Source: Candidatus Bathyarchaeia archaeon (GTDB taxonomy: Archaea; Thermoproteota; Bathyarchaeia; 40CM-2-53-6). Taken from it: 64,000 nucleotides of DNA. How positions within the stretch are numbered: the stretch's first letter is position 1; each line of letters starts with the position of its first letter. Made by a program: the position numbers and the translations under genes. Below, one piece after another: positions 1 through 64,000 of the stretch. The stretch is from positions 44,837 to 108,836 of the forward strand of contig JBEKPE010000001.1 in NCBI GenBank assembly GCA_049521055.1, written 5' to 3'. The notes under the pieces are model-generated. The model was not told where the DNA came from and did not search any database. It was given only the letters and a program-made list of their open reading frames with translations.

Positions 1-139
1 CGTCACCAAGGCCAACGTAGCAACGGTGACGTAGAATCGAAGCGACGCCAACTCTGTTACGACACATCCCTTATCTGGGGCCCGAATAGGTTACAAATAT
101 TACTGTCTTTACTTGTGTTAGTCACTGAGTTGTTCTGGT

Positions 140-811
140 GTGAAGTGTCCGTCTTGCGGTAATGAGATAACGGGAAATAGCAAATTCTGTACTAGCTGTG
201 GGTACAAGCTGGAAGGTGCCCCCGCACAAACTCCAACCGCTAAACCCACTTCTCCTTTTTCGGGAAGAGAGTACATCATCGAGCAGAAGATTGCTGCCCT
301 ACGCGATACGTTTGGAATCAAAGACAGAAGCGGTAACCTGCTCGCATATGTGAAGAAGAAACTGGTCAGCTGGGGTCCACAATTCTATTTCGAGACGCCA
401 GATGGCGGCAGGTTAGGTGAGATGAGGGGGAAAGTCCTAACGGTCAGACCTACTTTTGAAATCTACGACCCGCGAGGACTCGTAGCAGTAGTCAAGAAGA
501 AGGTCCTGAAACTGCTAGGTTCCGAATGGTGGCTTGAAGACTCGACCGGGAAGGAGATCGCGAGAATTAAGGGAAACATAACCGCGCACGAATTTTCCAT
601 TCAAAACCCGTCGGGTAGCACAATAGCTCAGATTCACAAGAAATGGGTGAGCATTCGCGATTCCTACGGCGTCGAAATCTCAAGTCAAGAAATCGACCCG
701 TACGTAATTCTGGCCTACGCGATAGCCATGGACCACGCCCAATTCAAAGGTGTACAGAAGGGTCTCAGCATAGGGCTCGGAGGCTTAGGCGGCATACCAA
801 CCGACTTCTAA
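140..811 (+). CDS. N-terminal zinc-ribbon plus LURP-one-related (DUF567/tubby-like) domain protein
   Basis: N-terminal CPSCG...CTSCG zinc ribbon and a body resembling the LOR/DUF567 fold. GTG start. Confidence 0.45.
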   Translation: MKCPSCGNEITGNSKFCTSCGYKLEGAPAQTPTAKPTSPFSGREYIIEQKIAALRDTFGIKDRSGNLLAYVKKKLVSWGPQFYFETPDGGRLGEMRGKVLTVRPTFEIYDPRGLVAVVKKKVLKLLGSEWWLEDSTGKEIARIKGNITAHEFSIQNPSGSTIAQIHKKWVSIRDSYGVEISSQEIDPYVILAYAIAMDHAQFKGVQKGLSIGLGGLGGIPTDF

Positions 812-890
812 CTGAAATGGAATGTTAGTGCGAACCTGTCTTCGGAAAATTACGCTCTGCCAAACTGCCAAAAAATAGGCGGGGCTGGAA

Positions 891-1135
891 TCAAATTCTC
901 TTGAGTTGGGCCAGCGTCTTCTCGTTCTTCACGTCACCAGTGTTCAGGGTTGATTTCGGTTCTATCAAAACAACGTGAACCTCTTCATTGGCAACTGGCT
1001 TATGCTCAACTCCTTTCGGAATTATGATAAACTCCCCCTCATCTAACCAAATGTCTTTGTCCCTTAGTTTGATCAGCAGTTTTCCTTTCTTTACAAGGAA
1101 TAATTCGTCCTCAGCCGCGTGTTTGTGCCAGGTTC
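891..1135 (-). pseudogene. cupin-domain gene fragment, N-terminus removed by IS insertion
   Basis: Minus-strand frame reads ...RTWHKHAAEDELFLVKKGKLLIKL...IIIPKGVEHKPVANEEVHVVLIEP...*. There is no in-frame start; the frame runs into the IS right end at 1136 and hits a stop inside it. Confidence 0.45.
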
Positions 1136-2444
1136 TGTTAACTCTTCGACTCGTGGCTTCGAGTTAGCTTCGTTGGATCGACTCTTAGGATTACCTTCGG
1201 CCATGTTGGGCCTGCATCGGGTTCCTTTACCATCGCTTCAATTCCAACGCCTTCCGACCGGGCGAACCTCACCCGCCCCGCCTGCTAATGTTCAATACGG
1301 CGACTAGGTCGCGGTCGAACATTTCTCGGCATCGCTGGCACCAGAGTTTTCGGCGTAGTTGTTTGCTCGATTGGAGTCTCTCCCCGCATCTCGGGCAAAC
1401 CCTGCTCGTGCCTCTGGTCTCAGACTTACTAAGCGTGATCACGGGTACACCCACCCAAGCGGCTTTGTATTCGATTTGCCGCTTAACTTCGTGAAAAGGC
1501 CAACTGTTCATTCGCGCACGGTAGCCCCTACCCTGCGAACTTCCTCTCCGATACAGTTTTCGGATGTCGCGAATATCCTCGAAGACAATTCCATGTCGGT
1601 TCTGGAGAGCTGACTCAACGACTCGTCTTGACACTATGTGGAGTAGCTGACGTATTCGGTTCTTTCTTCGTTCGCCGTACTTGCCGGTAATGGCAGTACG
1701 AGTTCGGGCATCATTGCGCCTAAAAGATCGTGCAATTTCCCTCGTCGTCTTGGCGATCTCAGATGCCTTTCCCATTTCATAGTACAAGATTTCTTCCGAG
1801 TTGCCTACGGTCAGGTTGTTGAGGTTCCTATCCACGCCCACAACCCCGGCCAATTGCTTGATCGGATCCACGTCTTTGCTGATGCATAACGACAAGGATT
1901 CTCGGGTCAGAGTGAAGGAACGTGCTCTAATCTTAGGTTCAGCTAGGGTTCGAAGTGTGTGCGCGTTTAATGGAATAGCGTATGTCTCCCTCCGCCCGAC
2001 AGGGACAAGTAGTTTGCCGTCCACGATTTTGAATCCGTAGCAGGAAGTTAACAGCACTTTCTTCAAGAATGGGTTCTTCGTCATGTGGCCGCGTTTGATA
2101 GATTTCTTTCGTGCTGCAAGGATTCCGGCAGCCTTGGAGCTTGCGCAGAGTTTGTAATATGACGGAAGGCGGAAGCCTCGAAGCTCTCGGTAAGATAGTA
2201 AGGAGAGTCTTTTCAACGATGACGCATCATTCGCCAACCCGATTCCGATGCAGATGTTCGTCATCTGCCTGAAAGATTCCATCAACCCGAGAGTGCACTC
2301 ATCGGGATGGAAGCGTTGCTTCACCGACTTCCTCACAAGCAAAGCTAAGCAAGAGACAGCCATCTCCTGAGCAACTTAAAATGTAGAGAGGAAACCGAAA
2401 CTACTCACGCCAAAATACCAGAACGCATGAGCCGCCAAGTTAAC
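1136..2444 (-). mobile_element. IS200/IS605-family TnpB-only element, copy 1 (degenerate)
   Basis: Ends are GGTTCTGTTAAC at 1130-1141 and ATGAGCCGCCAAGTTAAC at 2427-2444. These are homologous to the ends of copies 2 and 3, but the right-end inverted repeat is degraded. Confidence 0.6.
1269..2363 (-). CDS. tnpB: TnpB/OrfB RNA-guided endonuclease-like transposase-associated protein (C-terminal frame disruption)
   Basis: RuvC-like GVDRNLNN and E-containing IVFEDI motifs, C-terminal CPRCG...CQRC zinc finger and DRDLVAVLNI RuvC-III. Sequence downstream of the stop still encodes VRFA...EAMV in another frame, like copies 2 and 3. Confidence 0.8.
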   Translation of the reverse strand: MAVSCLALLVRKSVKQRFHPDECTLGLMESFRQMTNICIGIGLANDASSLKRLSLLSYRELRGFRLPSYYKLCASSKAAGILAARKKSIKRGHMTKNPFLKKVLLTSCYGFKIVDGKLLVPVGRRETYAIPLNAHTLRTLAEPKIRARSFTLTRESLSLCISKDVDPIKQLAGVVGVDRNLNNLTVGNSEEILYYEMGKASEIAKTTREIARSFRRNDARTRTAITGKYGERRKNRIRQLLHIVSRRVVESALQNRHGIVFEDIRDIRKLYRRGSSQGRGYRARMNSWPFHEVKRQIEYKAAWVGVPVITLSKSETRGTSRVCPRCGERLQSSKQLRRKLWCQRCREMFDRDLVAVLNISRRGG

Positions 2445-2521
2445 AATATTGAATCAAGTAAATTTCTGAGCTATGTTTACTTTCTCAAGTTTTGAGTGCT
2501 CACTCAAGGGACAGACCTGGC

Positions 2522-3415
2522 TTACTGTTTCTTTTCTGGCCAGTCGTAGAAACCTTTCCCGGTCTTTCTTCCCAGTAGGTTTGCGCGCACCATTTGTTTG
2601 AGTAGGTTGCTCGGGCGGAATTTTGGATCTCCAGTCTCGTTCACCATCACGTCCGTGATGAAGAGGTGGGTGTCGGCGCCCACGTAGTCAATCAGTTTCA
2701 GTGGCCCCATTGGCCAATTCAATCCTAGGGTAATTGCTTTGTCAATATCCTCCGGATCTGCAACCCCTTCCGCAACAAGGAATACGGCCTCGTTGAGGGC
2801 GGGAACTAGGATCCGGTTTACAATGAATCCTGGTGTATCCTTCTTGACTAGGACTGACTCTTTCCCAAGCTTAGCAGAAACTTGCTTGATTGTCTCTACT
2901 GTCTCATCCGAGGTTTTCAGCCCGCGGACAATCTCGATGAGTCGCATGAGTTGTGGGGGGTTGAAGAAGTGCATCCCGCAAACCTTCTCAGCCCTTGTCG
3001 TGGCGGCCCCAATCTCGGTTATGCTGATCGAGGACGTGTTCGACGCGATTATTGCGTGTGGGGGAGCATACTTGTCCGCCTCCGCAAGGACGGCTTTCTT
3101 GAGCGGTGGATTCTCGGTGACGGCCTCGATAACTAAATCCGCGTTCTGAACAGCCTGTTTCAGGTCCAGGGTGGGGTGAATTCTGTTGAGAATTTCTTTC
3201 GACTCAGCTTCGGTTATGTTTCCTTTCTTGACGAATCGTTGGAGGCTGTCTTTGATCATCTTCATGCCGTTATCGACGAACCGTTGCTCGATATCCCGCA
3301 TGCTAACTTCGAATTTGCCAGTTTGAGCGCAGACTTGGGCAATGCCATGGCCCATCAAACCAGCGCCCAACACACATACTCGCTTCACTTCGGTTCTGTT
3401 AACTTGTTGGCTCAT
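2522..3415 (-). CDS. 3-hydroxyacyl-CoA / 3-hydroxybutyryl-CoA dehydrogenase
   Basis: Rossmann VCVLGAGLMGHGIAQV N-terminus and a typical HBD C-terminal domain. The first 8 codons (MSQQVNRT) are IS-end sequence; the native start is probably the GTG near 3389. Confidence 0.85.
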   Translation of the reverse strand: MSQQVNRTEVKRVCVLGAGLMGHGIAQVCAQTGKFEVSMRDIEQRFVDNGMKMIKDSLQRFVKKGNITEAESKEILNRIHPTLDLKQAVQNADLVIEAVTENPPLKKAVLAEADKYAPPHAIIASNTSSISITEIGAATTRAEKVCGMHFFNPPQLMRLIEIVRGLKTSDETVETIKQVSAKLGKESVLVKKDTPGFIVNRILVPALNEAVFLVAEGVADPEDIDKAITLGLNWPMGPLKLIDYVGADTHLFITDVMVNETGDPKFRPSNLLKQMVRANLLGRKTGKGFYDWPEKKQ

Positions 3416-4641
3416 GGGGCTTCAACTCGTTAGCTCGCTTCCATCGACTTTCAGGATTACCTACTAAGGATTCCTGTACCATCGCTTCAACTGGAAGCGC
3501 GATTGGCGCGAACCTCACGCCTCTTGCTAGGATATTCCTAGCAGCGTTTACGTCTCGGTCTACGGTGAATCCGCAGCTCGGGCACTTGAGTTGTCGGCTC
3601 TCTTCGGGTTTACGCGCCATGCGCGACCCACACATCGAACACTTCACCGAAGTGCCAGACGGATTCACGTAGATGACTGGGATGCCTTCCCACTGGGCCT
3701 TGTATTCGATCTGACGCTGCAATTCAAAGTAACTCCAACCGTTCATCACCCCACGATAACCTCTGCACTGCCAGTTACCGTGCCGGTAAAGTTTCCTTAT
3801 GCCTGTCAGCTTCTCCATGACGATGCCAAACTCCCTGCCCTTCGCATCCTCTACGATCTGTTTTGAGGCGTTGTGGAGAATCCGCTTCACCTTCTCTTGT
3901 TGCTTCCGACCGTACTTGCTGGTGATTTCGCGGAGGATGCGCACATCGTTCCGCCTGATGCGGGAGCGTACCAGTCGGTAGGTAGCCTTTACCCTTGTCG
4001 CCTCGGTTAGTTCATGCTTCGCGCTGGAACCGTCCGTGGACGCCAATGTGACATTGTTCAGGTTTCGGTCGATGCCGATAAAACCACTCGGTCGGACCTC
4101 CGCGACCTCCTTCGCATATGTCAACGACAACTTGTCCTGGGTCAACGTAACCGAACGAACCTTGTACTTTCGAATAGTTGCTTGAACATGCGGCGTAATA
4201 GGAATTCTGATCGATTCCCCAGGATGGTACGGCAGAAGAAGACAGCCGTCCTTAATCTTGAATCCATAGCAGGTGGTCAAACGCAAACGTCGAACATGAG
4301 GAGCTGTCGGATTCTCTCCATGTCGAACCGTTCTGCGATAATTCCGGAGTATTCCAGTTACGCCGCTGATGGCGCATAGCTTGTAGTAGCTCATAGCGTC
4401 GTAGGTTGCAAGTTGTTTGTACGCTTTCACGGACAAGGACTTGAGGCTCGTGGCGTTCTCAGTCAAGCCAATCTGTATGCAAGTGTTCATCATTCGGCGG
4501 AACTCGTCAAGCATCAGTAGAATCTCGGGGCTGGGCGTGTAGTGCTGCTGAACTGCTTTGATCGCCCGCATAACTTAGCGTCCGCTTTCAATCTCTTTTA
4601 GGCATGAGAGGTCGGTGAAACCAATGAGCCGACAAGTTAAC
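3398..4641 (-). mobile_element. IS200/IS605-family TnpB-only element, copy 2 (1244 bp) with about 20-bp terminal inverted repeats
   Basis: GTTAACTTGTTGGCTCAT at 3398-3415 is the reverse complement of ATGAGCCGACAAGTTAAC at 4624-4641. Confidence 0.75.
3399..4571 (-). CDS. tnpB: TnpB/OrfB family protein (390 aa)
   Basis: GIDRNLNN, IVMEKLTGI, CSMCG...CPSCG zinc finger and DRDVNAARNI. About 78% aa identity to copy 3. Confidence 0.9.
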   Translation of the reverse strand: MRAIKAVQQHYTPSPEILLMLDEFRRMMNTCIQIGLTENATSLKSLSVKAYKQLATYDAMSYYKLCAISGVTGILRNYRRTVRHGENPTAPHVRRLRLTTCYGFKIKDGCLLLPYHPGESIRIPITPHVQATIRKYKVRSVTLTQDKLSLTYAKEVAEVRPSGFIGIDRNLNNVTLASTDGSSAKHELTEATRVKATYRLVRSRIRRNDVRILREITSKYGRKQQEKVKRILHNASKQIVEDAKGREFGIVMEKLTGIRKLYRHGNWQCRGYRGVMNGWSYFELQRQIEYKAQWEGIPVIYVNPSGTSVKCSMCGSRMARKPEESRQLKCPSCGFTVDRDVNAARNILARGVRFAPIALPVEAMVQESLVGNPESRWKRANELKPHEPTS

Positions 4642-4768
4642 GGAGCTCCATAGTCCATTTTTCAATCGAAATATGCTTTCCCATACAGGAGGCGCTTGGT
4701 TGGGCGTCATGGAAAGGCTCTGCTCGCGGTCGAGCCATATAGAGAGCCGTTACCACGGACGGCTGAGT

Positions 4769-6118
4769 CTATCGAAGCTGAGCTGCTACTTCCTTTACGG
4801 CGCCTTCGAAGATTTCCAGTCCTTCATCGATGATGTCGCGGGTTATGATGAGGGGGGGTGCGAAGCGCATCGAGGATTTTCCGGCAGTTATGATTGCTAA
4901 TCCTCGTTTGAAGCATTTGTTGGTTATGTCCTCCACTTCCTGAGCGGCTGGTTCCTTGGTTTCCGGGTCTTTGACGAATTCCACTCCGACCATCAACCCT
5001 TTGCCGCGCACGTCGCCTATTATGGGGTATTGCTGTTGCATTTCTTTCAGTCGCTTCATTAGGTACGTCCCTTGATGGGTCGCGTTCTCCATGAGCTTTT
5101 CATCCTTTATGATGCCAATCACTTGTAATGCGGCGGCGCAGGCTACAGGATTACCCCCAAACGTATTGGCATGAGAACCCCCTTCCCAATCCATGAGTTC
5201 CTGTTTAGCTACGGCGGCGCCGATTGGGAGGCCGGATGCAAGAGCCTTGGCGGTGGTTAGAATGTCAGGCGTTACGCCCCAGTGCTCTAAAGCGAACCAT
5301 CTACCGGTCCGCCCCATCCCAGATTGTATCTCGTCGTCAGCCAGTAGAATGTCATATTTGTCAAGTATTTTCTTCAAACGCTGGAAATAATCGTCGGGAG
5401 GAACCACGTAGCCGCTCTCGCCTTGAATTGGCTCCACAAACATTGCAGCAGTGTCTTCAGGAGGATGATATTTCTTGAGTACCTCTTCTTCTATGAAGTC
5501 GACGCACCACATGTCGCACTCCGGATACTTCAGCCCGAAGGGACAGCGGTAGCAGTAGGGATAAGGAACGTGGGTTACTTCTGGAACGAGCGGGAAAAAG
5601 TGTCTTCTCTGAACCGGCTTACTCGCAGTAAGCGCCATAGTTCCGAAACTTCTTCCATGAAACGCGCCGGTGTACGCTAAGAATAACGGTTTGCGAGTGT
5701 GCCAACGGGCCATCTTCATCGCGGCCTCGTTTGCCTCCGCACCGCTATTACAGAAGAACACTTTCTTAGGAAATGAACCAGGCGTAATCTTAGTCAGTTG
5801 CTCCCCTAGGTCAACGATTGGCTTATAGTAGAAATCGGTCCATGAATAGTGAATTAGTTTCTCAGCTTGATCCTTGATCGCTTTGACGACGCGCGGATGC
5901 GAATGCCCCACGGCCAAAACGACTAATCCCGAATTAAAATCTATGAACTCGTTACCGTCAACATCCTTAACGACGCATCCTGAACCAGAGTCTGCAACGA
6001 GAGGATACCAACGTACAACCGATTGCGACAAGATGGTCGCATCTTTCTGAAGCAATTCTCTCGCCTTAGGCCCGGGCGGAGTGACGACGATCTTATGTCG
6101 TTGAACTTTGGTCACCAT
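4769..6118 (-). CDS. class III PLP-dependent aminotransferase (GabT/ArgD-like)
   Basis: Aminotransferase class III architecture throughout (about 450 aa) with conserved-looking PLP-lysine region. Confidence 0.8.
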   Translation of the reverse strand: MVTKVQRHKIVVTPPGPKARELLQKDATILSQSVVRWYPLVADSGSGCVVKDVDGNEFIDFNSGLVVLAVGHSHPRVVKAIKDQAEKLIHYSWTDFYYKPIVDLGEQLTKITPGSFPKKVFFCNSGAEANEAAMKMARWHTRKPLFLAYTGAFHGRSFGTMALTASKPVQRRHFFPLVPEVTHVPYPYCYRCPFGLKYPECDMWCVDFIEEEVLKKYHPPEDTAAMFVEPIQGESGYVVPPDDYFQRLKKILDKYDILLADDEIQSGMGRTGRWFALEHWGVTPDILTTAKALASGLPIGAAVAKQELMDWEGGSHANTFGGNPVACAAALQVIGIIKDEKLMENATHQGTYLMKRLKEMQQQYPIIGDVRGKGLMVGVEFVKDPETKEPAAQEVEDITNKCFKRGLAIITAGKSSMRFAPPLIITRDIIDEGLEIFEGAVKEVAAQLR

Positions 6119-6256
6119 TATGAGTCACCGACTTGTTCCAACGCGAGCGCTTAGTCCGTGAATTGTAAAAGGCTTCCGTTCATCTCTCGTGCATAACACT
6201 GATGCATTGAGAGACAGGTTTCGTAGCTTTATGACAGAGCCGATATGTGGCCTCTA

Positions 6257-8113
6257 TCAGTTTATGATTAGAGGCACGATCCTTTGGCTGTCAACGTCAA
6301 AGAGCCCTTTGTCTGTAATTCTTGCGTGTGATATTACTGGAAGTGCGAGCGTGGAGATTATCAGTATGGTTCCGTAATCGACGAGTCCGAGTTGCTCCTC
6401 CACCTTTCTGAATGCCAACAGTTTACCTGCGACGGTCTCAGCCTTTTCTTCCGACATGAGGCCTGCTACCGGCAGTTCAACTTCAGCCAAAACTTTTCCT
6501 CCGTTCACTGCAACCAGCCCACCTTGGCACTCGATTAGAGTGTTCGCTGCCACCGCCATATCTGACGGGGTATTCCCCACAACAGTAAGGTTGTGTGAAT
6601 CATGTGAAATTGTTGTAGCCAAGGCGCCTTCTTTCAGGCCGAATCTATCCAGGAAGCCAAGCGACTTGTTTCTAGTCTTTCCGTGCCTTTCAAAAACGGC
6701 AACCGTTGCGCCATCGTGCTGCACAATATGGTCCTTGACAGTCACATCTTTTTCTTCAAAGTTGGTTAGGAAGCCCTGCATGGTTATCGTTCGGACTCTG
6801 ATTGATCCACTCTCTTTTTCGACCCGCACCTGGAAATCATCCGGCGTCACTCTCTGAAGTTTCACTGTGCGTGTTGCTTCTTTCGGGAAATGGGTTGTTG
6901 CAAGTTTTGTTACGAGCGTGCCATTCTCCGCTACGATTCTCCCGTTCGCGACAACCAACTTCACCTTGAACTCATTCAAGTCTTTGACTAGTAGAATGTC
7001 AGCGATTTTTCCTGGGCTTATGGCGCCGCGGTCGAATAGGCGAAGGTGTTTGGCTGGGAAGAGGGTTGCTGAGCGAACTGCATCTATTGGATCGAACCCG
7101 TTCTGTATCGCTTTGCGCACAACGTCGTCCAAATGTCCATCTCGCATGAGATCGTCTGGCATTGTGTCGTCGGTAACAAGCAGCAGGCCTTGCTTGCTGG
7201 GAAGATTGGACAGCAACTTGACTAATCCGGGAACGAGGGAGAATTTCCTTAGTTTCGCGAACATTCCTAGGCGGATTTCGCGGAGGATTATATCAAAATC
7301 AGCTTTGTAACCATGGTCTGCATCTACGGGAAAGTATTCGTGGTTTGCTTCAATTCCTGAGGCTGCGTAAGCGTTTGTTCCCTTTTCATCTAGATTCATG
7401 CAGTGACCATCGATAACGACTCCTGCCTCTCTGCCAGCCTTGACTATCTCAGTCATTCGTTTGTCGAGGTTGATCACACCACTGTAATCCATTACTTCAG
7501 CGAGGCCGATAACCCTCTCCCAACCAAGCATCTCTCTAACATCTGACACTTGGATTTCAGCCCCAGCCGTGTCCGCATTCAATACCGCGGGTACGCAGGT
7601 AGGAACGAGAACAAGGACCTTCAAAGGCAGACCTGCGCTGGAATCAAGCATCATCCTTACCCCAGCCTTCCCCAACACGTTCCCAATCTCATGCGGATCA
7701 ATGGCTACAGTAGTTGTCCCATGCGGGAGAACGGCTTCAGCAAATCGCGGTGGGGTAACCATACTGCTCTCAATGTGGAGATGCGAATCGATCAGGCCTT
7801 GAATGGCATACATTCCTTTCGCATCGAAAACATCCTTCGACTTAATTTCCTCTAGCTCCCCAACATAGGAGATTTTGTCACCACAAATCCCTATACTCGT
7901 CTCGTATTGCTCGCGCGTGTAAACGTTCACGAGCCGCACGTTTCTTAACACGAGATCGAACGGGGCGTCTCCGCGTGCAGTCTGAACCAGCCTTTCATAT
8001 GTCATTATTGTAATCATCCCGAATCTGGCGCAACCTAGATTTGGCTTCTGTGGACCGATCCCGGTGATGGCGCAGGTGGGTTCTAGTACCTCTTCGTTGT
8101 GCATTACTTTCAT
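6257..8113 (-). CDS. ade: adenine deaminase
   Basis: Amidohydrolase with the DSHLHIESSMVTP...HGTT...DPHEIGNVLG signature typical of adenine deaminase. Confidence 0.8.
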   Translation of the reverse strand: MKVMHNEEVLEPTCAITGIGPQKPNLGCARFGMITIMTYERLVQTARGDAPFDLVLRNVRLVNVYTREQYETSIGICGDKISYVGELEEIKSKDVFDAKGMYAIQGLIDSHLHIESSMVTPPRFAEAVLPHGTTTVAIDPHEIGNVLGKAGVRMMLDSSAGLPLKVLVLVPTCVPAVLNADTAGAEIQVSDVREMLGWERVIGLAEVMDYSGVINLDKRMTEIVKAGREAGVVIDGHCMNLDEKGTNAYAASGIEANHEYFPVDADHGYKADFDIILREIRLGMFAKLRKFSLVPGLVKLLSNLPSKQGLLLVTDDTMPDDLMRDGHLDDVVRKAIQNGFDPIDAVRSATLFPAKHLRLFDRGAISPGKIADILLVKDLNEFKVKLVVANGRIVAENGTLVTKLATTHFPKEATRTVKLQRVTPDDFQVRVEKESGSIRVRTITMQGFLTNFEEKDVTVKDHIVQHDGATVAVFERHGKTRNKSLGFLDRFGLKEGALATTISHDSHNLTVVGNTPSDMAVAANTLIECQGGLVAVNGGKVLAEVELPVAGLMSEEKAETVAGKLLAFRKVEEQLGLVDYGTILIISTLALPVISHARITDKGLFDVDSQRIVPLIIN

Positions 8114-8211
8114 TCGCCCATGCGGTACGATTCGTAACGTTCATTCTGGACTCACGTATGCTTCTATTCGCAACCCGTAGACCCGGAGTTCAAGCTGTCT
8201 CAAAGACTGTC

Positions 8212-8320
8212 CATGTGTTGGAGGGGTGTCAAACACCCCCCTGTCGGCTGTCTTACACCCGTACCCTTCTTTTCAAGTGGGACCAAAATCCCACCCGTCC
8301 CCCCCAGTTTCGAACTTCCT
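8212..8320. repeat. conserved hairpin element copy A (GGGGTGT-caa-ACACCCC followed by CTGTCTTACACCCGTAC...GGGACC)
   Basis: About 60-100 nt similar to 55650-55735, and partially to 31663-31705. Confidence 0.6.
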
Positions 8321-8328
8321 GGTAGACC

Positions 8329-8718
8329 CTATATCATATGGGCTTCAGCCAACCCACGAAAGTGAGGGTCACCGGTAACGACCTTCCCCTGCCGGTCTCG
8401 CGCAGTCGAGAGAACAATTGAGTCAGCTAGGCCCCATCCCTGAACTTTTTTCTTCATCGCGACATCAGTCTTAGCCGCTTCAACGGCCAAATTCTCATCA
8501 AGTGGAATAAGCGCGCTTCTTGACTTGATGAATGCTCTTCTGAGTTCAGCTTTTTGTTCATCTTCCGTTTTCAGAATCTTCGCGTATGTCTCCGCCAGAC
8601 AAATTGAGGGTGTGAGTTTCTCATACGCTTCCGTGTCGATGATCTGTTTGACTTTTTGGCCGGCTTCGGTTCCCATGAAATATTCAAGCCATGCATAGGA
8701 ATCCATGATGTACCTCAT
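8329..8718 (-). CDS. vapC: PIN-domain toxin VapC
   Basis: PIN-domain-like sequence about 129 aa long. It overlaps the upstream small gene by 4 bp. Confidence 0.7.
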   Translation of the reverse strand: MRYIMDSYAWLEYFMGTEAGQKVKQIIDTEAYEKLTPSICLAETYAKILKTEDEQKAELRRAFIKSRSALIPLDENLAVEAAKTDVAMKKKVQGWGLADSIVLSTARDRQGKVVTGDPHFRGLAEAHMI

Positions 8719-8900
8719 AAGCGGTCCCTATGGTCTCGCATGTCTTTCAGTGACGTCCTTCTCATTGTCCCGAACATACCCTCTCCCTTCAGAAGAGCTT
8801 CTGCAAGAATTGCATTGATAGCTTCGGACATGCCTCTGGGCCCGAACTTCTCCTTCAGGATCTCGTAGAGGTCTTCTCTAAGCAATACCGTTGTCTTCAT
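8715..8900 (-). CDS. vapB: VapB-like antitoxin (RHH/AbrB-like small DNA-binding protein)
   Basis: 61-aa ORF overlapping vapC by 4 bp, in typical TA operon geometry. Confidence 0.5.
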   Translation of the reverse strand: MKTTVLLREDLYEILKEKFGPRGMSEAINAILAEALLKGEGMFGTMRRTSLKDMRDHRDRL

Positions 8901-9009
8901 TACGGATACGGTACCTTAACCCTAAACATAGATGTTTAAGCCTTACGGCAAGCGAGTCGAGAATAGGTTTGCGATTCCACTCCCGGAGCCTTACGGGATG
9001 CTGATGTGT

Positions 9010-9034
9010 TGCCAAACAATGAGGCAACACAATC
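9010..9034. terminator. 8-bp-stem hairpin GTGTTGCC-loop-GGCAACAC downstream of permease gene
   Basis: Perfect inverted repeat seen in sequence. Its terminator role is inferred. Confidence 0.3.
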
Positions 9035-9094
9035 GCTCAGATGGATTTGGTGAGCGAGGCGCCTAGGTGTAAGGATCGCCTTATTGTCTTGTGT

Positions 9095-10657
9095 TCATTC
9101 GGGGGGGATTTCTTTGTAGGCGAGTGTTATGTCGATTCCTCGTTTTCCGTGGTAGTACTTGGAAATTCCGTATAGGACCAGGCCTGTTAGAAATGAGGCT
9201 GCTACGTATGAGTAGGCGAATGTGTTTCCGCCCCAAACCGATGGAAACGCTAGGAACTGGTAAAGCAGGTATAGAAATACGAGTGAGGTGAAGGTTCCAC
9301 AGGATAACAGTAACCATTTCGCCTGTCCCTTCTCCTTCCTAACTCCATACACCGCTCCTGCTGCTCCGATGGAGGCGAAGTAAATCATCGAGGCGATGAC
9401 GCTTCCGTACAGGGATACCAAAGTTCCATAGAGGAAGGAGGCCCCGCCGATCAGGAATACAACTACGACGAGATCAATCAGGTGTGCCACTACGGGGGAA
9501 CCCCATTTGGGAGTGACGTACGCAATTTTTGATGGTAGGAAGCGGTCGAATGCTTCGGCGAAGAGATACCGAGAAACGAGAATTATCCCGTATGCAAGGA
9601 TAGCGACGTTCCAGAGAATCCATCCTAGCCCAATGAACCATGACAAGGCGAGGTTGTTGGATACTCCCATCGCTAGAGTCCAAAAGTTGAACGAGTACGT
9701 ATACACCAAAGTGGAGTTGGCCAAGGCGGCCGTAATGAATTCGAACCCTCCTACAAAGTACATCGTCGCGAACGAACCGGTAACGAGTAAGAAGATGATG
9801 AATGCTGCGATTGGGATGTTCCATTTGAGGGTTTTATTTCCGCCTTTGAGTTCAGATGCTACGGCTGGGCCTGCGAAGACCCATGGGTAAACGAAGATTG
9901 CGAAGAACGGAAGCATCATAATTGTGGCATTGAAATCGAACGTAGACCCTGTATAAGACGCAGCGACCTTTGCGTAGGTCGTATTCGCGCCGATGCTGTT
10001 GAGGAAGTCCATGTAACTCGACACTCCTGCCCTACCGGCAGAGAGGAGTGCGAGGTTACCGGCGATCATACTAATGACACCGACAGTAGTGCATACTGCT
10101 ACAAGTTTGTATCCGAACTTGGGTCTCCAGATATTCACGCCTATCATTACACCGAAGATGATGGCCCCAAGGATGAACTGGGACACAACGTCAGCCCCTT
10201 GAATGTTCCCAGGTAAAGCGAGACCAAGGCAACTTGTGATTCCGCAACTTGTGTAACCCAAAGAGGCTCCTACTGAACCGATTGCAAAGATTGTTGAAAG
10301 CGTAATCAGCGCAAGATATGCCATCGTCTCGAGGGCTGGACCCATAAACGCTAGGGATCCTCCCAACCATCCGCCGAATGTCCGTGAAAGCCAGACATAA
10401 TCTCCGCCCGTTCTGGGTATGCGTTGTGTCATCATCGTGTAGACGACAATTTGTGGGATAGAAAGCACGAACGCAATAATCGATCCATACACAAGGTTTA
10501 CGCCAGATATGGTTGGCAGCAAAACCATCGTGAAACCCACAACAGCAAGCGCCGCTCCGGCTGACATGTCAGCTATGTTGAGAGCGACCGCGTCAAAGAG
10601 AGAGACGTTCTTGATTAGTCCGGTAGCTTCACGAACGAAAACAGCACCTTTAGCCAA
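9095..10657 (-). CDS. APC-superfamily amino acid/polyamine permease
   Basis: About 12 predicted TM segments and APC-like glycine-rich helices. Confidence 0.8.
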   Translation of the reverse strand: MAKGAVFVREATGLIKNVSLFDAVALNIADMSAGAALAVVGFTMVLLPTISGVNLVYGSIIAFVLSIPQIVVYTMMTQRIPRTGGDYVWLSRTFGGWLGGSLAFMGPALETMAYLALITLSTIFAIGSVGASLGYTSCGITSCLGLALPGNIQGADVVSQFILGAIIFGVMIGVNIWRPKFGYKLVAVCTTVGVISMIAGNLALLSAGRAGVSSYMDFLNSIGANTTYAKVAASYTGSTFDFNATIMMLPFFAIFVYPWVFAGPAVASELKGGNKTLKWNIPIAAFIIFLLVTGSFATMYFVGGFEFITAALANSTLVYTYSFNFWTLAMGVSNNLALSWFIGLGWILWNVAILAYGIILVSRYLFAEAFDRFLPSKIAYVTPKWGSPVVAHLIDLVVVVFLIGGASFLYGTLVSLYGSVIASMIYFASIGAAGAVYGVRKEKGQAKWLLLSCGTFTSLVFLYLLYQFLAFPSVWGGNTFAYSYVAASFLTGLVLYGISKYYHGKRGIDITLAYKEIPPE

Positions 10658-10753
10658 TCAGTCTTCCCTAGAACGCCATTCGTAACGTCTGTTCGCATAA
10701 AAGACTTTGTTGACACTTTCAGATGACGGCGGACCTGATCGTTACAAAGATTT

Positions 10754-11797
10754 ATGAACGCACCCAAAAATAAAGCCCGAAGGCCAACTTTGTCAAGTAG
10801 AATTGACCAAATGATCTACGAATTTCCCAAGGCTGAGTTACACCTTCACATAGAGGGCACGTTTGAGCCGGAACTGATGTTTGAAATAGCGCAGCGAAAC
10901 AAAGTCAAACTTCCGTACAAAACCGTGGATGAGGTTCGAAACGCCTACAAGTTCACGGACCTCCAATCATTCTTGGACATATACTACAACGCGATGAGCG
11001 TTCTTCTTCACGAACAGGACTTTTACGAGCTGACCATGGCTTATCTGAAGCGTGCCTCATCCCAAGGGGTTCGCCACGCTGAAATCTTCTTCGACCCCCA
11101 AGCCCACACAGATCGCCATGTACCTTTCGACACCGTTGTCAACGGAATAAGTCACGCTCTCAGCGACGGCCAGAAGAGCATGGGAATGACATCCAAACTG
11201 ATAATGTGCTTCCTAAGAGACCTCTCAGCGGCTTCCGCGATGCAAATGCTGGACAACGCTTTCTCGTACAAAGACAAGATTTTCGCGGTGGGTTTGGACT
11301 CGAAAGAACTCGGGAATCCTCCCAGTAAGTTTCAGGAAGTGTTCACGAAAGCAAGGAAAGGAGGCTTCGTAGCAGTCGCACACGCAGGAGAAGAGGCTCC
11401 CCCCGAATATGTGTGGGAAGCTTTAGAATTATTGGGGGTGTCTCGGATCGATCATGGATACCACTCCCTCGAGGACCCAAAATTAGTTGAAAAACTTGTG
11501 AAGGATCAAATCCCCCTAACCGCCTGCCCATTGGCCAGCGTCGGGGTTCAGTACTTTGAGTCCATGGATAAGTTCCCGATCAAGAGAATGCTCGATCTAG
11601 GCTTGCTTGTGATGCTGAATTCTGACGATCCCGCGTATTTCGGGGGGTATGTGGCTGAGAATTACAAGGCAGTCGCTGACGCGCTGAGGCTCACCGAGCA
11701 GGATATCCTCAAACTTTTGAAGAACTCATTCAAGGCTTCATTCCTAGAAGAGAACTCCAAACAGCGTTATATCGCACAACTAGACGAAAAATTCTGA
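10754..11797 (+). CDS. add: adenosine/adenine deaminase family protein
   Basis: PKAELHLHIEGT metal-binding motif and ADA-family length. Confidence 0.85.
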   Translation: MNAPKNKARRPTLSSRIDQMIYEFPKAELHLHIEGTFEPELMFEIAQRNKVKLPYKTVDEVRNAYKFTDLQSFLDIYYNAMSVLLHEQDFYELTMAYLKRASSQGVRHAEIFFDPQAHTDRHVPFDTVVNGISHALSDGQKSMGMTSKLIMCFLRDLSAASAMQMLDNAFSYKDKIFAVGLDSKELGNPPSKFQEVFTKARKGGFVAVAHAGEEAPPEYVWEALELLGVSRIDHGYHSLEDPKLVEKLVKDQIPLTACPLASVGVQYFESMDKFPIKRMLDLGLLVMLNSDDPAYFGGYVAENYKAVADALRLTEQDILKLLKNSFKASFLEENSKQRYIAQLDEKF

Positions 11798-11871
11798 ACC
11801 GACCGCGATAATTCTCACCACGTCACTGCAAAGGTAACGGTATCGAGACGTCGACTATCTTGCTCTATAAC

Positions 11872-12219
11872 TCAGGGGGGTGTGGTTTGTTCAACTTCGA
11901 CGTTCTCGTCTTCCTCATATTCGTCTTCGTCTTCTCCTTGCGAGAGTGTGATTTCAATGGTTGAAATATTGCCTCGAGTGCCGTCGTAGCGGGTGACGTC
12001 TTCTGATCCGAGGTTTATGCTTTTGACGATAACGTCTCTGAGGAAACTATGCTTTAGCATTTGTACGGTGTCGATGGCTTTCTCTATTGCTTGGCCTCTT
12101 GCCCTGACCATGACTTTCCCGTTGCCCGAATTGAAGAGGGTTACGCAGGCCGTCACGTAGTTCATAATGGGTTTCTTGCCAATTCGAACAAGGTTCGGCT
12201 GACTCATCGAACACACCAT
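11872..12219 (-). CDS. albA: chromatin protein Alba with acidic C-terminal tail
   Basis: LVRIGKKPIMNYVTACVTLFN...KARGQAIEKAIDTVQML matches Alba. It carries an extra EDEDEYEEDENVEVE tail. Confidence 0.8.
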   Translation of the reverse strand: MVCSMSQPNLVRIGKKPIMNYVTACVTLFNSGNGKVMVRARGQAIEKAIDTVQMLKHSFLRDVIVKSINLGSEDVTRYDGTRGNISTIEITLSQGEDEDEYEEDENVEVEQTTPP

Positions 12220-12340
12220 AGCAAAATTGTTGGATTACTCGTGAAGAGCGTTGTCTTTCAGGGTTTTCTGGGAAAGAACCTCTCGCGTTCTATTAAGATT
12301 GTTCGACGAAAGAATTCATTATTAAAATAGCTTGTTCTCT

Positions 12341-13330
12341 CTATCCACCAATGGTATGCATCGGCCGAATGTGTTCGAGCGGTTCATACTTCTTGAGCAG
12401 TGTCTCAACACCGGGCGCCTTCCGCAGGATCGCGTCGCGCATGAAAGTGATGATGGTTTCATCGGTGGCTCCGCCTCTGAGTAGGGGCCTGAGATCGAAT
12501 CCTGTTCGATCAAATAGGCAGGGGACTATTTTGCCGTCGGCGGAGATGCGTATTCTGTCGCAATCGGAGCAGAATGGTTGGGTTATTGAAGTGATTATTC
12601 CGATCTCTCCTTTTCCGTCTTGGAACTTGTAGAGCTTTGCTGTGCTGCCGGCTTGTCGCGGGACTGAATCCAATTCGTAGTGTTCTCGAATTTTCTCCAC
12701 GATCTCATTTCCGCTGACTACTTTATCCATGCCCCAATGCCGCTCGCCGTCGAAAGGCATGTACTCAATGAACCTAACCGTCACGTCACCTGCCTTTGCA
12801 AGAGAAGCTAGGTCAACTACCTCGTCATCATTGCATCCTCGAATGATCACGGCGTTTATTTTGAGAGGCTTGAAGCCGCTTGATTTCGCCGCTTTTATTC
12901 CAGCGACGACGGTTTCGAGGACTCCGCCTCCCGTTATCTGGCTGAACCTTTCGGGCTTGAGGCTGTGAAGGCTTACAGTGATTCCCTTCAACCCTGCTCG
13001 CTTTAGGGCTGAGGCTTTCTCAGATAGGAGGAATCCGTTGGTTGTCATGCTGAGCTGGCGGAGGTTAGGAATGTTAGCTAAGAGCGCGACAAGCTGCTCG
13101 ATGTCGCGGCGCATTAGGGGTTCGCCGCCACTGAGACGTATGTTCTCTACACCCATACCCACGCATAGGGATGCGACACGCCGAATCTCCTCATAACTGA
13201 GAATCTCGCTGTGCGGTAACCAGACCGGGTGTGTGGGCATACAGAACTGACAGCGGAAGTTACAGCGGTCCGTAACCGAAATCCGAAGCTTACGCGCAAC
13301 GCGCCCAAAAGAATCGGTTAGAACCGACAC
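12341..13330 (-). CDS. moaA: GTP 3',8-cyclase MoaA (radical SAM)
   Basis: CNFRCQFC radical-SAM motif and C-terminal second cluster cysteines. Confidence 0.9.
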   Translation of the reverse strand: MSVLTDSFGRVARKLRISVTDRCNFRCQFCMPTHPVWLPHSEILSYEEIRRVASLCVGMGVENIRLSGGEPLMRRDIEQLVALLANIPNLRQLSMTTNGFLLSEKASALKRAGLKGITVSLHSLKPERFSQITGGGVLETVVAGIKAAKSSGFKPLKINAVIIRGCNDDEVVDLASLAKAGDVTVRFIEYMPFDGERHWGMDKVVSGNEIVEKIREHYELDSVPRQAGSTAKLYKFQDGKGEIGIITSITQPFCSDCDRIRISADGKIVPCLFDRTGFDLRPLLRGGATDETIITFMRDAILRKAPGVETLLKKYEPLEHIRPMHTIGG

Positions 13331-13543
13331 CAGACCTTAAACCGCCTGGGTAGCATGCTGAATTTCGACCATTTAAAGGCTGATTTCAATCAGTAAAGGT
13401 GTGGAGGCATGTATTCAAGGCAAAAAGCAGTCGCTAAGACCGATGCAAGAATTCTCCTAGCCGACGGCCTAGCCTCGTATGGCCCAGCCGCAGAAACCCT
13501 AAGCCGCCTAAGTAACATAGGCTAAAAATGCATCATTGGTTCT

Positions 13544-14787
13544 GTTAACTTGTTGGCTCATGAGGCCTTAACTCGTTAACTCGCTTCCATCGACTTTCAG
13601 GATTACCTTCCGAGGGTTCCTGTACCATCGCTTCAACTGGAAGCGCGATTGGCGCGAACCTCACGCCTCTCGCCAGAATGTTTCTGGCCGCGTTCACATC
13701 CCTATCTACGTTCACCCTGCACGATGGACATCTCAGCAGTCGTTTCTCTTCGGGTATTCTCGCCATGCGAGACCCACATATCGAACACTTCGCTGACGTC
13801 CCGTGCGGATAAACATAGATAACTGGCAAACCTTCCCAGCGAGCTTTATACTCGATCTGACGTTGTAACTCCGCATACGACCAAGAATTCATTCTCCCTC
13901 GATACCATCGACCTTGACCGTTTCCACGTTGATACAACTTCCGAACCCCAGTGAGTTGCTCCATGACGATGCCGAAATCGCGGGTCTTGGCTTGTTGCAC
14001 AATCATTTTGGATGCTTGATGGAGAATTCGCTTAACCTTCTCCTGTTGCTTCCGACCATACTTGCTGGTTATTTCGCGGCGGGTGCGCACATCGTTTCTC
14101 CTCATGTGAGATCGTATCTCGCGGTAAGTAGCCTTTACCCGTGTCGCGCCGGAGAGGTCATGTTTCATGATCGAACCGTTCGTGGAGGCTAATGTAACAT
14201 TGTTCAGGTTCCGATCAATGCCGATGAAGCCATCCGGCTTGATCGCCGCCACATGTTTCGCATATGCAAGCGACAGCTTGTCTTGTGTCAACGTGACCGA
14301 ACGAACTGTGTGTTTACGAATTGTTGCCTGAACATGGGGGGTTAGAGGGATTCTGATCCTTTCCTTGGGATGATGGGGTAGTAACAAGTAACCATTCTTG
14401 ATCTTGAAACCGTAGCATGTGGTCAACCGCAAACGTCGAACATGCGGGGTTGTTGGCTTCTTCCCATATCTTGTAGTTCTACGATAGTTCCGGAGGATAC
14501 CTGTTGCGCTGCTCATGGCGCATAGCTTGTAGTAGCTCATAGAATCGTACTCCGTAAGTTGTTTGTACGATTTCAGAGACAGAGCCTTGAGGCTCGTGAC
14601 ATTCTCCGCCAGACCAACCTCTATGCAGGTGTTCGTCATCTGGCGGAAATCGTTAAGCATCCGTAGAATCTCGGGCCTGGGTTCGTAGTATTGTTGAACG
14701 GTTTTGATCGCCCGCATAGCCTAACCTCAACTTTCAATGTCTATTAGCGATGAGAGGTCAGTGAAACCAATGAGCCGATAAGTTAAC
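13544..14787 (-). mobile_element. IS200/IS605-family TnpB-only element, copy 3 (1244 bp) with terminal inverted repeats
   Basis: GTTAACTTGTTGGCTCAT at 13544-13561 and ATGAGCCGATAAGTTAAC at 14770-14787. Confidence 0.75.
13545..14717 (-). CDS. tnpB: TnpB/OrfB family protein (390 aa)
   Basis: Same motifs as copy 2, with about 78% aa identity. Confidence 0.9.
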   Translation of the reverse strand: MRAIKTVQQYYEPRPEILRMLNDFRQMTNTCIEVGLAENVTSLKALSLKSYKQLTEYDSMSYYKLCAMSSATGILRNYRRTTRYGKKPTTPHVRRLRLTTCYGFKIKNGYLLLPHHPKERIRIPLTPHVQATIRKHTVRSVTLTQDKLSLAYAKHVAAIKPDGFIGIDRNLNNVTLASTNGSIMKHDLSGATRVKATYREIRSHMRRNDVRTRREITSKYGRKQQEKVKRILHQASKMIVQQAKTRDFGIVMEQLTGVRKLYQRGNGQGRWYRGRMNSWSYAELQRQIEYKARWEGLPVIYVYPHGTSAKCSICGSRMARIPEEKRLLRCPSCRVNVDRDVNAARNILARGVRFAPIALPVEAMVQEPSEGNPESRWKRVNELRPHEPTS

Positions 14788-14825
14788 AGAGCCCTAATTT
14801 TCATTACTACGGGCTAAGTGAAAGC

Positions 14826-15875
14826 ATGAAGGCATCCCGCAAGAAAAACGACAAATTGAGACCAGCAGAGTTTCGGTTCCCAATGGGACGGCAGAAACCC
14901 CGCACATTCCCGGGCGGCACGGCCAGGGAAGCCACCGCAATCCAATTTCCAACATCCAAGAGCATTGCGGGCGTCTTAATGACGCTTAAGCCGGGCGGTT
15001 TGCGAGAGTTACATTGGCATGCTAACGCCGCCGAATGGGGTTACGTGATAGGCGGCAAGGTACGTACGACAATTATTGATCCTCAAGGCCGCTCGGAGGC
15101 CAACGACTTCGGGCCGGGGGATGTCTGGTATTTTCCACGTGGTCACGGACATTCGATTCAAGGTATCGGGAATGAGACGACTAAGTTCCTGCTAGCGTTC
15201 GATAATGGATATTTTTCTGAGTTCGCCACATTTAGCCTGACCGACTGGTTGGGACACACACCGAAAGACATCGTAGCACAGAACCTACGTGTTAGCTCAG
15301 AAGACCTCAAGAGCCTCCCCCAGAAAGAAGTTTACATCGCGCTCGGGCCGACTCCTCCCGCATCGCCTGAAACGTCCGGGGACATTTTGCATTCTCCGCC
15401 GCTTACCCACAAGTACGAGCTTCTCAGCCAGGAACCAAAGCGTTACCGTGGTAGTTCGCTCTGGCTAGCTTCATCCCGCGAGTTTCCCATCTCCACTACT
15501 ATGACTGGGGCATTGCTTGAGCTCGAGCCCGGTGCTCTCCGCGAGCTTCACTGGCATCCTAATGCGGACGAATGGCAATTCGTCCTGTCCGGTAAGATGC
15601 GCACGACGGTATTCGCATCCTCTGGAAGAGCAAAAACTGTGGAGCTGAGCGAGAGCGATGTGGGTTTCGCCCCTATGGGTTACGGACACTCGCTTCAAAA
15701 CAATGGTAAAGAGACGAGTCGCATTCTACTCGTCTTTAACAACGGAGAATATCAAGAGATCAGTCTAAGCAGCTGGCTTTCTTCAAACCCTACACAGCTG
15801 TTAGAAACCAACCTCTCGCTACCCCGTGAAGTGATTGAAAAACTCCCCCGGAAGGAAGAATTCATTTTCGGATGA
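14826..15875 (+). CDS. bicupin protein, oxalate decarboxylase/oxidase family
   Basis: Two LRELHWH(A/P)NA(A/D)EW motifs (Mn-binding cupin) in tandem. Confidence 0.65.
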   Translation: MKASRKKNDKLRPAEFRFPMGRQKPRTFPGGTAREATAIQFPTSKSIAGVLMTLKPGGLRELHWHANAAEWGYVIGGKVRTTIIDPQGRSEANDFGPGDVWYFPRGHGHSIQGIGNETTKFLLAFDNGYFSEFATFSLTDWLGHTPKDIVAQNLRVSSEDLKSLPQKEVYIALGPTPPASPETSGDILHSPPLTHKYELLSQEPKRYRGSSLWLASSREFPISTTMTGALLELEPGALRELHWHPNADEWQFVLSGKMRTTVFASSGRAKTVELSESDVGFAPMGYGHSLQNNGKETSRILLVFNNGEYQEISLSSWLSSNPTQLLETNLSLPREVIEKLPRKEEFIFG

Positions 15876-15881
15876 TGTCTG

Positions 15882-16133
15882 ATGCCTAGAAAGCTTCCTT
15901 CTTCATACTTGCGGAAACTGAATGAAGAGCAAAAGAGATCCAAAGTTTTCGCGGAGAAAGCTGCGGCCAAGAAACTGGAGCCAAAGGACCCGGATTCGGG
16001 AAAGCTCAAAGGGTTTACTGGGATTTGTCAAGCGTGTGGTTCTCGCACGAAATTCACGGTGGATAAGTTTGGTTACGCGACGTGCGGCAACTGTAGGGCA
16101 ATTGCCAGTTACAAGTTCGGCCATGTAGCCTAA
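15882..16133 (+). CDS. small zinc-ribbon protein (hypothetical)
   Basis: Lysine-rich N-terminus, then CQACG...CGNC. Confidence 0.3.
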   Translation: MPRKLPSSYLRKLNEEQKRSKVFAEKAAAKKLEPKDPDSGKLKGFTGICQACGSRTKFTVDKFGYATCGNCRAIASYKFGHVA

Positions 16134-16152
16134 TCGGAGGTCAATAGGTGAG

Positions 16153-16818
16153 CTACGTAACTACAGCTTGCTCTAAGGTATCGGCCCTCGCCTCAACCAA
16201 TTCGAGATTGAAAGTGTCTTCAAACTTCTTTCGAACCTGCTCTTTTACGTCACGGAGGTTCAGGTCTGTGCCGAGCAAGGCTTTCATCGAGGTCATGGTT
16301 GAACCAGAGAACCCGCACGGGTTGATCTTGTAGAAGTAATTTAAGTCCGTGTTCGCGTTGAGCGCGAATCCGTGAAAGCTTACCCAGTTTCTAATCGCTG
16401 CACCGATTGAAGCAATCTTCTTGCTACCCACCCACACACCAGTTTGCTCTCCTCGCCCCCCAGCGATGCCGAACTCCCTAATCGTCAGGATGAGTGTTTG
16501 CTCGATGTTTCTTAGGAATCCATGAATGTCTCGCTTTCTCTCATTCAAGTCTAGAATTGGATAACCCACTATCTGTCCCAAGCCGTGGTACGTCCACTGG
16601 CCGCCCCGTTCTATTCGGAATACTGGGACGCCATCGATTTGGGGAGGGATGTCACCAGAGACTGCTTTGCCTACCGTGAATACGTGTGGATGTTCCACGA
16701 GGATTAAGCTGTCCGGAATAAGTTTCCTTGCCCGAAGATCAACGAGCTTGCGCTGGAGTTCCCATACTTGTGCGTATTCTCGTTGGCCGAGGTCGAGTAG
16801 GTTTCCTTTCGTTGTCAT
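16153..16818 (-). CDS. lipB: octanoyltransferase LipB
   Basis: BPL/LPL catalytic domain. LILVEHPHVFTVGK is LipB-like. Confidence 0.8.
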   Translation of the reverse strand: MTTKGNLLDLGQREYAQVWELQRKLVDLRARKLIPDSLILVEHPHVFTVGKAVSGDIPPQIDGVPVFRIERGGQWTYHGLGQIVGYPILDLNERKRDIHGFLRNIEQTLILTIREFGIAGGRGEQTGVWVGSKKIASIGAAIRNWVSFHGFALNANTDLNYFYKINPCGFSGSTMTSMKALLGTDLNLRDVKEQVRKKFEDTFNLELVEARADTLEQAVVT

Positions 16819-18218
16819 TTCTGTAGGATGTGAATCGCTTTTCCTTTTGCTGCTTCCGCTGCCTCCATCACACTTTCTGGCAAAGTGGGGTGTGGGTGAA
16901 CTGTGAGTCCAATGTCCTCTAATGTTGCTCCCATTTCTATGGCGAGAGCTGCTTCGCTAATTAGGTCTGAGGCTTCGGAGCCAACTATGTGGACACCGAG
17001 CACTAGATCGGAGCTTTTGTCGGCGACTATCTTGGCGAATCCCTCGGTTTCGCCTGCGAGGAGTGCGCGTCCCAAGGCTGTAAATGGAAACTTGCCGACG
17101 ATTGGGTCGTAGCCTTTTTCTTTTGCTTGCGATTCGGTGAGGCCGACGGTTGCGATTTCAGGGTCGGTGAATATGACTCCAGGGATCGCGTGAAAGTCAG
17201 CTTCACTGCTCATTCCCGCGATAACCTCCGCAGCGACGATTCCTTCCTTGGATGCTTTGTGTGCGAGCATGGGTGGGCCTACTACGTCCCCTATCGCGTA
17301 GACGCCCGGTAAGTTGGTTTGCATTTTCTTGTTGACTTGAATGAACCCGTGCGAATCAGTTTGGATCCCGACTTTTTCCAGGCCGATTTCGTCGCTGTTT
17401 GGGCGTCTGCCTACGGTGACTAAGACCTTGTCAGCGTCAAATGCGCCTTCCTTTCCGTCCTCTAGGGTTGCGTAGATCTTACCGTCGCGAAATTCCTTCG
17501 CCTTGGATTTGACATGGTATTCAATGCCAAGTTTTCGAAGTGACCGTTCGACGACCCTGACTAGGTCGATGTCGGTTCCGGGGAGAAGTTGGTCTAACAT
17601 TTCGATTATGGTTACTTTGGTTCCAAGCTGGGCGTACATAGTTCCCATCTCCAATCCGGTCACTCCTCCCCCGATTATGGCCAACCTCTTGGGGACCTGT
17701 TGTAGTGACAATGCTTCGGTGGAGCTGATTATGCTGGTTCCGTTGAACTTGAAGGTAGGAAGGTCGTAGTAACGCGAACCCGTGGCTATGATGATGTCCT
17801 TTGCTTCGATGATTTCCGTCCCAGTCGTGCTCTTGACTTCGAGCTGGTTAGCTGCTATGAATTTCCCGGTTCCTTTTACGAGCTTGACGTTGTTTCCTTT
17901 GAGTAAGTAATCAATACCGGATACTAGGCGATCGACCACACCCTGTTTCCAAGCTTGCACTTTAGCAAAATCTACGCTGACTCCAGTTACCTCTAGGCCA
18001 ATCTGTTTGGCTGCTTCGACTCGCTGTTTTAGTTTAGCGACGCGGATAAGTGCCTTCGAGGGTATGCACCCAATGTTTAGGCATACGCCACCCAGCTTTT
18101 CTTTCTCTATGAGGACTGTTTCCTTCCCGAGCTGCCCGAGTCGTATGGCCGCAACATAGCCACCCGGTCCACTCCCAAGCACAGCAGCCTCGATCTTCTG
18201 AGTCATTCTAACCACCAA
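16815..18218 (-). CDS. lpdA: dihydrolipoyl dehydrogenase (E3)
   Basis: GSGPGGYVAA FAD motif, redox-active GGVCLNIGCIPSK and dimerisation domain. Confidence 0.9.
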   Translation of the reverse strand: MVVRMTQKIEAAVLGSGPGGYVAAIRLGQLGKETVLIEKEKLGGVCLNIGCIPSKALIRVAKLKQRVEAAKQIGLEVTGVSVDFAKVQAWKQGVVDRLVSGIDYLLKGNNVKLVKGTGKFIAANQLEVKSTTGTEIIEAKDIIIATGSRYYDLPTFKFNGTSIISSTEALSLQQVPKRLAIIGGGVTGLEMGTMYAQLGTKVTIIEMLDQLLPGTDIDLVRVVERSLRKLGIEYHVKSKAKEFRDGKIYATLEDGKEGAFDADKVLVTVGRRPNSDEIGLEKVGIQTDSHGFIQVNKKMQTNLPGVYAIGDVVGPPMLAHKASKEGIVAAEVIAGMSSEADFHAIPGVIFTDPEIATVGLTESQAKEKGYDPIVGKFPFTALGRALLAGETEGFAKIVADKSSDLVLGVHIVGSEASDLISEAALAIEMGATLEDIGLTVHPHPTLPESVMEAAEAAKGKAIHILQK

Positions 18219-18411
18219 ATTCAGATTTATGAAGCGAAATCATGGATTAAAATTGATGTTCCTGAAGGTAGGAAACAGAGCCGTCCATTCTATTTGCTAA
18301 CCTCAACTACCCGATTGCATGCAGAAATCTGCGGCGTATGGCAAAGCTACGCTAACCTGGTCTAGCTAGCGTTTAATGGTAGTCTAAAAACTGAGTTCAA
18401 ATTCAGTCGCC

Positions 18412-18434
18412 CGCACCATTAGACCCACACACAC
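18412..18434. repeat. palindromic repeat family copy R1 (CGCACCATTAGACCCACACACAC)
   Basis: Matches the GCGyACCAyTAGmCCCACACACAC consensus. Confidence 0.6.
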
Positions 18435-18437
18435 CGT

Positions 18438-18656
18438 TTACTGGTGTGGCAGGTAGACTACCGCTCCGATAGCGAGCGTAACAATTAGAATCACGGCGAA
18501 GGCAGCAGCGAACCTGCCCGGTGTCCATCTGATGCCGTGCGAAACCCATGTGGTGCCGCCATACTTCCAAGACAGAAGCGCGTAACCGATAATTCCAGCA
18601 ACAATCACAGCGGTTCCAAGGAAAACTAAATGCAGAGGATAACTCATCAAATTCAA
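18438..18656 (-). CDS. small membrane protein (hypothetical)
   Basis: Two hydrophobic segments and no homology recognised. Confidence 0.3.
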   Translation of the reverse strand: MNLMSYPLHLVFLGTAVIVAGIIGYALLSWKYGGTTWVSHGIRWTPGRFAAAFAVILIVTLAIGAVVYLPHQ

Positions 18657-18728
18657 AACATTTCACCTACCATTAATATGTTACAACTTGCTCTTACTGG
18701 TTTTCCTAGTTTTCTCAAATCAAAATCA

Positions 18729-18764
18729 GGTGTGTGTGCGCACAAGTGATGCCACACACACTAG
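18729..18764. repeat. palindromic repeat family copy R2 (GGTGTGTGTGCGCACAAGTGATGCCACACACACTAG)
   Basis: GTGTGTG / CACACAC arms. Confidence 0.6.
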
Positions 18765-18852
18765 AACTATCCCCCTAACGATTACCTTGTCATTGACGGA
18801 ACGATTACGCTAGATCTCATGCCTGACTTGCACCACGTTTTTCCGTGTCCCT

Positions 18853-19764
18853 ATGACCATTCTCCTCAATTTGGTGTGGAGAATGACAAGCAAACGAACT
18901 GCGTATGTAATTGCTGTTCTCCTAATTCTTAGTGCTGCGGTAAACATCATGCAGTTCACCCAGAGCTCAAACCCCCTGTCATTGTCGTTTAATTCTGGCT
19001 CGAATCAGACCGTTTCATATGAGCTTCAAAGTAGCTACAATGAACTATACAACCAATACGGAACACTATATTCTGAATACCAAACGCTTTCTCAGGAATA
19101 CGCACAATTCAAACAGGTGGCGTTAACTCCTCCCTATGTCTCCATATCCAAAGGAACGATCACATGGGTGTTCACCGACGTCAAAGGCGACACGATCACA
19201 TGGCAGCTGCCAATGGACACCTACATACATTACGCCTCAATGCAAAAACCAGTACAAGTCTTGTCGTTACAGACGACCTCGGGTACGGTAACGACTGACG
19301 ATGTACGACCATACATTCAACCTTCATTTTTCGCGAACAGTATTTCAAGTCTCACCGAAGGGAGATCGGACAAGGAATTTGTGAAAGAGGTCGACAACAT
19401 AAAGAATGAACTTGTCATTTATGGAACGAGTCTGGGTGAGGCGCCGTATCAATTTCCCGCCGAGACACTAACTGAAGGGACAGGGAAATGCGCCGATACC
19501 ACGATACTGATGGCCAGTATGCTAATCGCGGGCGATCGCGAAGCAAATTACAATTTCAATGTCTATGTGGAGTACGTCCAATTGAATCCTGACGGCACGC
19601 TCGTTTCAAATAGCAACTTACTCACCGACCCGAACCATGCTATAATCAAAGTGGTATTTGCCGACGGAACAGTTTGGAGCATAGAAACAACGACCAATTA
19701 TTTCTACACTTATTCCCAAGCTTACATAGGATGGCAATTTGACGTCACGTCGGTCAATGCGTGA
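18853..19764 (+). CDS. membrane-anchored transglutaminase-like (Cys-His-Asp) domain protein
   Basis: N-terminal TM. GTGKCADTTILMASML matches the GxCxDxA Cys motif, and NHAIIKVVFADGTVWSIETT supplies His/Asp. Confidence 0.45.
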   Translation: MTILLNLVWRMTSKRTAYVIAVLLILSAAVNIMQFTQSSNPLSLSFNSGSNQTVSYELQSSYNELYNQYGTLYSEYQTLSQEYAQFKQVALTPPYVSISKGTITWVFTDVKGDTITWQLPMDTYIHYASMQKPVQVLSLQTTSGTVTTDDVRPYIQPSFFANSISSLTEGRSDKEFVKEVDNIKNELVIYGTSLGEAPYQFPAETLTEGTGKCADTTILMASMLIAGDREANYNFNVYVEYVQLNPDGTLVSNSNLLTDPNHAIIKVVFADGTVWSIETTTNYFYTYSQAYIGWQFDVTSVNA

Positions 19765-19786
19765 CAAGCCATGAACGGTCGTCGTC

Positions 19787-19810
19787 GCGCACCAAGTATA
19801 CCACACACAC
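19787..19810. repeat. palindromic repeat family copy R6 (GCGCACCAAGTATACCACACACAC)
   Basis: Right half of the consensus. Confidence 0.5.
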
Positions 19811-20085
19811 TTCACCCGACATCGGACGACGGTTGGAATGGGTTTTTTTACTCTAGAGCTTTTGACGCGTAGCTTCCTTCCTAGAGAAAAGCTACCGGAG
19901 TAGCTTTGTATTCTTTCCAGTTGGAGCTCCCCGTAGCTTTCATGGAGCTACGCGCTCATGAGAATGCAATTGGCCTACTCGCGCGTGACGAGTGACGCCG
20001 TGGATGCCTCATTCTCTATTGATTCTATTTATTCACGAGAAAGAGACATAGGCTAGAATCGCCGCAAGAAGGGAGTAGATGAATA

Positions 20086-20511
20086 ATGGTTATGCCTGAC
20101 AACAAACTCAATGCGATCAACACATATTACTCACATGTGTCGCGGCTTTTTGTATCCAATTATGCAACGTTCTTCGCGGTGTATCTTGCCTTCTTGGCTC
20201 TGTTGTACAACGTCTCTTTTAGGACCGAAGTTTCAACGAGTTTCAGGAATGGATTCTTCTATGTCAGCGTCTTGATTATGTTCTTTGAATTATTGTTGCT
20301 CTACCGAGGGCTGCAATTTGGCAGAGTCCTGGATTTGATCGATAAGGAGTGGGCAGACCTGGGGATCCTTCATGTTAGAGAACATTTCTGGCCCGAGAAA
20401 TCACGCATCGGACAATTGAACCGGCTTTATCGCACAGTGTCTGTTCCCTTGGCAATGATCCTCACGATTTGTATTCCCGTGCTGAGTTGGTTCTTTCTCT
20501 TGCGTAGCTAA
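20086..20511 (+). CDS. membrane protein (hypothetical, about 3 TM)
   Basis: Hydrophobic helices only. Confidence 0.4.
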   Translation: MVMPDNKLNAINTYYSHVSRLFVSNYATFFAVYLAFLALLYNVSFRTEVSTSFRNGFFYVSVLIMFFELLLLYRGLQFGRVLDLIDKEWADLGILHVREHFWPEKSRIGQLNRLYRTVSVPLAMILTICIPVLSWFFLLRS

Positions 20512-20530
20512 GATGAAGTTAGTGGCACAA

Positions 20531-20567
20531 TTAGTGTGTGTGCGTCGAGTGGTGGGCACAGACACAA
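20531..20567. repeat. palindromic repeat family copy R3 (TAGTGTGTGTGCGTCGAGTGGTGGGCACAGACACAAG)
   Basis: Diverged copy. Confidence 0.5.
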
Positions 20568-20587
20568 GATGATCCCAAGAAGGCGGA

Positions 20588-20950
20588 TTGGTAGCGAAAG
20601 ACTTACAGCCTTATCCACTGCGAAATCGGAATCATGGTGAGGAACGGATGCCAGCCACGAAGAGTAGGCACCGACGCAGTAAGCCAGCCAGAAAACGAGA
20701 GTCAAAGCTGAAGATACTAAACTTGACCCTCATGCAATGGTTGGGGTTTGTCTTCATGGGTTTTGGCGTCTATGTGATGTTGTATGGAATCGTGTTGATT
20801 CCGTCGAGTAGCGTTTCAATTGGACCAATCTCAATTACTGACATTCCTGGACGTTCTGCGGCGGCAATTGGCGTAGGCGCGTTCTTCGAACTAGTCGGAC
20901 TAGGGTTGGTTTCAGGAAAGATCCACATTGGTGAGCTTTCTTTCGATTGA
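20588..20950 (+). CDS. small membrane protein (hypothetical)
   Basis: Basic N-terminus and 2 TM. The start may be downstream. Confidence 0.35.
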   Translation: MVAKDLQPYPLRNRNHGEERMPATKSRHRRSKPARKRESKLKILNLTLMQWLGFVFMGFGVYVMLYGIVLIPSSSVSIGPISITDIPGRSAAAIGVGAFFELVGLGLVSGKIHIGELSFD

Positions 20951-20960
20951 CTAGATATTC

Positions 20961-22187
20961 TTGAAAACGGACCATGCGTGGAATGGGAAGCAGATGACTT
21001 CGCCCGACATATCTAAACGGACAATCGAAGAGAGCCCAGCAGGGAGAAAAGCCAATCTGCTATTGGAAGATTCACCTGAGCTCATTTACATTTGGTTTGG
21101 AGGATTACTGATACGGAGTTCGACGGCCGAACCTGACAATTTGGAGCAACTGAGAGAGAAACTTCGGTCAACGCTGACAAGCCACAAGGAAGTGAACGAA
21201 GTGTCGGACCTCAAACCAAAGAGTAGTTTGACCTGGTATAGCACAACGGCTATAGGAAGTACCTTTCCCCCATTAGTCGCAACTATTCGAGTGCCAACCA
21301 GCGACCAGCCGTTCGCCAGCGCGATTAAGGACAATTCATCCGCGGGAATCGCTCTCGCTGAAAATTTTGCTTTCGTTACCGACGGTCAGCTGCTATATGT
21401 CGGAGCAGAGTGCAATTCCCATGAGGAGTTTCGAGGCATTTTACTGGGAAGCCCTGATGTTCGTGAAAAAATCATAGGACTAATCAAAGAGGCAGTAGAG
21501 TGCGAAACCGTCGGACCGACACCTGCCCAGATTCCGTTTCTTGTTGGGCACTCGAATGCGCCAGACTGGGTCAAGAGCACTGAAGCGGTTTTCGTGAGAC
21601 TCGAAGAGATGGCAACCGTCAAAGGCGATATGGCTAGTGTTTACGATTTGACGAACGATCGCTTGAGCACATTCTATGACATAAGGTATGATGCCGATAT
21701 GACGTTGAAACAAGCGCGTGAACTTGGGGAGGATCAAACGCAGTTACTCGATCAGCTTCTGATTTTGCTAAATATGCGATGGCTTCATCCGATTCAACGC
21801 AGGCGGGTTACAAACGACATCAGAAGGAATATCGCGAACATACTAAGGCTCCTTTCTCTTCACGGCTCCACCTCCGGCCGAGTCTCTGAGGATGTTGCTG
21901 ATTTAGATGCTAAGATTGCACGAGAAAACATTCTATTTGACGCTCCTCAGAATAGCTCCTCAAACGAGGCCTTAACGAAGCTTGGGTGGAAAAAACACTC
22001 GGAGGCAGCAATTGTTGACAGAGACTCGGTTTTGAGTATTGTTGAGCATGTAAGAAGCGAAGTGCAGGTTAGCAGAAATTTGTCTGTCACAATTTGGGCT
22101 GCATTGATAGGAGCTGTCATTGGGTCGATATTGACCATCATTGGCACCTATTTCTTCTCGTTGACAAAGCTCTTTGCAGGATTGTAA
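20961..22187 (+). CDS. ORFan 408-aa protein with C-terminal tail-anchor TM helix
   Basis: Soluble body with no recognised motif, ending in LSVTIWAALIGAVIGSILTIIGTYFF. Confidence 0.5.
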   Translation: MKTDHAWNGKQMTSPDISKRTIEESPAGRKANLLLEDSPELIYIWFGGLLIRSSTAEPDNLEQLREKLRSTLTSHKEVNEVSDLKPKSSLTWYSTTAIGSTFPPLVATIRVPTSDQPFASAIKDNSSAGIALAENFAFVTDGQLLYVGAECNSHEEFRGILLGSPDVREKIIGLIKEAVECETVGPTPAQIPFLVGHSNAPDWVKSTEAVFVRLEEMATVKGDMASVYDLTNDRLSTFYDIRYDADMTLKQARELGEDQTQLLDQLLILLNMRWLHPIQRRRVTNDIRRNIANILRLLSLHGSTSGRVSEDVADLDAKIARENILFDAPQNSSSNEALTKLGWKKHSEAAIVDRDSVLSIVEHVRSEVQVSRNLSVTIWAALIGAVIGSILTIIGTYFFSLTKLFAGL

Positions 22188-22234
22188 CAAGCGGTTCTAG
22201 TGAAGCAAACCTCGGAAAAGAGCCCGACGAAATG

Positions 22235-23161
22235 CTAAGGCATCTTAATTGGGCGTCTTAGAAATCTCCAACATGCAATCCCGGCCGAAAACAGTGCCAC
22301 TATTCCAAAGATTAAACCTAGCAGGCCAGGCAGTAGGGTGGGAAGAGTGAGGACGAATGCGAGAATGTAGGCAGCTGCCCCCTTCTTATCGGACTTTGCA
22401 CCCAAAATCGCACATTCCATAGCTCCAGAAACCAAGTAAGTCATAGACGCGGCGAACCATGGCGCTGGCTTTTGGGAAGCCGTAGTGCTCTCTTGCGCAA
22501 GTCTATCTTTCAACACCCAATTCGTCGCCGTGACTTTTTGAATTACTCTTTCCAACAGGATAAAACCAGGTAGAAACCACATGAGCACCACCAAGCCCGC
22601 TAGATCCGGCGTTGGTCCTATCGCATTTTGCGGAGCCACTACGGCGTAGTAGAGATAGCTTTCGAGGATGAATGTGAAAAGACTAAGGGCAGTGGCGCAA
22701 GCAGCTGACGTCCCCAGAAGGAGCAAGTCGGATTCCGAGGCCTGATACTCGATCAGCGAAAGATACCATCGGACGATCCTACGGCCGGCAAAGGCACCAG
22801 CCGCTGTAAATATGAGTGCAATGAAGACAGTGGGAACGGGCAGCCGAGGGAAGAAATCTCGGACTAGTATGAGCGGCGCCAGTCCCATGTAAAAGAATAT
22901 TCCAATTGTGAAACACAACCAACCCCTGACTCTCTCTCGACCAGTTTCGTCGAATAGAATTGCTCCGCGTATGTAACCGACATAGAATGGGTACAGAAGT
23001 CCTGAGATTAGGAGAGGGATGAATACAAGAAATACGCCCACGCTGCCGATCATTGTCTGCAAAATCGCAAAAACTAGGTTCGTGATCCCTAGCATGAACA
23101 GAAAAGCGTCGTCAAGGGCTTTGAGTCGACCTTCAAGCCGCGGTCTAGTTAGAGAGGACAA
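22235..23161 (-). CDS. polytopic membrane protein (hypothetical)
   Basis: Roughly 8 hydrophobic segments. Confidence 0.5.
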   Translation of the reverse strand: MSSLTRPRLEGRLKALDDAFLFMLGITNLVFAILQTMIGSVGVFLVFIPLLISGLLYPFYVGYIRGAILFDETGRERVRGWLCFTIGIFFYMGLAPLILVRDFFPRLPVPTVFIALIFTAAGAFAGRRIVRWYLSLIEYQASESDLLLLGTSAACATALSLFTFILESYLYYAVVAPQNAIGPTPDLAGLVVLMWFLPGFILLERVIQKVTATNWVLKDRLAQESTTASQKPAPWFAASMTYLVSGAMECAILGAKSDKKGAAAYILAFVLTLPTLLPGLLGLIFGIVALFSAGIACWRFLRRPIKMP

Positions 23162-23349
23162 AATCCCACGAATACGATTGATTTAGGCTGGCGCATATTA
23201 ATAGACGGAGCTGTGAATTTTGAATCGCCGTCGAGTCTAGAGAGGTGCATCTTTGTCTGACGTGTGGCCCCTAATATCCACTAACGAAAACGTGTTTCCC
23301 CGCGGAAATCGCACCTAAAGGGGATGACAGATCTTCCGGTTGCGATCAC

Positions 23350-24186
23350 TCAATTTGGTTTGTTTTCGATCTCGGTTTCAACCCACTTCCCTTTGATCGA
23401 GAAACCGAGATTTCCGTATCTCTCGCTAATCCGGATCGCGCAGATTCGTATCATAAGAGGCAGGAAGTTCGTCACTTCAAGCGCGTCTTTGTTACTAAGC
23501 TGGGTTACGCCAGCCTGCCCCTTCCCCACTACGACGTGCGCGCAACGATCACGTAGTTCGTGAATGTAATTTCTCAAAAGTCTTGGGCTAAACCGCAGAT
23601 TGCGGAATTCTTCTTGAAAACGGTCCAAGAATTTGTTCAGTTCCGTGCCGAAGTCTCCCTCAGATTTGAACTCCGACTCTAAGAGCTTGTACAAAGAGAG
23701 ATACTGATATTGCAAGGGGATATGAGGATCTCTTGCATCAGTAAGAAGTCTTAGTTTATTGCGAATTGAATGAGTTGCTACGAATACGTTGCGAACGTTG
23801 TCGAAGTCCGGCTTACCTCCTATGAATTCCTTCACGGCAATGCCCGTGCGCCGTGGCTTGCCCTCTTCTATGAAAGTCCACCAATTAATCTCCCAAAGAG
23901 TAGCCCTGTTGTCGTATGTAATTCGAAGCACCGAGAGCATGTGTTCTTTGAGAGATTGCACGATGGATAAATCCTCTTCCGGAATCTTTTCCTCAGCGCA
24001 ATTTGGAACGGTGATTCTGAAGAACAGTATCCTACTATTGGCTTCATCAGCAAAAAGCGCAACCTCGTAGTCCTTCTCTCTCGTTTTAACTGTGATTCGC
24101 GCTGCGGGTGTTTTGTTCTCATCATCTTCGTATTGTTCGAGTATAGGTTCAAGCGGATAATAGATGAAGCAAGTCTTCATAATCAT
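23350..24186 (-). CDS. hypothetical protein with candidate HEPN-like Rx4H motif
   Basis: YIHELRDRCAHVV contains R-x4-H followed by a helical region. HEPN assignment is inferred from this alone; no other family recognised. Confidence 0.45.
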   Translation of the reverse strand: MIMKTCFIYYPLEPILEQYEDDENKTPAARITVKTREKDYEVALFADEANSRILFFRITVPNCAEEKIPEEDLSIVQSLKEHMLSVLRITYDNRATLWEINWWTFIEEGKPRRTGIAVKEFIGGKPDFDNVRNVFVATHSIRNKLRLLTDARDPHIPLQYQYLSLYKLLESEFKSEGDFGTELNKFLDRFQEEFRNLRFSPRLLRNYIHELRDRCAHVVVGKGQAGVTQLSNKDALEVTNFLPLMIRICAIRISERYGNLGFSIKGKWVETEIENKPN

Positions 24187-24433
24187 ACTCTAGCTTTCGC
24201 TGAACTAAACCTATTCGTGCGAACCATTGAATTGATATCGAGGGAACATTTCAGAGACAGAATGTTGATTCCTTAGCCTTAGGCAAAACTCTATGCCTGA
24301 TTCTTTTGCGTCTTTGGCAAATGCAATTCTCGCAGGAGATTGATCATTTCATTCCGTTCGCGGTACTTTACCCAGAAGTCGTTGCAAACCATTTTATTTC
24401 GAGTGATTTGTCATTTTCTTAGTAAAGAATACA

Positions 24434-25138
24434 TTGGCGACCCAAATGAGTTCCCCGACAAGTTTCCTTGTTCAAAATACGTTGTTCTACAGATGGGAGC
24501 ATACGCCGCGTAGTGGGCGAGCGGTAGTCATCTTGTACGGCGGAGCAATGCTTGATGCCCGCTGCTCTGGCACCTACAACGTCTACTCTGAGGCGTTTAG
24601 TATGAAACCTGTCAACGAGCAGGCATGGGTTAGTGAGCTTTTCGATTACGGATTAGATGTGGTGGCCCTCAGGACTGGTTCCACTTACTCAGGTTTCGAG
24701 TGTTATAGGGCGGGAGATACTTGGGTCAGGGATCTGATTGACCACCTGCAAGAGTTGCACGGAGGAGAGGTTTGTCTCTTCGGGCATAGTGCGGGGGGTT
24801 TGATTACCGCCTATGAGATTCAAGAACGGACAAGCATTACCGCAGCCGTTGTGGTGAGCGCCCCGATGCTAAGTGAACCCGATGCCCTATTCGAAACTCC
24901 GACCCATGCCTCGAATGTTAAGGCAAACCTACTTCTACAATGGGGGCAACAGGATCAACTTTGGACCAGGCGAATGCCTGAATACTACCAGAACGCGCAA
25001 GGCTGCGGCCACACCATTCAGAGAGACGACACCTACCCCGGCAATCTGCATGATACCTACTTCACCCAAGCCGCGCAAACACAAAGGAACAATGCGAAAG
25101 CCTTCCTAACCAACGCACAGGAGAACCTAGGTGACTAG
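24434..25138 (+). CDS. alpha/beta-hydrolase fold protein
   Basis: LFGHSAGG nucleophile elbow (GxSxG). Confidence 0.6.
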   Translation: MATQMSSPTSFLVQNTLFYRWEHTPRSGRAVVILYGGAMLDARCSGTYNVYSEAFSMKPVNEQAWVSELFDYGLDVVALRTGSTYSGFECYRAGDTWVRDLIDHLQELHGGEVCLFGHSAGGLITAYEIQERTSITAAVVVSAPMLSEPDALFETPTHASNVKANLLLQWGQQDQLWTRRMPEYYQNAQGCGHTIQRDDTYPGNLHDTYFTQAAQTQRNNAKAFLTNAQENLGD

Positions 25139-25178
25139 GTCCATCGTAAATCCGCCCGTCGTCGTTAACCGTTATTTT

Positions 25179-25210
25179 TAGTGTGTGTGCGCACCACTAG
25201 CCCACACACA
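25179..25210. repeat. palindromic repeat family copy R4 (TAGTGTGTGTGCGCACCACTAGCCCACACACAC)
   Basis: Best full-length copy. Followed by TTTT. Confidence 0.65.
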
Positions 25211-25278
25211 CTTTTACAAGCCACGCTAACGCTGGGAACGACGACAGTGGCAGACGACGATATGAACTGTGTTTGGAT

Positions 25279-26148
25279 TTATTCCCCCCAGGCAGCATAA
25301 CAGAAGCCAACCGTATCGCTAAGCCTCGCAAGAGGATGCTTCCAATGAATTCTGCCCACGGGACTCCGCCCATATGACCCTTCGGGATCGTAGTTTTCAG
25401 CAATCGCTGACAATTCAAGATGGGAAAGCCCTTTGAAGAATTTCCTCATAGAGTTTGCCTCTTCCTCGACCGCCTCTCTGATGTCATTATCCCGAGAGGA
25501 ATCTTGTGGGATTTCGTCTGGATCATAACCCTCTTGATAGCCATAGTACTCGTCGTAGAGTGCCTCCTCAAGACCGGAGAGTGAACCAACTTCATATGTG
25601 TACGATGCTATTTCATGACTATTATCACAATGTGGACAGTACTTCCATATTGCCTGTTCATCACTGATGTCAGCGATTTGGTAGTGTGTCGTTGAGCCGG
25701 GCACCAAATAGAGAATATAATATGCGAAGCGATTGCAGTTGTGACAAATCGGAAAACGCAACGGGAAGAGTTCGATCTCATTAGAGTCAATGTCCACGAG
25801 AGCAATTTCATATTTCTTCCCGCGCGTCTGTATGGAGTCAACATAATCGTCAATGTTCTTGTAATTGATATTGGTAGTTACATCAAAATTGGTCATAGTA
25901 CGACCGTTTGTCTTAAGTCCGGTAAAATCCGCCTTCGCTCCCGAGTCAAGCAGAGGTTCCAAATAGTACTGATCTTTGTAACGGTCGTAGAAGATTAATT
26001 CTCCTCGGGTCCCGACCACTATACGTTTATCGAGTGGTGACTTGTCAAGAATCCTCATGGCGGAGTCAAGTCCATAACGTTCGTAGGTTGCAAACACGTG
26101 AGCTCTCAAATCTCTTAACTGCGTAGCAGGATGAGATCTCAAAGTCAA
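25279..26148 (-). CDS. ORFan protein with CxxC...CxxC zinc ribbon
   Basis: CHNCN...CPHCDN and an acidic C-terminal region. Confidence 0.45.
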   Translation of the reverse strand: MTLRSHPATQLRDLRAHVFATYERYGLDSAMRILDKSPLDKRIVVGTRGELIFYDRYKDQYYLEPLLDSGAKADFTGLKTNGRTMTNFDVTTNINYKNIDDYVDSIQTRGKKYEIALVDIDSNEIELFPLRFPICHNCNRFAYYILYLVPGSTTHYQIADISDEQAIWKYCPHCDNSHEIASYTYEVGSLSGLEEALYDEYYGYQEGYDPDEIPQDSSRDNDIREAVEEEANSMRKFFKGLSHLELSAIAENYDPEGSYGRSPVGRIHWKHPLARLSDTVGFCYAAWGE

Positions 26149-26357
26149 GGCGAACCTCCTTACTTTCAGTCTTATTGCCCTATTATCTTCTTATTTGCGA
26201 CTCCTCACAGTTAAGCTCAAGATTCAATTCAATTGACTCCAGAAAACAAAGAGTCGATGACTACTTTCCTAAGGCAACTTCGTCATTCTCGGAAGTCTTG
26301 AGCCTGTTCCATCGAGAATCGAAGGCGACGCCTCTCATGCCCCTGATTTGGATTCTT

Positions 26358-26390
26358 GGTGGGTGTGCGTACCATTAGACCCACACACAC
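26358..26390. repeat. palindromic repeat family copy R5 (GGTGGGTGTGCGTACCATTAGACCCACACACAC)
   Basis: Near-identical to R1 over ACCATTAGACCCACACACAC. Confidence 0.65.
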
Positions 26391-26567
26391 AAAATTGCAT
26401 GAACACCGACGGTTCAGGAGTTGCCTACGCGTTCCTATATTCCATCCTTCCGTTCGTCGCTCGCTATTTCATTTAGAGGCCACACCTTTGGATGAGCGTG
26501 GCCGTGGAAGATTTGGGAAAGAATAGTTTGGTTACCTTGCCTTTCGGTTCACTAAGTCCGCGTTCAG

Positions 26568-27116
26568 TTGGACGCAATCGCGGGATCAATTTCTGTACCT
26601 AAATACCTAACGGCAAGCAGTCGGTCTGGCAGAGGCTTAATGCCATTTCATGTTAGGCACGCCATTGGCGAGGATCACGCTTCAATTCTTGAGATAGCGA
26701 GATCCCTGAGCCCCGAATGGTTTAGTGAACTGGGAATCAAGGATATCGCTAGAGACCTTCAGATCGAAAAGGGATTGATAGCCGAGGAAGATGGGAAGGC
26801 TGTCGGTTTTGTGATCTACTGTGCCAAAGACGACAGGACGGCGGAGTTGAGCTGGATTGGCGTTCGTCCAGAAATTCACAGAAAGGGCATCGGTCGAGCC
26901 CTTGTGAGCGCCCTTGAAGCCTCGCTAGCACAACGCGGGTTTCGGACCCTTGAAGTATCTACAGTCGCTGCAACGATCGAAGACGAATCCTACTCTAGAA
27001 CAAGAAGCTTCTATCGCGCCGTTGGGTTCTCGGATGTTCAAATTGATATGAAATGGTATCCGAGTGGGGCTGATAGGCTCCTGCTGAAGAAGCCTCTATC
27101 CAGTCAAGCGAAGTAA
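26568..27116 (+). CDS. GNAT family N-acetyltransferase
   Basis: IHRKGIGRALVSALE motif A. Confidence 0.75.
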   Translation: MDAIAGSISVPKYLTASSRSGRGLMPFHVRHAIGEDHASILEIARSLSPEWFSELGIKDIARDLQIEKGLIAEEDGKAVGFVIYCAKDDRTAELSWIGVRPEIHRKGIGRALVSALEASLAQRGFRTLEVSTVAATIEDESYSRTRSFYRAVGFSDVQIDMKWYPSGADRLLLKKPLSSQAK

Positions 27117-27174
27117 GTTCTCTCAGAATAACGGCAGGACTTCATAAGTCCATTCTGAGCGTTTAGAGCGTCAT

Positions 27175-28431
27175 TTAGTCCGTCTCGAGAAGAAGGAGCT
27201 TTGGATCTTCTAGGTATTGTTTGATTGCGTTTACGAAACGGGCTGCCATTGCGCCATCCAATACTCTGTGGTCGAAGGATAGGGAGAGGTAGGTCATGTC
27301 GCGGATTGTGATTTGGTTGTCTTTGACGACTGGCCGTTTGGTGATTTTATGTAGCCCAAGTATCGCGACTTCTGGGTAATTGATTATTGGGGTAGCGAAC
27401 ACTCCGCCGATTCCACCTACGTTGGTTATTGTAAAGGTGCTTCCCTGAACTTCATTCAACGCCAACTGACCTGCATGAGCTTTCTCGCTCAGGGTTGCAA
27501 TTTCTGTTGCGAGTTGAGTTATCGATTTGCGATCGGCATCTTTGACCACCGGAACTACTAACCCCGACTCAGTGTCAGTCGCTATTCCAATATTGTAGTA
27601 TTTCTTGAGCACTATCTCCTCTTTTTCGTCGTCCAAACTGGAGTTTAGGTACGGGTACTGTTTCAGTGCCGGAATTAGCGCCTTCATGACGAAGGGCAGG
27701 TAGGTCAACTTTACTCCACGCTTCTCAGCGGCAGCCTTCGCCGTCTCTCTCAGGTGGACGACTTCGGTCATGTCAACTTCGTCCACGTGGGTTACTTGTG
27801 CCGCCGCATTCTTGGATTTGAGCATATGTTCCGCAACTTTTCTTCGGATTCCGCGTAACGGAACCCGCTCCTCAACACCACGCGGCCCAGAAGTGGTCAC
27901 GGTTACAGCCGCGACCGCTCCCCCTAGCTGTTTGAACCGTTGCACGTCCTCGTCTGTAATTCGGCCTCCGCGGCCAGTTCCCTGGACAACAGATAGGTCT
28001 ACGCCAAGATCTCTCGCAAGCTTTCGAGTCGCAGGTGTCGCTAAGACTTCTTCGGGTTTCCGTGAAACTTGAGGGGGGGTTGTTAGTGGGATTTCTTGGG
28101 GCCTAGCAATCGTGGGTGTTTTCGCGGGTGTGGGAAGAGATGGTTTCGTGGCGACGGGGGTTCTTTCTGATCCCGGAACACTTGGTTGTCCACCTTTCTC
28201 TTCTATTGAGAGGAGAGCTTGTCCTACCTTGACGACTTCGCCCTCTTTGGCCATGAGTTTCTGGATTGTTCCTTGCTTGGGGGAAGGTATCTCTACGTTG
28301 ACCTTATCGGTCATGATCTCGACGAGGGGCTGGTTCTCCTTAATCGAGTCTCCTTCTTTCACAAGCCATTTGACAACCTCGCCTTCAGCCACGCCTTCAC
28401 CTATGTCCGGAAGGCGAAACTCGTAGACCAA
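27175..28431 (-). CDS. 2-oxoacid dehydrogenase E2 dihydrolipoamide acyltransferase
   Basis: N-terminal lipoyl domain (IMTDKVNVEIPSP), PSBD segment and C-terminal catalytic DHRVLDGA. Confidence 0.9.
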   Translation of the reverse strand: MVYEFRLPDIGEGVAEGEVVKWLVKEGDSIKENQPLVEIMTDKVNVEIPSPKQGTIQKLMAKEGEVVKVGQALLSIEEKGGQPSVPGSERTPVATKPSLPTPAKTPTIARPQEIPLTTPPQVSRKPEEVLATPATRKLARDLGVDLSVVQGTGRGGRITDEDVQRFKQLGGAVAAVTVTTSGPRGVEERVPLRGIRRKVAEHMLKSKNAAAQVTHVDEVDMTEVVHLRETAKAAAEKRGVKLTYLPFVMKALIPALKQYPYLNSSLDDEKEEIVLKKYYNIGIATDTESGLVVPVVKDADRKSITQLATEIATLSEKAHAGQLALNEVQGSTFTITNVGGIGGVFATPIINYPEVAILGLHKITKRPVVKDNQITIRDMTYLSLSFDHRVLDGAMAARFVNAIKQYLEDPKLLLLETD

Positions 28432-28451
28432 TTAGTATCACTTTGTCCTGG

Positions 28452-29426
28452 TTAGAAGTTGTGGACTTTTTCGATTGCTGTTAGGACCCGAGTGGCGTTG
28501 GGCATGTATTCGTCTTCGAGAACGTATGGGAACGGGACGTCGAAGCCTGCTACCCGTAGGATAGGCGCCTTCAAACTTAGAATGCAACGTTCCGCGATCT
28601 GTGCCGCTATTTCTGCGCCGAACCCGCAGGTCTTGCATGCTTCGTGTAGAATCACAACCCTTCCTGTTTTCTTAACTGAATTGATGATTGTTTCGATGTC
28701 GAAGGGTACGATGGTTCTGATGTCAACCACTTCCACATTGATGCCTTTGGCCGCCGCAAGTTCCGCCGCTTCCAATGCTACGTGGAGCATCGCCCCGTAA
28801 GCGAACACGACTACATCATTACCCTCGCGAGCGATGTTGGCCTTGCCTATGGGGACTGTGTATTCCTCGTCGGGTACCTCTCCGCGGACTGTTCGATAGA
28901 TTTTCTTCGGCTCAAGAAACATGACAGGATCGGGATCGCGCATTGCGGATGTGAGTAGGCCTTTGGCGTCGTAGGGTGTTGCTGGAATCACAACTTTGAG
29001 TCCCGGTGTGTGGGCGAAGAAGGCTTCAGTGCTTTGAGAATGGTAATGGCTGCCCCTGATACCGCCCCCGTAAGGGGTCCTGATCACGACTGGGGTTGTG
29101 TATTGGCCTCCGGATCGGTATCGGAACTTGGCAAGTTCGCTTTGGATTTGGTCGAACCCTGGGTAAATGAAATCCATGAACTGAATCTCCGGTACAGGCC
29201 TTAACCCATAGAGGGCCATTCCGATGGAGACCCCGATGATTCCTGATTCGGCGAGGGGTGTGTCGATGACGCGGTTTGGGCCAAATTCTTGGTATAATCC
29301 TTCAGTTGCTCGAAAAACGCCGCCGTTGATGCCTACATCTTCACCCAGTATTACCACCTTGTCGTTTCGCGTCATCTCTTCCCGTAACGCGTGGTTGACT
29401 GCTTGAACCACGTTCAGAACGGTCAA
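28452..29426 (-). CDS. 2-oxoacid dehydrogenase E1 beta subunit
   Basis: Transketolase-like pyrimidine-binding and C-terminal domains. Confidence 0.9.
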   Translation of the reverse strand: MTVLNVVQAVNHALREEMTRNDKVVILGEDVGINGGVFRATEGLYQEFGPNRVIDTPLAESGIIGVSIGMALYGLRPVPEIQFMDFIYPGFDQIQSELAKFRYRSGGQYTTPVVIRTPYGGGIRGSHYHSQSTEAFFAHTPGLKVVIPATPYDAKGLLTSAMRDPDPVMFLEPKKIYRTVRGEVPDEEYTVPIGKANIAREGNDVVVFAYGAMLHVALEAAELAAAKGINVEVVDIRTIVPFDIETIINSVKKTGRVVILHEACKTCGFGAEIAAQIAERCILSLKAPILRVAGFDVPFPYVLEDEYMPNATRVLTAIEKVHNF

Positions 29427-30511
29427 TTATGGTCCCCTTGCTGCTTCTCTTCGCGCAGCTCTCTCAACTGTTCTTCGAGATTCCACGGCATTTCGGCGTA
29501 CACATCTGTGAATAGGGTTTCGAGTGCGGGTTTCGGTAGTTTCTCAGCGTGCTGGACCGCTTCGTCTATTTCGCGGTTTGTTTCATCCTGTGTCTTCTTT
29601 TCTTCCGCTTCGCTCCACATTCCCTTCCATTCCAGGTACTTTCGGAATCGTACCAGTGGATCTCGTTTCTGCCATTCTTCTAGTTCTTGTTGTGAACTGT
29701 AGCGTTTTGGATCATCCGAAGACGAGTGTGCGCCCATGCGGTAGGTGACGGCTTCAATGAGAGTTGGGCCTCCACCCTTACGTGCTTTTTCGACGGCGTC
29801 TTTTGTGGTGCGATAGACAGCGAGAATATCGTTTCCGTCGACGCGAATACCTTCGAACCCGTAGGCCTGCGCCTTGATGGCTATAGTCTCAGAAGCGGTC
29901 TGTCGCTCGACCGGGACGGAAATGGCCCAATGGTTGTTTATGCAGAAGAATACGGTTGGAGTCTTGTATACGCCGGCGAAATTCATCCCCGTATGAAAAT
30001 CGTTTTCAGACGTGCCCCCGTCTCCGAAGTAAGTCAGCGTCACTATCGGGTCTCCTTTGATCTTCGCTGCGAGGGCCACGCCAACTGCCTGTGGGAGTTG
30101 CGTTGCTATGGGTGCGGATCCCGTAACGTAATTAGCGGTCTTGACGCCGAAGAGATTGGTCAGCTGTCGACCTTTCTGAACGTCTTCAGCATTAGCAAAG
30201 TATTGGTCGAGTAGTTGATTGAGTGTGATGCCGCGTAGAAGCATTGAACCTATTTCGCGGTATGCGGGGAAAACCCAGTCTTCCGGTTTCAAAGCATAGG
30301 CGCTTCCAATATGCGCAGCTTCCTGCCCCAAACATCCAATGTAGAAACCTATGCGTCCCTGTCGTTGCAATTGTAACCCGCGAGTATCCAGGTTTCTCGT
30401 CAGAACCATTACTCGGTAGAGCCGCTTCAACTCGTCTTTGGGGATGTCTGGCTCCATTTTCGCGACTGACTCACCGCTAGGCTTGATAACCTGCAGTAAC
30501 TCGAGAGTCAA
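29423..30511 (-). CDS. 2-oxoacid dehydrogenase E1 alpha subunit (TPP-dependent)
   Basis: TPP-binding GDGG...N motif region. The stop overlaps the E1beta start. Confidence 0.9.
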   Translation of the reverse strand: MTLELLQVIKPSGESVAKMEPDIPKDELKRLYRVMVLTRNLDTRGLQLQRQGRIGFYIGCLGQEAAHIGSAYALKPEDWVFPAYREIGSMLLRGITLNQLLDQYFANAEDVQKGRQLTNLFGVKTANYVTGSAPIATQLPQAVGVALAAKIKGDPIVTLTYFGDGGTSENDFHTGMNFAGVYKTPTVFFCINNHWAISVPVERQTASETIAIKAQAYGFEGIRVDGNDILAVYRTTKDAVEKARKGGGPTLIEAVTYRMGAHSSSDDPKRYSSQQELEEWQKRDPLVRFRKYLEWKGMWSEAEEKKTQDETNREIDEAVQHAEKLPKPALETLFTDVYAEMPWNLEEQLRELREEKQQGDHN

Positions 30512-30625
30512 ACCTTAACCCCTATTGAGGCTGCGTGAAACGAAGGCAAAGCCGAACTAGGGCTTGTAAAGCTTACTCTTACAACGGGTCGTCTGAGAAA
30601 CTGCTTGCTTCAATGCTGTTAAAGA

Positions 30626-31558
30626 TCAGTTAATGGCTACCATTTTCTTCTTACGAATTAGCGCTTCGAGGAAGAACTCTCCAGCCCTGTATGAGCTCCT
30701 AACAAACGGGCCCGACGCCACGTACAAAAATCCTAGGTCATCAGCAAGGCGCTTGTACCGTTCGAACGTTCCCGGGCTGACATATTCGGCTACTGGAATA
30801 TGGCCCTTCGATGGTCGAAGGTACTGGCCAAGGGTTAGAACGTCTACATCTGCTCGCCTCAAGTCTTCCATGGTCTTGACGATATCACTCTCGGTTTCGC
30901 CCAAGCCGAGCATAATAGATGATTTCGAGTATACTGAGGAGTCGACTTCCTTGATGTGCTTGAGAACTCGAAGCGATTGTTCGTAGGTTGCTCTTGGATC
31001 TCGCACTTTCGGTGTTAGCGTTTTGGTGGTTTCGATGTTATGCGCAACCACTTCGGATCCCGCGTCTACCACTTTCTTCACGTCGTCCAGATTTCCTTGA
31101 AAGTCGGGTATGAGGACTTCAGTGATTACGTTTGGATCTCGCTTCTTGATCGCTCGTATTGTGGATGCGAAGTGTCCCGCACCGCCATCGGGAAGGTCAT
31201 CTCGGTCGACGGATGTTATCACCACGTACCGTAATCCCAAGTCCGCGATGGCATCCGCAACCTTCACCGGCTCGAAAAGATCCAACGCGCCGTGCGGGTT
31301 TCCGCTATTAACCATGCAAAAGCGGCAACCACGAGTACATGTGTCACCCATCAGCATGAAAGTTGCCGTTCCGCCGCCCCAACATTCAGCCACGTTCGGA
31401 CAGTGCGCTTCCTCACAGACGGTGTGGAGGCTATGATTTCGCAGGAGACCTTTGATCTTCGCGTAATTGTCGCCCGACGGAGCCCTCACACGTAACCAAT
31501 CCGGCTTCCCCTTTGGCTCAACATCTTGAATCTGGATCACGTGCGAGTATCTGGGCAT
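30626..31558 (-). CDS. lipA: lipoyl synthase LipA
   Basis: CEEAHCPN auxiliary cluster and CTRGCRFC radical-SAM motif. Confidence 0.9.
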   Translation of the reverse strand: MPRYSHVIQIQDVEPKGKPDWLRVRAPSGDNYAKIKGLLRNHSLHTVCEEAHCPNVAECWGGGTATFMLMGDTCTRGCRFCMVNSGNPHGALDLFEPVKVADAIADLGLRYVVITSVDRDDLPDGGAGHFASTIRAIKKRDPNVITEVLIPDFQGNLDDVKKVVDAGSEVVAHNIETTKTLTPKVRDPRATYEQSLRVLKHIKEVDSSVYSKSSIMLGLGETESDIVKTMEDLRRADVDVLTLGQYLRPSKGHIPVAEYVSPGTFERYKRLADDLGFLYVASGPFVRSSYRAGEFFLEALIRKKKMVAIN

Positions 31559-31662
31559 GCGCGGCCGGACCTGACCAGATCAAATCCTCAATGCTCCGTA
31601 ATTGTACCTTTTGCTTAGGTGGTTCCGAAACCTCACTCCATGATTTGCTTTCAACCGTTGAA

Positions 31663-31705
31663 GGGTGGGATACACCCTTTGGGGGGGTGTGACCCACCCT
31701 CGGCG
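31663..31705. repeat. diverged copy C of GC-rich hairpin element (GGGTGGGATACACCC / GGGGGGGTGTGACCCACCCTCGG)
   Basis: Weaker similarity to copies A and B. Lies about 100 bp upstream of lipA. Confidence 0.35.
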
Positions 31706-31894
31706 TTCTGAACTTTCACAACCGGATGTAGTAGTCGGCTACTACATCCGACGAAGCATGGCCCACCGCTACCCGAATGGCAGAAGGGTCCGTGCCAAAG
31801 AAGATCCATGGTGCGGCACCTTCATCGTAATAGGGAAGGCGATTGCAAGGGAGGCTACAGTTGGTTAGGCGGACAAGTCGGGGTTTGTTTGTGA

Positions 31895-33187
31895 TTGGCT
31901 GAGAGCACGCCGCAGAATGCGGGTCAACAGGCTGGCCTACGAAAAGCGATTCGGTTGAGGCATGCTGTGGCGTTGTACGCGAGTTCAGTTCTAGGGTCTG
32001 GTATTCTAGTTCTCCCGGGACTGACGGCAAAAATCGCCGGCCCCGCCTCCCTCCTGGCCTGGGTGTTTCTTTCGTTGGCCAGCTATCCGTTCGCCTACAC
32101 TTTTGCGTCCCTGTCTGCGCGCCGTCCTGAGTCTGGGGGGATCTACGCGTTCGCGAGGGAATGTTTCGGGTTTCGGGTTGGGGCAGTGGTTGGGTGGTTG
32201 TTTGCGTTCTGTGTGATTACGGGTGCGCCTGCGGTTACGCTGATCGCTGCGTCGTATATCGGCTACGCGTTCCCCCTCAGCACGGCTGAGACGTACCTGA
32301 TAGCATTCGGAATTGTTGCTTCAGCTTTCGCGATAAATTATAGGGGAATTGTGATCAGCACTAGAATTCAGTTGGCGATCGTCGTCTCTATAGTTGCGTT
32401 ACTCGTCGCGACAATCGCCTCGTCCGCCTTCTTTGTCAAGCCACAAAATTTTGAACCGTTTTTTACTGCCGGCCCGTTGGCGGTGGGAACGGCCGCCGCC
32501 TTGATTTTCTGGTCGTACATAGGATATGAGAACACTTCAAACGTGGCTGAGGAGTTTGAGAATCCGAAGAAGGATTTTCATCGCAGCATAGTACTCAGCG
32601 TATTGTTGATCAGTTTTCTGCAAATAGCAGTCGCCTTTGTCACCATTGGGACCCACGCGTATGAGGCGGGAGGGAGCGTGGCGCCGTTCGCGGTGATTTT
32701 GTCAAACGTGATGGGCAGATATGCTGGGGAGGGGACGGCGTTGGTTGCAGTTTTCATAATATTCGGGACGGTGAACGCTTACACGACTGGCGTGTCGAGG
32801 CTGTTGTATGCGGTGGCAAGGGATGGTGGGCTCCCACGGGCGTTAGCTCACATTAACCCCAAGACCGGAGCCCCGGACAGTATTCTGATTGCACTCGTCG
32901 GCACATTTGTGGTGGTACTTGTCGTGTACTATTTTTCGCAGATGGATTTAGCAACGGCACTCTTGGTCCCAAGCGGGTCGTTCATTCTGCTTTACGTGGT
33001 GGGCTCAGCTGCGGGAGTGAAGCTGCTTGGCCGACCCAAGCGAGCCGGATTGAACTTCTATCTTCCGTTAACGTCTTTGGCTATTTCGCTCATCGTTCTT
33101 CCATTCATCGGCCTGCTACTTGTCCCGAGCCTCGTAGTTGTCGGCGTGGCAGCAGTCTACATTTACTTGACCAAGCGAACTGTTTAG
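31895..33187 (+). CDS. APC-superfamily amino acid permease
   Basis: 12-TM pattern typical of APC transporters. Confidence 0.8.
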   Translation: MAESTPQNAGQQAGLRKAIRLRHAVALYASSVLGSGILVLPGLTAKIAGPASLLAWVFLSLASYPFAYTFASLSARRPESGGIYAFARECFGFRVGAVVGWLFAFCVITGAPAVTLIAASYIGYAFPLSTAETYLIAFGIVASAFAINYRGIVISTRIQLAIVVSIVALLVATIASSAFFVKPQNFEPFFTAGPLAVGTAAALIFWSYIGYENTSNVAEEFENPKKDFHRSIVLSVLLISFLQIAVAFVTIGTHAYEAGGSVAPFAVILSNVMGRYAGEGTALVAVFIIFGTVNAYTTGVSRLLYAVARDGGLPRALAHINPKTGAPDSILIALVGTFVVVLVVYYFSQMDLATALLVPSGSFILLYVVGSAAGVKLLGRPKRAGLNFYLPLTSLAISLIVLPFIGLLLVPSLVVVGVAAVYIYLTKRTV

Positions 33188-33495
33188 ATTTTGAACCCGA
33201 ATGCAGAAGCGAACGATTCGACTCTTCTAAAATTGTTGAGGAACTCGATGCCTTTCTGTGTTAAGCTGTAGACCTTATCGTCTGTTCCAGTCTCTTGTAT
33301 GACTCCTAAGGTCTTTAGTTCTTCGAGATATTTGATGAGTCGATCATGGGATAAGTTAGCTCCGTAGAGGATTCTAGTAGGCTTCGCTTGGTTGCTCTCA
33401 CGCTGAATGACGTACATCACGTCCACATAGATTCGAAGTTGTGAGCGATACTTTGCAGTAGGCTTTACAGCTTGGCCCTGCGCGCCGGGGATCAT
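33184..33495 (-). CDS. winged-helix DNA-binding protein
   Basis: LSHDRLIKYLEELKTLGVIQE...YSLTQKGIEFL resembles a wHTH fold. Overlaps the upstream membrane gene by 4 bp. Confidence 0.5.
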   Translation of the reverse strand: MIPGAQGQAVKPTAKYRSQLRIYVDVMYVIQRESNQAKPTRILYGANLSHDRLIKYLEELKTLGVIQETGTDDKVYSLTQKGIEFLNNFRRVESFASAFGFKI

Positions 33496-34115
33496 ACGGG
33501 TTGATTCACCCTAAGCAGCATAGCCAACAAAAGAAGGAAACCAAACAATTGCGCGATCTGGGCAAACGGAAAGAAGAGAGGAGCTACGGTGAAAATTAGA
33601 AAGAATACGTGGGCCACTGAAAGCGAGGCAAATGCGCCGAAAACTAGCATTGAATTCGTATTCTTGTTCATGCTATAGTTGATCGCGGTTTGAGTAGCAA
33701 TGTAGACGAGGAGAAAGATCAGGATAAGTTCCGTTACGGCGTTGCGTTCGAAGAACAATATCGGAACAGCTGCCAGCACCGCGGTCGAAGTGGTTACATT
33801 CCGAGCCTGGTGAACATACGCGTATACTAGTAATCCGTAGGCAACTAGTTGCGCGAGGAAGTTGATCGAGTAGCCGACACCAAAAAGGTACAGAGACCCT
33901 CCGCGAAGACGAGCGAGAAGAACGATTAGGCTAGAGAGCCCGTCGATCAGCAAGCCAGCGCCGATTAGAACGAAGCTCAGGTTAAGGTAGAGAAGAGTCT
34001 TCTCCTTCGATAGCTTGTAGCCCTTCAAGGCTTGATATGCGACAGCGATCGCGATCACGAACGCTATGAACTCCATCAAGGAGTCGAAACCAAAGAACCA
34101 GGAAGGACCAACCAA
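33492..34115 (-). CDS. membrane protein (hypothetical, about 6 TM)
   Basis: Hydrophobic helices. Co-operonic with the wHTH gene. Confidence 0.5.
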   Translation of the reverse strand: MVGPSWFFGFDSLMEFIAFVIAIAVAYQALKGYKLSKEKTLLYLNLSFVLIGAGLLIDGLSSLIVLLARLRGGSLYLFGVGYSINFLAQLVAYGLLVYAYVHQARNVTTSTAVLAAVPILFFERNAVTELILIFLLVYIATQTAINYSMNKNTNSMLVFGAFASLSVAHVFFLIFTVAPLFFPFAQIAQLFGFLLLLAMLLRVNQPV

Positions 34116-34233
34116 TAGGGCTCAGATCCCGCTGAGCTTTACCAAACCTAGCGTACTTTTCAGCATTGCGTACTATTCGTTCATCGAAAAAATCCTCTCT
34201 GAAGGAGAGGTTTCATGTGAGGAATTCGATGTT

Positions 34234-34395
34234 CTACATTGTTGCGAGCTGCACAAGTTTACCGTTCGTGAAGAAGCCTTTGAGCCCACATTCCTCGCAA
34301 TGGGCTCCCAGCTGAAGGTCGGAACCCTCCTCGTAGTATACGTCTAATGCCTTTTGTCCGCATCTTGGGCAGACATCGCCTTCGACCTTATCCAT
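34234..34395 (-). CDS. small zinc-ribbon protein (53 aa; below ORF-track size cutoff)
   Basis: Hand translation gives MDKVEGDVCPRCGQKALDVYYEEGSDLQLGAHCEECGLKGFFTNGKLVQLATM*. Confidence 0.35.
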   Translation of the reverse strand: MDKVEGDVCPRCGQKALDVYYEEGSDLQLGAHCEECGLKGFFTNGKLVQLATM

Positions 34396-34557
34396 CAGTA
34401 ACCAAGAGATTTACACATACACGTCCATATAGGCATGAGAGATGACTGAAAATAACAATAATCAGCCAAAAACCGGTGCTTTTCTCCCTTCCGCAGGGTG
34501 AAAACGAATGAGCGGAGGATGGGCGAAGCGGTGGCGGCACCTCCCGCGTATAGAATC

Positions 34558-35799
34558 TTAGGCCAGTAGCGGGAGGAGGAGGGGAGTTTCTTCTTTCTTC
34601 ACTTCATTCCATTGAAATCCGAGTTCGGTAAAGGCCTTCATGATTGGGCTGGGGGCTAGTGCTTCTGGTGGGAATACTCCTTTTTCCTTAATCTCCCCGC
34701 GGGCCAGTAGGGTTGCTGCGGTGGCTGGTGGGAGTGCGGTCTGCAAGGCCGTCGCGGTAACGCCGTACAGTGCGTAGGCTTCGGCATGGCTCATTATGTT
34801 GTAGATGTAGTGGCCGTATCTCTTCCCCGCCTTTTCGCCGATGACCATGCTGCCTATGCAGGTATAGCCGTTGGTTCCGCTTTGAAGTCGATGATCATTT
34901 GGGGATGGCATACAGGCGGTTACGACGTCGCGGGGTGCGACTTCGATCCCCTTAACGTTGATTGGGGAGGGGTTGACGAGGCCTAGTTTCTTGAGTACTC
35001 GCATGGTTTCCACTGTTTCGGTGCTAAGGGATATCATGAAGTTGCATTCGTTGCATTTTATGTAGCGGCCTAATGTTTGTGGTTCTTCGTGATCCACTGC
35101 CCAAACGCGTAACTTTCCAATTGGCTGTGGGAAGTCCCATACCTCGCTTCTTGTGAGTGAAGGCACTCTCTCGTAATGGCCGTTGGTCCAGACGAGGGCA
35201 TCGGCGTAGGCGACTTCTTCAATGAATGTGTCGGGAGACCATAGGGACACTAGTCCGTCGAAGCCTCCGGTGCTGGCGTTGTCTCCGTCTCTGATTAGGA
35301 TGCGGTCTACCGAATCTAGTTGGTCAGCGGCGTACCTGGCGAATACGTTTACTGCTCCTGGGTCGGCGCCCCAGCAAACCATCGCGGATAGTCCAGCGCT
35401 TTTCCACGCGGCGTCCTGTTCAAGCTGGTAATCGATAGGTACTTTGTGGATTCTGTCTCCAGCCCTTGAATTCGCTACGCATATGTCGGTTGCCATGTCC
35501 ATGTAGTTCGCGCCGCTCTCGAGGGTTGCTCTCATGATTTTGAGGAAGAAGCGTGGGAGTGTGGCGTTGATTACGAGATCAGCGTGAACATCCTTCATAC
35601 CTTTCTTCATATCGGCAATGTTGTTAGCATTCAAGGCGATGGCGGTCATCTTAACTGGGCCGCTTAGATTTCCAATCATGCGTTGTGCTGTTTCCTGTTT
35701 CAGGTCGGCGAGAATGATTTCGTCGAACTCTGGGCGCGACTGCAGGATCTTTCCGATGACGGAACCGATCGCGCCTGCACCAATTATGAGAACTCGCAT
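34558..35799 (-). CDS. saccharopine dehydrogenase family NAD(P)-binding protein
   Basis: MRVLIIGAGAIGSVIG Rossmann N-terminus and Sacchrp_dh-like length. Confidence 0.75.
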   Translation of the reverse strand: MRVLIIGAGAIGSVIGKILQSRPEFDEIILADLKQETAQRMIGNLSGPVKMTAIALNANNIADMKKGMKDVHADLVINATLPRFFLKIMRATLESGANYMDMATDICVANSRAGDRIHKVPIDYQLEQDAAWKSAGLSAMVCWGADPGAVNVFARYAADQLDSVDRILIRDGDNASTGGFDGLVSLWSPDTFIEEVAYADALVWTNGHYERVPSLTRSEVWDFPQPIGKLRVWAVDHEEPQTLGRYIKCNECNFMISLSTETVETMRVLKKLGLVNPSPINVKGIEVAPRDVVTACMPSPNDHRLQSGTNGYTCIGSMVIGEKAGKRYGHYIYNIMSHAEAYALYGVTATALQTALPPATAATLLARGEIKEKGVFPPEALAPSPIMKAFTELGFQWNEVKKEETPLLLPLLA

Positions 35800-36462
35800 G
35801 ACTCATTTTCCTCCAAATACTTCCTCTACCATTCTCTACCTTATTCCACCATATAAGTCAGTATCGCGGTATTCTTGTTCGTTTTCTGGGTTTTCTTGAC
35901 GAAAAACTGCGATTTTCGAGGCAAAACCGGGCCTGAAAACAGCGATTACTGAAAATCAACCATTTCTTGAAGCATTAAACGCGTTCTTTAACCTAATTTC
36001 AACAAATCGGCAAAGGTGTTCACGGCTGGCCACCCTTCGGAAAAAGGTGTTCACCGGCGGCCACTTGGCGCTAGGAAACCAGGGTGTCTGACACAGTGAC
36101 TGACACCGTGATTTGTTCCGTCAAACGACTGGATCTCTTCCTTTCCTGCAACTGTCAGACGGTTACGCCGTAACTGTAGGACAGTTGTTCACGAAGTAAC
36201 CAACCATCACCTACAAGCCGAGTCCAAGCTGGACCCACCCCCCCTAGGGGGGGGGTATCGGAGCCCACGCGCTGTGAAACACATAGTTGGCGTGGATGGG
36301 GTTGATGTTTGAACTGGGCTACAGTTCAATTCAACTGGGCCACAGATGGAGGCTAAGAAGGTTGATTCAACAGTTACACTCTCGCATTCGATCCTGATTT
36401 TGGGGTCTAACTATGTTTGCTGATTTTTCGGATGCAATATTAGTATCAGCATTCAACCCTTT

Positions 36463-37479
36463 GTGGGGTTGAGGCATTCGGGTGCGGCTGCCGATCCTGA
36501 TCTTCTGAAGGTTAGCGATCTCACTCTCGACTATGCAACCGTCGACCGAAGAGTACGCGTACTTCAGAACGTCTCATTGCGTGTGAAGAAAGGGGAGATA
36601 CTAGGCGTTGTGGGCGAAAGCGGATCAGGGAAAACAACGCTTGGGTTGTCGATAATCGGCCTCTTAGACTCGCCACCCGCGGATATCATCGGTGGTTCCA
36701 TAGCCTTCGAAAACAAAGACTTGCTCAAGCTCAACGATACCGAACTCACACAATTTAGAGGGCCCGGAATAGGAATGGTGTTCCAAGAATCCCTGGCAGC
36801 CCTAAATCCGGTCTACAGAACTGATACACAGCTTAAGGAATCGATTGAAGTTCTTCGACGAGCTCAGAGGTTGAATCTTTCAGCGAAAGAAGAATGGAAA
36901 ATGATGGTGGAGATCCTCAACGATTTGCGCCTCGACAAACCTGAGTGGGTCCTGAAGAAATATCCTCACGAACTTTCCGGCGGGATGAGGCAAAGGGTCT
37001 CGATAGCAATGGCCATCGTGGAGAAGCCGAAGCTTCTGATATTGGATGAAGTAACTACCGGGCTTGATGTGTACGTCCAGAATAGGATACTGAACATTCT
37101 GAAGGATTTGAATCGGCGAACAGGAACCGCTATGATGTTCATCACCCACGACTTGATGGTCGCTTCACAGATTTGTGATAGATTGTACGTGATGTACGCA
37201 GGGAGGGTAATGGAGCAGGGCAGTACGGAGCGAATACTGAATGCACCCGCGCATCCCTACACTCAGAAACTCTTCGCTGCAATACCGCACGGGTTCGTTG
37301 ATGCTCCCCCGCTGCCCGCTCCCATTGGCGAAGCCCCCGACCTCAGGAAGCTGCCCACAGGCTGCAAATTCCATCCCAGATGCCCACAAGTGATGCAGAA
37401 ATGCAGAGAGACTGAGCCGCCCGTTTTTGAGACCGACGACGGTCGCGGCGTCTTATGCTGGTTGCTAGAGAAGAAATGA
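36463..37479 (+). CDS. dppD: peptide ABC transporter ATP-binding protein (DppD/OppD-like)
   Basis: Walker A GESGSGKTT, LSGGMRQR signature and C-terminal oligopeptide extension. Confidence 0.85.
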   Translation: MGLRHSGAAADPDLLKVSDLTLDYATVDRRVRVLQNVSLRVKKGEILGVVGESGSGKTTLGLSIIGLLDSPPADIIGGSIAFENKDLLKLNDTELTQFRGPGIGMVFQESLAALNPVYRTDTQLKESIEVLRRAQRLNLSAKEEWKMMVEILNDLRLDKPEWVLKKYPHELSGGMRQRVSIAMAIVEKPKLLILDEVTTGLDVYVQNRILNILKDLNRRTGTAMMFITHDLMVASQICDRLYVMYAGRVMEQGSTERILNAPAHPYTQKLFAAIPHGFVDAPPLPAPIGEAPDLRKLPTGCKFHPRCPQVMQKCRETEPPVFETDDGRGVLCWLLEKK

Positions 37480-38444
37480 GCAACATCGTCGAAGTAAACA
37501 ACCTCACAGTCTCCTTCATCGTTAGGGGAGGGAACCTATTGTTGTTCGAGAGAGGATCCGGGATGATGAACGTAGTTAACGACGTCACTTTCAATGTAAG
37601 AGAAGGTGAAACTTTTGGCTTGGCCGGTGAGACCGGTTCCGGGAAATCAATAATAGCTTGGGTTCTTGTCGGCCTGTTCAAGCCGAGGGCTGGGTCCGTA
37701 AAGTTACTGGGTAAGGAGATAAACTTCCGAAAGAAGACGGATGTGACTTACCTTAGGCGAAATGTCGGAATCGTCTTTCAAGATCCCGTCGGGTCGCTGA
37801 ACCCGCGTTTACGTGTCAAGGACATCATCAAGGAGGGGTTGGTGGCCGCGAAAACCTTCGACCGACGGGATTATGATAGCAGAATCGAAGAGACCATCGA
37901 TTTGGTAGGTTTGAGAAAGAGCTGCCTCGACGCATACCCGAAGGAGCTTAGCGGAGGTGAGAAGCAGAGAGTAAGTCTTGCTAGAGCTATTGCCGTGCCA
38001 AGAAAAATGTTGGTGCTCGACGAACCCACGAGTTCATTGGACGTATCGGTCCAGGCCCAAGTCTTGAACACATTGAAAGAATTGAAGTCAAAGTTACATC
38101 TCTCCTACTTCTTCATAACTCATGACATCAACGTCATGAAGTACATGAGCGACTCGCTTGGAATTCTCTACTATGGGAAACTCCTGGAAGTCGGACCGAC
38201 GTATGATGTTGTAACAAATCCTAAGCATCCCTTCACAGTGAGGCTGATGTCAAACGTCCCCGGAGTCACGCGAGCCGGACTTCCGCAGGTAGAAGATGGA
38301 GGGGAGCGTGGATCATCAGCGACCGGGTGCGTGTACAGTAAGGTTTGCCCACACGTCTTCGAAAGATGCAGTAATTCTCCACCAAGTTTCGCTTCAGGCC
38401 CTGAACATTTTGCCTCATGCTTCCTTCTCGATAAGAATAGTTAA
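37455..38444 (+). CDS. dppF: peptide ABC transporter ATP-binding protein (DppF/OppF-like)
   Basis: Walker A GETGSGKS and LSGGEKQR signature. Confidence 0.85.
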   Translation: MLVAREEMSNIVEVNNLTVSFIVRGGNLLLFERGSGMMNVVNDVTFNVREGETFGLAGETGSGKSIIAWVLVGLFKPRAGSVKLLGKEINFRKKTDVTYLRRNVGIVFQDPVGSLNPRLRVKDIIKEGLVAAKTFDRRDYDSRIEETIDLVGLRKSCLDAYPKELSGGEKQRVSLARAIAVPRKMLVLDEPTSSLDVSVQAQVLNTLKELKSKLHLSYFFITHDINVMKYMSDSLGILYYGKLLEVGPTYDVVTNPKHPFTVRLMSNVPGVTRAGLPQVEDGGERGSSATGCVYSKVCPHVFERCSNSPPSFASGPEHFASCFLLDKNS

Positions 38445-38462
38445 CGCTCTACGACTGTGGAA

Positions 38463-39440
38463 TTATCCTGAGGCTTGCTGTTGGGGTGTTCGTTGCTTTG
38501 CTAGTTCCTGTTTGAGAATTTCAGGCGCCTTCCCGAATACTCTTCCTTCGAAGAGGATGTAGGGTCTGACTTTCACGTCGGAAGCCTCCCTCGCGCCCTC
38601 GCCCAGGAAGCTGAAGCCAACAACGAGAAGCATTGTCACGAAGGCTGGGAAGAGGGCCTGCCACGGGTAACTGTAAAGGCCGTAACTGATGGAGCCGACC
38701 ATTATCCCAAGCTCAGGAGTATTTGGTGGAATTCCAATCCCCAAGAAGCCTAGTATGGATACTTCAAGCAGGGCGGTTCCGATATCGAGGGTTGCGTAAG
38801 TTAGGACGGAGGGCAATATGTTTGGGAGAATACCTTTCGCGATTATGTTGATGAACGATGAGTTCAATGCTTTCGAGATTGAGATGTAATCTTCCGCAAC
38901 AACCTCCAGTACGCCCCCCCTCACTAGCCTCACATAAGGCGGCCACCAAACGAACACGAACGCCAGCATCGCGTTGACCAAGCCCGCTCCTAACGTAGCG
39001 GCGACCGCTAACACCATTATGATCGTTGGAAAGGCCAGGAAGAGGTCGGTTATTCTCATGATGACCTCGTCCACAACGCCTCCAAGGTAGCCCGCGGCCA
39101 TACCGAGAAAGATTCCCAGCACCGACGAGAGCAGAACTATCGCGATCGGCAAGCCCAAGTCGATGGGCAAGGCAGCGATGACTCGAGAGAATATGTCTCT
39201 ACCCTGAAAATCCGTGCCAAAGAAATGGGCAAAGCTCGGCGGCAGGTTGGATTCCTGAAGATTCAGCGCGTATGGGCTGTAAGGAGTGATTCGCCCACCA
39301 AAGACCGCGAAAGCTACGGCTAAGGTCACGGATATGATTACGATAGCCAATCCAAAGGTTGAGAGCCGGTTGGACAGAACCAGTTGCCTGAACTTAAGTG
39401 ACTGCGCCGTTGCTACCACCGATTCCAATTCTAGGATCAA
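38463..39440 (-). CDS. dppC: peptide ABC transporter permease (DppC/OppC-like)
   Basis: BPD transport-system inner-membrane component. Confidence 0.8.
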   Translation of the reverse strand: MILELESVVATAQSLKFRQLVLSNRLSTFGLAIVIISVTLAVAFAVFGGRITPYSPYALNLQESNLPPSFAHFFGTDFQGRDIFSRVIAALPIDLGLPIAIVLLSSVLGIFLGMAAGYLGGVVDEVIMRITDLFLAFPTIIMVLAVAATLGAGLVNAMLAFVFVWWPPYVRLVRGGVLEVVAEDYISISKALNSSFINIIAKGILPNILPSVLTYATLDIGTALLEVSILGFLGIGIPPNTPELGIMVGSISYGLYSYPWQALFPAFVTMLLVVGFSFLGEGAREASDVKVRPYILFEGRVFGKAPEILKQELAKQRTPQQQASG

Positions 39441-40450
39441 GAAGCGAATAGGCTACATCCGCAACGAAGTTAGCCACAATCACACCGAGAGTGAATACCA
39501 CCACGATGGGAATCAGAACAGGATAATCGCTGCTGAAAATTGCCTGGTAAGCAAACTGACCTAAACCAGGCCACGCGAACAACTCCTCAACCACCAGAGT
39601 GCTGGTTAGAACCCAACCGAAAATTACAGCGCTGAGACTTGTCGCGTCGATCAATGCATTTCGCAGAATATGCTTACGCCTAACTTCGCTTTCACTCAAC
39701 CCCTTGGCCCGCGCGGTCTTCACGTGCGTTGACCACCGCACATTTAGAATCGAGGATCGAACCGCTCTCGAAATTAAACCAAAATTCACGAAGGCAAGAG
39801 CCGCGGCTGGAAGAATCAAATGTTGAAGTCCCGATAAGAACGCGGACACGTTGAGACCAAGAAGTGCGTCAATTAGGAAGATGCCCGTCACGGGTTGAGG
39901 CGGCGTGATAGATAACGAGTACATACCGCCTGACGGAAGTAGTGGAAGGTAATTTGCGAAGACCAGAATGGCAACGATTGCTGCCAGGTACATTGGCGTC
40001 GACCAAGAAACTAGGTAGATCACCCTGGCGACCGAGTCCCCAAGAGTGCTGAAGTGCATTCCCGCGAAGTACCCTAAGAGTATCCCTACTATGAGGAGGA
40101 GGACGAATGAGGAGAGCACTAGCTCAAGAGTATTTGGCAGGTAGAATCGAATTTCTGAGAGAATTGTTTGGCCAGTTAACGGGTCGATGCCGAAGTTTCC
40201 GGTGAAGAGGTCTCGCATGAAGTAGTAATATTGCGAGTAGAGGGGCTCATTCAAATGGTATCTTACAGCTACGGCCAGAATCGTGGACTCACGGGCCCTC
40301 GGCCCCGCCCACAGCCGTGCCGGGTCAGGGTTGAGGATGTGCGAGATGAAGAAAATTATAGTAACGGTTCCTATGGATACGAGTAGGGAGCCTACTATTC
40401 TTCTTCCAAGAACGGGAAGAAAATCTTTGAAGTAGACCAGAACCAGTCAT
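39394..40450 (-). CDS. dppB: peptide ABC transporter permease (DppB/OppB-like), apparent +1 frameshift just after ATG
   Basis: The ORF-track gene (TTG start at 40254) lacks the N-terminus. The in-frame upstream extension reads LVLVYFKDFLPVLGRRIVGSLL..., typical of DppB. ATG at 40448-40450 is out of frame by one base. Confidence 0.7.
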
Positions 40451-42301
40451 CTATGAAGAGTAATGCACCGTATTATAGAACATGAAGTATCCCATACCCG
40501 ACCCGGCTGGGTTAGGAACCATCCCGACTACATTGCTTCTATTTGCCGCCATGAAGTAGGGCACGTATAGCCAAATGTCCGTGTAGTCATAATACATGGC
40601 TTGGGTAATTTGTCGAAAGTTCTGAATTATTGTACCTTGATCAAGTGCAGTTGCCGCTGACGCCGTCCAACCCGCAACGGTCGAGTTAGAATATCCGGAG
40701 AATCCGACTTGGCCGGTTGTAGTTAAAGCGGACACGTAATCTATGCTCGCGGTGTAGTCTTCACTATAGTAGCTAATCCCGAAGGGGTAAGCGGTACTGT
40801 TAACGTTTCCAGTCGAGGTTACCACATTGGCGTACTGTTTGAACGTAAGTGGGCTGAGAGTAATTGAGACCCCGACCGCCTGGAGCTCGGATGATATGAT
40901 TTGCGCCGTTTGACTCTCAGGCGAATTGTCAGCGTCATAAAGAAAGTTCACTGAAGGGAAAGATTTCCCGCTGGGGTTGAGAGTTGTTCCGTTTGGTAGG
41001 GTGGACTTGTAACCGACTTGAGCAAGTAACGAGGCCGCCATGACTGGATCATACTGATAGGGCTGAAGGCCCGCGATGGATTCATTGTAGTCGGGGAAGC
41101 CGGGTGGAACCGGACCGATCCATTGAGTTGCCAAATCATCGTACACTGAATGAATTATGGACTTGTAATCAATCGCGTAAGAGACGGCTTCTCTAACTCG
41201 ACGGTCCTGAAAAGGCGGGAATGCGTATGGATCCATGTAAACGAAGATTATACTTGCCGATGAGCCGAAAGCCGTAGGCAAGATAGTCGTGGTAATACCC
41301 GAAGCCTGTTTCAAAACGTTGTATTGAGTCGAAGGCGCAATTATCATTTGAGCCGTGTTGGATTGTAAATCAGCGATCATCGCGGACGAGGCTTTGTAGT
41401 AGAAGCTAATGCTGTTAAGAATCGCCGGCTGAATCGCGTAATTGCTTTCAGATGTTGAAAGATTTGTTCCCCAATAATTCTGATTCTTGATTAGCGTTAC
41501 GCTCTGTCCCTGAACCCAAGACTGCAATTCGTAGAAACTGGTTCCTAAGGCGTTGGTTTCCATGTAATTGTTCGGTTGCCCCGCAACTACGCCGCCGTTC
41601 GCTTCCACAACTTTCGGATCCACAGCCATGGCCATTGGCGTAATGAGGGTCGCCGCAAACGCGGAATACGGTGCATTACCGTTGTAACCGTATCCGAGGT
41701 GTAGGATCAGTTGATCGGGTGAAACGGCTTGAACCGATTGGTTTGCAAAAGTCAAGTAACTAAGATCCTTCGGTGAAGGGTTCGTGTAGTTGATGGAATT
41801 TAGTATGCTGTCGGTTATGTTGAATCCTGCGCCGTTTGTTGTACCCAGATTTTGGCCAAGAATCCAAGCAGGTGCTTGATTCATGACAAGCGTCCTGTAT
41901 ATCGAGAACCACATTACGTACGCATTGAATGGATCCCCATTGCTGAACGTCACTCCCGGCCTGAGCGAGAATGTGTAGGTCATTCCGTCGGAAGAAACAG
42001 TCCAATTCTGAGCGAGGACACCGATGTATGTGCTGTAGCTCGTGCCGTCCGGCGCTAATAGTCCTTGGTAGAGTTGCTCGATGATTTCCCACCCAGGAGT
42101 CGTATACCCAACCGCCGGATCCAACGAATCAGGCTGACTCTCCTCCTCCACTACTATTGACGTGGGGAGTTGACTAGTTGTAGTGCTTGGCGTCTTGATC
42201 ATGGAATAAAAGTAGACTGCGCCCACGACTGCGACTATCAAGACCACAATTATTGCGACGGCTTGTATCTTTCCAATGCCCAACTTCTGCAAAAGATTCA
42301 C
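40451..42301 (-). CDS. dppA: peptide ABC transporter substrate-binding protein (family 5) with N-terminal membrane anchor
   Basis: N-terminal TM, Thr/Ser-rich linker and large SBP_bac_5-like body. Confidence 0.8.
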   Translation of the reverse strand: MNLLQKLGIGKIQAVAIIVVLIVAVVGAVYFYSMIKTPSTTTSQLPTSIVVEEESQPDSLDPAVGYTTPGWEIIEQLYQGLLAPDGTSYSTYIGVLAQNWTVSSDGMTYTFSLRPGVTFSNGDPFNAYVMWFSIYRTLVMNQAPAWILGQNLGTTNGAGFNITDSILNSINYTNPSPKDLSYLTFANQSVQAVSPDQLILHLGYGYNGNAPYSAFAATLITPMAMAVDPKVVEANGGVVAGQPNNYMETNALGTSFYELQSWVQGQSVTLIKNQNYWGTNLSTSESNYAIQPAILNSISFYYKASSAMIADLQSNTAQMIIAPSTQYNVLKQASGITTTILPTAFGSSASIIFVYMDPYAFPPFQDRRVREAVSYAIDYKSIIHSVYDDLATQWIGPVPPGFPDYNESIAGLQPYQYDPVMAASLLAQVGYKSTLPNGTTLNPSGKSFPSVNFLYDADNSPESQTAQIISSELQAVGVSITLSPLTFKQYANVVTSTGNVNSTAYPFGISYYSEDYTASIDYVSALTTTGQVGFSGYSNSTVAGWTASAATALDQGTIIQNFRQITQAMYYDYTDIWLYVPYFMAANRSNVVGMVPNPAGSGMGYFMFYNTVHYSS

Positions 42302-42330
42302 CCAATGAGAAATCGACTAGTTACGTGTAG

Positions 42331-43050
42331 ATGATAGCCCAAGAACCCAATTTTAACATTTGGCATTTGACATCTGAATCGCTCTCCTTGAATCTACTCA
42401 CATGGGTTCGAATTCCTTCAAGCTTCATATGGAGCGAATATGTACCTCGATTGGCTTCGTTAATGGATGCGAACTATGCGCAGCAATGTCCCAGCTGCGA
42501 CAATAACTCTGTACTTACTAGCCAAACAGAATATGAGGTGGAGCACTTCGGGGCTGTTTTGCTAAGCGTAGCAAGATGCCAAATATGCGGCTACAGGCAC
42601 TCAGATGTAATCATGCTGGCTAATCATGAAGCCATTGCCTTAACTGCCAAGATAAGTTCCCTCGACGATCTGAACATGCGAGTGATCAAATCCGGAACCG
42701 CAACGATCAGCATCCCGGAATTTGGAGCGGCCATTACCCCAGGCCCATATAGCGAGGGTTACATCTCAAACGTAGAAGGCCTCCTCGAGAAAGTAGAAGA
42801 TGCCCTAACATTCATGCTCAGTACCGCGAAAGGAAAACGCCTGAAAAAGGGAGAGACAATGTTGAAGAAAATGCGGATTGCACGCGATTCGAAGCCCCGA
42901 TTCACCCTTATTATCAAAGACCCCCTCGGAAATAGCACGATCGTGTCGCCAAAACCCGGAAAAATAAGAAAACGCAAGTTGACAAATCGAGAACTACGGA
43001 CCATCAAGTTTGGCCAGTATGCGGTTTTGGAAGAGGTAACTCAGCACTGA
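42331..43050 (+). CDS. ZPR1-type zinc-finger protein
   Basis: CPSCDN...CQICGY zinc ribbon and DPLGNS motif. The real start is probably the Met near 42463. Confidence 0.6.
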   Translation: MIAQEPNFNIWHLTSESLSLNLLTWVRIPSSFIWSEYVPRLASLMDANYAQQCPSCDNNSVLTSQTEYEVEHFGAVLLSVARCQICGYRHSDVIMLANHEAIALTAKISSLDDLNMRVIKSGTATISIPEFGAAITPGPYSEGYISNVEGLLEKVEDALTFMLSTAKGKRLKKGETMLKKMRIARDSKPRFTLIIKDPLGNSTIVSPKPGKIRKRKLTNRELRTIKFGQYAVLEEVTQH

Positions 43051-43083
43051 AACTTTGGGTACAAAACTGATGGGGTAACAGCT

Positions 43084-44109
43084 TTGCAGGAACAGCCGAT
43101 CGGGTGGAGCAATGGGATACTTGTGAATACCGGCTCGTCCCGCCTGCTTTTCGATCCGACCCTGGGTAGGCGTTTAGGTGAGGATTGGAACGTTTTCATC
43201 ACTCACGCTCATTCAGACCATACCTATGGCTTTGGAACTTCCGCGAGAAAACATTCCACTCCAGAGACCCTGCGTATCTACGAATCACTTTCAAAGCGTA
43301 CAGTCAAGAACGATCAGACCATAAGGATCGGGGAGAAAATGCGATTTGATGACACTGAAATCAGGGTCCTCGATGCAGGCCACATGCTTGGTTCCTGCCA
43401 GTTTCAATTGATCACTCCTGAATTTACGGCATTGTATACGGGCGACATCAACTGTGTCGACACACTGACGACTAAGGCAGCCAAAGCTGAGCGCTGCGAT
43501 TTTCTAATTATAGAAGCGACGTATGGGCATCCGTCATACGTATTCCCCCAAAGAGACACCATATACGCCGACATCATACGATGGACAATGACGGAGATTA
43601 ATGATGGCAAGTTACCAACTTTCCAAGTTTACTCATCAGGAAAACCGCAAGACATCGTCCGCCTCTTCAACGTCTACACCAAAATCCCAGTCGTATGCGC
43701 GCCGGGCATAGCCGCGGCAAACCTTGTCCACAATGAAAACGGCGTTCAACTTGACTATCTAGATTCTTCGACCGATGAGGGAAAGCACGTGTTGAAATCG
43801 AGTGGATGCGTCTACGTTACGACCAGTCGTGGAAATCAAGTGCCGCAAAATGCTTCAAGAGCAGTTGCGACTGGTTGGGCTCTTCGAGAGGCTTTTCGCA
43901 GTTTCACTGCATTCCCCTTGAGTAGCCATGCGGACTATAATCAGCTCATGCAATTTATCGCGGCCGTCAACCCGAAAGCAGTATTCATCTTCACAGGATA
44001 CATAGATCTGTTATCGGCTCAGATAGAAAGAAAGCTAGGCATCAAAGCTGGGCCACTGCCTGTACTCGCGCAGACGAATTTAGCTGATTTTACTCGAAAG
44101 GCTACTTGA
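43084..44109 (+). CDS. metallo-beta-lactamase fold / beta-CASP-like nuclease
   Basis: HAHSDH metal motif, DAGHMLGS and IIEATYG. Confidence 0.7.
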   Translation: MQEQPIGWSNGILVNTGSSRLLFDPTLGRRLGEDWNVFITHAHSDHTYGFGTSARKHSTPETLRIYESLSKRTVKNDQTIRIGEKMRFDDTEIRVLDAGHMLGSCQFQLITPEFTALYTGDINCVDTLTTKAAKAERCDFLIIEATYGHPSYVFPQRDTIYADIIRWTMTEINDGKLPTFQVYSSGKPQDIVRLFNVYTKIPVVCAPGIAAANLVHNENGVQLDYLDSSTDEGKHVLKSSGCVYVTTSRGNQVPQNASRAVATGWALREAFRSFTAFPLSSHADYNQLMQFIAAVNPKAVFIFTGYIDLLSAQIERKLGIKAGPLPVLAQTNLADFTRKAT

Positions 44110-44281
44110 AAGTCAGATACATGAAGAGGCTTACGGCGACAAGGCCGATTGCTCCCATGACTACGACCTCGGGCCTTACCTTTACCCCCGGGGTTTCCTC
44201 CTCAAAGAACCGAAGTAAGCCAGCGCTGGCGGCGGGCATTGGTGATTCTCGTTTGCGCCTTTTCTCACGTGCGGTTGACAT
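44102..44281 (-). CDS. preprotein translocase subunit Sec61-beta/SecG (59 aa; below ORF-track cutoff)
   Basis: Hand translation gives MSTAREKRRKRESPMPAASAGLLRFFEEETPGVKVRPEVVVMGAIGLVAVSLFMYLTFK*. AGLLRFFEEE...PGVKV.P plus a single TM is the archaeal Sec61-beta signature. Confidence 0.55.
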   Translation of the reverse strand: MSTAREKRRKRESPMPAASAGLLRFFEEETPGVKVRPEVVVMGAIGLVAVSLFMYLTFK

Positions 44282-44525
44282 TGCTTACTAGATACCTACT
44301 TCCTGGTTTCGGACGGCATCCAATTAAACTTTCATTCTCATTGGGCCATGAAAGGGGGGTTTACCGGATTTCGATGTATTCGTGGGCGCTCTTGACGCTT
44401 TCGAAGCAGTAATGACCCAAGAAAGGCAAATACAAAAAACACCGCTGCGAGCAACCGTTATTCAATTCATCAATAGCGATAAGATTTTCTATCGATAACG
44501 GCAAGTTCGTCTAGAGTGTGATGAA

Positions 44526-45869
44526 ATGAGTTTTTACACTGAATTAAATATTTTGAGTAAGCTGGATCCTGAGCTTGCGGCTATTGTCAAAAAAGAAGTG
44601 GAGAGACAAGAAAACGGACTTGAAATGATCCCTTCAGAAAATTATGTTCATCCCGCACTTTTCGAGGCAATGGGATCAATTTTAACTAACAAATATTCAG
44701 AAGGTTATCCCGGCAAGAGATACTATGGTGGAAATGAGATTGTTGACATTATCGAGAGATTGGCTATAGAGAGAGCAAAGAGAGCTTTTGGTGTTGTCCA
44801 TGTGAATGTTCAACCATATTCAGGAAGCCCAGCCAATTTTGCAGTGTATGTTGCAATTTGCAAGATAGGTGATACTGTTATGGGATTGAATCTTCCAGAT
44901 GGTGGCCATCTAACACATGGATGGAAAGCAAGCGTAACTGGACAATTCTTTAACAGCATTCCTTATCATGTCAAACCAGACGGCTACATAGATTTAGATG
45001 AGGTGAGAAGACTAGCCAAAGAAAATAATCCAAAAATCATCTGGGTTGGGGCAACTGCTTACGTTCGAGAATTTCCATTCCAAGAACTTGGAGAAATTGC
45101 AGACGACGTTGGAAGTTATTTAGTTGCTGACATAGCACACATAGCAGGTTTGATTGTAGCAGGCGCTCACAAATCCCCCGTGCCATATGCGCACATCATA
45201 ACAACAACCACCCACAAAACTCTGAGAGGCCCCAGAGGAGCAATGATAATGGTTACAGAAAAAGGATTAAAAAAAGATCCTGAGCTCCCTGCTAAAATTG
45301 ACCGAGCCATTTTCCCAGGTCTTCAAGGTGGCCCTCATGATCATACAACAGCCGCAATAGCTGCTGCTTTAGGATTTGCCTTGAGACCAGAATTCAAAGA
45401 ATATGGGAAACAAATCGTGAAGAATGCAAAAGCATTAGCTCAATCTTTGATGGATAATAAAATAAAATTAGTTACCAATGGAACTGATAACCACATGGTT
45501 CTCATAGATTTAACCGCGTTTGGAAAAGGAAAAGGAATTTTTGTGCAAGAGGCGCTTGATGCTGCAGGTATAACTGTAAACAAAAACACAATACCAGGTG
45601 AACCATCTTCTCCGTTCTATCCGAGTGGAATAAGACTAGGAACTCCCGCACTAACATCAAGAGGGATGAAGGAAAATGAGATGGCGTTGATTGGCAGCTG
45701 GATGGCTAAAATAATTTTTGCAGTCAAAAATTACGAACTGCCTGAAGATAAAAACCAGAGAAATGCAGTATTGAAACAATTCAGAGAGGATACAAAACAG
45801 AATGATACAATCAAGAAGACGAGACAGAGTGTTATAGATCTCTGCAAAGAGTTTCCACTCTACAGATAA
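44526..45869 (+). CDS. glyA: serine hydroxymethyltransferase
   Basis: Full-length SHMT with PLP-lysine region TTTTHKTLRGPRG. The gene is markedly AT-rich relative to its neighbours. Confidence 0.9.
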   Translation: MSFYTELNILSKLDPELAAIVKKEVERQENGLEMIPSENYVHPALFEAMGSILTNKYSEGYPGKRYYGGNEIVDIIERLAIERAKRAFGVVHVNVQPYSGSPANFAVYVAICKIGDTVMGLNLPDGGHLTHGWKASVTGQFFNSIPYHVKPDGYIDLDEVRRLAKENNPKIIWVGATAYVREFPFQELGEIADDVGSYLVADIAHIAGLIVAGAHKSPVPYAHIITTTTHKTLRGPRGAMIMVTEKGLKKDPELPAKIDRAIFPGLQGGPHDHTTAAIAAALGFALRPEFKEYGKQIVKNAKALAQSLMDNKIKLVTNGTDNHMVLIDLTAFGKGKGIFVQEALDAAGITVNKNTIPGEPSSPFYPSGIRLGTPALTSRGMKENEMALIGSWMAKIIFAVKNYELPEDKNQRNAVLKQFREDTKQNDTIKKTRQSVIDLCKEFPLYR

Positions 45870-46155
45870 GATTTTGTAGTTGTCATGTTAGTTTCAGAGG
45901 TTATTCTTGATTTAATCAAAATAGATTTATTCGCATACCAGAATTGGGCTTTCTTTTTTTGGTCCATGGTTTGCTGGTGTGGTGGTGTCATCACTGGTGT
46001 GACCGTCGTAATCCGGACCGTAACAACCTTTCCAAGGTGGCAACTTTGAATGTGACAGGGCTTTCTTCAGTGACGTGACGCGCTTACCTTCAACAAAGGT
46101 CAACTCGCCGCCTGGCTTGCGGGGTCATGAAGTAGCATAGGTCTTGTACTGGGCG

Positions 46156-46176
46156 TTTCGTGTGTGTGCCACACGG
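46156..46176. repeat. partial copy R7 of palindromic repeat (TTTCGTGTGTGTGCCACACGG)
   Basis: GTGTGTGTGCC/CACAC arms at the edge of the AT-rich glyA segment. Confidence 0.4.
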
Positions 46177-46254
46177 AGTGTTCCCTAGGCTCTAAATTCC
46201 TTTGCCCTGAATATCTTACCGTAACGCCGAAGTCTATCTGGTTTCTTGGTTTCA

Positions 46255-46617
46255 TTAGCCTATACTTAGGTTCCAGAAGTAACCCAAAATGAGGCTGACA
46301 ATCAGAATCAGCATCACCGAACCTGTAACGATGACGAACTTCCGGTCATGATTCGCTGCAAAAACCAGGACTGACAGGAAAACTCGCGTAATGGGAGTCG
46401 CAATTAACACGATTGTCCCAACCATTAGAATTGCAGAGGCACGCAACGCGGTCAGTTGTTGAACAAAATCATTCATGCTCGTGTATCTTACCAACGTAGC
46501 CTGCATTGGGTTGGGGTTCTGTAAGAAGAACAGGATTATCCCGAATATGTAAACGACGGAGCTTGAAATCATACCTACGACCAAAACGGCGTACATTGCC
46601 CTATTCAAATCCACCAT
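46255..46617 (-). CDS. DUF1634-like small membrane protein (partner of TauE/SafE)
   Basis: 120 aa, 3-4 TM, immediately downstream of the TauE-like gene. Confidence 0.5.
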   Translation of the reverse strand: MVDLNRAMYAVLVVGMISSSVVYIFGIILFFLQNPNPMQATLVRYTSMNDFVQQLTALRASAILMVGTIVLIATPITRVFLSVLVFAANHDRKFVIVTGSVMLILIVSLILGYFWNLSIG

Positions 46618-46623
46618 TGTGAT

Positions 46624-47529
46624 TCACCCCAACATCGGTATCATGATTCCAAACGACGCGAGTGCTTGCACGAACATGGTATATGCCAAATATGTGACTA
46701 AGAAACCGAACGCGACCTTCAAAGCGTAACTATGAAGCCTGTTCATAATCGAGGTGCCAAGCGTGGCGCCTAGCGTTGTCCCAAGCGCGATCGGTGCAAG
46801 GACGTACACGTTCACCAATCCGGTAACAAAGAAGATGAGTGCGCCAACAGCCGCTGTAACGCCTATCATGAACTTGCTTGTTGCGACGGCTCCTTTCAGG
46901 GGAACGTTCATGAAGAGATTCATGGCTGCGACCTTGATGATTCCCCCTCCAACTCCAAGCAAACCGGCAGTAACTCCTGCGAAGCTGGAAATTACCGCCC
47001 CCTTGGCGGCTCCATTGACTTGGTAATCCACTTGCTTCCTTTGTGCAGCGTCGAAGTAGGATCCTTTGAGTCCCAAGTACTTCGAGATGCGGTCTTGTTT
47101 TGCGTTAGCGAATTCATTCTTGGCGATTCGCCTTTCATCCATTGATCTTGACTTGAAATTCGCGATTGCAACGTATGATAGTAATAGTCCGAAGATCGTG
47201 AATAGTACCCAGCTTCGGAGAAGTAGCGCCACAACGCTACCTACGAGAGCCCCAGCGGTCGTAGCCACTTCAAGATACATAGCGAGCTTGATGTTTGTGA
47301 TTTTCTGCTCTAGATATGATGATCCACCGGCATTCGAGGTCGCGATCACTGAAACGAGGCTGATCGCTATGGCCTGATGAATTGGCACGCCCATAAACAC
47401 CGTTAGAAATGGAACGATGATAGCTCCGCCTCCTATACCGAAGAGACCGCCGAAGAAACCCGCAAACACCGCGGTCAAGAAACAGATCGCCAAAAAACTG
47501 AGAGTTATTTCAATCAAAGCATGCATCAC
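46624..47529 (-). CDS. TauE/SafE (DUF81) family anion exporter
   Basis: Internal duplication with FGIGGG / LLGVGGG motifs. Confidence 0.75.
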   Translation of the reverse strand: MMHALIEITLSFLAICFLTAVFAGFFGGLFGIGGGAIIVPFLTVFMGVPIHQAIAISLVSVIATSNAGGSSYLEQKITNIKLAMYLEVATTAGALVGSVVALLLRSWVLFTIFGLLLSYVAIANFKSRSMDERRIAKNEFANAKQDRISKYLGLKGSYFDAAQRKQVDYQVNGAAKGAVISSFAGVTAGLLGVGGGIIKVAAMNLFMNVPLKGAVATSKFMIGVTAAVGALIFFVTGLVNVYVLAPIALGTTLGATLGTSIMNRLHSYALKVAFGFLVTYLAYTMFVQALASFGIMIPMLG

Positions 47530-47583
47530 CGGTGATTGCGAGTTGGGCCCTGTATGTGTAGGGGCTATGTGCCTTTCTACCAG

Positions 47584-48252
47584 TTATTGGGACCGACGCC
47601 TCATCTCTATTAGAAAACGACCCGTCTCATTACGTAGGTAGTGGTGCATGAGCCGCCTGAAGTCTTTCGGTTCGTCCACATCAAAACCGATACCGCTTGT
47701 TCTTATCACTCGTCGCGAAACCCCCTGCTGATCCGCAAGGGCCAGATGCTTCTGGAAACTGTCTCTTCCGAACACTGGTCGAATTACTCCAGGCGGATGC
47801 ATCAGCAGAGCATTTGTCCCGGCTCCATCTTTCGAAGGTGCAAGCGCCACGGAATAACCTGAGGCACGGCTGAGAAAGTCGAGGATTTCACGGGGAGTGA
47901 CCAACGGAATGTCGGCGGGCATTATTACTGTGGCTGATGCACCTTTGAGTTTCGAATCTCGTATGGCCATTCGAACTGCTTTATTCAAGCCACGCCTCCT
48001 ACCCTCCCAAAGCCAACTAGCGCCATGGGATCGTGCGATTTGTCTAACAGAACGATCGGTGCTCACGACCGTTACCCTATGAAGCCTCTTGACCTTTCTC
48101 AAGGCTTCGAGAACATCTACCAACATTGCAACCGAAAATCGGGCTCTTTCCGCAGGGTTCAGTACAGGTGCTAGCCTAGCTTTTGCCAGCGTCAGCGTCT
48201 TCATGGGCACTATTGCATGGACTTCAGCCAGTCCTCCCCGATATTTTCTCAA
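47584..48252 (-). CDS. cofC: 2-phospho-L-lactate guanylyltransferase CofC
   Basis: IVPMKTLTLAKARLAPVL N-terminus is CofC-like. Overlaps cofD by 4 bp. Confidence 0.7.
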   Translation of the reverse strand: MRKYRGGLAEVHAIVPMKTLTLAKARLAPVLNPAERARFSVAMLVDVLEALRKVKRLHRVTVVSTDRSVRQIARSHGASWLWEGRRRGLNKAVRMAIRDSKLKGASATVIMPADIPLVTPREILDFLSRASGYSVALAPSKDGAGTNALLMHPPGVIRPVFGRDSFQKHLALADQQGVSRRVIRTSGIGFDVDEPKDFRRLMHHYLRNETGRFLIEMRRRSQ

Positions 48253-49175
48253 CGCCTGAATTCACTTATCGCTCTACGTGCTAGGTGAACTTTGTCCGCC
48301 ATGGTTTTCATGAGAGTCTGAGTCACGATCGGTTTGATGCCGAGAGATCTTATTTCTGGCACAAGCTGCGCGTCAACCTTGTCAATGATTAAGGCATCTA
48401 AGAAGTCCTTGTAGCAACTCGCCACGCCAATCGCGCTTGCCTCCATACCCGAGGACTTCATCAATTTGTCAGCCGGGCCTTTTACAGTCTTACCGCCCAC
48501 AATTGGACTGACGCCTACGATTGGCGCCTTTGTTTTTCTAAGTGCTGCGCGGATACCCTTTACGGCCAAAATGGCTCCTATGCTCACGATGGGGTTGCTC
48601 GGACAAATTACGATCCCACTTGCCTCACGTATTGATTGAATTACATGAGGCCCTGGCCTCGCGGACTCGGAACCTTTGAAGAGAACACTCCTAACCTTAG
48701 GCCTGGTCTGTAACCTGACCATGTATTCTTGAAAGTGCATACGACTTCGGCCGGACAAAACGTAGGTCTGAAACAAATCGTCAGTTGAAGGAAGAAGCGT
48801 CACATCAAGTCCCAAACGCGAAACTATACTCGCCGTAACGGCTGACAGTTTCTTTCCTCCATGCATTTGTTCTGTGCGGTAGAGGTGAGTTGCTAGATCG
48901 CGATCACCGATATTGAACCAGGTTTTGTAACCGTACTCTTGGAGCAGTTTTTGGCAGTGGAAGGTGTCTCCTTTGATTCCCCAACCTCTTACTGGATCGA
49001 CCAAACCGGCGAGAGTGTAAGTGACAATGTCCAAGTCTGGAGAAACATGAAGGCCGTAGAATTCTATGTCGTCCCCAACATTGCCGATTATAGTGATACG
49101 TTTCTGTGGCACGACACGAATGAGTCCTTCAAGGAATCTCGCAGCTCCAACTCCTCCGGCTAAAGCGACGATCAA
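48249..49175 (-). CDS. cofD: 2-phospho-L-lactate transferase CofD
   Basis: MIVALAGGVGAARFLEGL...ITIIGNVGDD CofD/UPF0052 signature. Confidence 0.85.
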   Translation of the reverse strand: MIVALAGGVGAARFLEGLIRVVPQKRITIIGNVGDDIEFYGLHVSPDLDIVTYTLAGLVDPVRGWGIKGDTFHCQKLLQEYGYKTWFNIGDRDLATHLYRTEQMHGGKKLSAVTASIVSRLGLDVTLLPSTDDLFQTYVLSGRSRMHFQEYMVRLQTRPKVRSVLFKGSESARPGPHVIQSIREASGIVICPSNPIVSIGAILAVKGIRAALRKTKAPIVGVSPIVGGKTVKGPADKLMKSSGMEASAIGVASCYKDFLDALIIDKVDAQLVPEIRSLGIKPIVTQTLMKTMADKVHLARRAISEFRR

Positions 49176-49198
49176 TGGCCGAACCAGTCGGGATAGCT

Positions 49199-49888
49199 CT
49201 AAGCCTTGCTAAATCTGCTTATCCAAGGATGACCTGAAGCGATTTGGGGAACCTTCGAGTAAAGTGAGGTGAAAACTGCGTAGGGGACCGCGACCGAGAA
49301 GACCGCGTGTAGAGCATTGAAGATGCTCGTAAAGAGCAACATGGTCGTAAGAACCTGCCACGGTCCTGCGAATTGCATGTGTAGCGTACCCTGAAGGGTT
49401 TGCTGACTAAAACCCAGATAATCTATGCCGAAAATTACTGGGCCAACATATGTGAAGACAAAGTAGTTGATTACTAGCAATATCAAGACTCGAGTTAGGA
49501 TTGCAAACGCAAGCATTGTTCCAAGAGCGAAAGATATGCGATTATAGTTCACCACTAACCGTCGATAGGTTATGCTTCCTAACCACAAGCCGAAGAGCGT
49601 TGAGAGTACCGAAGCGAACTTTACGGCAGGACCCAAGGGGGTATCAACTCCGGTAGCAGTGAGAAATATCCAATGAACAGTAGCAGTTACAAGCGCGGGG
49701 ATCGGGCCGAAGATAAGGAAAGCTAAGACAGAGAATAGCTCGGCCGGATCAAATTTGAGGAATGGCAATATCGGAAATGACGGTTGAATCCGAGCCGGGA
49801 GTATGACCGTAATCAGGGCCGCGAGCGCACCCATCACCGCCGCGCCCGTTAAACTCACACTTCGCCTCGCAAACAGGCTTTCCGCCAT
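49199..49888 (-). CDS. membrane protein, possible ECF-transporter S-component
   Basis: Six hydrophobic segments. FDPAELFSVLAFLIFGP resembles S-component helix 1-2. Confidence 0.4.
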   Translation of the reverse strand: MAESLFARRSVSLTGAAVMGALAALITVILPARIQPSFPILPFLKFDPAELFSVLAFLIFGPIPALVTATVHWIFLTATGVDTPLGPAVKFASVLSTLFGLWLGSITYRRLVVNYNRISFALGTMLAFAILTRVLILLVINYFVFTYVGPVIFGIDYLGFSQQTLQGTLHMQFAGPWQVLTTMLLFTSIFNALHAVFSVAVPYAVFTSLYSKVPQIASGHPWISRFSKA

Positions 49889-49990
49889 TCAAACCATCAA
49901 CGCTGCGCACAGAAAGTCACAACTACTTAACTGTTATTTTATGACAATCTCACTAAAAGAACATATTATTATGATGAATTAGTCCAATTA

Positions 49991-50296
49991 TTATCTTCGT
50001 TTGCTGAACTCTTTAGCTTTTGTTATGAAATCGCGTATTTGCTCAATGTTTAGCGGCGAGAGAACTCTGGATCTGCCGACCTCGTAAACTTGAAGGAGGC
50101 CTGCCCTTCTGAGTATTTCGACGTGCCTATACACTCCTCCGTAATCCATTTTCAAGTTACTAGCTACGGCAGTAATGTGTAGAGGTTTCTTGCTGTCCAT
50201 GAGCATTAGCAGAATGCGGAGCCGGACGCTATTTCCTAATGCCGAGAACGTTGCGGAGGCTGATCGAAGTTCTTCGGCAGCAGACATTGAGATCAA
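49991..50296 (-). CDS. ArsR/SmtB family HTH regulator
   Basis: LGNSVRLRILLML...YRHVEILRRAGLL wHTH. Confidence 0.7.
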   Translation of the reverse strand: MISMSAAEELRSASATFSALGNSVRLRILLMLMDSKKPLHITAVASNLKMDYGGVYRHVEILRRAGLLQVYEVGRSRVLSPLNIEQIRDFITKAKEFSKRR

Positions 50297-50334
50297 GCCT
50301 TCCTGTGGCAGATAGCTATGGTCGTGGCTGAGAG

Positions 50335-50496
50335 TTAATGCTTGTCAAGTGCGATTCCTTTCCTGCGCGCAAACTGAGACAGGTGCTCCTCAGAGCAGAA
50401 ATGGTACGTATTCATCTCCCCCTCTTCACCAATCGCCAAGGACGTTGAAGCCATGAGGTCGGATACCTTCCCACACTGGTTGCACATGACTTTCAT
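50335..50496 (-). CDS. small TRASH/YHS-like metal-binding protein (53 aa; below ORF-track cutoff)
   Basis: Hand translation gives MKVMCNQCGKVSDLMASTSLAIGEEGEMNTYHFCSEEHLSQFARRKGIALDKH*. The CxxC...HFCSEEH pattern resembles TRASH, and the gene sits beside an ArsR regulator. Confidence 0.35.
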   Translation of the reverse strand: MKVMCNQCGKVSDLMASTSLAIGEEGEMNTYHFCSEEHLSQFARRKGIALDKH

Positions 50497-50515
50497 TTTC
50501 TGAACCTAGAATCTT

Positions 50516-51343
50516 CTAGCTAACATAGGGTAACTCCCTTTCGCCGCCCTTACGGCCTTCGCGGGGAAAGGAATGCGAGAGATCCTTCGCCTTTTGCACA
50601 ACCTCCGCGTTCTCTTTGGCCTGTTTCTCAAGCGCTGTCAGATCTATCGAAACGTTCAACATTCTTGACGCAAGCTGCAAAGCTGCTTTCGCTGCGTTAG
50701 CATCTAATGATAAGTAACCTGGGGTTTCGGCTAGGAGGCAGATGGCTGGAATGTTCTTTGGTTTGGCAAGCCCGAATATGAGACCGTTAGTTCCCGTTAT
50801 TGCACCTCCGGCTAGTTTCACTGCGCCCAAGGATTCCAGTTCCTTCACCAATTCGACATCTGTTGCACCAGCATATACCCTCGGCTCCTCTGCAAACCTG
50901 TCAGTAGCCATTCCACCCATCGTGATCACTTTTTTCGTACCGAACTTCGCTGCCAAGTCTAAGACCACCTCCGCGAGCTCGTATTGCCCTTCTGGTGAAT
51001 AGGGCTGCTCGTTAGCCGTGAAGAGAAGTAGATCGGATCCTCCGTCCTTGTTCTTCCAGTAGTGAAATTCGCCCTTCATCATGCCAACCACTCCATCCTC
51101 ACTTAACCAAACTTTTGGGGAGAACATCGGAGAGAAGACCTCCGCGAACAGTTGAGCTTTCAGCTCTTTCTGGAGATGGTTAACCGCTAACCATGCGACT
51201 GAACCGATGCCTGGAAGGCCGCACACCATTACGGCGTCTCGGAGTTCGGGTTGTTGCGAGTAACGCACTTCTGTTTGCATCGAGATTCCCGAGGGATCGT
51301 GAGTATTGGTATGGAATCTATGTGAATAGCCGGTAATTAGCAT
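50516..51343 (-). CDS. PAC2 (proteasome assembly chaperone)-family protein
   Basis: VMVCGLPGIGSVAWLAVNHL glycine-rich N-terminal motif and about 250 aa length. Confidence 0.55.
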   Translation of the reverse strand: MLITGYSHRFHTNTHDPSGISMQTEVRYSQQPELRDAVMVCGLPGIGSVAWLAVNHLQKELKAQLFAEVFSPMFSPKVWLSEDGVVGMMKGEFHYWKNKDGGSDLLLFTANEQPYSPEGQYELAEVVLDLAAKFGTKKVITMGGMATDRFAEEPRVYAGATDVELVKELESLGAVKLAGGAITGTNGLIFGLAKPKNIPAICLLAETPGYLSLDANAAKAALQLASRMLNVSIDLTALEKQAKENAEVVQKAKDLSHSFPREGRKGGERELPYVS

Positions 51344-51379
51344 GCTTGTGAATAAGGCCGTATTAGCGATCGTTGGCGG

Positions 51380-51655
51380 CTATTGAGAGGGCAGTTTCTG
51401 TTGGCCAAATGGGGTTAGCCCCCATGCGAACGGTTTCGTATTGCTCAGTCGGTCCACCAAACGGTCCTTTCTGAGTGCCTTGAGGTGATAAGTGACGCAT
51501 GCATAAGACAGTCCGGCCTCTTTCACTATCTGTGGTGCACTCCTTCGGTCTCTCTCAAGAACTATGAGGATCCTAGTTCGCGCGACTAATCCTGCCTTGA
51601 CATTACGTTTTGAGGTAAGGTAGGCTTTGGGATGAAGCGCTCCGCGCTTTGCCAT
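51380..51655 (-). CDS. winged-helix (ArsR-like) transcriptional regulator
   Basis: RTRILIVLE...VTYHLKALRKDRLV. Confidence 0.55.
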   Translation of the reverse strand: MAKRGALHPKAYLTSKRNVKAGLVARTRILIVLERDRRSAPQIVKEAGLSYACVTYHLKALRKDRLVDRLSNTKPFAWGLTPFGQQKLPSQ

Positions 51656-51664
51656 GTTATCATC

Positions 51665-54600
51665 TCAAACGAATTGCGCTAGGGTTGGCTGTTTCTTTTT
51701 CTCTTCATGTTCGTTAAAGAGAGAGTTGATCTCTTCGCGGAGAAGTAACAATCGCTGTTCGTGGTATTGACCTAGGTCGTAGCGCTTAACCAAATCCTGC
51801 GCTACGGTCAAGTACTTTTCCACACCCCCCTTGTACACGGTTAACGAGAGCTTGCCTCCGCACCTTGGACAAGCTCCTTTCAACGGGAGACGCCGGAATT
51901 TCGAATTGCATTTCGTGCACCGGAACCTCTGTCCGGCAAAAGCCTTTAGGTTTCCAGTAAGGTCCCGCATGAAATGAGTCGATAACACTCTTTTCGCGAC
52001 TTCTCCTGCTTCCACCGCTTTAATCGACTCGGCCAATTTCAGTTGCAAGGTCACCTTTTCGACCATCGATCCTAGTTTCTTGTAAACGCTCTCCAAGTTT
52101 CCCGCGTCTACATCATCAGTACTTTGAGTGAAACCTAGAGACTCCAATACTGCCTGCGAACCAAGCCTGTCCTGAACTGTTTCAATGATGTTGGCTTGGG
52201 ATTTGGGGTCAGAGTGCTTTTGCGTTGCATCGTAGAACTGTAAGGGAAGACGGTTAACTGATTCGATGTTGAACGCTTGGCGGGCAACCTCCCGCGGCTT
52301 AATTCCAATTGTTAACAATATCGGGGCATCCATTATCCCCCCAATCCTTGACGGAAGAAACTGTTTCGAAAAATTCAGAAGAATGTCCAAAGCAAGGCTG
52401 ACGGAGTCTTCGTCGCCATCACAATCTCTCCGTTTTGCAGCGTGCCAGAATGGGTGTGCCAAGGTAACGCTGGCTTTTGTAAAACCGATAATACGCCCAA
52501 TGACTCCCACTGAGGTGTGTGGTGAGAGGCCGATAACCAATTGACCAACGAGATCTTGCTTATTCTTCGCGTTATAGAATGGGGGCAAGCCGTAAAGGCG
52601 TTGTAGGAGATCGTCGATGAATTTTGCGACCCTGACGAAATAGTCTCCGCATGCTTCCGGGACGATGATGTCGTGTACTCTGAGGCTACAACACTGATTC
52701 GATGTAAGCGGATTGCCCGCTACGTCGACATCGTACCCCAACTCAATTAGTTTGTCGACCCCTACGCCGATCTCGGCAGGTTTGAAGTGTGTAAGCGGCG
52801 CATTCGTCGCATCGAATCGTACGGTACCATCTTTGAATACGGATACGTCATACTTCGCCCTTAGCAGCCCTTTCTCAAGAGGTTCCGGCGTCTTCGTCTG
52901 ATTGGTCAGCCCGCGGACGCCTTTTACGCTCTCGGGGGTGACGGTAAGCGAGAGCCTTCTTTGCGCCGAATTGAACAGGTCGCGTATGGGCACGTTCCTT
53001 CGGGTAAACGCTTGAGCATCGCCTTTGCATGAGGGGCAGATTTTACCGGGAGTATCGATACCGCACCTTTGGCAGGTAAACGCGGCGACCGTATCAGCGC
53101 CACATTTCTCACATTTGCCAAAGTGGGTCGTGTTGCCGCAGTTCCCGCATTTTCGGTATGCCAATTCAACTGAGATTATGGTATGTTCCGCCATAGTCTC
53201 AACAATATTCCGCCTAGATCCCCCTGCTAACCCAATAGGAAAGAGGCAATGGACCAAGGGCCGCATTTCGCGGCGCGCCGCCTTTTCCGGCCGACCCATT
53301 CGGGCGCCAACATAGACCGGCGCCTTTTTCATCAGTCGCATTCCCGAAGCGTGAAAGAGTTTCTCGAACACGTCTTTCCCCTCCACGGCACTGCCCTGAG
53401 AAGCCAACCCAAGGCATTCGTACAAGATCGTCGCGTCCTCGTCTACTATCAGGGAATCTTGGTCGACTCTGTGGAGGGCGCAGAGGTTCTCCAGAATGGT
53501 TTTGGTCATTGGGTCATTCTTAGTCGATATTCTATTGGGGGATGAGGTTGTTTGGTTGCTATCCAATAGCTTCGAGCGTAAGTAGTCGAAGTCTTGTGGG
53601 GCGATGTTCTCCCAGAACCATGTGTACTTCGGGTGCAGAGGGACGTTGGATCGTTTTGCAATGCGAATCGCCTCCTCAGCCGTTGGGCATTCTCCACTTG
53701 AGTCGTTCAGATAGGCGACAAGGCGAGGCTCATCTATACCAATGTGATCCGCGAATCCGTGGATTCCAGAGTGCTTTGTAGCTTCGAGTTCCATTAGCTG
53801 CCTCCACCATTCCTCAACAAAACCTGACGGGAGAAGCGGGCGGTTGTTCTCTAGAAATTCCCCGAACCCTATCAGTATGTCCCCTAGGAACAGGATCTCG
53901 TCCACCGAATCGAGGAGCGTTTCCGTTCGCTTTGGGTCCGATAGCCTGACAACGGAACCATCCTTCAATCGGACAATGGGTGGTTCGATTGAATCAACGG
54001 TAGCCGCGATGCCCGCCTTGCCAGGCTTCTCTAACCTCAGCTGTGTTCCAACGGCGATGAACTTGCCGAGCGCTATCATTGTAGACGGATGAAGCCCAAT
54101 TGCAGCCAAGCCGGTGTTTCTAGCTCTACCATATCTCAGCCTGAAGCCTCCCGTGAACTGAGGGAAGGCGAAGATTGGCCGTCCTGCCAGAACATCCTCC
54201 ATGAACATGAACTCGCGCGCCTCTTCAGCCTCAGCCACGGGGGGCTTGATTTCCTTCAGCCAGCTCCATCCCTCTATGCCCAAGCTGTCAATTATTTTCA
54301 GGACCTTGTGGCTTCTACCAATCAGTCCATCGTGAACAACTCTTAGCGCCCCACCTCTCACTCGGTTCGTGTCCACCCGCGGCACGTTCCTGTACGCTGA
54401 AACTTCGACGGGATCCGTTTCGACGCCGTTGACTTCGACTGGCAGTCGCATGACGGCGTTGAACAGCTCTTCATCTGAGACCTTAAACTGAAATCGGGCC
54501 ACCTCCCTCTCGTACAAGCGTAGTTCTTCCACGAACCTTTTCGCTTCAAGTTCCGTGGCCTTGTATCGGCCCAATCCCACCTGGTGTCTCACATAATCGG

Positions 54601-55078
54601 CGATGACAAGAATCAATGCCATATCGGTGCCCCCAGCGGACCTAATGGGGCCTGCAAAGTAGACAGCCAGATACTTCGATCCATCTTGATTTGATCTTAT
54701 CCTGACGCTTGAGATTCCCTCAATCGGCGCGGCAGTAACGCCTTCATCTAGAATGGCCGATGCAGTTCGGACCGCCTGTTCTGCTGCACGCTCACCGTCC
54801 ACTCCATACTTTGAAAGCGAGATCTCTTCAGCTATCTTGAGCGCTACAAGCTCGCGTGGCATCAGAAGCGAAAGTTCGCGGATTCTTGAAGCCACCGCAG
54901 GAGGGCCGACAGCTTTCTCGACTCGTTCCGCAACATCCTGGGTGACAACAGACTCTGGATCCCGTGATGGATCCAACCCTTTTGCTCGTGCCTGTCTAGC
55001 TAGATCATAGATCTTGTCGACCTGATCCTTTAGGCCCTGAAAATACAGGTCGTGTCGGCTTAGAGCTGTTGCATCCAA
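51665..55078 (-). CDS. DNA polymerase II (PolD) large subunit DP2
   Basis: 1137 aa. Has DP2 N-terminal region, cysteine clusters CGNCGN...CEKCG and CPRCGGK, and a conserved catalytic core. Confidence 0.9.
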   Translation of the reverse strand: MDATALSRHDLYFQGLKDQVDKIYDLARQARAKGLDPSRDPESVVTQDVAERVEKAVGPPAVASRIRELSLLMPRELVALKIAEEISLSKYGVDGERAAEQAVRTASAILDEGVTAAPIEGISSVRIRSNQDGSKYLAVYFAGPIRSAGGTDMALILVIADYVRHQVGLGRYKATELEAKRFVEELRLYEREVARFQFKVSDEELFNAVMRLPVEVNGVETDPVEVSAYRNVPRVDTNRVRGGALRVVHDGLIGRSHKVLKIIDSLGIEGWSWLKEIKPPVAEAEEAREFMFMEDVLAGRPIFAFPQFTGGFRLRYGRARNTGLAAIGLHPSTMIALGKFIAVGTQLRLEKPGKAGIAATVDSIEPPIVRLKDGSVVRLSDPKRTETLLDSVDEILFLGDILIGFGEFLENNRPLLPSGFVEEWWRQLMELEATKHSGIHGFADHIGIDEPRLVAYLNDSSGECPTAEEAIRIAKRSNVPLHPKYTWFWENIAPQDFDYLRSKLLDSNQTTSSPNRISTKNDPMTKTILENLCALHRVDQDSLIVDEDATILYECLGLASQGSAVEGKDVFEKLFHASGMRLMKKAPVYVGARMGRPEKAARREMRPLVHCLFPIGLAGGSRRNIVETMAEHTIISVELAYRKCGNCGNTTHFGKCEKCGADTVAAFTCQRCGIDTPGKICPSCKGDAQAFTRRNVPIRDLFNSAQRRLSLTVTPESVKGVRGLTNQTKTPEPLEKGLLRAKYDVSVFKDGTVRFDATNAPLTHFKPAEIGVGVDKLIELGYDVDVAGNPLTSNQCCSLRVHDIIVPEACGDYFVRVAKFIDDLLQRLYGLPPFYNAKNKQDLVGQLVIGLSPHTSVGVIGRIIGFTKASVTLAHPFWHAAKRRDCDGDEDSVSLALDILLNFSKQFLPSRIGGIMDAPILLTIGIKPREVARQAFNIESVNRLPLQFYDATQKHSDPKSQANIIETVQDRLGSQAVLESLGFTQSTDDVDAGNLESVYKKLGSMVEKVTLQLKLAESIKAVEAGEVAKRVLSTHFMRDLTGNLKAFAGQRFRCTKCNSKFRRLPLKGACPRCGGKLSLTVYKGGVEKYLTVAQDLVKRYDLGQYHEQRLLLLREEINSLFNEHEEKKKQPTLAQFV

Positions 55079-55132
55079 CGTTGCAGGCCTAGATTACAGA
55101 CTGGCCTGCCTCTTCTTTAAGACTAGGAAAGC

Positions 55133-55432
55133 TTACTGCCCACTTGGAGTTGAAACCGAGGCAGATTCAGCAGATTGCTGAGGCTGCTGAGTTTGGGCCT
55201 TGTCTTTCACGTAGAAGCTGTCCATGAACATGCAGTATATGTCGACGATTTGACTTGACGGAGTCGCCTCGAATTCGCGTTTGAGTCCGCACGAACCGCA
55301 TTGGACACTCGCGGGACCAGCCCCTTGTGGAAGTTTTACGCGTATTGCCTCCTCGCCACAGACAGGGCAGGTGAAGACTGAGGGTAGTTTTTTCTTTACA
55401 ACTTTGATTACTCGTCTTCTACGTCTACCCAA
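55133..55432 (-). CDS. transcription elongation factor Elf1-like zinc-ribbon protein
   Basis: MGRRRRRVIKVVKKKLPSVFTCPVCG...CGSCG. Confidence 0.55.
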   Translation of the reverse strand: MGRRRRRVIKVVKKKLPSVFTCPVCGEEAIRVKLPQGAGPASVQCGSCGLKREFEATPSSQIVDIYCMFMDSFYVKDKAQTQQPQQSAESASVSTPSGQ

Positions 55433-55649
55433 CCTGACTCCCCTCTAATTCAGATGCAGAGATCAGCCCCGAGTTATTTCAACGTTCCATCAAGTCTAAC
55501 ATCACATTCAAACCGGGAAATTCAAGCTCGAATTTGACCAATTACTTCCGAACGACATTGATGGAGTGCGAATTACGCTCCTTCGCTTGAGGGCTTGATG
55601 GGGTATGGATCGAATGGCGAATTATGGTTCGTAACCCGATCCTAGGAAA

Positions 55650-55735
55650 CATGTGCGGGGGTGTCGAACACCCCCGTTGACTGTCTTACAACCGTACAAT
55701 GGGACCGAGCACTCTCGAGATCCTCGAACTCAATT
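55650..55735. repeat. conserved hairpin element copy B (GGGGGTGT-cga-ACACCCCC followed by CTGTCTTACAACCGTAC...GGGACC)
   Basis: Aligns with 8212-8320, including a compensatory extra G:C pair in the stem. Confidence 0.6.
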
Positions 55736-55800
55736 TGGCGCAAGCCCGGATTTGTCACCACTGCAAGCTCGTTCTGCAAGAATATTCTCAAAGAGTTTAA

Positions 55801-56301
55801 GTGAATACGAAAGCGTATCCACACGGGTGTCCCTTGGCAGAACAACCCGACACGTCAGATGCGCGTCACTCAATCCATGGCACCGTAAGCGATCCAGTCA
55901 CAAAGCTTCTCCTGGATAGCAGTCACCTAACCTTGCCACAACTGGAAACGCTACTCGCTGATTCCGTTTCACAAGAGAAAACCATGAAAAAAGGTTACAG
56001 GCGCCTTTTCAGGCCCTCAACGAAGAGGATTAGCCGCGGATCATATAATCGAAGCCTAATCCAAGCCCAAAATAACATTATTCGATCAATTTACACGATC
56101 TTGCTGTTAGGATATGTGGGGTTGTTCGATACTTCAGCGTTGCAACCCTTCATTGAACTCTCGGACACACTTCAGGGCTACATCCAAGAAAACCAGTCCT
56201 CCTCACCCGGCGACTTGGAAGCGATTCGAGACTTGAAGCGAAGACTCTCGGAGGCTATCTCCGCATTGGCCTACCGTCAAAGCTTCAAAGATACTCTATG
56301 A
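55801..56301 (+). CDS. hypothetical protein
   Basis: ORF only. The start is uncertain (an internal Met near 55984 is possible). Confidence 0.3.
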   Translation: MNTKAYPHGCPLAEQPDTSDARHSIHGTVSDPVTKLLLDSSHLTLPQLETLLADSVSQEKTMKKGYRRLFRPSTKRISRGSYNRSLIQAQNNIIRSIYTILLLGYVGLFDTSALQPFIELSDTLQGYIQENQSSSPGDLEAIRDLKRRLSEAISALAYRQSFKDTL

Positions 56302-56307
56302 CCGATC

Positions 56308-56516
56308 ATGTGATGTCACGTGACATGGCAAGAATACGCTGTGCGTTATTCAAACAGAGTGCGTATTTGACGAAATGAAAAGGGGAACAAATTAAGCGAA
56401 TTACCCCAGACGGCCAGAATATAGGCCGATTGTGTGATGTCACCGTGAGCTAGGTGGATGTCACGTCAGCGTCACGTTCAAATCATCGTGACATCATAAG
56501 GCGACTGTGACATCAC
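56308..56516. promoter_or_regulatory. array of five GTGATGTCAC/GTGACATCAC sites including perfect 14-bp palindrome ATGTCACGTGACAT
   Basis: Sites at 56313-56326, 56434-56443, 56455-56464, 56488-56497 and 56507-56516, immediately upstream of a wHTH gene. Confidence 0.55.
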
Positions 56517-56539
56517 AGGGTAGAAGAGGTTAAAGCACC

Positions 56540-57262
56540 TTGAATCTCCCCTTTCCCATGACCATGGACGCCTTTGCGTTAGCAGTCGATTTGGTTTCCC
56601 TGCTCTGCTTGGTATTGGTGGGCATCGTAGGGAGCAAGACGATCCACGCTTTTCAGCAAAGCAAACAAGCGGTAGTCGAATCCTCGTCGCTGATCAGCGT
56701 CATCGTGGACGCTCTTTCATCACGCATTCAACGCTCTGAATCGGTAATGATTCAGCTACGCTCAAGCATGGAGGCAACGACACAACGCAGCGACGCTCTA
56801 GCAGGAGAACAGGTGAACTTACGCACATCCCATCAGGAGACGTTGCGTCACCTGCAAGAGATCTTAGCTAACGACAAGAAGCTCGTCCTGGAATTCGAGC
56901 AATTAAAGTCAAAACTCAACACCATTCAACAAAGGAATCCAAGTATCGATGCCCTACCGAAACGTGAGAATTTGGCTGCCCTAGTCTCTGATGGAGACTT
57001 CTTAGCATCCCTCACGCCGACTGAACGTCTGACGCTGGAAATTTTAAGGGATGAAGGTGCGAAAGCGGCTCCAGAAATTGGAAAACGCCTGAACAAATCT
57101 AGAGAACACACGTCGCGATTGATGAAAAAGTTGTATATGGAAGGGTATGTCGACCGTGAATCGAACCATGCTCCGTTCAGATACAAATTGAACGAGGCGT
57201 TGCGTGCAACATTCGAAAGTCCCAATGACCAGGTCAGGGCGAAACCGTCGGAGACGTTTTGA
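56540..57262 (+). CDS. membrane-anchored coiled-coil protein with C-terminal winged-helix DNA-binding domain
   Basis: N-terminal TM (AFALAVDLVSLLCLVLVGIVG), a heptad-rich middle region, and a C-terminal LTPTERLTLEILRDEGAKAAPEIGKRLNKSREHTSRLMKKLYMEGYV wHTH. Confidence 0.55.
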   Translation: MNLPFPMTMDAFALAVDLVSLLCLVLVGIVGSKTIHAFQQSKQAVVESSSLISVIVDALSSRIQRSESVMIQLRSSMEATTQRSDALAGEQVNLRTSHQETLRHLQEILANDKKLVLEFEQLKSKLNTIQQRNPSIDALPKRENLAALVSDGDFLASLTPTERLTLEILRDEGAKAAPEIGKRLNKSREHTSRLMKKLYMEGYVDRESNHAPFRYKLNEALRATFESPNDQVRAKPSETF

Positions 57263-57632
57263 GTCGATAAAACCAGTGAGCAGCCGACCCTGTTCTCTCC
57301 AACATACCGCGGTCCGCAAGTCGCGATAAATACGTCGAAACGGCACCAAGGGTGAAGCCCTCCCCCCAGATTTCGCGGTAAGATTGGTAGATCTCGCGAG
57401 AATCGAAACTACGATCAGCTAACTGCGTGTTGATTACATCCGTCAACCGACTCATTTTGCTCTCCCCACCCTCAAGAGAAGAGACATGCTGATTGGGGCC
57501 GGCCACGATTTCCGCGTATTCTAACAATCGATTAACTTTCTCGACCGTAAAGTCCCCCTCAATGGCTAGGCTATGTTTTGCACCAGATCGATCGAAGAAC
57601 TCGAGCTTGATGCGTCTTTTCATGAGGAGCAC
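57234..57632 (-). CDS. hypothetical protein (possible wHTH), adjacent to oriC
   Basis: ORF only. Contains VSTYLSRLADRGMLER. Confidence 0.35.
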   Translation of the reverse strand: MLLMKRRIKLEFFDRSGAKHSLAIEGDFTVEKVNRLLEYAEIVAGPNQHVSSLEGGESKMSRLTDVINTQLADRSFDSREIYQSYREIWGEGFTLGAVSTYLSRLADRGMLERTGSAAHWFYRLKTSPTVSP

Positions 57633-58194
57633 GTTCCACTGGTCAACAAATTATAAGTTGATTGGCATTGTTGAGCACGCTGCTGATATAGTTTCACCGG
57701 AAAAATTAGGCGTGCAGTGGAAACAGAGGGGTTATTGGAACAGTCCACAGACGACAACACGTGAACTGCAACGAACCTATTCTGCCTAAGCGCCCCTAAC
57801 CCCTTGATTTCGACTGGACAAATACATTTGACCAAACACTGAATAGAACAAATTCAAGTTTTGCTGACTGATGAAAATTAGAGGCGTAGGTACAATCTCG
57901 TAAATGCTATCTCATTTATTGTCAAAAAGTAATAGTACAATGACTTCTTCTTAACAGCAGAAGAAAACACGAACCGACTTCACCATACTTGGAGTGGAAT
58001 CGAAGGGGTGAGGGGGTCCACAACGCATTTTCCAACATGGTTTACAACATTTTTCCAGAGTCTTATGTGATAACTGTGCATACCGGTTCCAGTGGCGATA
58101 GTTGATTTTCTTGTACAACAACCATTAGCTACTTTTCAAGATGTAAGACCGGTGTGACCAGTGGAGGTATGTTCCCTTACCAGCCGTAGACGTT
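57630..58194. other. replication origin oriC with ORB/mini-ORB elements and AT-rich unwinding region
   Basis: Plus-orientation CAGTGGAAACAGAGGGG at 57715-57731, GAGTGGAATCGAAGGGGTGAGGGGG at 57993-58017, TTCCAGTGGCGA at 58087-58098 and ACCAGTGGAGG at 58157-58167. Inverted GTTCCACTGGTC at 57632-57643. AT-rich stretch at 57840-57960. Lies directly upstream of cdc6. Confidence 0.7.
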
Positions 58195-59424
58195 ATGGAA
58201 ACCTTATTCGACAAATATTTGTCCACCGCCAAAATATTCGCAGAGCGTGACGTTTTACGGCACGACTACATGCCAACTCACTTACCGCACCGAGATGAGC
58301 ATATTCAGCGTTTGGCAGGGATTCTTGCTCCCGCGCTTCATCAATCGAAGATATCAAATGTATTCGTTTACGGGAAAACAGGTACAGGCAAGACCATAGT
58401 AACGAAATTTGTGCTCGACAAACTGCAGAAGAAGGCCACCGAGATCGGGGCCCCAGTAAAGATGGCTTACATCAATTGCCGTCTCGCGGGAACTAACTAC
58501 CGGGTGCTGGCGGAGATATGTAGAGCCGTCGGAGTGGAGGTACCTTTCACGGGAATTGCCGTCGGAGAGCTTTTGGATCGATTTTCAAATGGGATAAGTG
58601 CCGACAGGACTGCCCTACTTGTCACTCTGGACGAGATTGATGCTCTGATAAAGCATAACGCGGATGATTCCCTGCTGTATGAGCTCACGAGAATCAATGA
58701 AACGCTCAACTCTTCTTGGATTAGCCTCGTAGGGATCTCAAACGATCTTCATTTCAAGGAGTTCCTGGATCCACGCGTCCTAAGTTCGCTTAGCGAAGAG
58801 GAGGTTGTTTTTCGGCCCTATCTCGCAGATGAGCTCTTTGACATTCTATTCGACAGGACACGATTGGCTTTCCTCAAAGGGGCGCTCGACGAAAATGCTC
58901 TGAGACTGTGCGCTGCCTTGGCCGCCGGCGAGCATGGTGATGCAAGACGGGCACTCGATCTGCTTCGCGTCGCAGGGGAACTGGCGGAGCGCGAAGACTC
59001 GGGACGAGTGATCGAACAGCACGTGCGCCAAGCGCAGCAGAAGATCGAACACGATCGCGTGTCTGAGGTGTTGAAGTCGCTTCCTGCTCACTCCAAAATC
59101 CTGCTTGTCGGAGCGTACTTGTTGAGCAATCATCTCTCTAGCGGAGCCATAACTGGCGATGTGTACGAGGTGTACCACGAGCTATGCGGAGCCAGCGATT
59201 TGGAACCATTGACACAGCGTAGAGTTAGCGGCCTCATCAACGAGCTGGACGTCATGGGAATATTGAACGCCAGAGTCGTGAGTTTCGGAAGGTACGGGAG
59301 AACCAAGAAAATAAGACTCGGAGTATCTCCTCGAGTTATCGCAGATACCTACTTTGAGGACAATATTGCGGGCAGGCTCTTCGGATACGTCCCGAAATCT
59401 CTCCAGAAGCATCAGGCAGCCTAG
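58195..59424 (+). CDS. cdc6: Orc1/Cdc6 replication initiator
   Basis: AAA+ Walker A GKTGTGKT, Walker B LVTLDEID and C-terminal winged helix. Confidence 0.95.
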   Translation: METLFDKYLSTAKIFAERDVLRHDYMPTHLPHRDEHIQRLAGILAPALHQSKISNVFVYGKTGTGKTIVTKFVLDKLQKKATEIGAPVKMAYINCRLAGTNYRVLAEICRAVGVEVPFTGIAVGELLDRFSNGISADRTALLVTLDEIDALIKHNADDSLLYELTRINETLNSSWISLVGISNDLHFKEFLDPRVLSSLSEEEVVFRPYLADELFDILFDRTRLAFLKGALDENALRLCAALAAGEHGDARRALDLLRVAGELAEREDSGRVIEQHVRQAQQKIEHDRVSEVLKSLPAHSKILLVGAYLLSNHLSSGAITGDVYEVYHELCGASDLEPLTQRRVSGLINELDVMGILNARVVSFGRYGRTKKIRLGVSPRVIADTYFEDNIAGRLFGYVPKSLQKHQAA

Positions 59425-59980
59425 CTTTAGAATCGTAGGAGTAGATGACGGGCCTCTTCCGACCAGGAGAGAGACTGGCGGATACGCGGTCATAGTGACG
59501 GTTCTACTTCAGGGCTTCTTGATTTCCAAAGTCAGACTTGGAAGAATAGAGGTTGATGGAACTGGCGCTAATTCCATACTCAGAGACTTACTCAGGAATA
59601 TGGCATACGATGTCGCAATGCTTAGCGGGATTTCCTTCGGTGGCTTCAATCTCATCGACATCGATCAACTTTCCCGTGGGACAGGTAAACCGGTAATCGC
59701 AGTCATTGGTGAAAGGCCGGACAACGTATCCGTGCGGAAAGCGTTGCGGAGGCATTTCGATGATTGGGAGCGTCGGTGGCGAATCGTGAAGAATGCTGGC
59801 CCCTTGTATTCATTCAAACCACTTCCGAATGAACCCAAGTTATACTACGAAGTAAAGGGAGGTTCGCCAGCTTACGCTAGGAGAGTTATTGCCTCATCGG
59901 CCATCATCTCGCGTCTACCAGAACCCGTTCGCGTGGCTGGCCTCGTGGCCAAGAACCTAGGATCATTCCTGGCTATGTGA
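59354..59980 (+). CDS. DUF99/UPF0215-like protein (endonuclease V-like fold)
   Basis: FRIVGVDDGPL N-terminal motif. The ORF overlaps the cdc6 3' end in another frame. The true start is probably nearer 59420 with a non-canonical or unrecognised start codon. Confidence 0.5.
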   Translation: MRTILRAGSSDTSRNLSRSIRQPSFRIVGVDDGPLPTRRETGGYAVIVTVLLQGFLISKVRLGRIEVDGTGANSILRDLLRNMAYDVAMLSGISFGGFNLIDIDQLSRGTGKPVIAVIGERPDNVSVRKALRRHFDDWERRWRIVKNAGPLYSFKPLPNEPKLYYEVKGGSPAYARRVIASSAIISRLPEPVRVAGLVAKNLGSFLAM

Positions 59981-60101
59981 CCAGTTCATGAGATGTGGTT
60001 GTTTCAAGAAACGGCAAAGAGTTTCGCGTAGAGAAATGGTAACTGCCTCGCGATCATACAGAGTTCGGCGACAAGCTGGAGTTGGCAAAATTAGCGGATC
60101 C

Positions 60102-61646
60102 CTAAGCTGGGATCTGTTGGCCTAATTCTTGCGGCTTGCCAGAGTCGGGTTCGATGAAATTGATCAAGCGAACCTGCAATGTGCGCAGGTTTAAGGCGGT
60201 CAATATTCCTGGTGTTGGAACCAAGCCGACCCTTCGTTGGTAGTCAGTCTGTGCTTGCCAAGCTCCAGAGTTGATTATCTGAGTGCCGCGATAGTTCTCG
60301 TACTTCACTACGTGTATGTGGCCGGATTGGAAAACGTCGGGAACTCTCTCAATCACTAAATGATCAACTTTCTCAGGAGAAATGGAGCTCCTGTTCCCGT
60401 ACTCTGACGCTAAGTGCCTACACTGGAGTTGAAGCCTCATCGCCTTTTCTGGTTGGGTGAAGTCTACGTTTGGAGCGCTTGAGATCACGTCATCTAGGCT
60501 TCTGCCGTGGTGCAGAAGGAACCTAACGCCGTGAAAGGAAACCTCGGCTGGGTTTCCGAGAGAGACTAGTTCACGTGACTCATACAGGGGTTCCCCAAAA
60601 CTCTTTGGTATCGGCGGTTGAGGAAGAGCCTGCCTGACGGGGTCGTGGTTCCCAGGTATCACGACGGTTTCAATATAGTCAGGTATCCTGCCAACATATT
60701 TGGCCGCCTCCTGGTACTGCTGATACAGGTCAACGATCGCTAATTCATGTTCCTGCCGCGGATAAATTCCGATGCCATCGACAATGTCGCCGCAGATTAC
60801 CAAATACTTCGTCCGTTCGGCGATAGCCCGTTGGTTCGGGTCTCCGATTTTCAGGTTTAACCAGTCGAAAACTCTGCTTAACTCTCGACTCAAGAATTTC
60901 TTGCTTCCCACATGAAGGTCCGAGAGCAGGATTGCCCACACGTCTTCCTCAGCTAAGTGTGGTTTGTGATCTGGAATGTCAGGGAGTAGAACTTCCTTCG
61001 CTACGAACAAATCTCCCTTCGCCCGGACTCCGCCTACGCATATTACCTGATCTAGAGGAATTTTTTGGGCTGTTTCATATGCCGCCCTTTCCTCCGGCGA
61101 AACCAATACAGTCGCCGTATCTTCCAAATCGTCAAGCTGCACAAACAGTTTTCGCTGCCTTTCTCGCTTCTCCATAACCATTGCGATGAACTTCACCTTC
61201 TTGTTCTGCTCTTGGGCGAGAGCAACTGCTAAGCTGGTGGCATCTCTTGAATCTGGTCGCTCGCGGAAAGCCCGGCTGAGTTTCTGAAATCTATCTCTGA
61301 AATAATGAGAAAAGTCATCTATGGTGCCCCCCGTCCCGATTTCCTTGGACGGATCTCTGAGAACTTCTAGTCGCGCTGAGATTTGCTTCGCGGGGATCGT
61401 ACGCGCCACCGAGGCTTGAACCTGCGGGGGCTCCAAGAGGGGATGTGTGGAGATCTCGAGCAGTTCTTGTCGAGATAGTATATGAGATGTGCTGGCTTTG
61501 TCGCCAATTGAAAGGAGGACGTTTTTTGCGAATGTTGATGCCTCGGGTTCATCCATGGTCTTGAGGTAATCGTATGCCGATCGGTCGATTTGGTACCCTG
61601 CCAGTGCGAGTTCCTGAACCAGTCGTCGGAGTTGCTCCATGGGCAA
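60102..61646 (-). CDS. DNA polymerase II (PolD) small subunit DP1
   Basis: Calcineurin-like phosphoesterase motifs (GDIVD, GNHD) and an OB-fold region. Confidence 0.9.
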   Translation of the reverse strand: MPMEQLRRLVQELALAGYQIDRSAYDYLKTMDEPEASTFAKNVLLSIGDKASTSHILSRQELLEISTHPLLEPPQVQASVARTIPAKQISARLEVLRDPSKEIGTGGTIDDFSHYFRDRFQKLSRAFRERPDSRDATSLAVALAQEQNKKVKFIAMVMEKRERQRKLFVQLDDLEDTATVLVSPEERAAYETAQKIPLDQVICVGGVRAKGDLFVAKEVLLPDIPDHKPHLAEEDVWAILLSDLHVGSKKFLSRELSRVFDWLNLKIGDPNQRAIAERTKYLVICGDIVDGIGIYPRQEHELAIVDLYQQYQEAAKYVGRIPDYIETVVIPGNHDPVRQALPQPPIPKSFGEPLYESRELVSLGNPAEVSFHGVRFLLHHGRSLDDVISSAPNVDFTQPEKAMRLQLQCRHLASEYGNRSSISPEKVDHLVIERVPDVFQSGHIHVVKYENYRGTQIINSGAWQAQTDYQRRVGLVPTPGILTALNLRTLQVRLINFIEPDSGKPQELGQQIPA

Positions 61647-61774
61647 GGCCTTTGCGGATGGAATGCGACATAGTGTGGAACCTGCCTATAGTATCTTTTA
61701 TTGGGTAGCGAGCAGTCTAACGAACTTGAAAATGGAAGATCGCCACGGCTACGCTTTGGCTTTCATATTGGATA

Positions 61775-62554
61775 GTGTTCGCGTTGAGTGAAAGTGATAG
61801 GGTAAAGACAGGGATCAAGGGTCTCGATGAACTAATCGAAGGCGGTTTGCCTAGAGGTTTCAGTTTTCTTTTGCTTGGTGGGCCGGGCACTGGAAAGACT
61901 ACGTTCGGAGTTCAATATTTGTACAAGGGCGCCACCGAATATGGTGAGGGCGGGATGTACGTCACATTCGATGAACCACCATATTCTATTTCGGATAATA
62001 GTCAACGGTACGGTTGGAACCTTGCTGAGCAGGAGAAGGTCGGAAAGATATCTTTCGTCGACGCTTCGCCAATAAAGCGCGAACCCAGGGCCTCGACGTT
62101 CGTCCCACCTTCGCTAGGGCAGAGTTTCTTGGGGGGAGCCAAATTCAACATTGAAAGTGTAGTTTCCGCGATTAGAGAGGTAAAGCAGAAGGTCAATGCG
62201 AAACGATGTGTGATAGATTCGATTTCGGCTCTTACGCTACAGTATAGGGACGATTTTGAAATCAGGCAGCAGACGCTGAAACTCATCAAAGATCTAACGG
62301 AGATGAACCTCACTACGATCATGTTGGCCGAAAACCCCGAGGACAGGCAGGATATGACTCGTTTCGGCGCTGAAGCGTTTCTCGCGCAGGGTGTGATCGT
62401 GCTTCACATGTATCGAGTTGAAGAGTCTAACGTCAAAGCGCTTGAAGTTCGAAAAATGCGCGGCGCGAAACATACGGATAGATTGTGTCCGTACAGGATT
62501 ACGTCTGAGGGCATTGAGGTCTACCCTGAAGAGACTGTCTTCCGTTCAGTTTAG
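61775..62554 (+). CDS. KaiC/RadA-like RecA-superfamily ATPase
   Basis: Walker A GGPGTGKTT and KaiC-like single domain. Confidence 0.8.
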   Translation: MFALSESDRVKTGIKGLDELIEGGLPRGFSFLLLGGPGTGKTTFGVQYLYKGATEYGEGGMYVTFDEPPYSISDNSQRYGWNLAEQEKVGKISFVDASPIKREPRASTFVPPSLGQSFLGGAKFNIESVVSAIREVKQKVNAKRCVIDSISALTLQYRDDFEIRQQTLKLIKDLTEMNLTTIMLAENPEDRQDMTRFGAEAFLAQGVIVLHMYRVEESNVKALEVRKMRGAKHTDRLCPYRITSEGIEVYPEETVFRSV

Positions 62555-62577
62555 TCGGCTAAGATGATTGCAGAAGT

Positions 62578-62856
62578 TTGTCCGAATTCAACCTAACCGA
62601 CGAGGAAGAAGAGAGGCTCATCAGCAACATTGCTAAGGCCGTTGTAGGTAAGGGACTTGAAGCACCAGCAATTATGTTTCTTGAGGTTACGAAACCCCTT
62701 TCCTTCATTGCTTCGCAGCTCGCAATAGTCGTCCTCGGCCCTTTGCAATGGCTCTTTGAACTTGAAGGCCCTAAGTATACTGGACTATTCATGAAGAAGG
62801 AGAACGTAGGCAGAATCATCGATCGGATTGAGGAGTTGTCTAAATCTAAGCCTTAG
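62578..62856 (+). CDS. hypothetical small protein
   Basis: ORF only, downstream of the KaiC-like gene. Confidence 0.3.
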   Translation: MSEFNLTDEEEERLISNIAKAVVGKGLEAPAIMFLEVTKPLSFIASQLAIVVLGPLQWLFELEGPKYTGLFMKKENVGRIIDRIEELSKSKP

Positions 62857-63610
62857 TTAGTTTCGATTTCGTTTCCGAATTGGGTTGCTTGTTTTTCTCT
62901 CGGTATAAGTAGTAGCCGAAAATTACCAAGAATGCGACCACCCCGATTGGAGCATAAGCGCCTTCAGTAGCGGTTCCCATTCCTAATGCGCGCCAAGGGA
63001 ATGACGCGTTGCCTAGAAGAAATTGTACCCTCTGAATTATTATTGCCATTCGTCCTAAAACCGTGCTTCCGAAGACAGCTCCAAGGGTGGCTAGGATGAA
63101 GTACTTGCCGATTTTTGTGAATCCTCCCCAGACCCCTTTCTGTTCCCGGTGTAGAATAAAGTAGGAGAGGGATAGAATCGTTCCTGCAACTAAGACTACA
63201 TTGTCGAGAGTTGTAAGCACGTTCCCCGTAAAGAGAGGAATCATGGTTGCGGTCAGTTGTTTAACAAAAAACGTTGCAAATACGCTCCAAATAGTGACCC
63301 CTAAACCATAACCAATCGCTAGACTCAAGGGCAGCCGGTATAGTGATGAGTATTTCTTCGTGAACTGGGCGTAGAATAGCGAGCCTAGGATAACTGGCAC
63401 TATGAACGTTAGGTTTCCGTCTACGAAGATTGGGTTCAGGGCTTGGTTTACGAATAGGCGTAGGGAAGCGGCGAGGGCGTAGCCAGCGGCGAGGCCGATG
63501 AAGGCGTATTCGGTTAGGCGGAAGAATGGGTTTTCCTTGTACAGGAAACTAAGCACCATAAGGGTGATGAATACACCGACAAAAACTCCAATCAGGTCAA
63601 TTGGGTTCAC
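62846..63610 (-). CDS. polytopic membrane protein (hypothetical)
   Basis: Roughly 7 hydrophobic helices. Confidence 0.5.
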   Translation of the reverse strand: MNPIDLIGVFVGVFITLMVLSFLYKENPFFRLTEYAFIGLAAGYALAASLRLFVNQALNPIFVDGNLTFIVPVILGSLFYAQFTKKYSSLYRLPLSLAIGYGLGVTIWSVFATFFVKQLTATMIPLFTGNVLTTLDNVVLVAGTILSLSYFILHREQKGVWGGFTKIGKYFILATLGAVFGSTVLGRMAIIIQRVQFLLGNASFPWRALGMGTATEGAYAPIGVVAFLVIFGYYLYREKNKQPNSETKSKLTKA

Positions 63611-63613
63611 TGT

Positions 63614-64000
63614 TCACTTCTCCCTCTTCGAAGTTCGCCTACTGATGAAATAGGCCGCATTCCCGAATACGACCATCGCGATTATCAGCATGTGGGACGC
63701 GGATAGTGCAACCATGGCGGAGGATGCGCCGCTGATCCCCAGGCAGCAATTATACTGTTGGGTAAGGAGCGACTCGTACTCTGCGGCGCCGCGTATGCTA
63801 ATCAGGACTCCCACAAGCTGCCCTGAATTGTAGAACGGCATGAAGCCGGGAGCTATTGTGGCTGTAGCTCCGACTGCAACTGAAATGTTGAAATTCCCTT
63901 GCCAATATTGAAGATAAGAATAGAGGGCGCTGCTGTCATCGTCGAAGGTGATTACGAATGCAGCGTCCTTGGCCGCGGGAAACTCTTTGATGATCGGAAG
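63614..64000 (-). CDS. membrane protein, 5'-partial at window edge
   Basis: The hydrophobic ORF continues past the end of the window. Confidence 0.35.
   Translation of the reverse strand, partial: LPIIKEFPAAKDAAFVITFDDDSSALYSYLQYWQGNFNISVAVGATATIAPGFMPFYNSGQLVGVLISIRGAAEYESLLTQQYNCCLGISGASSAMVALSASHMLIIAMVVFGNAAYFISRRTSKREK

Follow-up and report, generated by a model that had tools for sequence, protein, structure and literature searches.

Repeat copies and gene content of the window

The window analysed here is a stretch of 64,000 nt from Candidatus Bathyarchaeia archaeon (GCA_049521055.1, contig JBEKPE010000001.1, positions 44,837-108,836 of the forward strand). The uncultured Bathyarchaeia abound in soils, peat and sediments, and to our knowledge little has been learnt about how genes are taken up and rearranged in the genomes of these archaea. 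In this window a 2-oxoacid dehydrogenase gene set is split, between lpd and the E2 gene, by a variable segment of about 8.7 kb, and six copies of a short repeat were identified, all within 18.4-26.4 kb. The features are listed below; classes A and B of the repeat are described in the next section.

16815-18218, minus strand: lpd (E3), conserved flank beside copy 1
18331-18418, plus strand: decayed tRNA-Gly-like stretch ending in copy 1, GCGGCG...CCTGGTCTAG...GAGTTCAAATTCAG.CGCCCGC-A-CCA
18392-18434, plus strand: copy 1, class A, core CGCACCATTAGACC plus CA arm (nhmmer E=5e-13), composed of T-arm-like GAGTTCAAATTCAG, acceptor-like TCGCCCGC, A-CCA and TTAGACCCACACACAC
18435-27169: variable segment with approximately ten ORFs
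18729-18761, plus strand: copy 2, hairpin form, GGTGTGTGTG CGCACAAGTGATGC CACACACAC, with the diverged core CGCACAAGTGATGC (z=-3.3)
19787-19810, plus strand: copy 3, core and CA arm only, GCGCACCAAGTATACCACACACAC, left side CGTCGTCGTC, without hairpin (z=+0.35)
20534-20565, minus strand: copy 4, degenerate hairpin form, core legible on the minus strand only, CCCACCACTCGACG
25181-25211, plus strand: copy 5, canonical class B hairpin, GTGTGTGTGCGCACCACTAGCCCACACACAC (z=-5.9; E=5e-9)
26358-26390, plus strand: copy 6, class B, imperfect left arm GGTGGGTGTG (E=5e-11)
27175-28431, minus strand: gene for the E2 acyltransferase, conserved flank at the far side
46160-46174: GTGTGTGTGCCACAC, arms without core (fold z-score -1.2)

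The variable segment, which was scanned with Pfam, PHROG and PADLOC, encodes an ORFan membrane protein, a transglutaminase-like protein of 303 aa, a MauJ-like protein, an alpha/beta hydrolase and a GNAT protein, among others. Each of the six copies falls between ORFs, as the first-pass annotation of this DNA had said. No copy was found in the remaining ~55 kb of the window or in the 8.7 kb past the window start. The number of copies is far above chance: the pattern of that annotation (up to 3 mismatches) has 3 matches in the window against 0.01 expected, the core pattern 3 against 0.03, and CCACACACAC (up to 1 mismatch) 12 against 2.7, a number reached in none of 100 shuffles.

The palindromic family of six to seven copies proposed earlier is thus real in its six copies, but only four of them (2, 4, 5 and 6) can form a hairpin, with DNA folding energies of -11.5, -7.9, -10.7 and -6.3 kcal/mol, respectively. 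The stem of 9-10 bp holds for copies 2, 4 and 5 and imperfectly for copy 6, whereas copies 1 and 3 lack the GT arm, and their folds are no better than those of shuffled sequences. The cores of copies 2, 3 and 4 are strongly diverged, and that of copy 5 is one base shorter (ACCACTAG-CCC). Copy 5 is followed by TTTT. Copies 1 and 6 have a stretch of 20 nt, ACCATTAGACCCACACACAC, in common as a direct repeat. A single orientation had been claimed for all copies, which is incorrect, as copy 4 matches the family core solely on the minus strand (CCCACCACTCGACGCACAC). The supposed partial seventh copy near 46156 consists only of the GTGTGTGTGCCACAC listed above, which none of the family HMMs recovered; it is not assignable to the repeat family and its membership is doubtful.

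A dispersed repeat family with two architectures

The repeat is not a local peculiarity. A scan of genomes found 74 loci with the motif, nearly all of them from Bathyarchaeia, and a scan of metagenomes at least 120 loci; among the matches listed there are 470 copies in 1.24 Mb, 437 of them non-redundant. The hosts are soil and peat lineages known from public genomes and metagenomes, and in long contigs, including megabase-scale ones, the density is approximately 3-5 exact copies per Mb. Neither outcome that the first-pass annotation had named as refuting is seen: the motif is present outside the window, and it is not uniform at gene 3' ends.

In the constant part of the family CGC-A-CCA-YTAGACC precedes a (CA)n arm, and this core and CA arm are common to nearly all copies. 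The consensus begins with ttt.tGTGTGTG and finishes with CACACac.aa. What differs is the left arm. Class A (164 copies) carries a look-alike of a tRNA T-arm and acceptor and then CGCACCAYTAGACC(CA)n, whereas class B (107 copies) encloses the same core in a GTGTGTGTG...CACACACAC hairpin with arms of 9 bp. In the hairpins generally, arms of 9-11 nt surround a centre of 13-14 nt, and units measure 32-45 nt. Class A is not palindromic, 148 of its 164 copies having no 6-nt arm complement; its units also form tandem 49-nt arrays. At locus L049 we found two identical composites of ~105 nt, each bounded by GTGTGTGTG...CACACACAC. The hairpin had been regarded as the defining feature of the repeat, but the conserved element is the core CGCACCAYTAGACC, and about half of the copies have a tRNA-like left arm with which no hairpin is possible.

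The core corresponds to the 3' end of a tRNA-Gly gene

The core CGC-A-CCA matches the end of the tRNA-Gly gene (3' side) that was confirmed at locus L099, where positions 6747-6837 are recognized by Rfam as a tRNA (41.7 bits; anticodon loop CUUCCAA, Gly) ending in ...GGCGGCCGC-A. This gene is followed on its 3' side by a degenerate motif and then by two class A units. At loci L045 and L085 the same tRNA-Gly 3' half is joined to a perfect CCACTAGACCCACACACAC. Moreover, the spacing in class A after GGTTCAAAT is 5+7+1+3 nt, which is exactly that of T-stem, acceptor, discriminator and CCA. Identity with a portion of a tRNA gene, most often the 3' end, is characteristic of the att sites of integrative elements, and the present site shows it. 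The stretch 18331-18418 that ends in copy 1 is conserved in five loci; it should be read as a resemblance or pseudogene only, because Rfam gave no tRNA match for it or for copy 1, nor for most class A units.

Homology breaks and gene gain or loss at the repeat

Homology between the window and its relatives L084 and L056 (approximately 87% nucleotide identity) stops exactly at 18434, the final base of copy 1, and picks up again at 27170. In L084 the 8.7-kb segment is replaced by 2.1 kb of unlike DNA, and L056 and L026 have yet other DNA at this place. Copy 1 is the conserved boundary site; no motif lies at the boundary on the E2 side.

In near-identical strains we observed single-gene inserts of ~0.9 kb between direct motif copies, with junctions inside the core. 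Where L210 has a single site, L051 has an insert of 894 nt with one gene, and its junctions read ...GTGTGTGTGTGCGCACCA|GTATTACCACACAC... and ...GCGCTGTGTGCGCACCA|CTGGTACT..., having only the 13-nt TGTGTGCGCACCA in common. Where L149 has a single class A site, L203 and L066 carry a cassette of 940 nt encoding a KaiC-like protein. One of its two flanking sites is of class A type and the other of class B type, and 29 nt are directly duplicated. Direct repeats thus flank the inserted DNA in both strain comparisons, and homology breaks and insertion junctions coincide exactly with the core or its arms. Cassettes common to different genomes (the TFS cassette, a 164-aa cassette and that of L070/L121) start at CGCACCA and have unlike left arms; the copies flanking the 164-aa cassette are inverted, not direct.

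Homologous blocks hardly ever span a copy (1 of about 60), and in 14 of 305 cases an HSP ends no more than 5 nt from a motif edge, against 1% at random. By crude longest-ORF calls, a homolog at the partner locus exists for 3 of 85 ORFs beyond the motif and for 33 of 69 ORFs on the conserved side. The proposed tie between the repeat and variable or acquired DNA is supported by these observations. Two cases are of another kind: the bounds of the L055 island are AAATGG, not the motif, and between L077 and L069 the motif is merely missing from one strain.

The first reading of the repeat as a MITE-like mobile unit is not supported. None of ten indel events between close strains was of a solo unit, no empty palindromic target was found, and neither a target duplication nor an associated transposase was seen. 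Neither the window island, the L055 island nor the families recurring beside the motif include an integrase or transposase; PF00589 has no match in the two islands, and the neighbour families that recur in the 1.24 Mb include no Y1/RAYT gene. One integrase family was reached through a homolog of an island gene and belongs to an unrelated provirus of the same clade, with the motif not nearby.

Placement relative to genes

Copies overlap ORFs in 23% of cases against an ORF coverage of 78%, figures that rest, like all the locus statistics given here, on crude longest-ORF calls and on loci chosen for carrying the motif. They lie nearer to gene 3' ends than to 5' ends, at a median of ~80 nt from the stop codon; the upstream neighbour is the 3' end of a co-oriented gene in 185 cases against 118 (p=1.4e-4), and for class B alone in 23 against 8. 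Between divergent genes copies are fewer than expected (18% of classified copies). Successive motifs have the same orientation in 153 pairs and the opposite in 97 (p=5e-4), and within one spacer 17 stacks are tandem, 10 head-to-head and 1 tail-to-tail. In the window, copies 3 and 5 (plus strand) and 4 (minus strand) lie 20-42 nt after plus-strand genes, while copies 1, 2 and 6 are upstream of genes, not downstream. Of 418 copies, 23 (5.5%) are followed by T4 within 10 nt, and 24% have A4.

Interpretation of the repeat

A core equal to the 3' end of tRNA-Gly, together with the position of the repeat at junctions of gain, loss and swap, makes a recombination site the most likely identity of the repeat. 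We lean, by a little, towards a site of conservative, att-type recombination that marks serially captured cassettes. Because no recombinase was found, we infer the att-type nature of the process, as well as its agent, a dedicated recombinase that is probably a tyrosine integrase acting in trans; the events were presumably insertions and not deletions, and the hairpin may have a role of its own. The ancestor of the repeat would be a tRNA-Gly 3' end together with the flank downstream of that gene. Class A, with its tRNA look-alike left arm, would be the chromosomal or hybrid partner, and class B, with the (GT)n left arm of a hairpin-capable palindrome, the partner borne by incoming DNA. A module with a class B site could recombine with a resident site at or beside the core, which would leave it between two copies in direct orientation. 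The left arm of one copy would come from the resident site and that of the other from the module, and repeated rounds could give arrays of alternating sites and genes. In the window, copy 1 would be the resident site, conserved beside lpd in relatives, and copies 2-6 would part the five or six modules of the 8.7-kb island. The tandem 49-nt class A arrays are left unexplained by cassette integration. Against this reading also stand the inverted copies around the 164-aa cassette, the AAATGG bounds of the L055 island, the motif missing from one of the strains L077 and L069, the E2-side boundary without a site, the lack of Rfam tRNA matches for copy 1 and most class A units, and the one integrase family reached, whose provirus has no motif nearby. 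With core and CA arm present in almost every copy, the junction pattern would be no different if dispersed repeats recombined in the ordinary way or through microhomology, and the argument for site specificity comes from the 13-nt L051 junction only.

A serious rival, although we think it rather unlikely, is that these are REP/BIME-like selfish or structural palindromic repeats, spread by a RAYT-like or other transposase or by gene conversion and tolerated near gene 3' ends. Their location at breakpoints would be a by-product, because dispersed near-identical repeats of 25-45 nt attract ectopic recombination. The intergenic placement, the bias to gene 3' ends and the scarcity between divergent genes agree with this, as do the L049 twin composites and the stacks, which resemble BIME/REPIN doublets; moreover, CGTC-type REPs likewise lack a dedicated transposase and have CCA tails (PMC3733652). 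The GTAG or CGTC tag that defines REPs (PMC3733652) is, however, absent at the foot of the hairpin. Whereas a REP is a short extragenic palindrome in many copies, here the 107 class B copies fit and the 164 of class A, half of the copies, do not, and ~3-5 exact copies per Mb is a low number. The absence of solo units among the ten indel events and of Y1/RAYT genes among the recurrent neighbours, the clustering in variable regions and the core junctions of both strain-level inserts also argue against it.

That the repeat is a transcript 3' end is weakly supported and improbable. A hairpin, or a tRNA-like 3' structure acted on by tRNA-end enzymes, would set mRNA 3' ends and travel as part of the transcription unit; the co-oriented upstream 3' ends, the stop-codon distance, window copies 3, 4 and 5 just past plus-strand genes and the TTTT after copy 5 favour such a role. 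Archaeal intrinsic termination, however, depends on oligo-T, which so few copies have that the earlier judgement against a typical terminator is supported. Nor would this role account for copies between divergent genes, for window copies 1, 2 and 6, or for core junctions and arm swapping, and the observed density would allow fewer than about 2% of genes to carry one. It is very improbable that the copies are attC sites of a CALIN (an attC cluster lacking integrase) of a true integron: the arrays of small, mostly single-gene units between hairpin-capable sites, largely in one orientation, recall one, but attC sites measure 57-141 nt and these only 32-45 nt. By eye the consensus has no R''/R' core sites (RYYYAAC...GTTRRRY), conservation lies in sequence and not in structure, copies are scattered over many loci in both orientations, and neither IntI nor, in the window and L055 islands, PF00589 was found. 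Least credible of all is an assembly artefact, in which synteny breaks would be chimeric joins at a short repeat. The data are mostly metagenome-assembled contigs; however, the window arrangement was assembled identically from JGI Ga0427918 and from Logan SRR12951267, which are independent of each other, the KaiC-like insert occurs in two independent assemblies (L066 and L203), the motif is found in megabase-scale contigs, and assemblers usually finish at k-mer sizes that exceed the length of the repeat.

Extending the att-type reading, we tentatively suggest, as a possibility well short of an even chance, a previously undescribed genome-wide cassette exchange in terrestrial Bathyarchaeia. A trans-acting recombinase using the tRNA-Gly-3'-end-derived core CGCACCAYTAGACC would bring single-gene modules into dozens of sites on the chromosome, cut them out again and shuffle them, with hairpin-form sites on the mobile modules, as a functional, dispersed archaeal counterpart of the integron. 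The modules would include KaiC-like ATPases, extra copies of TBP and TFS, small regulators and ORFans. If the repeats are true recombination sites, they mark the flexible genome down to single genes, offer a simple sequence by which cassettes and strain variation can be traced in metagenomes and point to a recombinase with potential as a tool; the tRNA-end attachment logic of archaeal integrases would then apply not just to a few large elements but also to many miniature modules. If they are only REP-like, they are still among the few well-defined archaeal interspersed repeat families and a useful clade marker.

Comparison with known systems

The pdif (Xer) modules of Acinetobacter plasmids consist of discrete genes between short sites, with the recombinase encoded elsewhere. 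Here too gene modules occur in different contexts, some of them flanked by inverted site pairs, but on an archaeal chromosome. The 11-nt inverted arms and 6-8-nt spacer of Xer/dif sites are not seen: arms of 9-11 nt surround a centre of 13-14 nt, against 11-6-11 for dif.

With REP, BIME and REPIN elements and the Neisseria dRS3/NIME the repeat shares being short, intergenic, partly palindromic, clustered, stacked, biased to 3' ends and placed at points of rearrangement; dRS3 (CGTC-1) repeats are found in clusters within large intergenic regions that are mosaic (PMC3733652). Unlike all these elements, the present repeat has a low copy number, no GTAG/CGTC tag, no RAYT found, a non-palindromic half and a tRNA-end-derived core.

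Integrons and CALINs have been reported in other archaeal MAGs (PMC9668308). As in these, a hairpin-capable site bounds each of the small cassettes, which look promoter-less, the cassettes received by a resident site beside conserved genes differ between strains, and the orientation in arrays is mostly uniform. The present sites differ in lacking R/L boxes and IntI, in being shorter and conserved in sequence, and in their dispersed loci and inverted pairs.

Att sites of tRNA-targeting tyrosine integrases and 'gene capture' are known in archaea (She et al. 2001-2004; reviewed in PMC8371274). Unlike those, of which a genome has one or two, the present sites number tens per genome and occur far from functional tRNA genes; the modules are often single genes of ~0.9 kb with no integrase in cis, neither one carried by the element nor one split on integration; the partner on the element has the form of a (GT)n/(CA)n palindrome, and class A forms 49-nt tandem arrays. 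Nevertheless, in both the core is the 3' end of a tRNA (acceptor, discriminator and CCA) reaching into the downstream flank, direct repeats surround the inserted DNA and the island starts right past a tRNA-like remnant, and in archaeal att systems captured DNA without an integrase is a known outcome.

Genomic setting

The archaeal nature of the window is indicated by the presence of genes for both DNA polymerase D subunits and Alba. A JGI soil metagenome contig and a Logan assembly both match the sequence identically, and its closest relatives are Bathyarchaeia MAGs with about 87% nucleotide identity. The repeat copies lie in or at the edge of a variable island of 8.7 kb (18435-27169), which splits a 2-oxoacid dehydrogenase gene set. 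Loci from other genomes or metagenomes, carrying the motif or serving as relatives, are designated here by L-numbers.

Features of the window
16153-18218: lpd/lipB, on one side of the island
27175-30511: E2, E1-beta and E1-alpha genes, on the other side
18392-18434, 18729-18761, 19787-19810, 20534-20565, 25181-25211, 26358-26390: repeat copies 1 to 6
1131-2448, 3382-4646, 13530-14792: three TnpB-only elements (IS200/IS605-type, Cas12f-like)

The island encodes about ten proteins, mostly without family assignment; those assigned are a GNAT, an alpha/beta hydrolase and a weak MauJ-like match. A 303-aa product (18853-19764) has more than 50 homologs in Bathyarchaeia metagenomes (47-93% identity), named in some sources as transglutaminase-like cysteine protease. 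In L213 the homolog is carried by a 6.7-kb element that also encodes an integrase and a Holliday-junction-resolvase-like protein, and in L214 and L215 it has, immediately upstream, a motif copy whose core is the variant CGCACCAGCTGACC.

Two of the three TnpB elements are 77% identical to each other. Since L055 and L056 lack those at 1131-2448 and around 13.4-15.9 kb, these copies are recent insertions. A link between them and the repeat was rejected, as the motif is absent at their homology ends.

Repeat copies in the window

All six copies that the first-pass annotation had placed at 18.4-26.4 kb are present, each of them between ORFs as it had stated. Its pattern, with up to three mismatches, occurs three times in the window (0.01 expected), CCACACACAC with up to one mismatch 12 times (2.7 expected) and the family core CGCACCAYTAGACCCACAC three times (0.03 expected). 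No further copies were detected in the other 55 kb or so of the window, nor in the 8.7 kb past its start. The single orientation that had been proposed does not hold, copy 4 having its core on the minus strand only. The hairpin ascribed to the copies is retained for copies 2, 4 and 5, which fold clearly better than shuffled sequence (-11.5, -7.9 and -10.7 kcal/mol; z of -3.3, -2.05 and -5.85), is marginal for copy 6 (-6.3 kcal/mol; z of -1.09) and is lost for copies 1 and 3, where the GT arm is absent and folding is no better than for shuffles. The supposed seventh copy comes down to GTGTGTGTGCCACAC at 46160-46174 with no core, a GT/CA remnant that could be the leftover of a site. The stretch of glyA (serine hydroxymethyltransferase, 44526-45869) has 40-44% GC against about 50% elsewhere, and the syntenic relative L064 has two class A copies (see below) after the gene upstream of the glyA position.

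Copies 1 and 6 have in common a 20-nt direct repeat, ACCATTAGACCCACACACAC. An Rfam scan of the entire window at gathering thresholds revealed no known RNA family, and the window has no tRNA genes.

The repeat family across genomes

Scanning 185,579 species-representative genomes with the pattern ACCAYTAG(N)CCCACACACAC returned 74 loci, about 68 of them from soil, peat and sediment Bathyarchaeia, and a metagenome scan with the core returned at least 120; long contigs carry several copies each, on both strands. The specific motif was absent from viral contigs, whose generic GT/CA hairpins are unrelated to it. Profile searches of these loci yielded 470 copies (437 non-redundant) in 1.24 Mb. The repeat is real and lineage-wide, and its conserved part is a core derived from the end of tRNA-Gly. 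In literature searches we found no description of this family.

Two classes dominate, having in common CGCACCAYTAGACC(CA)n. Class A (164 copies) has a tRNA T-arm/acceptor look-alike left of the core, with the consensus acgGTTCAAaTT..g.tGCcCGC-ACCA-cTAgacCCACACACAc..aaa, and class B (107 copies) has a GT arm, with the consensus ttt.tGTGTGTGtGCGC-ACCA-.TAGACCCACACACac. A hairpin is possible in class B only, the 6-nt arm complement being absent in 148 of the 164 class A copies. G-run/C-run or GGCGGCGGGGGCGGC/GCCGCCCCCGCCGC arms are found in rare copies, in no case as a matched pair. For covariation of the hairpin the arms are uninformative, being conserved in sequence. In many loci (L049 296-318, L048, L070 and L072 among them) a class B unit and the class A unit that follows it are often joined by a box, TTTTCTRACGACGAACGACGAC; window copies 3 and 5 are preceded by the reverse complement of this box, CGTCGTCGTT.

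A second conserved element of about 65 nt, CTATGAAAAGTC...GGCGTTCA(A/G)G, is found directly next to truncated CA arms at five or more loci and might be a further small repeat, or else a small RNA targeting the CA arm.

Loci with the second element
L070, 1268-1331
L076
L087
L088
L099, 6944-7010

Typical class A or B copies with the flanking boxes of the family were also found on L025, L036 (five copies on this contig alone) and L052, from MAGs labelled Acidoferrum, Methylomirabilota and beta-proteobacterium; these are probably mis-binned Bathyarchaeia contigs. Masked runs of N in the genome collection (L066 at about 3960-4045, 4230-4315 and 2705-2740; L071 at 5089-5348) coincide with motif copies or tRNA-like units in the near-identical metagenome contigs L149, L196 and L203.

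Relation to tRNA-Gly

In class A units GGTTCAAAT is followed, up to the end of CCA, by 5+7+1+3 nt, the exact lengths of a T-stem strand, an acceptor strand, the discriminator and CCA. Rfam recognises a tRNA in L099 (6747-6837; 41.7 bits, E=1e-7) with the anticodon loop CUUCCAA, hence tRNA-Gly; it ends in ...CCCGGGTCCGAATCCCGGCGGCCGC-A, and downstream of it lie a degenerate motif and a pair of class A units. In the D-arm region of this tRNA-Gly(UCC) about 20 nt are inserted, at a position non-canonical for an intron, and ARAGORN miscalled the gene as tRNA-Leu(TAG). In L045 and L085 the 3' half of an L099-type tRNA is fused to a perfect CCACTAGACCCACACACAC, the remaining tRNA signal being weak in the former (13.8 bits) and nil in the latter. 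Taken together, the L099 gene, these fusions and the class A spacing identify the core CGC-A-CCA as a tRNA-Gly 3' end; most copies of the repeat are not tRNAs. The stretch left of window copy 1 (GCGGCG...CCTGGTCTAG...GAGTTCAAATTCAG) has no Rfam match and looks like a decayed tRNA-Gly. That class A units are true tRNAs was rejected for most of them, eight loci and copy 1 having no Rfam matches; apart from L099, ARAGORN made only doubtful calls on these units.

Breakpoints and cassettes

The decisive body of evidence is the breakpoints. In L084 and L056, alignment with the window extends as far as 18434, where copy 1 has its last C; each then continues into unrelated DNA, and homology resumes at 27170, immediately after the E2 stop codon; in L084 the 8.7 kb of the window is replaced by 2.1 kb with a KaiC-like gene. 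Over all loci, just one of about 60 homologous blocks of at least 250 nt spans a copy, and 14 of 305 block ends lie no more than 5 nt from a motif edge, the figure for random points being 1%. Where non-identical loci conserve one flank, homologs exist there for 3 of 85 ORFs beyond the motif, as compared with 33 of 69 on the conserved side, in counts filtered against neighbouring repeat modules, which inflate the raw values.

Near-identical strains differ by single-gene inserts between direct motif copies. L210 reads ...GTGTGTGTGTGCGCACCACTGGTACTACGC... where L051 has an 894-nt insert whose junctions have only TGTGTGCGCACCA in common. Where L149 has a single class A site, a 940-nt KaiC-like cassette is present in L203 and L066; a class A-type site bounds it on one side and a class B-type site on the opposite one, and 29 nt are duplicated. 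Different genomes also have cassettes in common, encoding TFS (L071/L076/L085) or a 164-aa membrane protein (L085/L059/L033), and a further one in L070/L121. Their homology starts at CGCACCA, and the left arms differ (GT, GGCGG or tRNA-like). No inversions between inverted copies were seen.

L055 (209-7136) has a 6.9-kb island inserted, relative to about 823 in the window, right after the stop of gene 140-811. It carries EamA, a KaiC-like ATPase, a metallo-beta-lactamase-fold protein, ORFans and three motif copies. Its borders are marked by AAATGG as a direct repeat rather than by the motif.

Position relative to genes

With crude ORF calls and loci selected for carrying the motif, 23% of copies overlap ORFs against an ORF coverage of 78%. 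The median distance of copies to gene 3' ends (83-89 nt) is shorter than that to 5' ends (141-180 nt), and co-orientation with the upstream gene is moderate (185 vs 118, p=1.4e-4). Successive copies more often have the same orientation than the opposite (153 vs 97, p=5e-4), and neighbours within 150 nt comprise 17 tandem, 10 head-to-head and one tail-to-tail pair. A promoter role for class A, with TTCAAATT as TATA box, was rejected, co-oriented downstream genes showing no bias (30 vs 36).

By family clustering, KaiC-like ATPases (34 in 27 of 194 loci) are the commonest genes beside the motif; others that recur are ABC ATPases, TBP, TFS, Lrp-type and CBS proteins, methyltransferase, hydrolase and nitroreductase; no transposase or integrase family recurs among them. 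The KaiC-like/RecA-superfamily ATPases form an expanded family of about 235 aa (e.g. L042 5340-6041, L066 1823-2530), with Pyrococcus PH0284 and PH0186 as closest solved relatives, and one strain-variable cassette has this family as its cargo.

Nature of the repeat

The repeat, which sits at cassette junctions, is most likely, by a modest margin, a recombination site. A resident left arm and core would be followed by the incoming DNA, and an incoming left arm and core by the resident right side, a pattern expected of conservative recombination between two sites. The attB would be the tRNA-like class A and the attP the palindromic class B. On this view the window's resident site would be copy 1, and five or six modules, captured serially, would have their junctions at copies 2-6. 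Archaeal tyrosine integrases favour tRNA 3' ends, with sites that may comprise as little as the acceptor end or may extend beyond the gene (PMC8371274). As almost every copy has the core and CA arm, identical junctions would arise from ectopic recombination among repeats; site specificity is argued for solely by the 13-nt L051 junction. Simple integration is a poor fit to the inverted copies around the 164-aa cassette, the L055 island bounded elsewhere, one strain without the motif (L077 vs L069) and the 49-nt class A tandems.

Pfam, PHROG, PADLOC and PDB searches found no relevant recombinase among the island proteins. The integrase reached through the 303-aa homolog was rejected as the motif enzyme, being a provirus integrase with no motif. 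That provirus (L216 8001-17215, and L217), in a Bathyarchaeia MAG, encodes a tyrosine integrase, a large terminase and small ORFs, adjoins an FAA-hydrolase gene and is also assembled as a separate 8.3-kb contig; neither motif nor tRNA was found at its L216 border.

The main rival, a REP-like repeat family, would account for the intergenic habitat and the stacking, both as in REP/BIME and Neisseria dRS3, but the GTAG/CGTC tag of those systems is lacking here, no RAYT was seen among the recurrent neighbour families and no mobility of solo units in 10 indel events between close strains, and we consider it rather unlikely. A role at transcript 3' ends or as terminator, to which the proximity to gene 3' ends and the co-orientation might be related, appears improbable; T4 follows 5.5% of copies and A4 24%. 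A transposon with a palindromic empty target was rejected, no (GT)4GCGC(AC)4 sites having been found.

Among known systems, the att sites of tRNA-targeting integrative elements are the closest in working to the sites described here. Integron cassettes resemble them at the level of the array; compared with integrons proper (PMC9668308), the motif sites are shorter and have neither R/L boxes nor IntI, which places them outside that group.

Follow-up and report, generated by a model that had tools for sequence, protein, structure and literature searches.

A MauJ-like protein from a Bathyarchaeia archaeon as a candidate stand-alone HEPN ribonuclease

HEPN ribonucleases are central to prokaryotic immunity, as in Cas13, Csm6/Csx1, the Abi proteins, RnlA, and HepT. 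The locus studied here raises the question of whether a short R-x4-H motif in an open reading frame (ORF) of 278 aa marks a further member of this superfamily and, if so, whether the protein works together with the membrane proteins encoded next to it. An earlier note on the same DNA had proposed both, the first from the motif and the second from the layout of the genes. We analyzed the window (the whole stretch of 64,000 nucleotides from contig JBEKPE010000001.1 of a Candidatus Bathyarchaeia archaeon), in which three genes are concerned.

23350 to 24186, minus strand: gene for a MauJ-like two-domain protein; ORF of 278 aa, with a likely ATG at 24180 that gives 276 aa
22235 to 23161, minus strand: downstream neighbor, a polytopic membrane protein with ~8 transmembrane (TM) segments, from its hydrophobic segments; start probably M23 at 23095
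20961 to 22187, plus strand: tail-anchored ORF of 408 aa, with one C-terminal hydrophobic segment

The gene, its family, and the block that holds it

The 278-aa ORF is present as the earlier note had described it, including the segment LLRNYIHELRDRCAHVVVGKG, and the hydrophobic segments of the two neighbors (~8 in the first, one at the C terminus of the second) also agree with that description. The product of the 278-aa ORF matches a protein from an NCBI MAG (hypothetical protein ABSD99_00370 [Candidatus Bathyarchaeia archaeon]) with 100% identity over 276 aa, one search returned 60 homologues with E values down to 1e-184, and a profile search of the family across 1.84 billion representative proteins yielded 268 clusters at an E value of ≤1e-3. 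Because of this identical protein, these homologues, and these clusters, we regard the gene as genuine, and its family, as sampled by the searches, is small. The family alignment opens at MKTC, the third codon of the ORF, and the NCBI model agrees; the true start is thus probably the ATG at 24180. In total, 88 loci with a MauJ-like relative were collected from genomes and metagenomes and reduced to 63 nonredundant loci. Two paralogues occur in one Bathyarchaeia MAG (SPRUCE 232; loci L011 and L012) and share 49% and 47% identity with the window protein. Internal fragments found mid-contig (residues 55 to 179 in L022 and 159 to 262 in L081) suggest that some copies have decayed. An overlapping downstream ORF of 278 aa in L021 was considered as a MauJ-like paralogue and rejected, as it is not one.

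The sole library match of the window protein is Pfam MauJ (PF17419, "methylamine utilization protein MauJ"; E = 4.3e-5, residues 160 to 253), a family of uncharacterized function and the only sequence family that the protein resembles. At 24.8 bits, the match lies under the gathering score of 28 bits; the same model is matched by 38 of the 40 aligned relatives at an E value of ≤0.1, the best at 1.1e-8. The protein is best called MauJ-like. PHROGs and NCBIfam gave no match for it, and PADLOC-DB v2.0.0 at an E value of ≤1 gave none for it or for its two proposed partners. Sequence and profile searches of PDB chains found no HEPN protein and no relative, and no MauJ-like relatives were found in the phage, plasmid, and IMG/VR collections. 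In the searchable literature, which does not extend to subscription journals, there was no relevant paper tying MauJ or PF17419 to HEPN.

The gene lies in a block of ~9 kb (18.2 to 27.2 kb) in which ORFans are accompanied by an alpha/beta hydrolase and a GNAT acetyltransferase.

18219 to 27174, no strand assigned: ORFan-rich block of lower GC content holding the MauJ-like gene, a candidate genomic island, from GC content, a split gene cluster, and repeats
18412 to 18434, 18729 to 18761, 19788 to 19810, 20532 to 20570, 25180 to 25211, and 26358 to 26390: copies of a palindromic element

The GC content is 0.44 to 0.49 inside the block versus 0.50 to 0.54 outside. The block divides a 2-oxoacid dehydrogenase/lipoylation cluster that lies entirely on the minus strand (16153 to 18218 and 27175 to 31558), with LipA, E1alpha, E1beta, and E2 on one side and E3 and LplA on the other. 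Because ~9 kb of mostly ORFan, lower-GC DNA splits this same-strand cluster, the arrangement suggests an island inserted inside an operon. No tRNA was found in the window, and no integrase was seen among the ORFs of the block. The palindromic element is intergenic (GTGTGTGTG-CGCAC-N8-10-CC-CACACACAC) and occurs in full and half copies that are found nowhere else in the window; CCACACACAC has five occurrences, all within the block, where 0.07 would be expected by chance. The outermost copies (18412 to 18434 and 26368 to 26390) are direct repeats, 22/23 identical and 7956 bp apart. Strong hairpins (z, -3.6 and -5.3) can be folded from two full copies. Rfam identified no RNA family in the block or in the element. 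These elements could be REP- or MITE-like, terminators, or island boundaries.

Predicted structure and active-site residues

We modeled the window protein with AlphaFold2 from a 40-sequence alignment (mean pLDDT, 86.3). The model consists of two domains, the second of which carries two conserved motifs.

23812 to 24186, minus strand: N-terminal alpha+beta domain, residues 1 to 125; a seven-stranded antiparallel sheet plus one long helix (70 to 90)
23407 to 23805, minus strand: C-terminal HEPN-fold domain, residues 128 to 260; four helices, an insert, and a beta-hairpin (AlphaFold2 model)
23665 to 23679, minus strand: E170-S-E-F-K174, an E-x3-[KR] motif in helix 2 and the predicted second HEPN active-site element, from conservation and PMC3710099
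23536 to 23553, minus strand: R212-D-R-C-A-H217, an R-x4-H predicted to be catalytic and lying where helix 3 ends, from conservation and from its position relative to the HEPN definition

In the model, the sheet and its long helix occupy residues 1 to 117, and the conserved residues of this half are Y9, P14, D21, R57, E81, H82, and R88. The C-terminal domain is built on an all-alpha core of four helices in two alpha-hairpins (helix 1, 128 to 150; helix 2, 158 to 173; helix 3, 204 to 216; helix 4, 232 to 260), which is the four-helix HEPN core that the earlier note had proposed to look for in a structure prediction. The PF17419 match spans helices 2 to 4. Members of the HEPN superfamily account for more than 20 of the top 60 matches of the predicted structure; the lower-ranked matches include Csx1, HepT (5yep), Csm6, AbiA, LAS1L, the sacsin HEPN domain, AF0298, and YutE, and also the C-terminal domains of kanamycin and lincosamide nucleotidyltransferases. 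Foldseek of the model against the PDB gave nothing below an E value of 0.01 and weak matches to the N-terminal domain only.

Conservation was counted over 152 aligned full-length members of the family. All but one of these carry R212, and all but one carry H217 (151 each); C215 is shared by 149 and A216 by 143. At position 213, 131 members have D and 13 have N (144/152 together). E170 is found in 150 members, the remaining two having D, and P157 likewise in 150, and either K or R fills position 174 in each of the 40 sequences aligned for it. These residues give a family signature of E-x3-[KR] and, ~40 residues on, R-[DN]-x-C-A-H. The R-x4-H that the earlier note had seen in a predicted helical C-terminal region thus corresponds to R212 and H217 and, near-invariant as it is among these relatives, is not there by chance.

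The position of these residues can be compared with what is described for the superfamily. Helix 3 ends at residue 216, with H217 next, as expected for the placement of R-x4-H. The residue after the conserved Arg is usually N, D, or H (PMC3710099), and it is D or N here. In many HEPN families, helix 2 holds a further acidic residue, typically within E-x3-[KR] and close to the R-x4-H motif (PMC3710099); the counterpart is E170-x3-K174, with E170 inside helix 158 to 173. HEPN domains characteristically carry inserts between their second and third helices (PMC3710099), and residues 174 to 203 form such an insert, loosely structured and poorly conserved, in which a pair of short strands is joined by two short helices. 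In Csx1, the motif is followed at once by a beta-hairpin (PMC3710099), and the model places one at 218 to 227, directly after R-x4-H. Further, hhalign against 120 HepT/DUF86 proteins, which are a single HEPN family and were compared without secondary-structure scoring, gave no significant sequence similarity (P = 0.049; probability, 1%) but set R-D-x-C-A-H on R-d-k-L-I-H and aligned the LP of the last helix. Because the fold is joined by four independent motif and placement features, the modeled C-terminal domain very probably belongs to the HEPN fold, an assignment that had previously been drawn from the motif. On this assignment, the protein would represent a new family inside a known superfamily, for which the Pfam name MauJ exists already, with no assigned function or fold.

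By analogy with characterized HEPN enzymes, the window protein probably has RNase activity. An inert or non-nuclease HEPN-fold protein, for instance one that binds a nucleotide or ligand or serves as a regulator or scaffold, is the best-surviving alternative but an unlikely one. It would echo both the name "methylamine utilization protein MauJ", the only named family match and one without a characterized function, and the HEPN substrate-binding partners of nucleotidyltransferases. It would also accord with the existence of HEPN domains that are not nucleases (PMC3710099) and with Cys215, which is invariant in the family (149/152) and unusual inside an HEPN motif. However, noncatalytic HEPN domains typically lose R-x4-6-H (PMC3710099), whereas R, H, and the helix 2 Glu are almost invariant here. 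Moreover, mau-type or methylamine dehydrogenase genes are found neither in the window block nor among the commonest families of 150 neighbors, and nucleotidyltransferase genes are likewise absent from the commonest neighbor families beside the 63 loci.

One other ORF of the block resembles the signature. The 289-aa ORFan at 25279 to 26148 (minus strand) has an N-terminal LRDLRAHV (R-D-x-x-A-H), no family match, and two CxxC pairs that likely form a zinc ribbon. We rejected it as a MauJ-like relative: hhalign gave a probability of 3% with the aligned segment elsewhere, so the motif resemblance is due to chance.

Distribution and neighboring genes

MauJ-like loci were found 12 times among 185,579 species genomes. 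The archaeal carriers are Bathyarchaeia (with two paralogues in one MAG) and Nanoarchaeota, and the bacterial carriers are Chloroflexota (including Dehalococcoidaceae and Anaerolineaceae), Geothermobacter, Bdellovibrio, Nitrospirota, Thermoanaerobaculia, and a gammaproteobacterium; the homologue search added Methanobacterium and Bradyrhizobium. The gene is a stand-alone, horizontally scattered gene for a putative RNase and is often found near anti-phage genes. For instance, PglX adjoins it in L020, an HsdR_N-type nuclease is present in L018, HNH and Mrr_cat in L008, FRG and AbiJ_NTD4 in L010, and an integrase in L004. A scan of 150 neighbors detected mad2, HEC-06, bSEFIR, type I methyltransferases, Cas1, and SMEK, and also many housekeeping genes. 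Several of the loci are defence-island-like.

Two loci combine the gene with Dsr1. In L009 (833 to 9650), the order runs from a terminase through other genes to the MauJ-like gene, the SIR2 part of Dsr1, and the C-terminal part of Dsr1, and the locus resembles a defence hotspot within a prophage-like region. The terminase is of the lambda type (GpA), and Dsr1 is split into a SIR2 ORF of 323 aa and a C-terminal ORF of 937 aa. In L012, from Bathyarchaeia, an 1134-aa Dsr1-C-terminal-like protein (2591 to 5995, plus strand) ends 6 bp before the MauJ-like gene (6001 to 6849, plus strand). Its residues 184 to 1078 match the non-SIR2 C-terminal region of Dsr1; it has no SIR2 domain and carries instead an unrelated helical N terminus of ~180 aa, where Pfam is blank. 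The 1134-aa and 937-aa proteins are homologous and make up the one recurrent neighbor pair. Either a swap of effectors or a system of two genes could account for the arrangement in L012.

These arrangements speak for a MauJ-like protein that serves a larger defence system, notably Dsr1-type sensors, as its effector or as an accessory subunit, the window copy then being an orphan. We consider this quite improbable, since the arrangement occurs in only 2 of the 63 nonredundant loci and no Dsr1-like gene lies near the MauJ-like gene in the window. In addition, unrelated systems commonly lie side by side in defence islands. Apart from this one Dsr1-related pair, no neighbor family recurs within three genes on either side across the 63 loci, in keeping with a protein that acts on its own.

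The membrane-protein neighbors show the same lack of conservation. Same-strand downstream genes encode at least one TM segment in 8 of 32 cases (25%), compared with 27% of all ORFs in the loci, and at least three TM segments in 3 of 32 (9%), compared with a background of 9%. Downstream of the 79%-identical orthologue (L001/L002) lies another gene, encoding 369 aa with one TM segment and a Pro/Thr-rich linker. The window membrane protein has only eight homologues and no match in the Pfam, PADLOC, NCBIfam, or PHROGs libraries, and three contigs that bear its homologues (L089, L090, and L091) have no MauJ-like gene within 4 kb. The surroundings of these homologues vary: Cas1 is nearby in L089; genes for a helicase-nuclease, a metallophosphatase, and an SMC/SbcC-like ATPase precede the homologue in L090; and in L091 the homologue sits behind an HTH gene, with many small ORFs around it. 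With the start at M23 (JGI model), the intergenic gap to the MauJ-like gene is ~254 bp, versus 188 bp when counted from the ORF. Because a TATA-like TTAATAT lies ~35 to 40 bp upstream of its TTG start, the membrane gene may have a promoter of its own.

A two-gene toxin or abortive-infection module of an HEPN RNase and the 22235 to 23161 membrane protein, perhaps with the 408-aa tail-anchored protein, is accordingly very unlikely: the two genes share a strand and one ORFan block and lie 188 to 254 bp apart, and a few other loci (L004/L005, L010, and L001/L023) have a same-strand downstream TM protein, but those proteins are related neither to one another nor to the window membrane protein, TM neighbors occur at background frequency, the 79%-identical orthologue has another neighbor, members of the small membrane family on the three contigs examined have no MauJ-like gene within 4 kb, and the TATA-like element suggests separate transcription. 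As a conserved system, the RNase-plus-membrane module is largely refuted, and the membrane protein is a neighbor, not a demonstrated partner. A conserved small upstream antitoxin was ruled out as well, since 19 tightly linked upstream ORFs have no mutual similarity (phmmer) and the window has no plausible small ORF upstream of the MauJ-like gene. Of the earlier reading, the HEPN fold and motifs of the C-terminal half have held up, whereas the membrane partnership, for which there is no conserved co-occurrence, has not.

Proposed role and related systems

The reading that we moderately favor as a whole is a solo, self-regulated HEPN endoribonuclease with a role in defence or conflict. The protein would be cytoplasmic and stand-alone, with the N-terminal sheet-plus-helix domain fused to an HEPN domain that has a complete active-site signature. 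By analogy with characterized HEPN enzymes, it would most likely be a metal-independent endoribonuclease. Two HEPN domains would dimerize so that their R-x4-H motifs meet in a composite active site, as in RnlA, HepT, and Csm6; H217 would serve as the general base, assisted by R212, D213, and E170. The N-terminal domain may hold the nuclease off until a trigger arrives, or it may recruit the RNA substrate. Control is placed within the protein itself because no antitoxin or partner gene is conserved beside it. The role would be in anti-virus or intragenomic conflict, through RNA cleavage resembling abortive infection, and is proposed because the distribution across archaea and bacteria is patchy, the genes sit in variable regions, and defence genes are frequent neighbors. 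Taken separately, a function in defence or conflict falls just short of an even chance.

Among the closest known systems are the HepT/DUF86 (PF01934) toxins of MNT-HEPN pairs (PDB 1wwp, 8xdj, 7ae2, 5yep, and 1jog) and the anti-phage toxins RnlA and LsoA (RNase LS). In MNT-HEPN (MntA-HepT), the MNT antitoxin gene adjoins, whereas no MNT gene occurs at MauJ-like loci (63 loci; 25 commonest Pfam families of 150 neighbors). The Tyr of the HepT motif RX4HXY, the AMPylation site, is absent from MauJ-like proteins, which have H-V/I-x with an unconserved V, K, R, or Y at H+2. Compared with HepT, MauJ-like proteins add the 125-residue N-terminal domain, the post-motif beta-hairpin, and the invariant motif Cys. 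AbiV, which together with other single-gene HEPN abortive-infection proteins offers a further comparison, has no N-terminal sheet domain and no sequence match to the window protein; it typically lacks the motif H and uses an alternative His (PMC3710099). In contrast to the CARF-HEPN effectors Csx1 and Csm6, MauJ-like proteins have no CARF (Rossmann-like) fold and no consistent CRISPR context, with Cas1 near one locus only.

More speculatively, MauJ-like proteins at large may be unrecognized autonomous HEPN immune effectors of archaea and bacteria, in which a novel N-terminal sensor or RNA-binding domain gates an R-D-x-C-A-H RNase and which in some lineages serve as the effector of SIR2-less Dsr1-type sensors (L012); we hold this only tentatively. 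If this speculative reading is true, mauJ of the methylotroph mau clusters, a gene long without an explanation, would likewise be an HEPN RNase-type passenger or regulator. Under the solo HEPN reading, Pfam MauJ would acquire a fold and a predicted active site, together with a likely biological role, and the candidate defence genes would be joined by an archaeal-bacterial solo HEPN family whose N-terminal domain is uncharacterized. The claim is a modest one, a new family in a well-known superfamily and no new principle, and the small (~275 aa), self-contained putative RNase is amenable to experiment.

Pfam gave no HEPN support for the N terminus of the Dsr1-like protein in L012 or for a 489-aa neighbor in L020 (7221 to 8690, plus strand), where the PglX-type methyltransferase lies on the other side of the MauJ-like gene. 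This 489-aa protein, which has no Pfam or PADLOC match, carries the R-x4-H candidate GIRSKYVHGS near its C-terminal part and, from that motif, may be a second uncharacterized HEPN candidate.

Follow-up and report, generated by a model that had tools for sequence, protein, structure and literature searches.

The stretch of DNA that was analyzed as a whole (hereafter, the window) is 64 kb long and carries, beside its replication origin, a gene for a predicted membrane-anchored coiled-coil protein with a winged helix-turn-helix (wHTH) domain, which is preceded by an array of short palindromic sites. This gene is flanked by two genes, up166 upstream and the convergent dn132 downstream, and is followed by ORB-type repeats and the initiator gene orc1/cdc6 (Table 1). 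The neighboring genes, encoding PolD, Elf1, and Cdc6, are core chromosomal genes. The repeats of oriC were assigned with an ORB consensus that we take from general knowledge of archaeal origins, and an AT-rich stretch lies among them at about 57830–57960. The initial annotation had described an operator-like, iteron-like array adjoining oriC and the PolD gene, and the ORB repeats and cdc6 bear out this arrangement.

Table 1. Features at the locus, with positions counted from the first nucleotide of the window
Feature	Position	Strand	Description
up166, upstream gene	55834–56301	+	About 155 aa from TTG; all-helical orphan family
Site cluster A	56310–56326	.	GTGATGTCAC (56310–56319) abutting half-site GTGACAT (56320–56326)
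Site B1	56434–56448	.	GTGATGTCAC (56434–56443) and half-site GTGA (56445–56448); repeat family D6
Site B2	56455–56475	.	tGGATGTCAC (56455–56464) and extra half-site GCGTCAC (56469–56475)
Site B3	56488–56497	.	GTGACATCAT, variant GTGACATCAt, 9/10 match, inverted relative to B1 and B2
Site B4	56507–56516	.	GTGACATCAC, reverse complement of B1; inverted repeats I17 and I23
GAAGAGGTTAAAGC block	56523–56536	+	Putative BRE/TATA of the membrane-protein gene; TTAAAG at 56530–56535
Membrane-anchored coiled-coil wHTH protein gene	56564–57262	+	232 aa; alternative starts 56558 and 56540
dn132, convergent gene	57234–57632	-	N-terminal beta-rich domain and C-terminal wHTH
oriC	57634–58009	.	ORB-type repeats upstream of cdc6
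mini-ORB	57634–57642	-	TTCCACTGG
ORB	57713–57732	+	TGCAGTGGAAACAGAGGGGT
ORB	57797–57819	-	Inverted copy
ORB	57990–58009	+	TGGAGTGGAATCGAAGGGGT
orc1/cdc6 initiator gene	58195–59424	+	Pfam Cdc6_C (1.9e-25) and Cdc6_lid (3.5e-25)

The array extends over 207 bp, and its last site, B4, is located about 1.1–1.2 kb from the first ORB. Five copies of one sequence had been reported within 210 bp; this count holds for the 8-mer GATGTCAC, five of whose six window copies fall within 56312–56514 (1.78 expected window-wide), but not for the exact 10-mer GTGATGTCAC, which occurs with its complement three times in the window (at 56310, 56434, and 56507), the remaining two 10-mers of the array being the variants at 56455 and 56488. 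In shuffled sequences, 0.13 copies of the 10-mer were expected, and none of 100 shuffles reached three. The degenerate palindrome GTGAYRTCAC matched three times in the window, in each case within the array, against 0.16 expected, and GTGA/TCAC half-sites reached a density of 49.8 per kb in 56300–56520 versus 7.0 per kb over the window. Sites with one mismatch elsewhere in the window (6328, 12780, 16646, 18746, 19739, 45985, and 46070) were not above chance and did not cluster at promoters. The array is real and not a product of chance.

Cluster A begins 9 bp past the stop codon of up166, is invariant in the alignment of nine loci (A1), and contains the perfect 14-bp palindrome ATGTCACGTGACAT (56313–56326) noted initially. 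Its flank is repeated in the 18-bp flank of B1 (CCGATyrTGTGATGTCAC). In B2, 11 bp separate the two TCAC half-sites, and B1–B4 together form an 83-bp dyad centered near 56475. Relative to the start codon, 7 of 9 close loci have B1 at −130; B3 lies at −76 in the close clade, and B4 at −57.

The membrane-protein gene probably starts at ATG 56558 or 56564 and not at the listed TTG 56540. The codon [AT]TGGAY at 56564 is the conserved start in eight orthologous loci, and public gene calls give proteins of 232–234 aa. TTG 56540, considered as a start behind a Shine–Dalgarno sequence and taken by the initial annotation as the beginning of the reading frame, 24 bp past the array, was rejected as a codon that is not conserved, unlike the start at 56564. 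A start at 56558 or 56564 leaves room behind the last site for the conserved GAAGAGGTTAAAGC block, kept in 8 of the 9 loci of alignment A1. This block is probably the BRE/TATA of the gene, judging by its spacing to the start and by what we take to be general rules of archaeal promoters. The predicted transcript start near 56558 would yield a leaderless or nearly leaderless mRNA.

The encoded protein was predicted to contain an N-out anchor (residues 3–23), a continuous helix to residue 123, a disordered linker (125–143), and a wHTH (145–218) with the near-invariant recognition helix KSREHTSRLMKKL; R, E, H, R, and K of SREHTxRLMKKL are invariant across the protein family (alignment A2). The AF2 model shows a helix at residues 2–123 with pLDDT >90, then the disordered linker and the wHTH. 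Among 20 family members, all have one hydrophobic segment (19-residue Kyte–Doolittle mean of 1.9–3.5) followed by K/R in a positive-inside pattern, with at most about 10 residues ahead of the anchor and neither an extracellular nor a sensor domain. Pfam MarR (PF01047) matched residues 158–209 of the 240-aa ORF (E = 6.3e-7) with 29.6 bits, above the cut-off of 24.6, and TrmB (PF01978) stayed below its gathering score in the window protein (16.4 versus 25.6 bits); many distant family members carry recorded TrmB matches in Pfam, mostly marked weak. The best Foldseek matches in the PDB were MarR-family structures, with TM-scores of only 0.25–0.29 over the query, and the AF2 model, with its 120-residue helix, linker, and wHTH, differs from the canonical MarR build of about 140–150 aa with flanking dimerization helices. 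The Pfam match, the model, and the hydrophobicity pattern agree with the architecture proposed initially, namely an N-terminal transmembrane segment, a long coiled coil, and a C-terminal MarR/TrmB-like wHTH. The labels YabA and "replication timing regulator" were rejected, as they came from sub-threshold coiled-coil matches only. No ParB or ParA match in Pfam was found for this protein or its neighbors, and no Rep-like match was found for the protein, which has a single wHTH and not a tandem WH.

The other two genes belong to uncharacterized families. For up166, there was no match in Pfam, NCBIfam, PHROG, or the PDB and no DNA-binding domain was detected; its AF2 model was of low confidence (pLDDT 52), and a guess of a sigma-70-r4/Tfx-like HTH was rejected as unsupported by these four databases. 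The promoter of up166 carries a separate conserved palindrome, ATACG-N4-CGTAT, so that more than one factor-site pair would operate at the locus. At its 3′ end, dn132 shares 29 bp with the membrane-protein gene, and at its 5′ end, it borders directly on the ORB elements. Its conserved wHTH (STVSTYLSRL) gave weak matches of the Penicillinase_R type in 7 of 14 members (E ≤ 0.1, best E = 6e-5), and profile-profile comparison detected no homology between dn132 and the membrane protein, the two wHTH proteins of the module.

Conservation was examined in 98 related loci with ±6 kb of flank per locus (738 kb in total), all of which belong to Bathyarchaeia where named. In 78 of 80 loci, a perfect GTGAYRTCAC was present between −15 and +25 relative to the stop codon of up166, and in 66 of 90, this palindrome preceded the membrane-protein gene; the most conserved site hence follows the 3′ end of up166 and not the membrane-protein gene. 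Site density peaked at 4.2 per kb around the gene start, the chance level being 0.0038 per kb. Further upstream, there were 30 sites in 238 kb, and on the oriC/cdc6 side, there was no GTGAYRTCAC in 364 kb. Among orthologues with protein identities of 47–85%, the GTGA..TCAC blocks were invariant and the spacers unalignable, with sites at fixed positions of −254, −130, −76, and −57 from the start codon. Lineages whose proteins are about 30% identical, with GC contents of 36–55%, share the motif as well; distant loci had direct TCAC repeats and isolated single 10-mers. Spacings of half-sites in the same orientation peaked at 10–11, 19–21, and 41–43 bp.

Several sites lie within coding regions. 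Codons 169–172 of an aminotransferase gene read GTG-AYR-TCA-Cnn in 10 loci, where the amino acids vary (T/M; L/H/Q) and the 10-mer is kept. Additional satellite sites were found at the stop codon of a CN-hydrolase gene and inside an NAD synthase gene, and such sites occur up to 3.7 kb upstream of the membrane-protein promoter. These intragenic and stop-codon sites cannot be operators of that promoter. Four lineages keep the array at a distance from the promoter: 2.5–3.4 kb of other genes separate it from the membrane-protein promoter, which is then site-free, and site A stays with up166.

The linkage to the origin was stable. Cdc6 was encoded within 4 kb in 34 of 34 metagenome loci with enough flank and adjoined the membrane-protein gene in 15 of 15 other loci whose flank reaches it. 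In a lineage with cdc6 moved upstream, a full ORB is still located about 135 bp beyond the 5′ end of dn132 (14/14 loci). The three-gene module (up166, the membrane protein, and dn132) adjoined an ORB-bearing origin in every locus with enough flank, and the ORB linkage was kept through three kinds of rearrangement, with array-to-ORB distances varying from 1.1 to 4.5 kb.

The comparative data suggest that a conserved cluster of candidate protein-binding sites with the consensus GTGAYRTCAC is situated on one flank of oriC in Bathyarchaeia and has the five sites of the window as its core. The binder is most likely the protein encoded directly downstream of the array. Our best explanation, which we put forward tentatively, is that the membrane-anchored protein binds these sites and pins origin-flanking DNA to the membrane, probably combined in the window with feedback on its own promoter. 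Oligomers formed through the stalk, a state that we infer, would display several loosely tethered wHTH domains. These would occupy GTGA/TCAC half-sites, arranged either as 10-bp palindromes or as repeats about one helical turn apart, which would place them on the same face of the DNA. Because the bound protein is fixed in the membrane, DNA 1.1–4.5 kb from the ORB elements would be held at the inner membrane face. The sites of the window that are close to the promoter, at −57 to −130 and directly ahead of the putative BRE/TATA, would probably feed back on the gene's own transcription, in a direction that we only infer here. Tethering would then be the selected function of the array.

Several observations run against the anchor. 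The module encodes a second wHTH protein, dn132, as a possible binder, and the most conserved site tracks the up166 3′ end. In a 10-bp palindrome, the half-site centers are only about 6 bp apart, which is unusual for a wHTH dimer and needs loosely coupled domains. The sites were surveyed in about 0.74 Mb around the locus, and a regulon of other genomic targets may exist. The array-to-ORB distance is variable, and a conserved place beside an origin does not prove a function at the origin.

MarR-family proteins often control their own expression through palindromes near the promoter. The array may serve local autoregulation, in which a membrane-anchored MarR-like factor binds operators upstream of its gene and controls itself and perhaps up166, anchoring is a regulatory device such as sequestration or release, and the position at oriC is a historical accident in a gene neighborhood that changes little. 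In the window and its close relatives, four sites at fixed distances directly precede the putative BRE/TATA, and archaeal factors bound upstream of the BRE/TATA are able to activate transcription (PMC4158304). ArnR and ArnR1 are examples of archaeal transcription factors bound to the membrane (PMC6396743), and conserved origin-adjacent genes can serve unrelated functions, as do the haloarchaeal oapABC genes, which adjoin oriC and drive vesicle formation (PMC10927574). We nevertheless consider this explanation rather unlikely, since the array survives separation from a promoter that is then site-free, conserved intragenic and stop-codon sites lie far upstream, the ORB linkage is retained through rearrangements, a sensor domain is lacking from the protein, and the 738 kb examined yielded no additional sites at other promoters. 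The envelope-stress regulator suggested initially found no support in the same data, given the extracellular part of at most about 10 residues, the lack of a sensor, and the persistence of the array apart from the promoter. The other initial suggestion, a DNA-membrane tether near oriC, agrees better with the comparative data because of the ORB linkage, the one-sided distribution of the sites, and the intragenic sites conserved at the DNA level.

A different binder is a further explanation, and an unlikely one: dn132, up166 (possibly in cis), or an unlinked factor would occupy the sites, and the membrane protein would bind other DNA. Site A is located at the up166 stop codon and remains with up166 after separation, dn132 has a conserved wHTH and was present in each locus whose flank sufficed, and the palindrome in the up166 promoter points to a second factor-site pair. 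However, up166 has no detectable DNA-binding domain (Pfam, NCBIfam, and PDB) and only a low-confidence model, and no GTGAYRTCAC occurs near the dn132 promoter or anywhere on the dn132 side. The recognition helix of the membrane protein is as invariant as the motif, and its wHTH is TrmB/MarR-like, a TrmB relative being known to read TATCAC (PMC4158304).

It is highly improbable that the array is a nucleic-acid secondary structure, whether a cruciform or a hairpin in the RNA of a read-through transcript. A nested hairpin (B1:B4 and B2:B3) was predicted with an MFE of −46.1 kcal/mol (z = −2.15), and RNAalifold reported five pairs with changes on both sides. However, each site is itself palindromic and so pairs with any other; information is confined to the central YR columns, where 30 of 34 cells pair versus about 75% expected for independent sites. 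The direct TCAC repeats and lone 10-mers of distant loci cannot form hairpins, and scans of the 64-kb window with Rfam (gathering thresholds) and for tRNAs gave no match. The hairpin was rejected as explained by the palindromic sites and not general. A chance cluster, or a leftover of a mobile element or of an iteron-bearing plasmid origin, as short repeats near a replication gene might suggest, is refuted as far as sequence data allow, with chance excluded by the shuffle tests, sites conserved in 98 loci, core chromosomal neighbors, and no relatives of the membrane protein among 2.9 million viral contigs.

The membrane attachment of origins is an old idea, with RacA, RocS, and RicO as recent bacterial examples. 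To our knowledge, the positioning and segregation of origins in archaea without ParABS or SegAB are largely unexplained, and we know of no archaeal example of origin-membrane attachment. If the anchor reading is right, we would go a step further, with still more reserve, and propose that the locus represents the first archaeal origin-membrane anchor: a kinetochore-like tether in which a class-wide Bathyarchaeia module provides a stalked transmembrane wHTH protein that sits on a one-sided, centromere-like cluster and positions or segregates the origin. It would have arisen independently of RacA/RocS/RicO and of ParABS, and might act together with up166 and dn132 and, by way of the ORB at the promoter of dn132, with Orc1/Cdc6. 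The candidate is easy to test, as it consists of a 10-bp site of known sequence, a protein of 232 aa with a soluble part that is producible recombinantly, and a module of three genes that is kept throughout an archaeal class that is abundant and largely uncultured. Should tethering prove wrong, a deeply conserved pair of cis-element and protein is still defined, and two uncharacterized companion families mark the Bathyarchaeia replication origin, which may help to locate origins in MAGs and to annotate roughly 2000 proteins labeled "MarR family" or "hypothetical".

The likeness to RacA, RocS, and RicO of Firmicutes appears to be functional. RacA consists of a wHTH, a disordered linker, and a coiled coil and is anchored through DivIVA (PMC4914108), and RicO consists of an HTH, a coiled coil, and a membrane-binding amphipathic helix, with nine sites around oriC (bioRxiv 10.64898/2026.03.06.710092). 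Like the protein predicted here, they combine a small (w)HTH with a flexible linker, a coiled coil, and attachment to the membrane or pole, and their specific short palindrome-like sites are concentrated near oriC, some of them intragenic (PMC4914108; bioRxiv 10.64898/2026.03.06.710092). In contrast, the archaeal protein has the reversed order anchor-stalk-wHTH, a true transmembrane helix in place of an amphipathic helix or DivIVA contact, and a MarR/TrmB-like and not MerR-like wHTH; the sites beside its gene form one dense cluster within 0.2–4 kb on a single origin side, whereas theirs number 9–25 over 600–700 kb. When the membrane protein was compared by profile with all PDB chain sequences, no RacA chain was returned, and the protein seems unrelated in sequence, that is, not homologous, to the three.

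ParB-parS and archaeal SegB likewise place site-specific palindromes near the origin beside the binder's own gene, with motif and protein very stable over deep phylogeny and, as proposed here, autoregulation combined with a structural role. Unlike these systems, the locus encodes no ParB N-terminal/CTPase domain and no ParA/SegA ATPase, and membrane attachment resides in the binder itself. ArnR and ArnR1 of Sulfolobus and the bacterial ToxR and CadC also tether a DNA-binding domain by their own transmembrane segment(s) and act at specific promoter boxes (PMC6396743). In ArnR, however, the HTH is N-terminal and is combined with a HAMP/sensor domain and two C-terminal transmembrane helices (PMC6396743), and ToxR and CadC have periplasmic sensor domains, whereas the protein described here has no sensor and almost no extracellular residues. 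In an iteron-type origin with Rep, the direct repeats are the origin itself; here, a canonical ORB/Cdc6 origin is located 1.1 kb away. With MarR/TrmB regulators, the protein shares a wHTH above the Pfam MarR gathering threshold and sites upstream of the BRE/TATA in its own promoter region, but it lacks the MarR dimerization helices and the TrmB effector domain and has an N-terminal anchor and a stalk of ~100 residues instead. YRTCAC, the half-site found here, agrees with TATCAC, the half-site of the TGM motif (TATCAC-N5-GTGATA) of TrmBL1/Tgr (PMC4158304), which speaks for the anchor reading; compared with the TGM motif, the half-sites here are everted and overlapping (GTGAYR/YRTCAC), with a shared central YR.

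The array upstream of the membrane-protein gene was confirmed, and the evidence for it is now considerably stronger. Counting complementary copies, the exact 10-mer GTGATGTCAC occurred only three times in the 64-kb window, compared with 0.13 copies expected by chance, and none of 100 shuffled sequences reached three copies. The five copies reported in the initial annotation hold for the 8-mer GATGTCAC, with five of its six window copies within 56312-56514; two of the five array sites match the 10-mer at 8/10 and 9/10 positions, respectively. The perfect 14-bp palindrome reported there was read as ATGTCACGTGACAT. GTGAYRTCAC, a palindrome generalized from the 10-mer by comparing relatives, had three matches in the window, all in the array, against 0.16 expected. 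GTGA/TCAC half-sites were present at 49.8 per kb in 56300-56520 and 7.0 per kb in the window, and B1-B4 formed an 83-bp dyad with the orientations + + - -.

Positions of the features in the window and in related loci (L numbers)
Feature	Position	Remark
Low-GC region	44000-46000	447-aa ORF at 44526-45869
CGAGTTATTTCAACGTTCC block	55470-55488	~40-55 bp upstream of Elf1 start, minus strand
TTTAAGTGAATACGAAAGCGTATCCAC block	55797-55822	just 5′ of up166 start (TTG 55834)
up166	55834-56301 (+)	conserved gene 5′ of array
Site cluster A	56310-56326	at up166 stop codon
Site cluster B	56434-56516	B1-B4
Exact 10-mers	56310, 56434, 56507	all copies in window
ATGTCACGTGACAT	56313-56326	perfect palindrome
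GAAGAGGTTAAAGC block	56523-56536	between last site and start codon
Membrane-protein gene	56564-57262 (+)	
3′ overlap	57234-57262	29 bp
dn132	57234-57632 (-)	convergent wHTH gene
Mini-ORB TTCCACTGG	57634-57652	extreme 5′ end of dn132
oriC	57634-58009	origin repeats (ORBs)
cdc6	58195-59424 (+)	
Aminotransferase site	L015:4586, L034:4571, L037:4639, L042:2336, L049:4612, L057:4572, L061:4657, L078:4594, L050:829	
HypF run	L010:4168-4195	5-bp spacing
HerA-NurA insertion	L009:6731-9287, L012:5061-7593, L015:6699-9216	plus 17 metagenome loci
Mini-ORB TTCCAGTGGAAGCC	L026:1499-1512	rearranged lineage
Spacer insertion	L006:~4940-5190	columns 150-350 of alignment A5

In an alignment of eight genome loci spanning 47-85% protein identity, the intergenic DNA could be aligned only at the promoter block and at the GTGA..TCAC blocks. 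The conserved sites lay at -254, -130, -76, and -57 from the membrane-protein start codon, and clusters A and B were 124 bp apart in 6 of 9 loci, with two others at 125-126 bp. When close loci and three distant ones were taken together, sites with at most one mismatch reached 6.8 per kb over the upstream 560 bp, compared with 0.094 per kb elsewhere. The motif was also found in very distant lineages (BA1, BA2, and others), where protein identity was about 30% and GC ranged over 36-55%. A census of 98 loci (738 kb of origin-proximal DNA) revealed a perfect site within -15 to +25 of the up166 stop codon in 78 of 80 loci and at least one perfect site before the membrane-protein gene in 66 of 90. 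Relative to gene starts approximated from tblastn alignments, 198 perfect sites fell between -500 and +250, with a peak of 4.2 per kb in the -250 to 0 bin. Beyond -750 upstream (238 kb) there were 30 (0.126 per kb, about 33-fold above chance), and from +750 onward, through dn132, oriC, cdc6, and beyond (364 kb), the density was 0.

Judged from their sequence context, the upstream satellite sites are not promoter elements. Aminotransferase codons 169-172 read GTG-AYR-TCA-Cnn, followed by a further RTCAC half-site, and this 10-mer was kept in ten loci, one at only 37% protein identity. The encoded residues vary (V-T/M-S-L/H/Q) while the 10-mer stays unchanged, indicating selection on the DNA itself. 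Other satellites were located at codon 94 of NAD synthase and at the stop codon of a CN-hydrolase gene; the window had none within 6 kb. In L010/L019 (HypF), L072, and L096, other genes part up166 from the membrane-protein gene; there, the sites remain with the up166 3′ end and the membrane-protein promoter has none. The HypF gene of L010 contains a run of GTGATGT GTGACGT GTGACGT GTGATGT, which probably encodes CxxC zinc-finger repeats unrelated to the array.

The unit of the motif is the half-site (R)TCAC. Everted overlapping pairs make the 10-bp palindrome (GTGA..TCAC offset by 6 bp, 37 cases), and same-orientation repeats showed spacing peaks at 10-11, 19-21, and 41-43 bp, which would place them on one helix face. 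The TrmB relative TrmBL1/Tgr reads TATCAC-N5-GTGATA (PMC4158304), a precedent for a TrmB/MarR-like wHTH reading YRTCAC, although the half-site arrangement in the array differs. This arrangement would imply loosely coupled DNA-binding domains, fitting the 20-residue disordered linker of the membrane protein.

The ORF placed 24 bp past the last site was retained, but its start at TTG 56540 was not: orthologues lack this TTG and keep [AT]TGGAY at the 56564 position, and the start is therefore most likely ATG 56558 or 56564. Public gene calls give 232-234 aa. The conserved GAAGAGGTTAAAGC block is a putative BRE/TATA, which would predict a leaderless or nearly leaderless mRNA. The TM helix, coiled coil, and MarR/TrmB-like winged helix initially proposed agreed with residues 4-22 being hydrophobic (mean Kyte-Doolittle value over 19 residues, 2.76) and preceding K/R, a pattern seen in 20/20 family members, and with an AF2 model comprising a single continuous helix (residues 2-123, pLDDT above 90), a disordered stretch (125-143), and a wHTH (145-218). 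The Pfam MarR match was above threshold, and the Foldseek matches were MarR-family structures; PDB sequence-profile and Foldseek searches found no solved structure with the whole anchor-stalk-wHTH architecture. Public gene calls often run this ORF upstream through the array ('MTS...DVT...' extensions), and in P0029, P0042, P0059, P0089, P0106, and P0119 the spurious N-termini mask the anchor.

At E<=1e-3, the family comprised 415 cluster representatives (clustering at 50% identity), and a profile of distant members retrieved more than 2000 proteins. Members share one architecture (220-260 aa) with a nearly invariant recognition helix, KSREHT[AS]RLMKKL, and a variable stalk. Named relatives were all Bathyarchaeia/Bathyarchaeota except a few metagenome bins with Acidobacteria-type bacterial labels (Acidiferrales, Acidoferrum, and Terriglobales), which show the same archaeal synteny.

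The window gene order, PolD-DP2(-), Elf1(-), up166(+), membrane protein(+), dn132(-), ORB repeats with an AT-rich stretch, cdc6(+), and Endo_dU(+), was identical in L001-L008. In distant lineages, TopoVI replaced PolD, or HypF, NAD synthase, or HerA-NurA was inserted, and the core up-TM-dn-gap-cdc6 was kept. The search for this architecture beside cdc6 or PolD elsewhere, suggested in the initial annotation, was extended by a metagenome scan adding 80 loci and located cdc6 within 4 kb in all 34 metagenome loci with enough flank: 0.95-1.6 kb downstream of the membrane-protein gene in 21, 3.7-4.0 kb downstream in 7 (where HerA-NurA intervenes), and 3.2-3.6 kb upstream in 6. In the cdc6-upstream lineage, a full ORB (TCCAGTGGAAAC.GAGGGGT) lay about 135 bp beyond the dn132 5′ end in 14/14 loci. 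The ORB thus stays by dn132 where cdc6 has moved, indicating that the module is tied to ORB-bearing DNA, not to the cdc6 gene. The mini-ORB beside dn132 and the ORB retained in variant loci (L025-L095) suggest possible control of dn132 transcription by Orc1/Cdc6. The rearranged lineage has a mini-ORB upstream of cdc6 at its new location, while the full ORB remains next to dn132; the origin elements appear to occupy two separate positions, about 5.6 kb from each other. In BA1/BA2-type lineages, a HerA (DUF87)-NurA-like gene pair separates the membrane-protein gene from dn132, and the origin-flank module there contains a DNA translocase/nuclease pair.

Three products of the module are candidate binders. 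Pfam, NCBIfam, and PDB searches detected no DNA-binding domain in up166, an orphan helical family. In dn132, a C-terminal wHTH is conserved and the promoter adjoins the ORBs. The membrane protein combines an invariant recognition helix and a TrmB/MarR-type fold with sites before its own gene in most lineages, and is on these grounds the rather more probable binder, in which case DNA would necessarily be held at the membrane. We tentatively favor an origin-flank anchor, in which the membrane protein would bind the sites and also autoregulate where the array abuts its promoter. The initial interpretation is thereby partly supported: the tether reading is preferred over the stress-regulator reading, as at most about 10 extracellular residues leave no sensor domain.

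Local autoregulation alone, with the origin nearby by accident, is less likely. Haloarchaeal oapABC genes beside oriC drive vesicle formation (PMC10927574), which urges caution in inferring function from origin adjacency; however, the array persists without promoter adjacency in the four loci with parted genes, indicating that autoregulation through it is dispensable. In this window, the site/promoter geometry makes such autoregulation likely. Binding by another protein is somewhat less probable still. An RNA or DNA hairpin is highly improbable, because the predicted nested pairing follows from the palindromic sites (30/34 informative cells paired vs ~75% expected) and fails in distant loci. 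Chance or a mobile element can be practically dismissed, given the shuffling result and the finding of no relative of the membrane protein in viral contigs.

By analogy, the closest working counterparts of the putative anchor are RacA (wHTH, disordered linker, coiled coil, and DivIVA anchor; PMC4914108) and RicO/RocS (HTH, coiled coil, and membrane-binding amphipathic helix, with nine ricS sites around oriC; bioRxiv 10.64898/2026.03.06.710092). The membrane protein differs in its reversed domain order, true TM anchor, and MarR-like wHTH, a PDB chain sequence search found no similarity to RacA, and it is not a member of this family. It has a MarR-type domain without the MarR architecture, and the features that define ParB, ToxR/CadC, ArnR (PMC6396743), and iteron-Rep systems are missing from it. 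It would be a variant among DNA-membrane origin anchors or membrane-bound DNA binders and, if the anchor reading is true, the first DNA-membrane origin anchor in Archaea; a literature search found no published description of the module.

The membrane-protein gene and dn132 overlap convergently, and a similar 3′ overlap or few-base gap recurs in several distant loci (L010, L013, L014, and L016); the two genes may be subject to transcriptional interference or antisense coupling. The TTTAAGTGAATACGAAAGCGTATCCAC block, a TATA-like box plus the palindrome ATACG-N4-CGTAT, is nearly invariant in eight loci (two variable positions and one more change in one locus) and probably serves as a distinct operator, recognized by another factor. 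The CGAGTTATTTCAACGTTCC block was conserved in 8/8 aligned loci with CG.GTTATTTCAA invariant and is likely the Elf1 promoter. In one close relative only (L006), the Elf1-up166 spacer has an insertion of about 250 bp with internal inverted repeats (GGGGTGGAGCCACCCC...), which looks like a MITE. The low-GC region of the window (0.40-0.44 vs ~0.50 elsewhere) could be a horizontally acquired segment.

Follow-up and report, generated by a model that had tools for sequence, protein, structure and literature searches.

A predicted Orc1-1-type chromosomal replication origin upstream of orc1/cdc6 in a soil Bathyarchaeon

Does the gap directly 5' of orc1/cdc6 in a soil Bathyarchaeon hold the origin from which its chromosome is replicated? 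Bathyarchaeia are abundant, largely uncultured archaea of sediment and soil, and no description of a Bathyarchaeia replication origin was found in the literature that we have searched. We have analysed a 64-kb stretch of DNA (the window), where the ORF map and an alignment delimited a 571-bp intergenic region (57624..58194, AT content 57.3%) between a divergent 129-aa winged helix-turn-helix (wHTH) gene and orc1/cdc6. We consider it highly probable that this region is the chromosomal replication origin of the archaeon, of the Orc1-1-dependent (oriC1-like) type, with the gap comprising the predicted origin core and the promoter-proximal part of cdc6.

The sequence-only reading had seen the established architecture of archaeal origins here. 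This was borne out by consensus origin recognition boxes (ORBs), an inverted ORB pair around an AT-rich element, the adjacent Orc1-1 gene and the conservation of the arrangement, which together supported the origin interpretation. Sequence and comparative data uphold it, firing itself being a prediction. All the sequence-level features defining an Orc1-1-type archaeal origin that we have tested were found, nucleotide skew aside. What the analysis established is how the cis-elements are arranged, that this arrangement is statistically specific and conserved, and that the initiator is an orthologue of Orc1-1. The architecture is textbook, that of an ordinary archaeal origin, and holds no surprise for a specialist.

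The initiator gene and its neighbourhood

The orc1/cdc6 gene (58195..59424, + strand) encodes an Orc1-1 orthologue. Its product matched TIGR02928 with 412.6 bits (cut-off 181.3), contained the Cdc6_C and Cdc6_lid domains and had intact Walker A (GKTGTGKT) and Walker B (DEID) motifs. The best solved structures were 2qby_A (2.9e-113), which is Sso Orc1-1, the most similar initiator, and 2v1u_A (1.5e-110). The neighbourhood that had been read from the sequence was recovered in full with regard to PolD DP2, Elf1, Cdc6, an Endo_dU (DUF99) gene overlapping the cdc6 3' end, a convergent PolD DP1 gene and a KaiC-like gene. The proposed "wHTH array" held in part: one neighbour gene contained a significant MarR-type wHTH and the 129-aa protein qualified through its structure model only, but the 166-aa neighbour had no detectable fold match. 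For both the 129-aa and the 166-aa proteins, Pfam and NCBIfam returned nothing significant, and profile searches against solved structures returned nothing below E = 0.2. The lineage-specific 129-aa gene (57234..57623, - strand) codes for a small N-terminal domain followed by a winged helix, as seen in an AlphaFold2 model (pLDDT 74.5) whose fold search gave generic wHTH matches only.

Other contents of the gap were also considered. No RNA family was detected by Rfam in 55000-60000 (E up to 1) and no tRNA in the 64-kb window, so the gap is not an RNA gene. Two open reading frames entering it, of 71 aa (57620-57835, - strand; no Pfam match) and 98 aa (57493-57789, + strand), were both taken as spurious given the frame-breaking indels in the alignment.

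Boxes and AT-rich spacer in the 571-bp gap

The gap contained three full ORBs, in agreement with the published archaeal consensus CTTCCAGTGGAAACGAAAGGGGT (PMC4153887), that is, a mini-ORB dyad plus a G-string. ORB1 (57712..57735, + strand, GTGCAGTGGAAACAGAGGGGTTAT; 57715-57731 reads CAGTGGAAACAGAGGGG) scored 31.6 bits with a weight matrix and matched the search pattern exactly; its core and G-string were 98-99% conserved among 17 sequences, with a variable 5-nt spacer. ORB2 (57793..57819, - strand, reverse complement GTCCAGTCGAAATCAAGGGGTTAGGGG), which coincides with inverted repeats I2 and I3, scored 32.6 bits, and its CCCTAACCCC was invariant in 17/17 sequences. ORB3 (57990..58017, + strand, TGGAGTGGAATCGAAGGGGTGAGGGGGT; 57993-58017 reads AGTGGAATCGAAGGGGTGAGGGGGT) was also an exact pattern match (26.1 bits), fixed in position in the relatives and variable in its spacer. 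ORB2 and ORB3 form the left and right arms of an inverted pair bracketing a 170-bp AT-rich spacer, and both have a double G-string; ORB1, outside the pair, has a single one. All five motifs of the sequence-only reading are present where it had placed them, yet its inventory of boxes needed revision: those at 57712-57735 and 57990-58017 stood, the minus-strand ORB at 57793-57819 had been missed, and the "ORB" at 58087-58098, devoid of a G-string, is a mini-ORB.

The full boxes were specific to this gap. Exact AGTSGAANNNNNGGGGT matches occurred three times in 64 kb, all within 57716-58009. When up to one mismatch was allowed, four matches were found against 0.50 expected, a count that was not reached in any of 100 shuffles. 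With the 22-nt weight matrix, three matches in the 64 kb reached 15 bits or more; all are in the cdc6 gap, and the runner-up scored 14.1 bits. The boxes of the window formed part of the training set of this matrix, which is offset by the pattern search and by 25 untrained loci, where 31 ORB matches were found in the 15.9 kb lying up to 700 bp upstream of cdc6 and 5 in the other 327 kb, all 5 in displaced origin clusters.

The mini-ORB core CCANTGGA was not enriched across the window (7 copies against 8.7 expected), with 3 of the 7 falling inside the gap. The mini-ORB at 58157..58167 (+ strand, ACCAGTGGAGG), located some 30 nt ahead of the cdc6 start codon, was kept as CCANTGGAG(G/A) in 17/17 sequences, its central base being free as expected for a TCCA-N-TGGA dyad; it may be an autoregulatory site. 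The cdc6-proximal mini-ORB at 58087..58098 (+ strand, TTCCAGTGGCGA), a CCANTGGA match, could still be discerned in about 10 of 17 close relatives, with a majority fraction of 0.71. Just upstream of ORB1, the element at 57689..57702 (+ strand, TTTCACCGGAAAAA; majority fraction 0.68) appears to be a degenerate mini-ORB, judging from the clear mini-ORB present in some relatives, e.g., TACAGTGGAAAA. The inverted mini-ORB that had been proposed at 57632..57643 (- strand, reverse complement ACCAGTGGAACG) does exist in this genome, where it forms an exact 11-bp inverted repeat (I7) with 58155-58165, but it was conserved in 0/16 close relatives (majority fraction 0.59). Chance or strain specificity may account for it, and its function is doubtful.

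Three conserved blocks were not ORB-like. At 57640..57677 (- strand), a TATA-like TTATAAG (57652-57658) lies inside a TCAACA/TGTTGA inverted repeat (I11), a layout that locus L033 shares with another half-site (TTCACAG...CTGTGAA); this block is probably where the divergent 129-aa gene has its promoter and operator. Likewise, the block at 58105..58135 (+ strand, GATTTTCTTGTACAA(G/C)AA..TTAGCTA, with near-palindrome TTCTTGTACAAGAA; majority fraction 0.87) is probably the cdc6 promoter and operator. The third block, TCCACAGACGACAACACGT (57745..57762; majority fraction 0.84), lies between ORB1 and ORB2, holds one [AT]CAACA copy and reads CAACAYGT in relatives.

The spacer between ORB2 and ORB3 (57820..57989) is the candidate duplex unwinding element (DUE), its AT content being 66.5%, compared with 50.3% in the window overall. 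The AT-rich stretch noticed earlier at 57840-57960 is real (67.8% AT) and falls within the top 0.1-0.2% of window positions for both AT content and nearest-neighbour duplex stability. The least stable 100-bp block begins at 57841 (-119.4 kcal/mol; mean -140.9, sd 6.1). The spacer sequence was poorly conserved (majority fraction 0.53, with indels), composition alone being kept; conservation in the alignment was patchy, as in GAG at 57881-57883.

The proposed check by GC skew gave a divided answer. The cumulative curve had a local minimum at 58291, but its deepest minimum in the window fell at 19823, where another pair of divergent genes lies. GC skew was -0.046 to the left and +0.071 to the right, with right exceeding left in 18/19 related loci, and GC3 skew had no sign switch at the predicted origin. 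Within 64 kb the skew is weak, changes sign several times and follows gene orientation; on this scale it is uninformative and neither confirms nor refutes an origin. To the left of the predicted origin, 70% of coding bases are on the minus strand, and this strand bias, together with the skew direction, is a weak supporting sign.

Conservation across Bathyarchaeia and competing explanations

Box order, orientation and position, as well as spacer composition, were conserved among Bathyarchaeia. The same layout around an AT-rich spacer was found in 27 of the 45 loci compared, the window counted. In these ORB(-)/AT-rich/ORB(+) loci, spacers measured 131-194 bp and averaged 64.3% AT against 50.8% for the loci, with spacer AT above the locus average in 27/27. 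Footprinting over 17 close sequences gave the same picture: conservation was 98-99% in the ORB cores and G-strings, the spacers inside the ORBs varied, and the AT-rich element was not conserved. The gene order DP2-Elf1-...-cdc6-EndoDU-DP1 was retained in chromosomal contigs measuring up to 2.4 Mb. Long related contigs with the locus include CAVTBR010000001.1 (1.57 Mb, locus at 769-790 kb), CAVSBL010000002.1 (2.36 Mb, 1.785-1.806 Mb) and JBEKFP010000001.1 (1.41 Mb, 684-705 kb). In three genomes (L031, L033 and L040), ORB3 and cdc6 are separated by a pyruvate phosphate dikinase (PPDK) gene, with ORB1-ORB2-spacer-ORB3 intact. After this insertion, the L033 cdc6 gene still has an element (GCTGCTGGAGGA) related to the mini-ORB at 58157..58167 and a palindrome around a TTAATA box that is comparable to the one at 58105..58135.

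These data bear on three other ways of explaining the region. The ORBs and mini-ORBs could form just an operator array, through which Orc1/Cdc6 represses both cdc6 and the divergent wHTH gene while replication starts elsewhere. The conserved mini-ORB close to the cdc6 ATG, the placement of ORB1 some 90 nt upstream of the 129-aa gene and the conserved palindromes around TATA-like boxes would fit such a role, the palindromes indicating that the region also carries promoters. However, the PPDK gene places the intact module 2.9 kb from cdc6, behind an unrelated gene, and thus the module is not just a cdc6 operator. An operator array would also leave unexplained the AT-rich spacer with its composition-only conservation and the inverted boxes, present in all 27 loci, and we regard it as very improbable. 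A chance clustering of the motifs within an ordinary promoter has next to no probability: single mini-ORB cores do occur at chance rate and the 57632-57643 element is not conserved, but this explanation was refuted by the shuffles, by the confinement of strong matrix matches to one gap and by the conservation of position, order and orientation in dozens of genomes.

Alternatively, the architecture could be that of a true origin which is dormant, dispensable or secondary, bulk replication proceeding from another origin or by recombination-dependent initiation. There is precedent for this, an intact cdc6-adjacent origin being reportedly not required in T. kodakarensis (PMC5663688) and T. barophilus (PMC11005403), and the weak skew of the window, with its several sign changes, would be compatible with it. 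Against it stand the gene co-orientation on the left side, which fits forks leaving from the predicted origin, and strong purifying selection: the three boxes and the spacer composition are preserved in loci whose Cdc6 identity falls from 98% to about 56%. We find a dormant, dispensable or secondary origin improbable and favor an Orc1-1-dependent origin in use.

Predicted working and comparison with known origins

By analogy with experiments in Sulfolobus, Aeropyrum and Pyrococcus, Orc1 binding, duplex unwinding and origin firing are predicted as follows. Monomers of the Orc1/Cdc6 protein encoded next door would bind the three full ORBs, the winged helix of each contacting the CAGTGGAA dyad half and its AAA+ initiator-specific motif the G-string. 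The dyad halves of the inverted ORB2 (-) and ORB3 (+) face the 170-bp spacer, with the double G-strings pointing away, and ATP-bound Orc1 at these two boxes would recruit MCM to the spacer. The duplex would open there and forks would depart bidirectionally, ORB1 and the degenerate mini-ORB remaining outside the inverted pair. The mini-ORBs beginning at 58087 and 58157, in the cdc6-proximal promoter segment, would most likely serve Orc1 autoregulation.

The 129-aa gene always adjoined the ORB module in about 38 loci compared for synteny, including the three with cdc6 split off. It stays joined to the module even where PPDK separates cdc6, and its product is a possible second origin component besides Orc1 and the ORBs. 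A second repeat, [AT]CAACA or GT(C/G)AACA, forms the palindrome around the TATA-like box of this gene, with further copies between ORB1 and ORB2 and near ORB3. The half-site varies by clade (GTCAACA in the window's clade, GTGAACA in the L033 clade), and GT[CG]AACA was 5.8-fold enriched in origin regions, the strict pattern being absent from many loci. The 129-aa protein might bind these sites not as a plain autoregulator but as a lineage-specific accessory origin factor, which would be loosely comparable to WhiP or UBP of Sulfolobus; we hold this to be rather unlikely.

With a defined ORB consensus and layout, metagenome-assembled genomes would have an anchor by which to be oriented and circularised, and growth rates a basis for estimation from peak-to-trough read coverage. 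The defined ORBs would also be a concrete DNA substrate for recombinant Orc1 biochemistry.

Among known systems, the region resembles oriC1 of Sulfolobus (Saccharolobus), which has three ORBs upstream of orc1-1, with ORB2 and ORB3 inverted around an AT-rich element, each of them required for firing, and ORB1 outside (PMC12141716). Unlike that origin, the window has a second G-string on its DUE-flanking boxes and extra mini-ORBs in the cdc6 promoter segment. Its spacer alone takes up 170 bp (131-194 bp in relatives), whereas the whole ORB3-DUE-ORB2 unit of S. islandicus takes up 130 bp. In Sulfolobales and Desulfurococcales, the DUE has at its centre an 11-bp ucm motif, which UBP binds (PMC12141716). 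Sulfolobus oriC1 has been studied experimentally, whereas the window origin is a prediction from sequence.

ORB length and spacing are the same as in Methanomassiliicoccales (Borrel et al. 2014, PMC4153887), a different lineage with origins likewise only predicted. Their ORB, GTTCCAGTGGAAATGG-AGGGGTA, lacks one base relative to the general archaeal consensus, and they share with the window the optional GGGGGT extension and inverted pairs adjoining orc1/cdc6.1; they differ in pair spacings of 39-256 bp and in having boxes both upstream and downstream of cdc6 (PMC4153887). The Pyrococcus/Thermococcales oriC (Matsunaga et al. 2007, PMC1904270) also has an inverted ORB pair, mini-ORBs, AT-rich regions and PolD genes nearby. 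The Pyrococcus mini-ORB TTCCACTGGAGGT is nearly identical to window 58157-58169, as is the P. furiosus mini-ORB oligonucleotide TTTCCACTGGAGGTAA to 58157..58167 (PMC1904270). In contrast, Pyrococcus ORBs are 34 bp long, with a gap of 9 nt between GTGGAAA and the G-string (5 nt in the window), and a second ORB cluster lies inside dp1 (PMC1904270). In the window dp1 (60102-61646), no matrix match reached 10 bits and CCANTGGA was absent, and a Thermococcales-type origin with a dp1 cluster was set aside. Gene placement differs as well: in the window, DP1 is convergent with cdc6, and DP2 is found on the opposite side of the origin.

Finally, an extended second G-string that is confined to the two ORBs around the primary DUE is also found in Haloferax volcanii oriC1, where it was regarded as halophile-specific (Norais et al. 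2007, PMC1868953). Both cdc6 genes and origins are numerous in haloarchaea, whose skew polarity is inverted. The window places this double G-string, once termed halophile-specific, in a non-halophilic soil lineage.

Architecture of the region upstream of cdc6

Between orc1/cdc6, whose ATG start codon is at 58195, and the 129-aa gene that diverges from it lies a gap at 57624-58194. The 129-aa gene begins at the conserved ATG at 57623 and not, as in the ORF list, at the GTG at 57632. The gap contains three full origin recognition boxes (ORBs; dyad core plus G-string), namely ORB1 (57712-57735, plus strand), ORB2 (57793-57819, minus strand; reverse complement GTCCAGTCGAAATCAAGGGGTTAGGGG) and ORB3 (57990-58017, plus strand), with ORB2 and ORB3 emerging from a repeat search as inverted partners on either side of a 170-bp AT-rich spacer (57820-57989). 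The leftmost element is a TATA-like box within a TCAACA/TGTTGA palindrome (57640-57677), followed before ORB1 by a degenerate mini-ORB (57689-57702); between ORB1 and ORB2 there is a conserved block that is not of ORB type (57745-57762). To the right of ORB3, two conserved blocks (58041-58058 and the near-palindromic 58105-58135) alternate with two mini-ORBs (58087-58098 and 58157-58167), the second of which is the last element before the start codon. The sequence itself shows the polarity of the inverted pair: in both ORB2 and ORB3 the dyad half points toward the spacer and the G-strings away from it. A second G-string is present in both of these boxes (GGGGTTAGGGG and GGGGTGAGGGGG), which flank the AT-rich element, and the outer ORB1 is without one.

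The five motifs named in the sequence-only reading were all present where it had placed them. Its ORB inventory, however, had overlooked the full minus-strand box ORB2, and its full ORB at 58087-58098 proved to be a mini-ORB, since the G-string is missing. The inverted mini-ORB that it described at 57632-57643 exists in the window but is kept in 0 of 16 relatives. With these corrections, the observation of origin-type motifs was confirmed.

Specificity, conservation and composition of the boxes

With up to one mismatch, AGTSGAANNNNNGGGGT gave four matches against 0.50 expected, a count attained in none of 100 shuffles; the exact matches were ORB1, ORB2 and ORB3. A 22-nt weight matrix run over the 64 kb returned three matches of 26-33 bits, all in the gap, the next best scoring 14.1 bits. 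The mini-ORB core CCANTGGA occurred window-wide at the chance rate (7 copies vs 8.7 expected), with three of the seven inside the gap, which makes up 0.9% of the window. Likewise, single mini-ORBs are scattered in Pyrococcus and Cdc6 binds only at clusters (PMC1904270).

We have retrieved 44 loci with the Cdc6 protein, all from Bathyarchaeia metagenome-assembled genomes (Cdc6 identity 56% to 98%). Across 17 closely related upstream regions, aligned as a footprint, conservation was 98-99% for ORB cores and G-strings, with the 5-nt ORB spacers variable. The mini-ORB at 58157-58167 read CCANTGGAG(G/A) in 17/17, with a freely varying central base, in keeping with a TCCA-N-TGGA dyad, and that at 58087-58098 was kept in about 10 of the 17. 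Among 25 loci outside the training set, at a cut-off of at least 15 bits, the matrix found 31 matches in the 15.9 kb lying up to 700 bp upstream of cdc6 and five in the remaining 327 kb. Three contigs with the archaeal cdc6/PolD locus (L006, L013 and L014) carry bacterial bin names (Acidiferrales, Acidoferrum and Methylomirabilota), probably reflecting mis-binning in public records.

The AT-rich spacer is 66.5% AT, compared with 50.3% for the window, and one of the window's five least stable 100-bp blocks falls within it. Its conservation in the alignment of 17 was at background (0.53), with indels. In 27 loci, the window among them, the unit ORB(-)/spacer/ORB(+) recurred, its spacer measuring 131-194 bp; these spacers averaged 64.3% AT, compared with 50.8% for the loci, and were higher in 27/27. 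A spacer kept by composition without sequence conservation is what would be expected of an unwinding element.

Other AT-rich stretches occur in the window. The most AT-rich 120-bp block (73% AT, starting at 49921) is without an ORB and lies in an intergenic stretch (49889-49990) between a Pfam-less 229-aa gene and an ArsR/HTH_20-type regulator gene (49991-50296). Several of the window's most AT-rich 120-bp blocks fall within 44000-46000, a low-GC stretch (0.42-0.45 vs about 0.50), perhaps acquired recently, that covers a serine hydroxymethyltransferase gene (44526-45869).

GC skew, which the sequence-only reading had proposed as the test, gave signs both for and against an origin here. It was -0.046 in the left 10 kb and +0.071 in the right 6 kb, with a local cumulative minimum at 58291, and the right flank exceeded the left in 18 of 19 related loci. 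The deepest cumulative minimum of the window is nevertheless at 19823, not at 58 kb, beside a divergent gene pair (18403-18666, minus; 18853-19764, plus). As this pair has neither an ORB match nor cdc6, skew here follows transcription direction; it changes sign three times within the 64 kb, tracking gene orientation, and GC3 skew shows no switch at 58 kb. Archaeal skew is sometimes weak or inverted (PMC1868953). Gene orientation weakly favours an origin here, 70% of the coding bases to the left being minus-strand, in the direction that a leftward fork would travel.

Neighbouring genes and separation of the ORB module from cdc6

The 58195-59424 gene encodes an Orc1/Cdc6 protein (TIGR02928, 412.6 bits; cut-off 181.3) with intact Walker A and Walker B motifs, its closest solved structures being S. 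solfataricus Orc1-1 (2qby_A, 2.9e-113) and A. pernix ORC1 (2v1u_A, 1.5e-110). The neighbours proposed earlier (PolD DP2, Elf1, Endo_dU (DUF99), PolD DP1 and a KaiC-like ATPase) were recovered, as was the DUF99 overlap with the cdc6 3' end, where every in-frame Endo_dU start upstream of its Pfam domain overlaps. The order DP2, Elf1, 166-aa gene, MarR, 129-aa gene, origin, cdc6, Endo_dU, DP1 is conserved across the clade. The proposed "wHTH array" held in part: a MarR-type domain scored as significant in a 240-aa gene, but the winged helix of the 129-aa product appears only in an AlphaFold2 model (pLDDT 74.5), and family and profile searches detected no relative of known fold for the 166-aa protein. 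For the 129-aa protein, fold searches gave generic matches only and family searches no known family. Directly downstream of PolD DP2 are a 91-aa ArsR-type HTH gene (51380-51655, minus) and a PAC2 (proteasome assembly chaperone) gene (50516-51343, minus), both syntenic with DP2 in most related loci.

The five matrix matches outside the 700 bp come from the related loci L031, L033 and L040 (own numbering), some 3 kb upstream of cdc6. Direct inspection of L033 and L040 revealed a pyruvate phosphate dikinase gene between ORB3 and cdc6; in L031 the matrix scan placed the ORBs as in these two. In L033 the ORB1-ORB2-spacer-ORB3 module remains intact beside the 129-aa gene (6790-7112); the elements left next to cdc6 (9890-9985) are CTGGAGG, a mini-ORB-like sequence and a palindrome that encloses a TATA-like box. 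Applied to the window, this split assigns about 57690-58017 to an origin core and 58018-58194 to a cdc6 promoter-proximal segment, whose mini-ORBs probably serve cdc6 autoregulation. It argues against the module being a cdc6 operator only. Within 58105-58135 there is a near-perfect palindrome, TTCTTGTACAAGAA, highly conserved among close relatives; at the same place L033 (9920-9960) has a different one, TACAGAAAT...ATTTCTGTA, around a TTAATA box. The window's palindrome has the look of an operator at which a putative dimeric regulator would act on the cdc6 promoter.

In about 38 loci of Bathyarchaeia, the ORB module has the 129-aa gene (57234-57623, minus; small N-terminal domain plus winged helix) divergently beside it, and the gene stays there in the three genomes with a displaced module (L033 6227-7116; L040 3896-4765). 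The gap also contains five copies, against 0.64 expected, of another repeat, [AT]CAACA or GT(C/G)AACA (57641, 57666 in reverse complement, 57752, 58042 and 58113), in conserved blocks, as in L033 (6687-6910). Across loci it reached 1.61 per kb in origin regions vs 0.28 per kb elsewhere, about 6-fold, and many loci lack the strict pattern. The half-site differs by clade, being GTCAACA in that of the window and GTGAACA in that of L033; the element also forms the palindrome that encloses the 129-aa gene's TATA-like box. This element and the lineage-specific wHTH gene linked to the ORB module are the least ordinary aspects of the region.

A predicted origin and its known counterparts

The oriC reading was supported at the sequence and comparative level, the gap upstream of orc1/cdc6 being a predicted replication origin of established kind. 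We have found no paper on a Bathyarchaeia replication origin. Orc1 binds as monomers at Sulfolobus oriC1, with a set polarity on each ORB, and the inverted ORB2/ORB3 pair steers MCM to the AT-rich DNA between, with firing needing both boxes (PMC12141716, PMC3607249). By analogy, we infer for every protein-level step that Orc1 monomers would bind each box here with defined polarity, that the inverted pair would direct MCM to the intervening AT-rich DNA, and that firing would require both ORB2 and ORB3.

The boxes match the archaeal ORB consensus, the closest form being the 22-nt ORB of Methanomassiliicoccales, including its optional GGGGGT extension (PMC4153887). Unlike Pyrococcus, which has an ORB cluster in dp1, matrix and core searches gave none in dp1 here. 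The second G-string of ORB2 and ORB3 is as on the boxes flanking the duplex unwinding element in Haloferax, where it was thought to be halophile-specific (PMC1868953).
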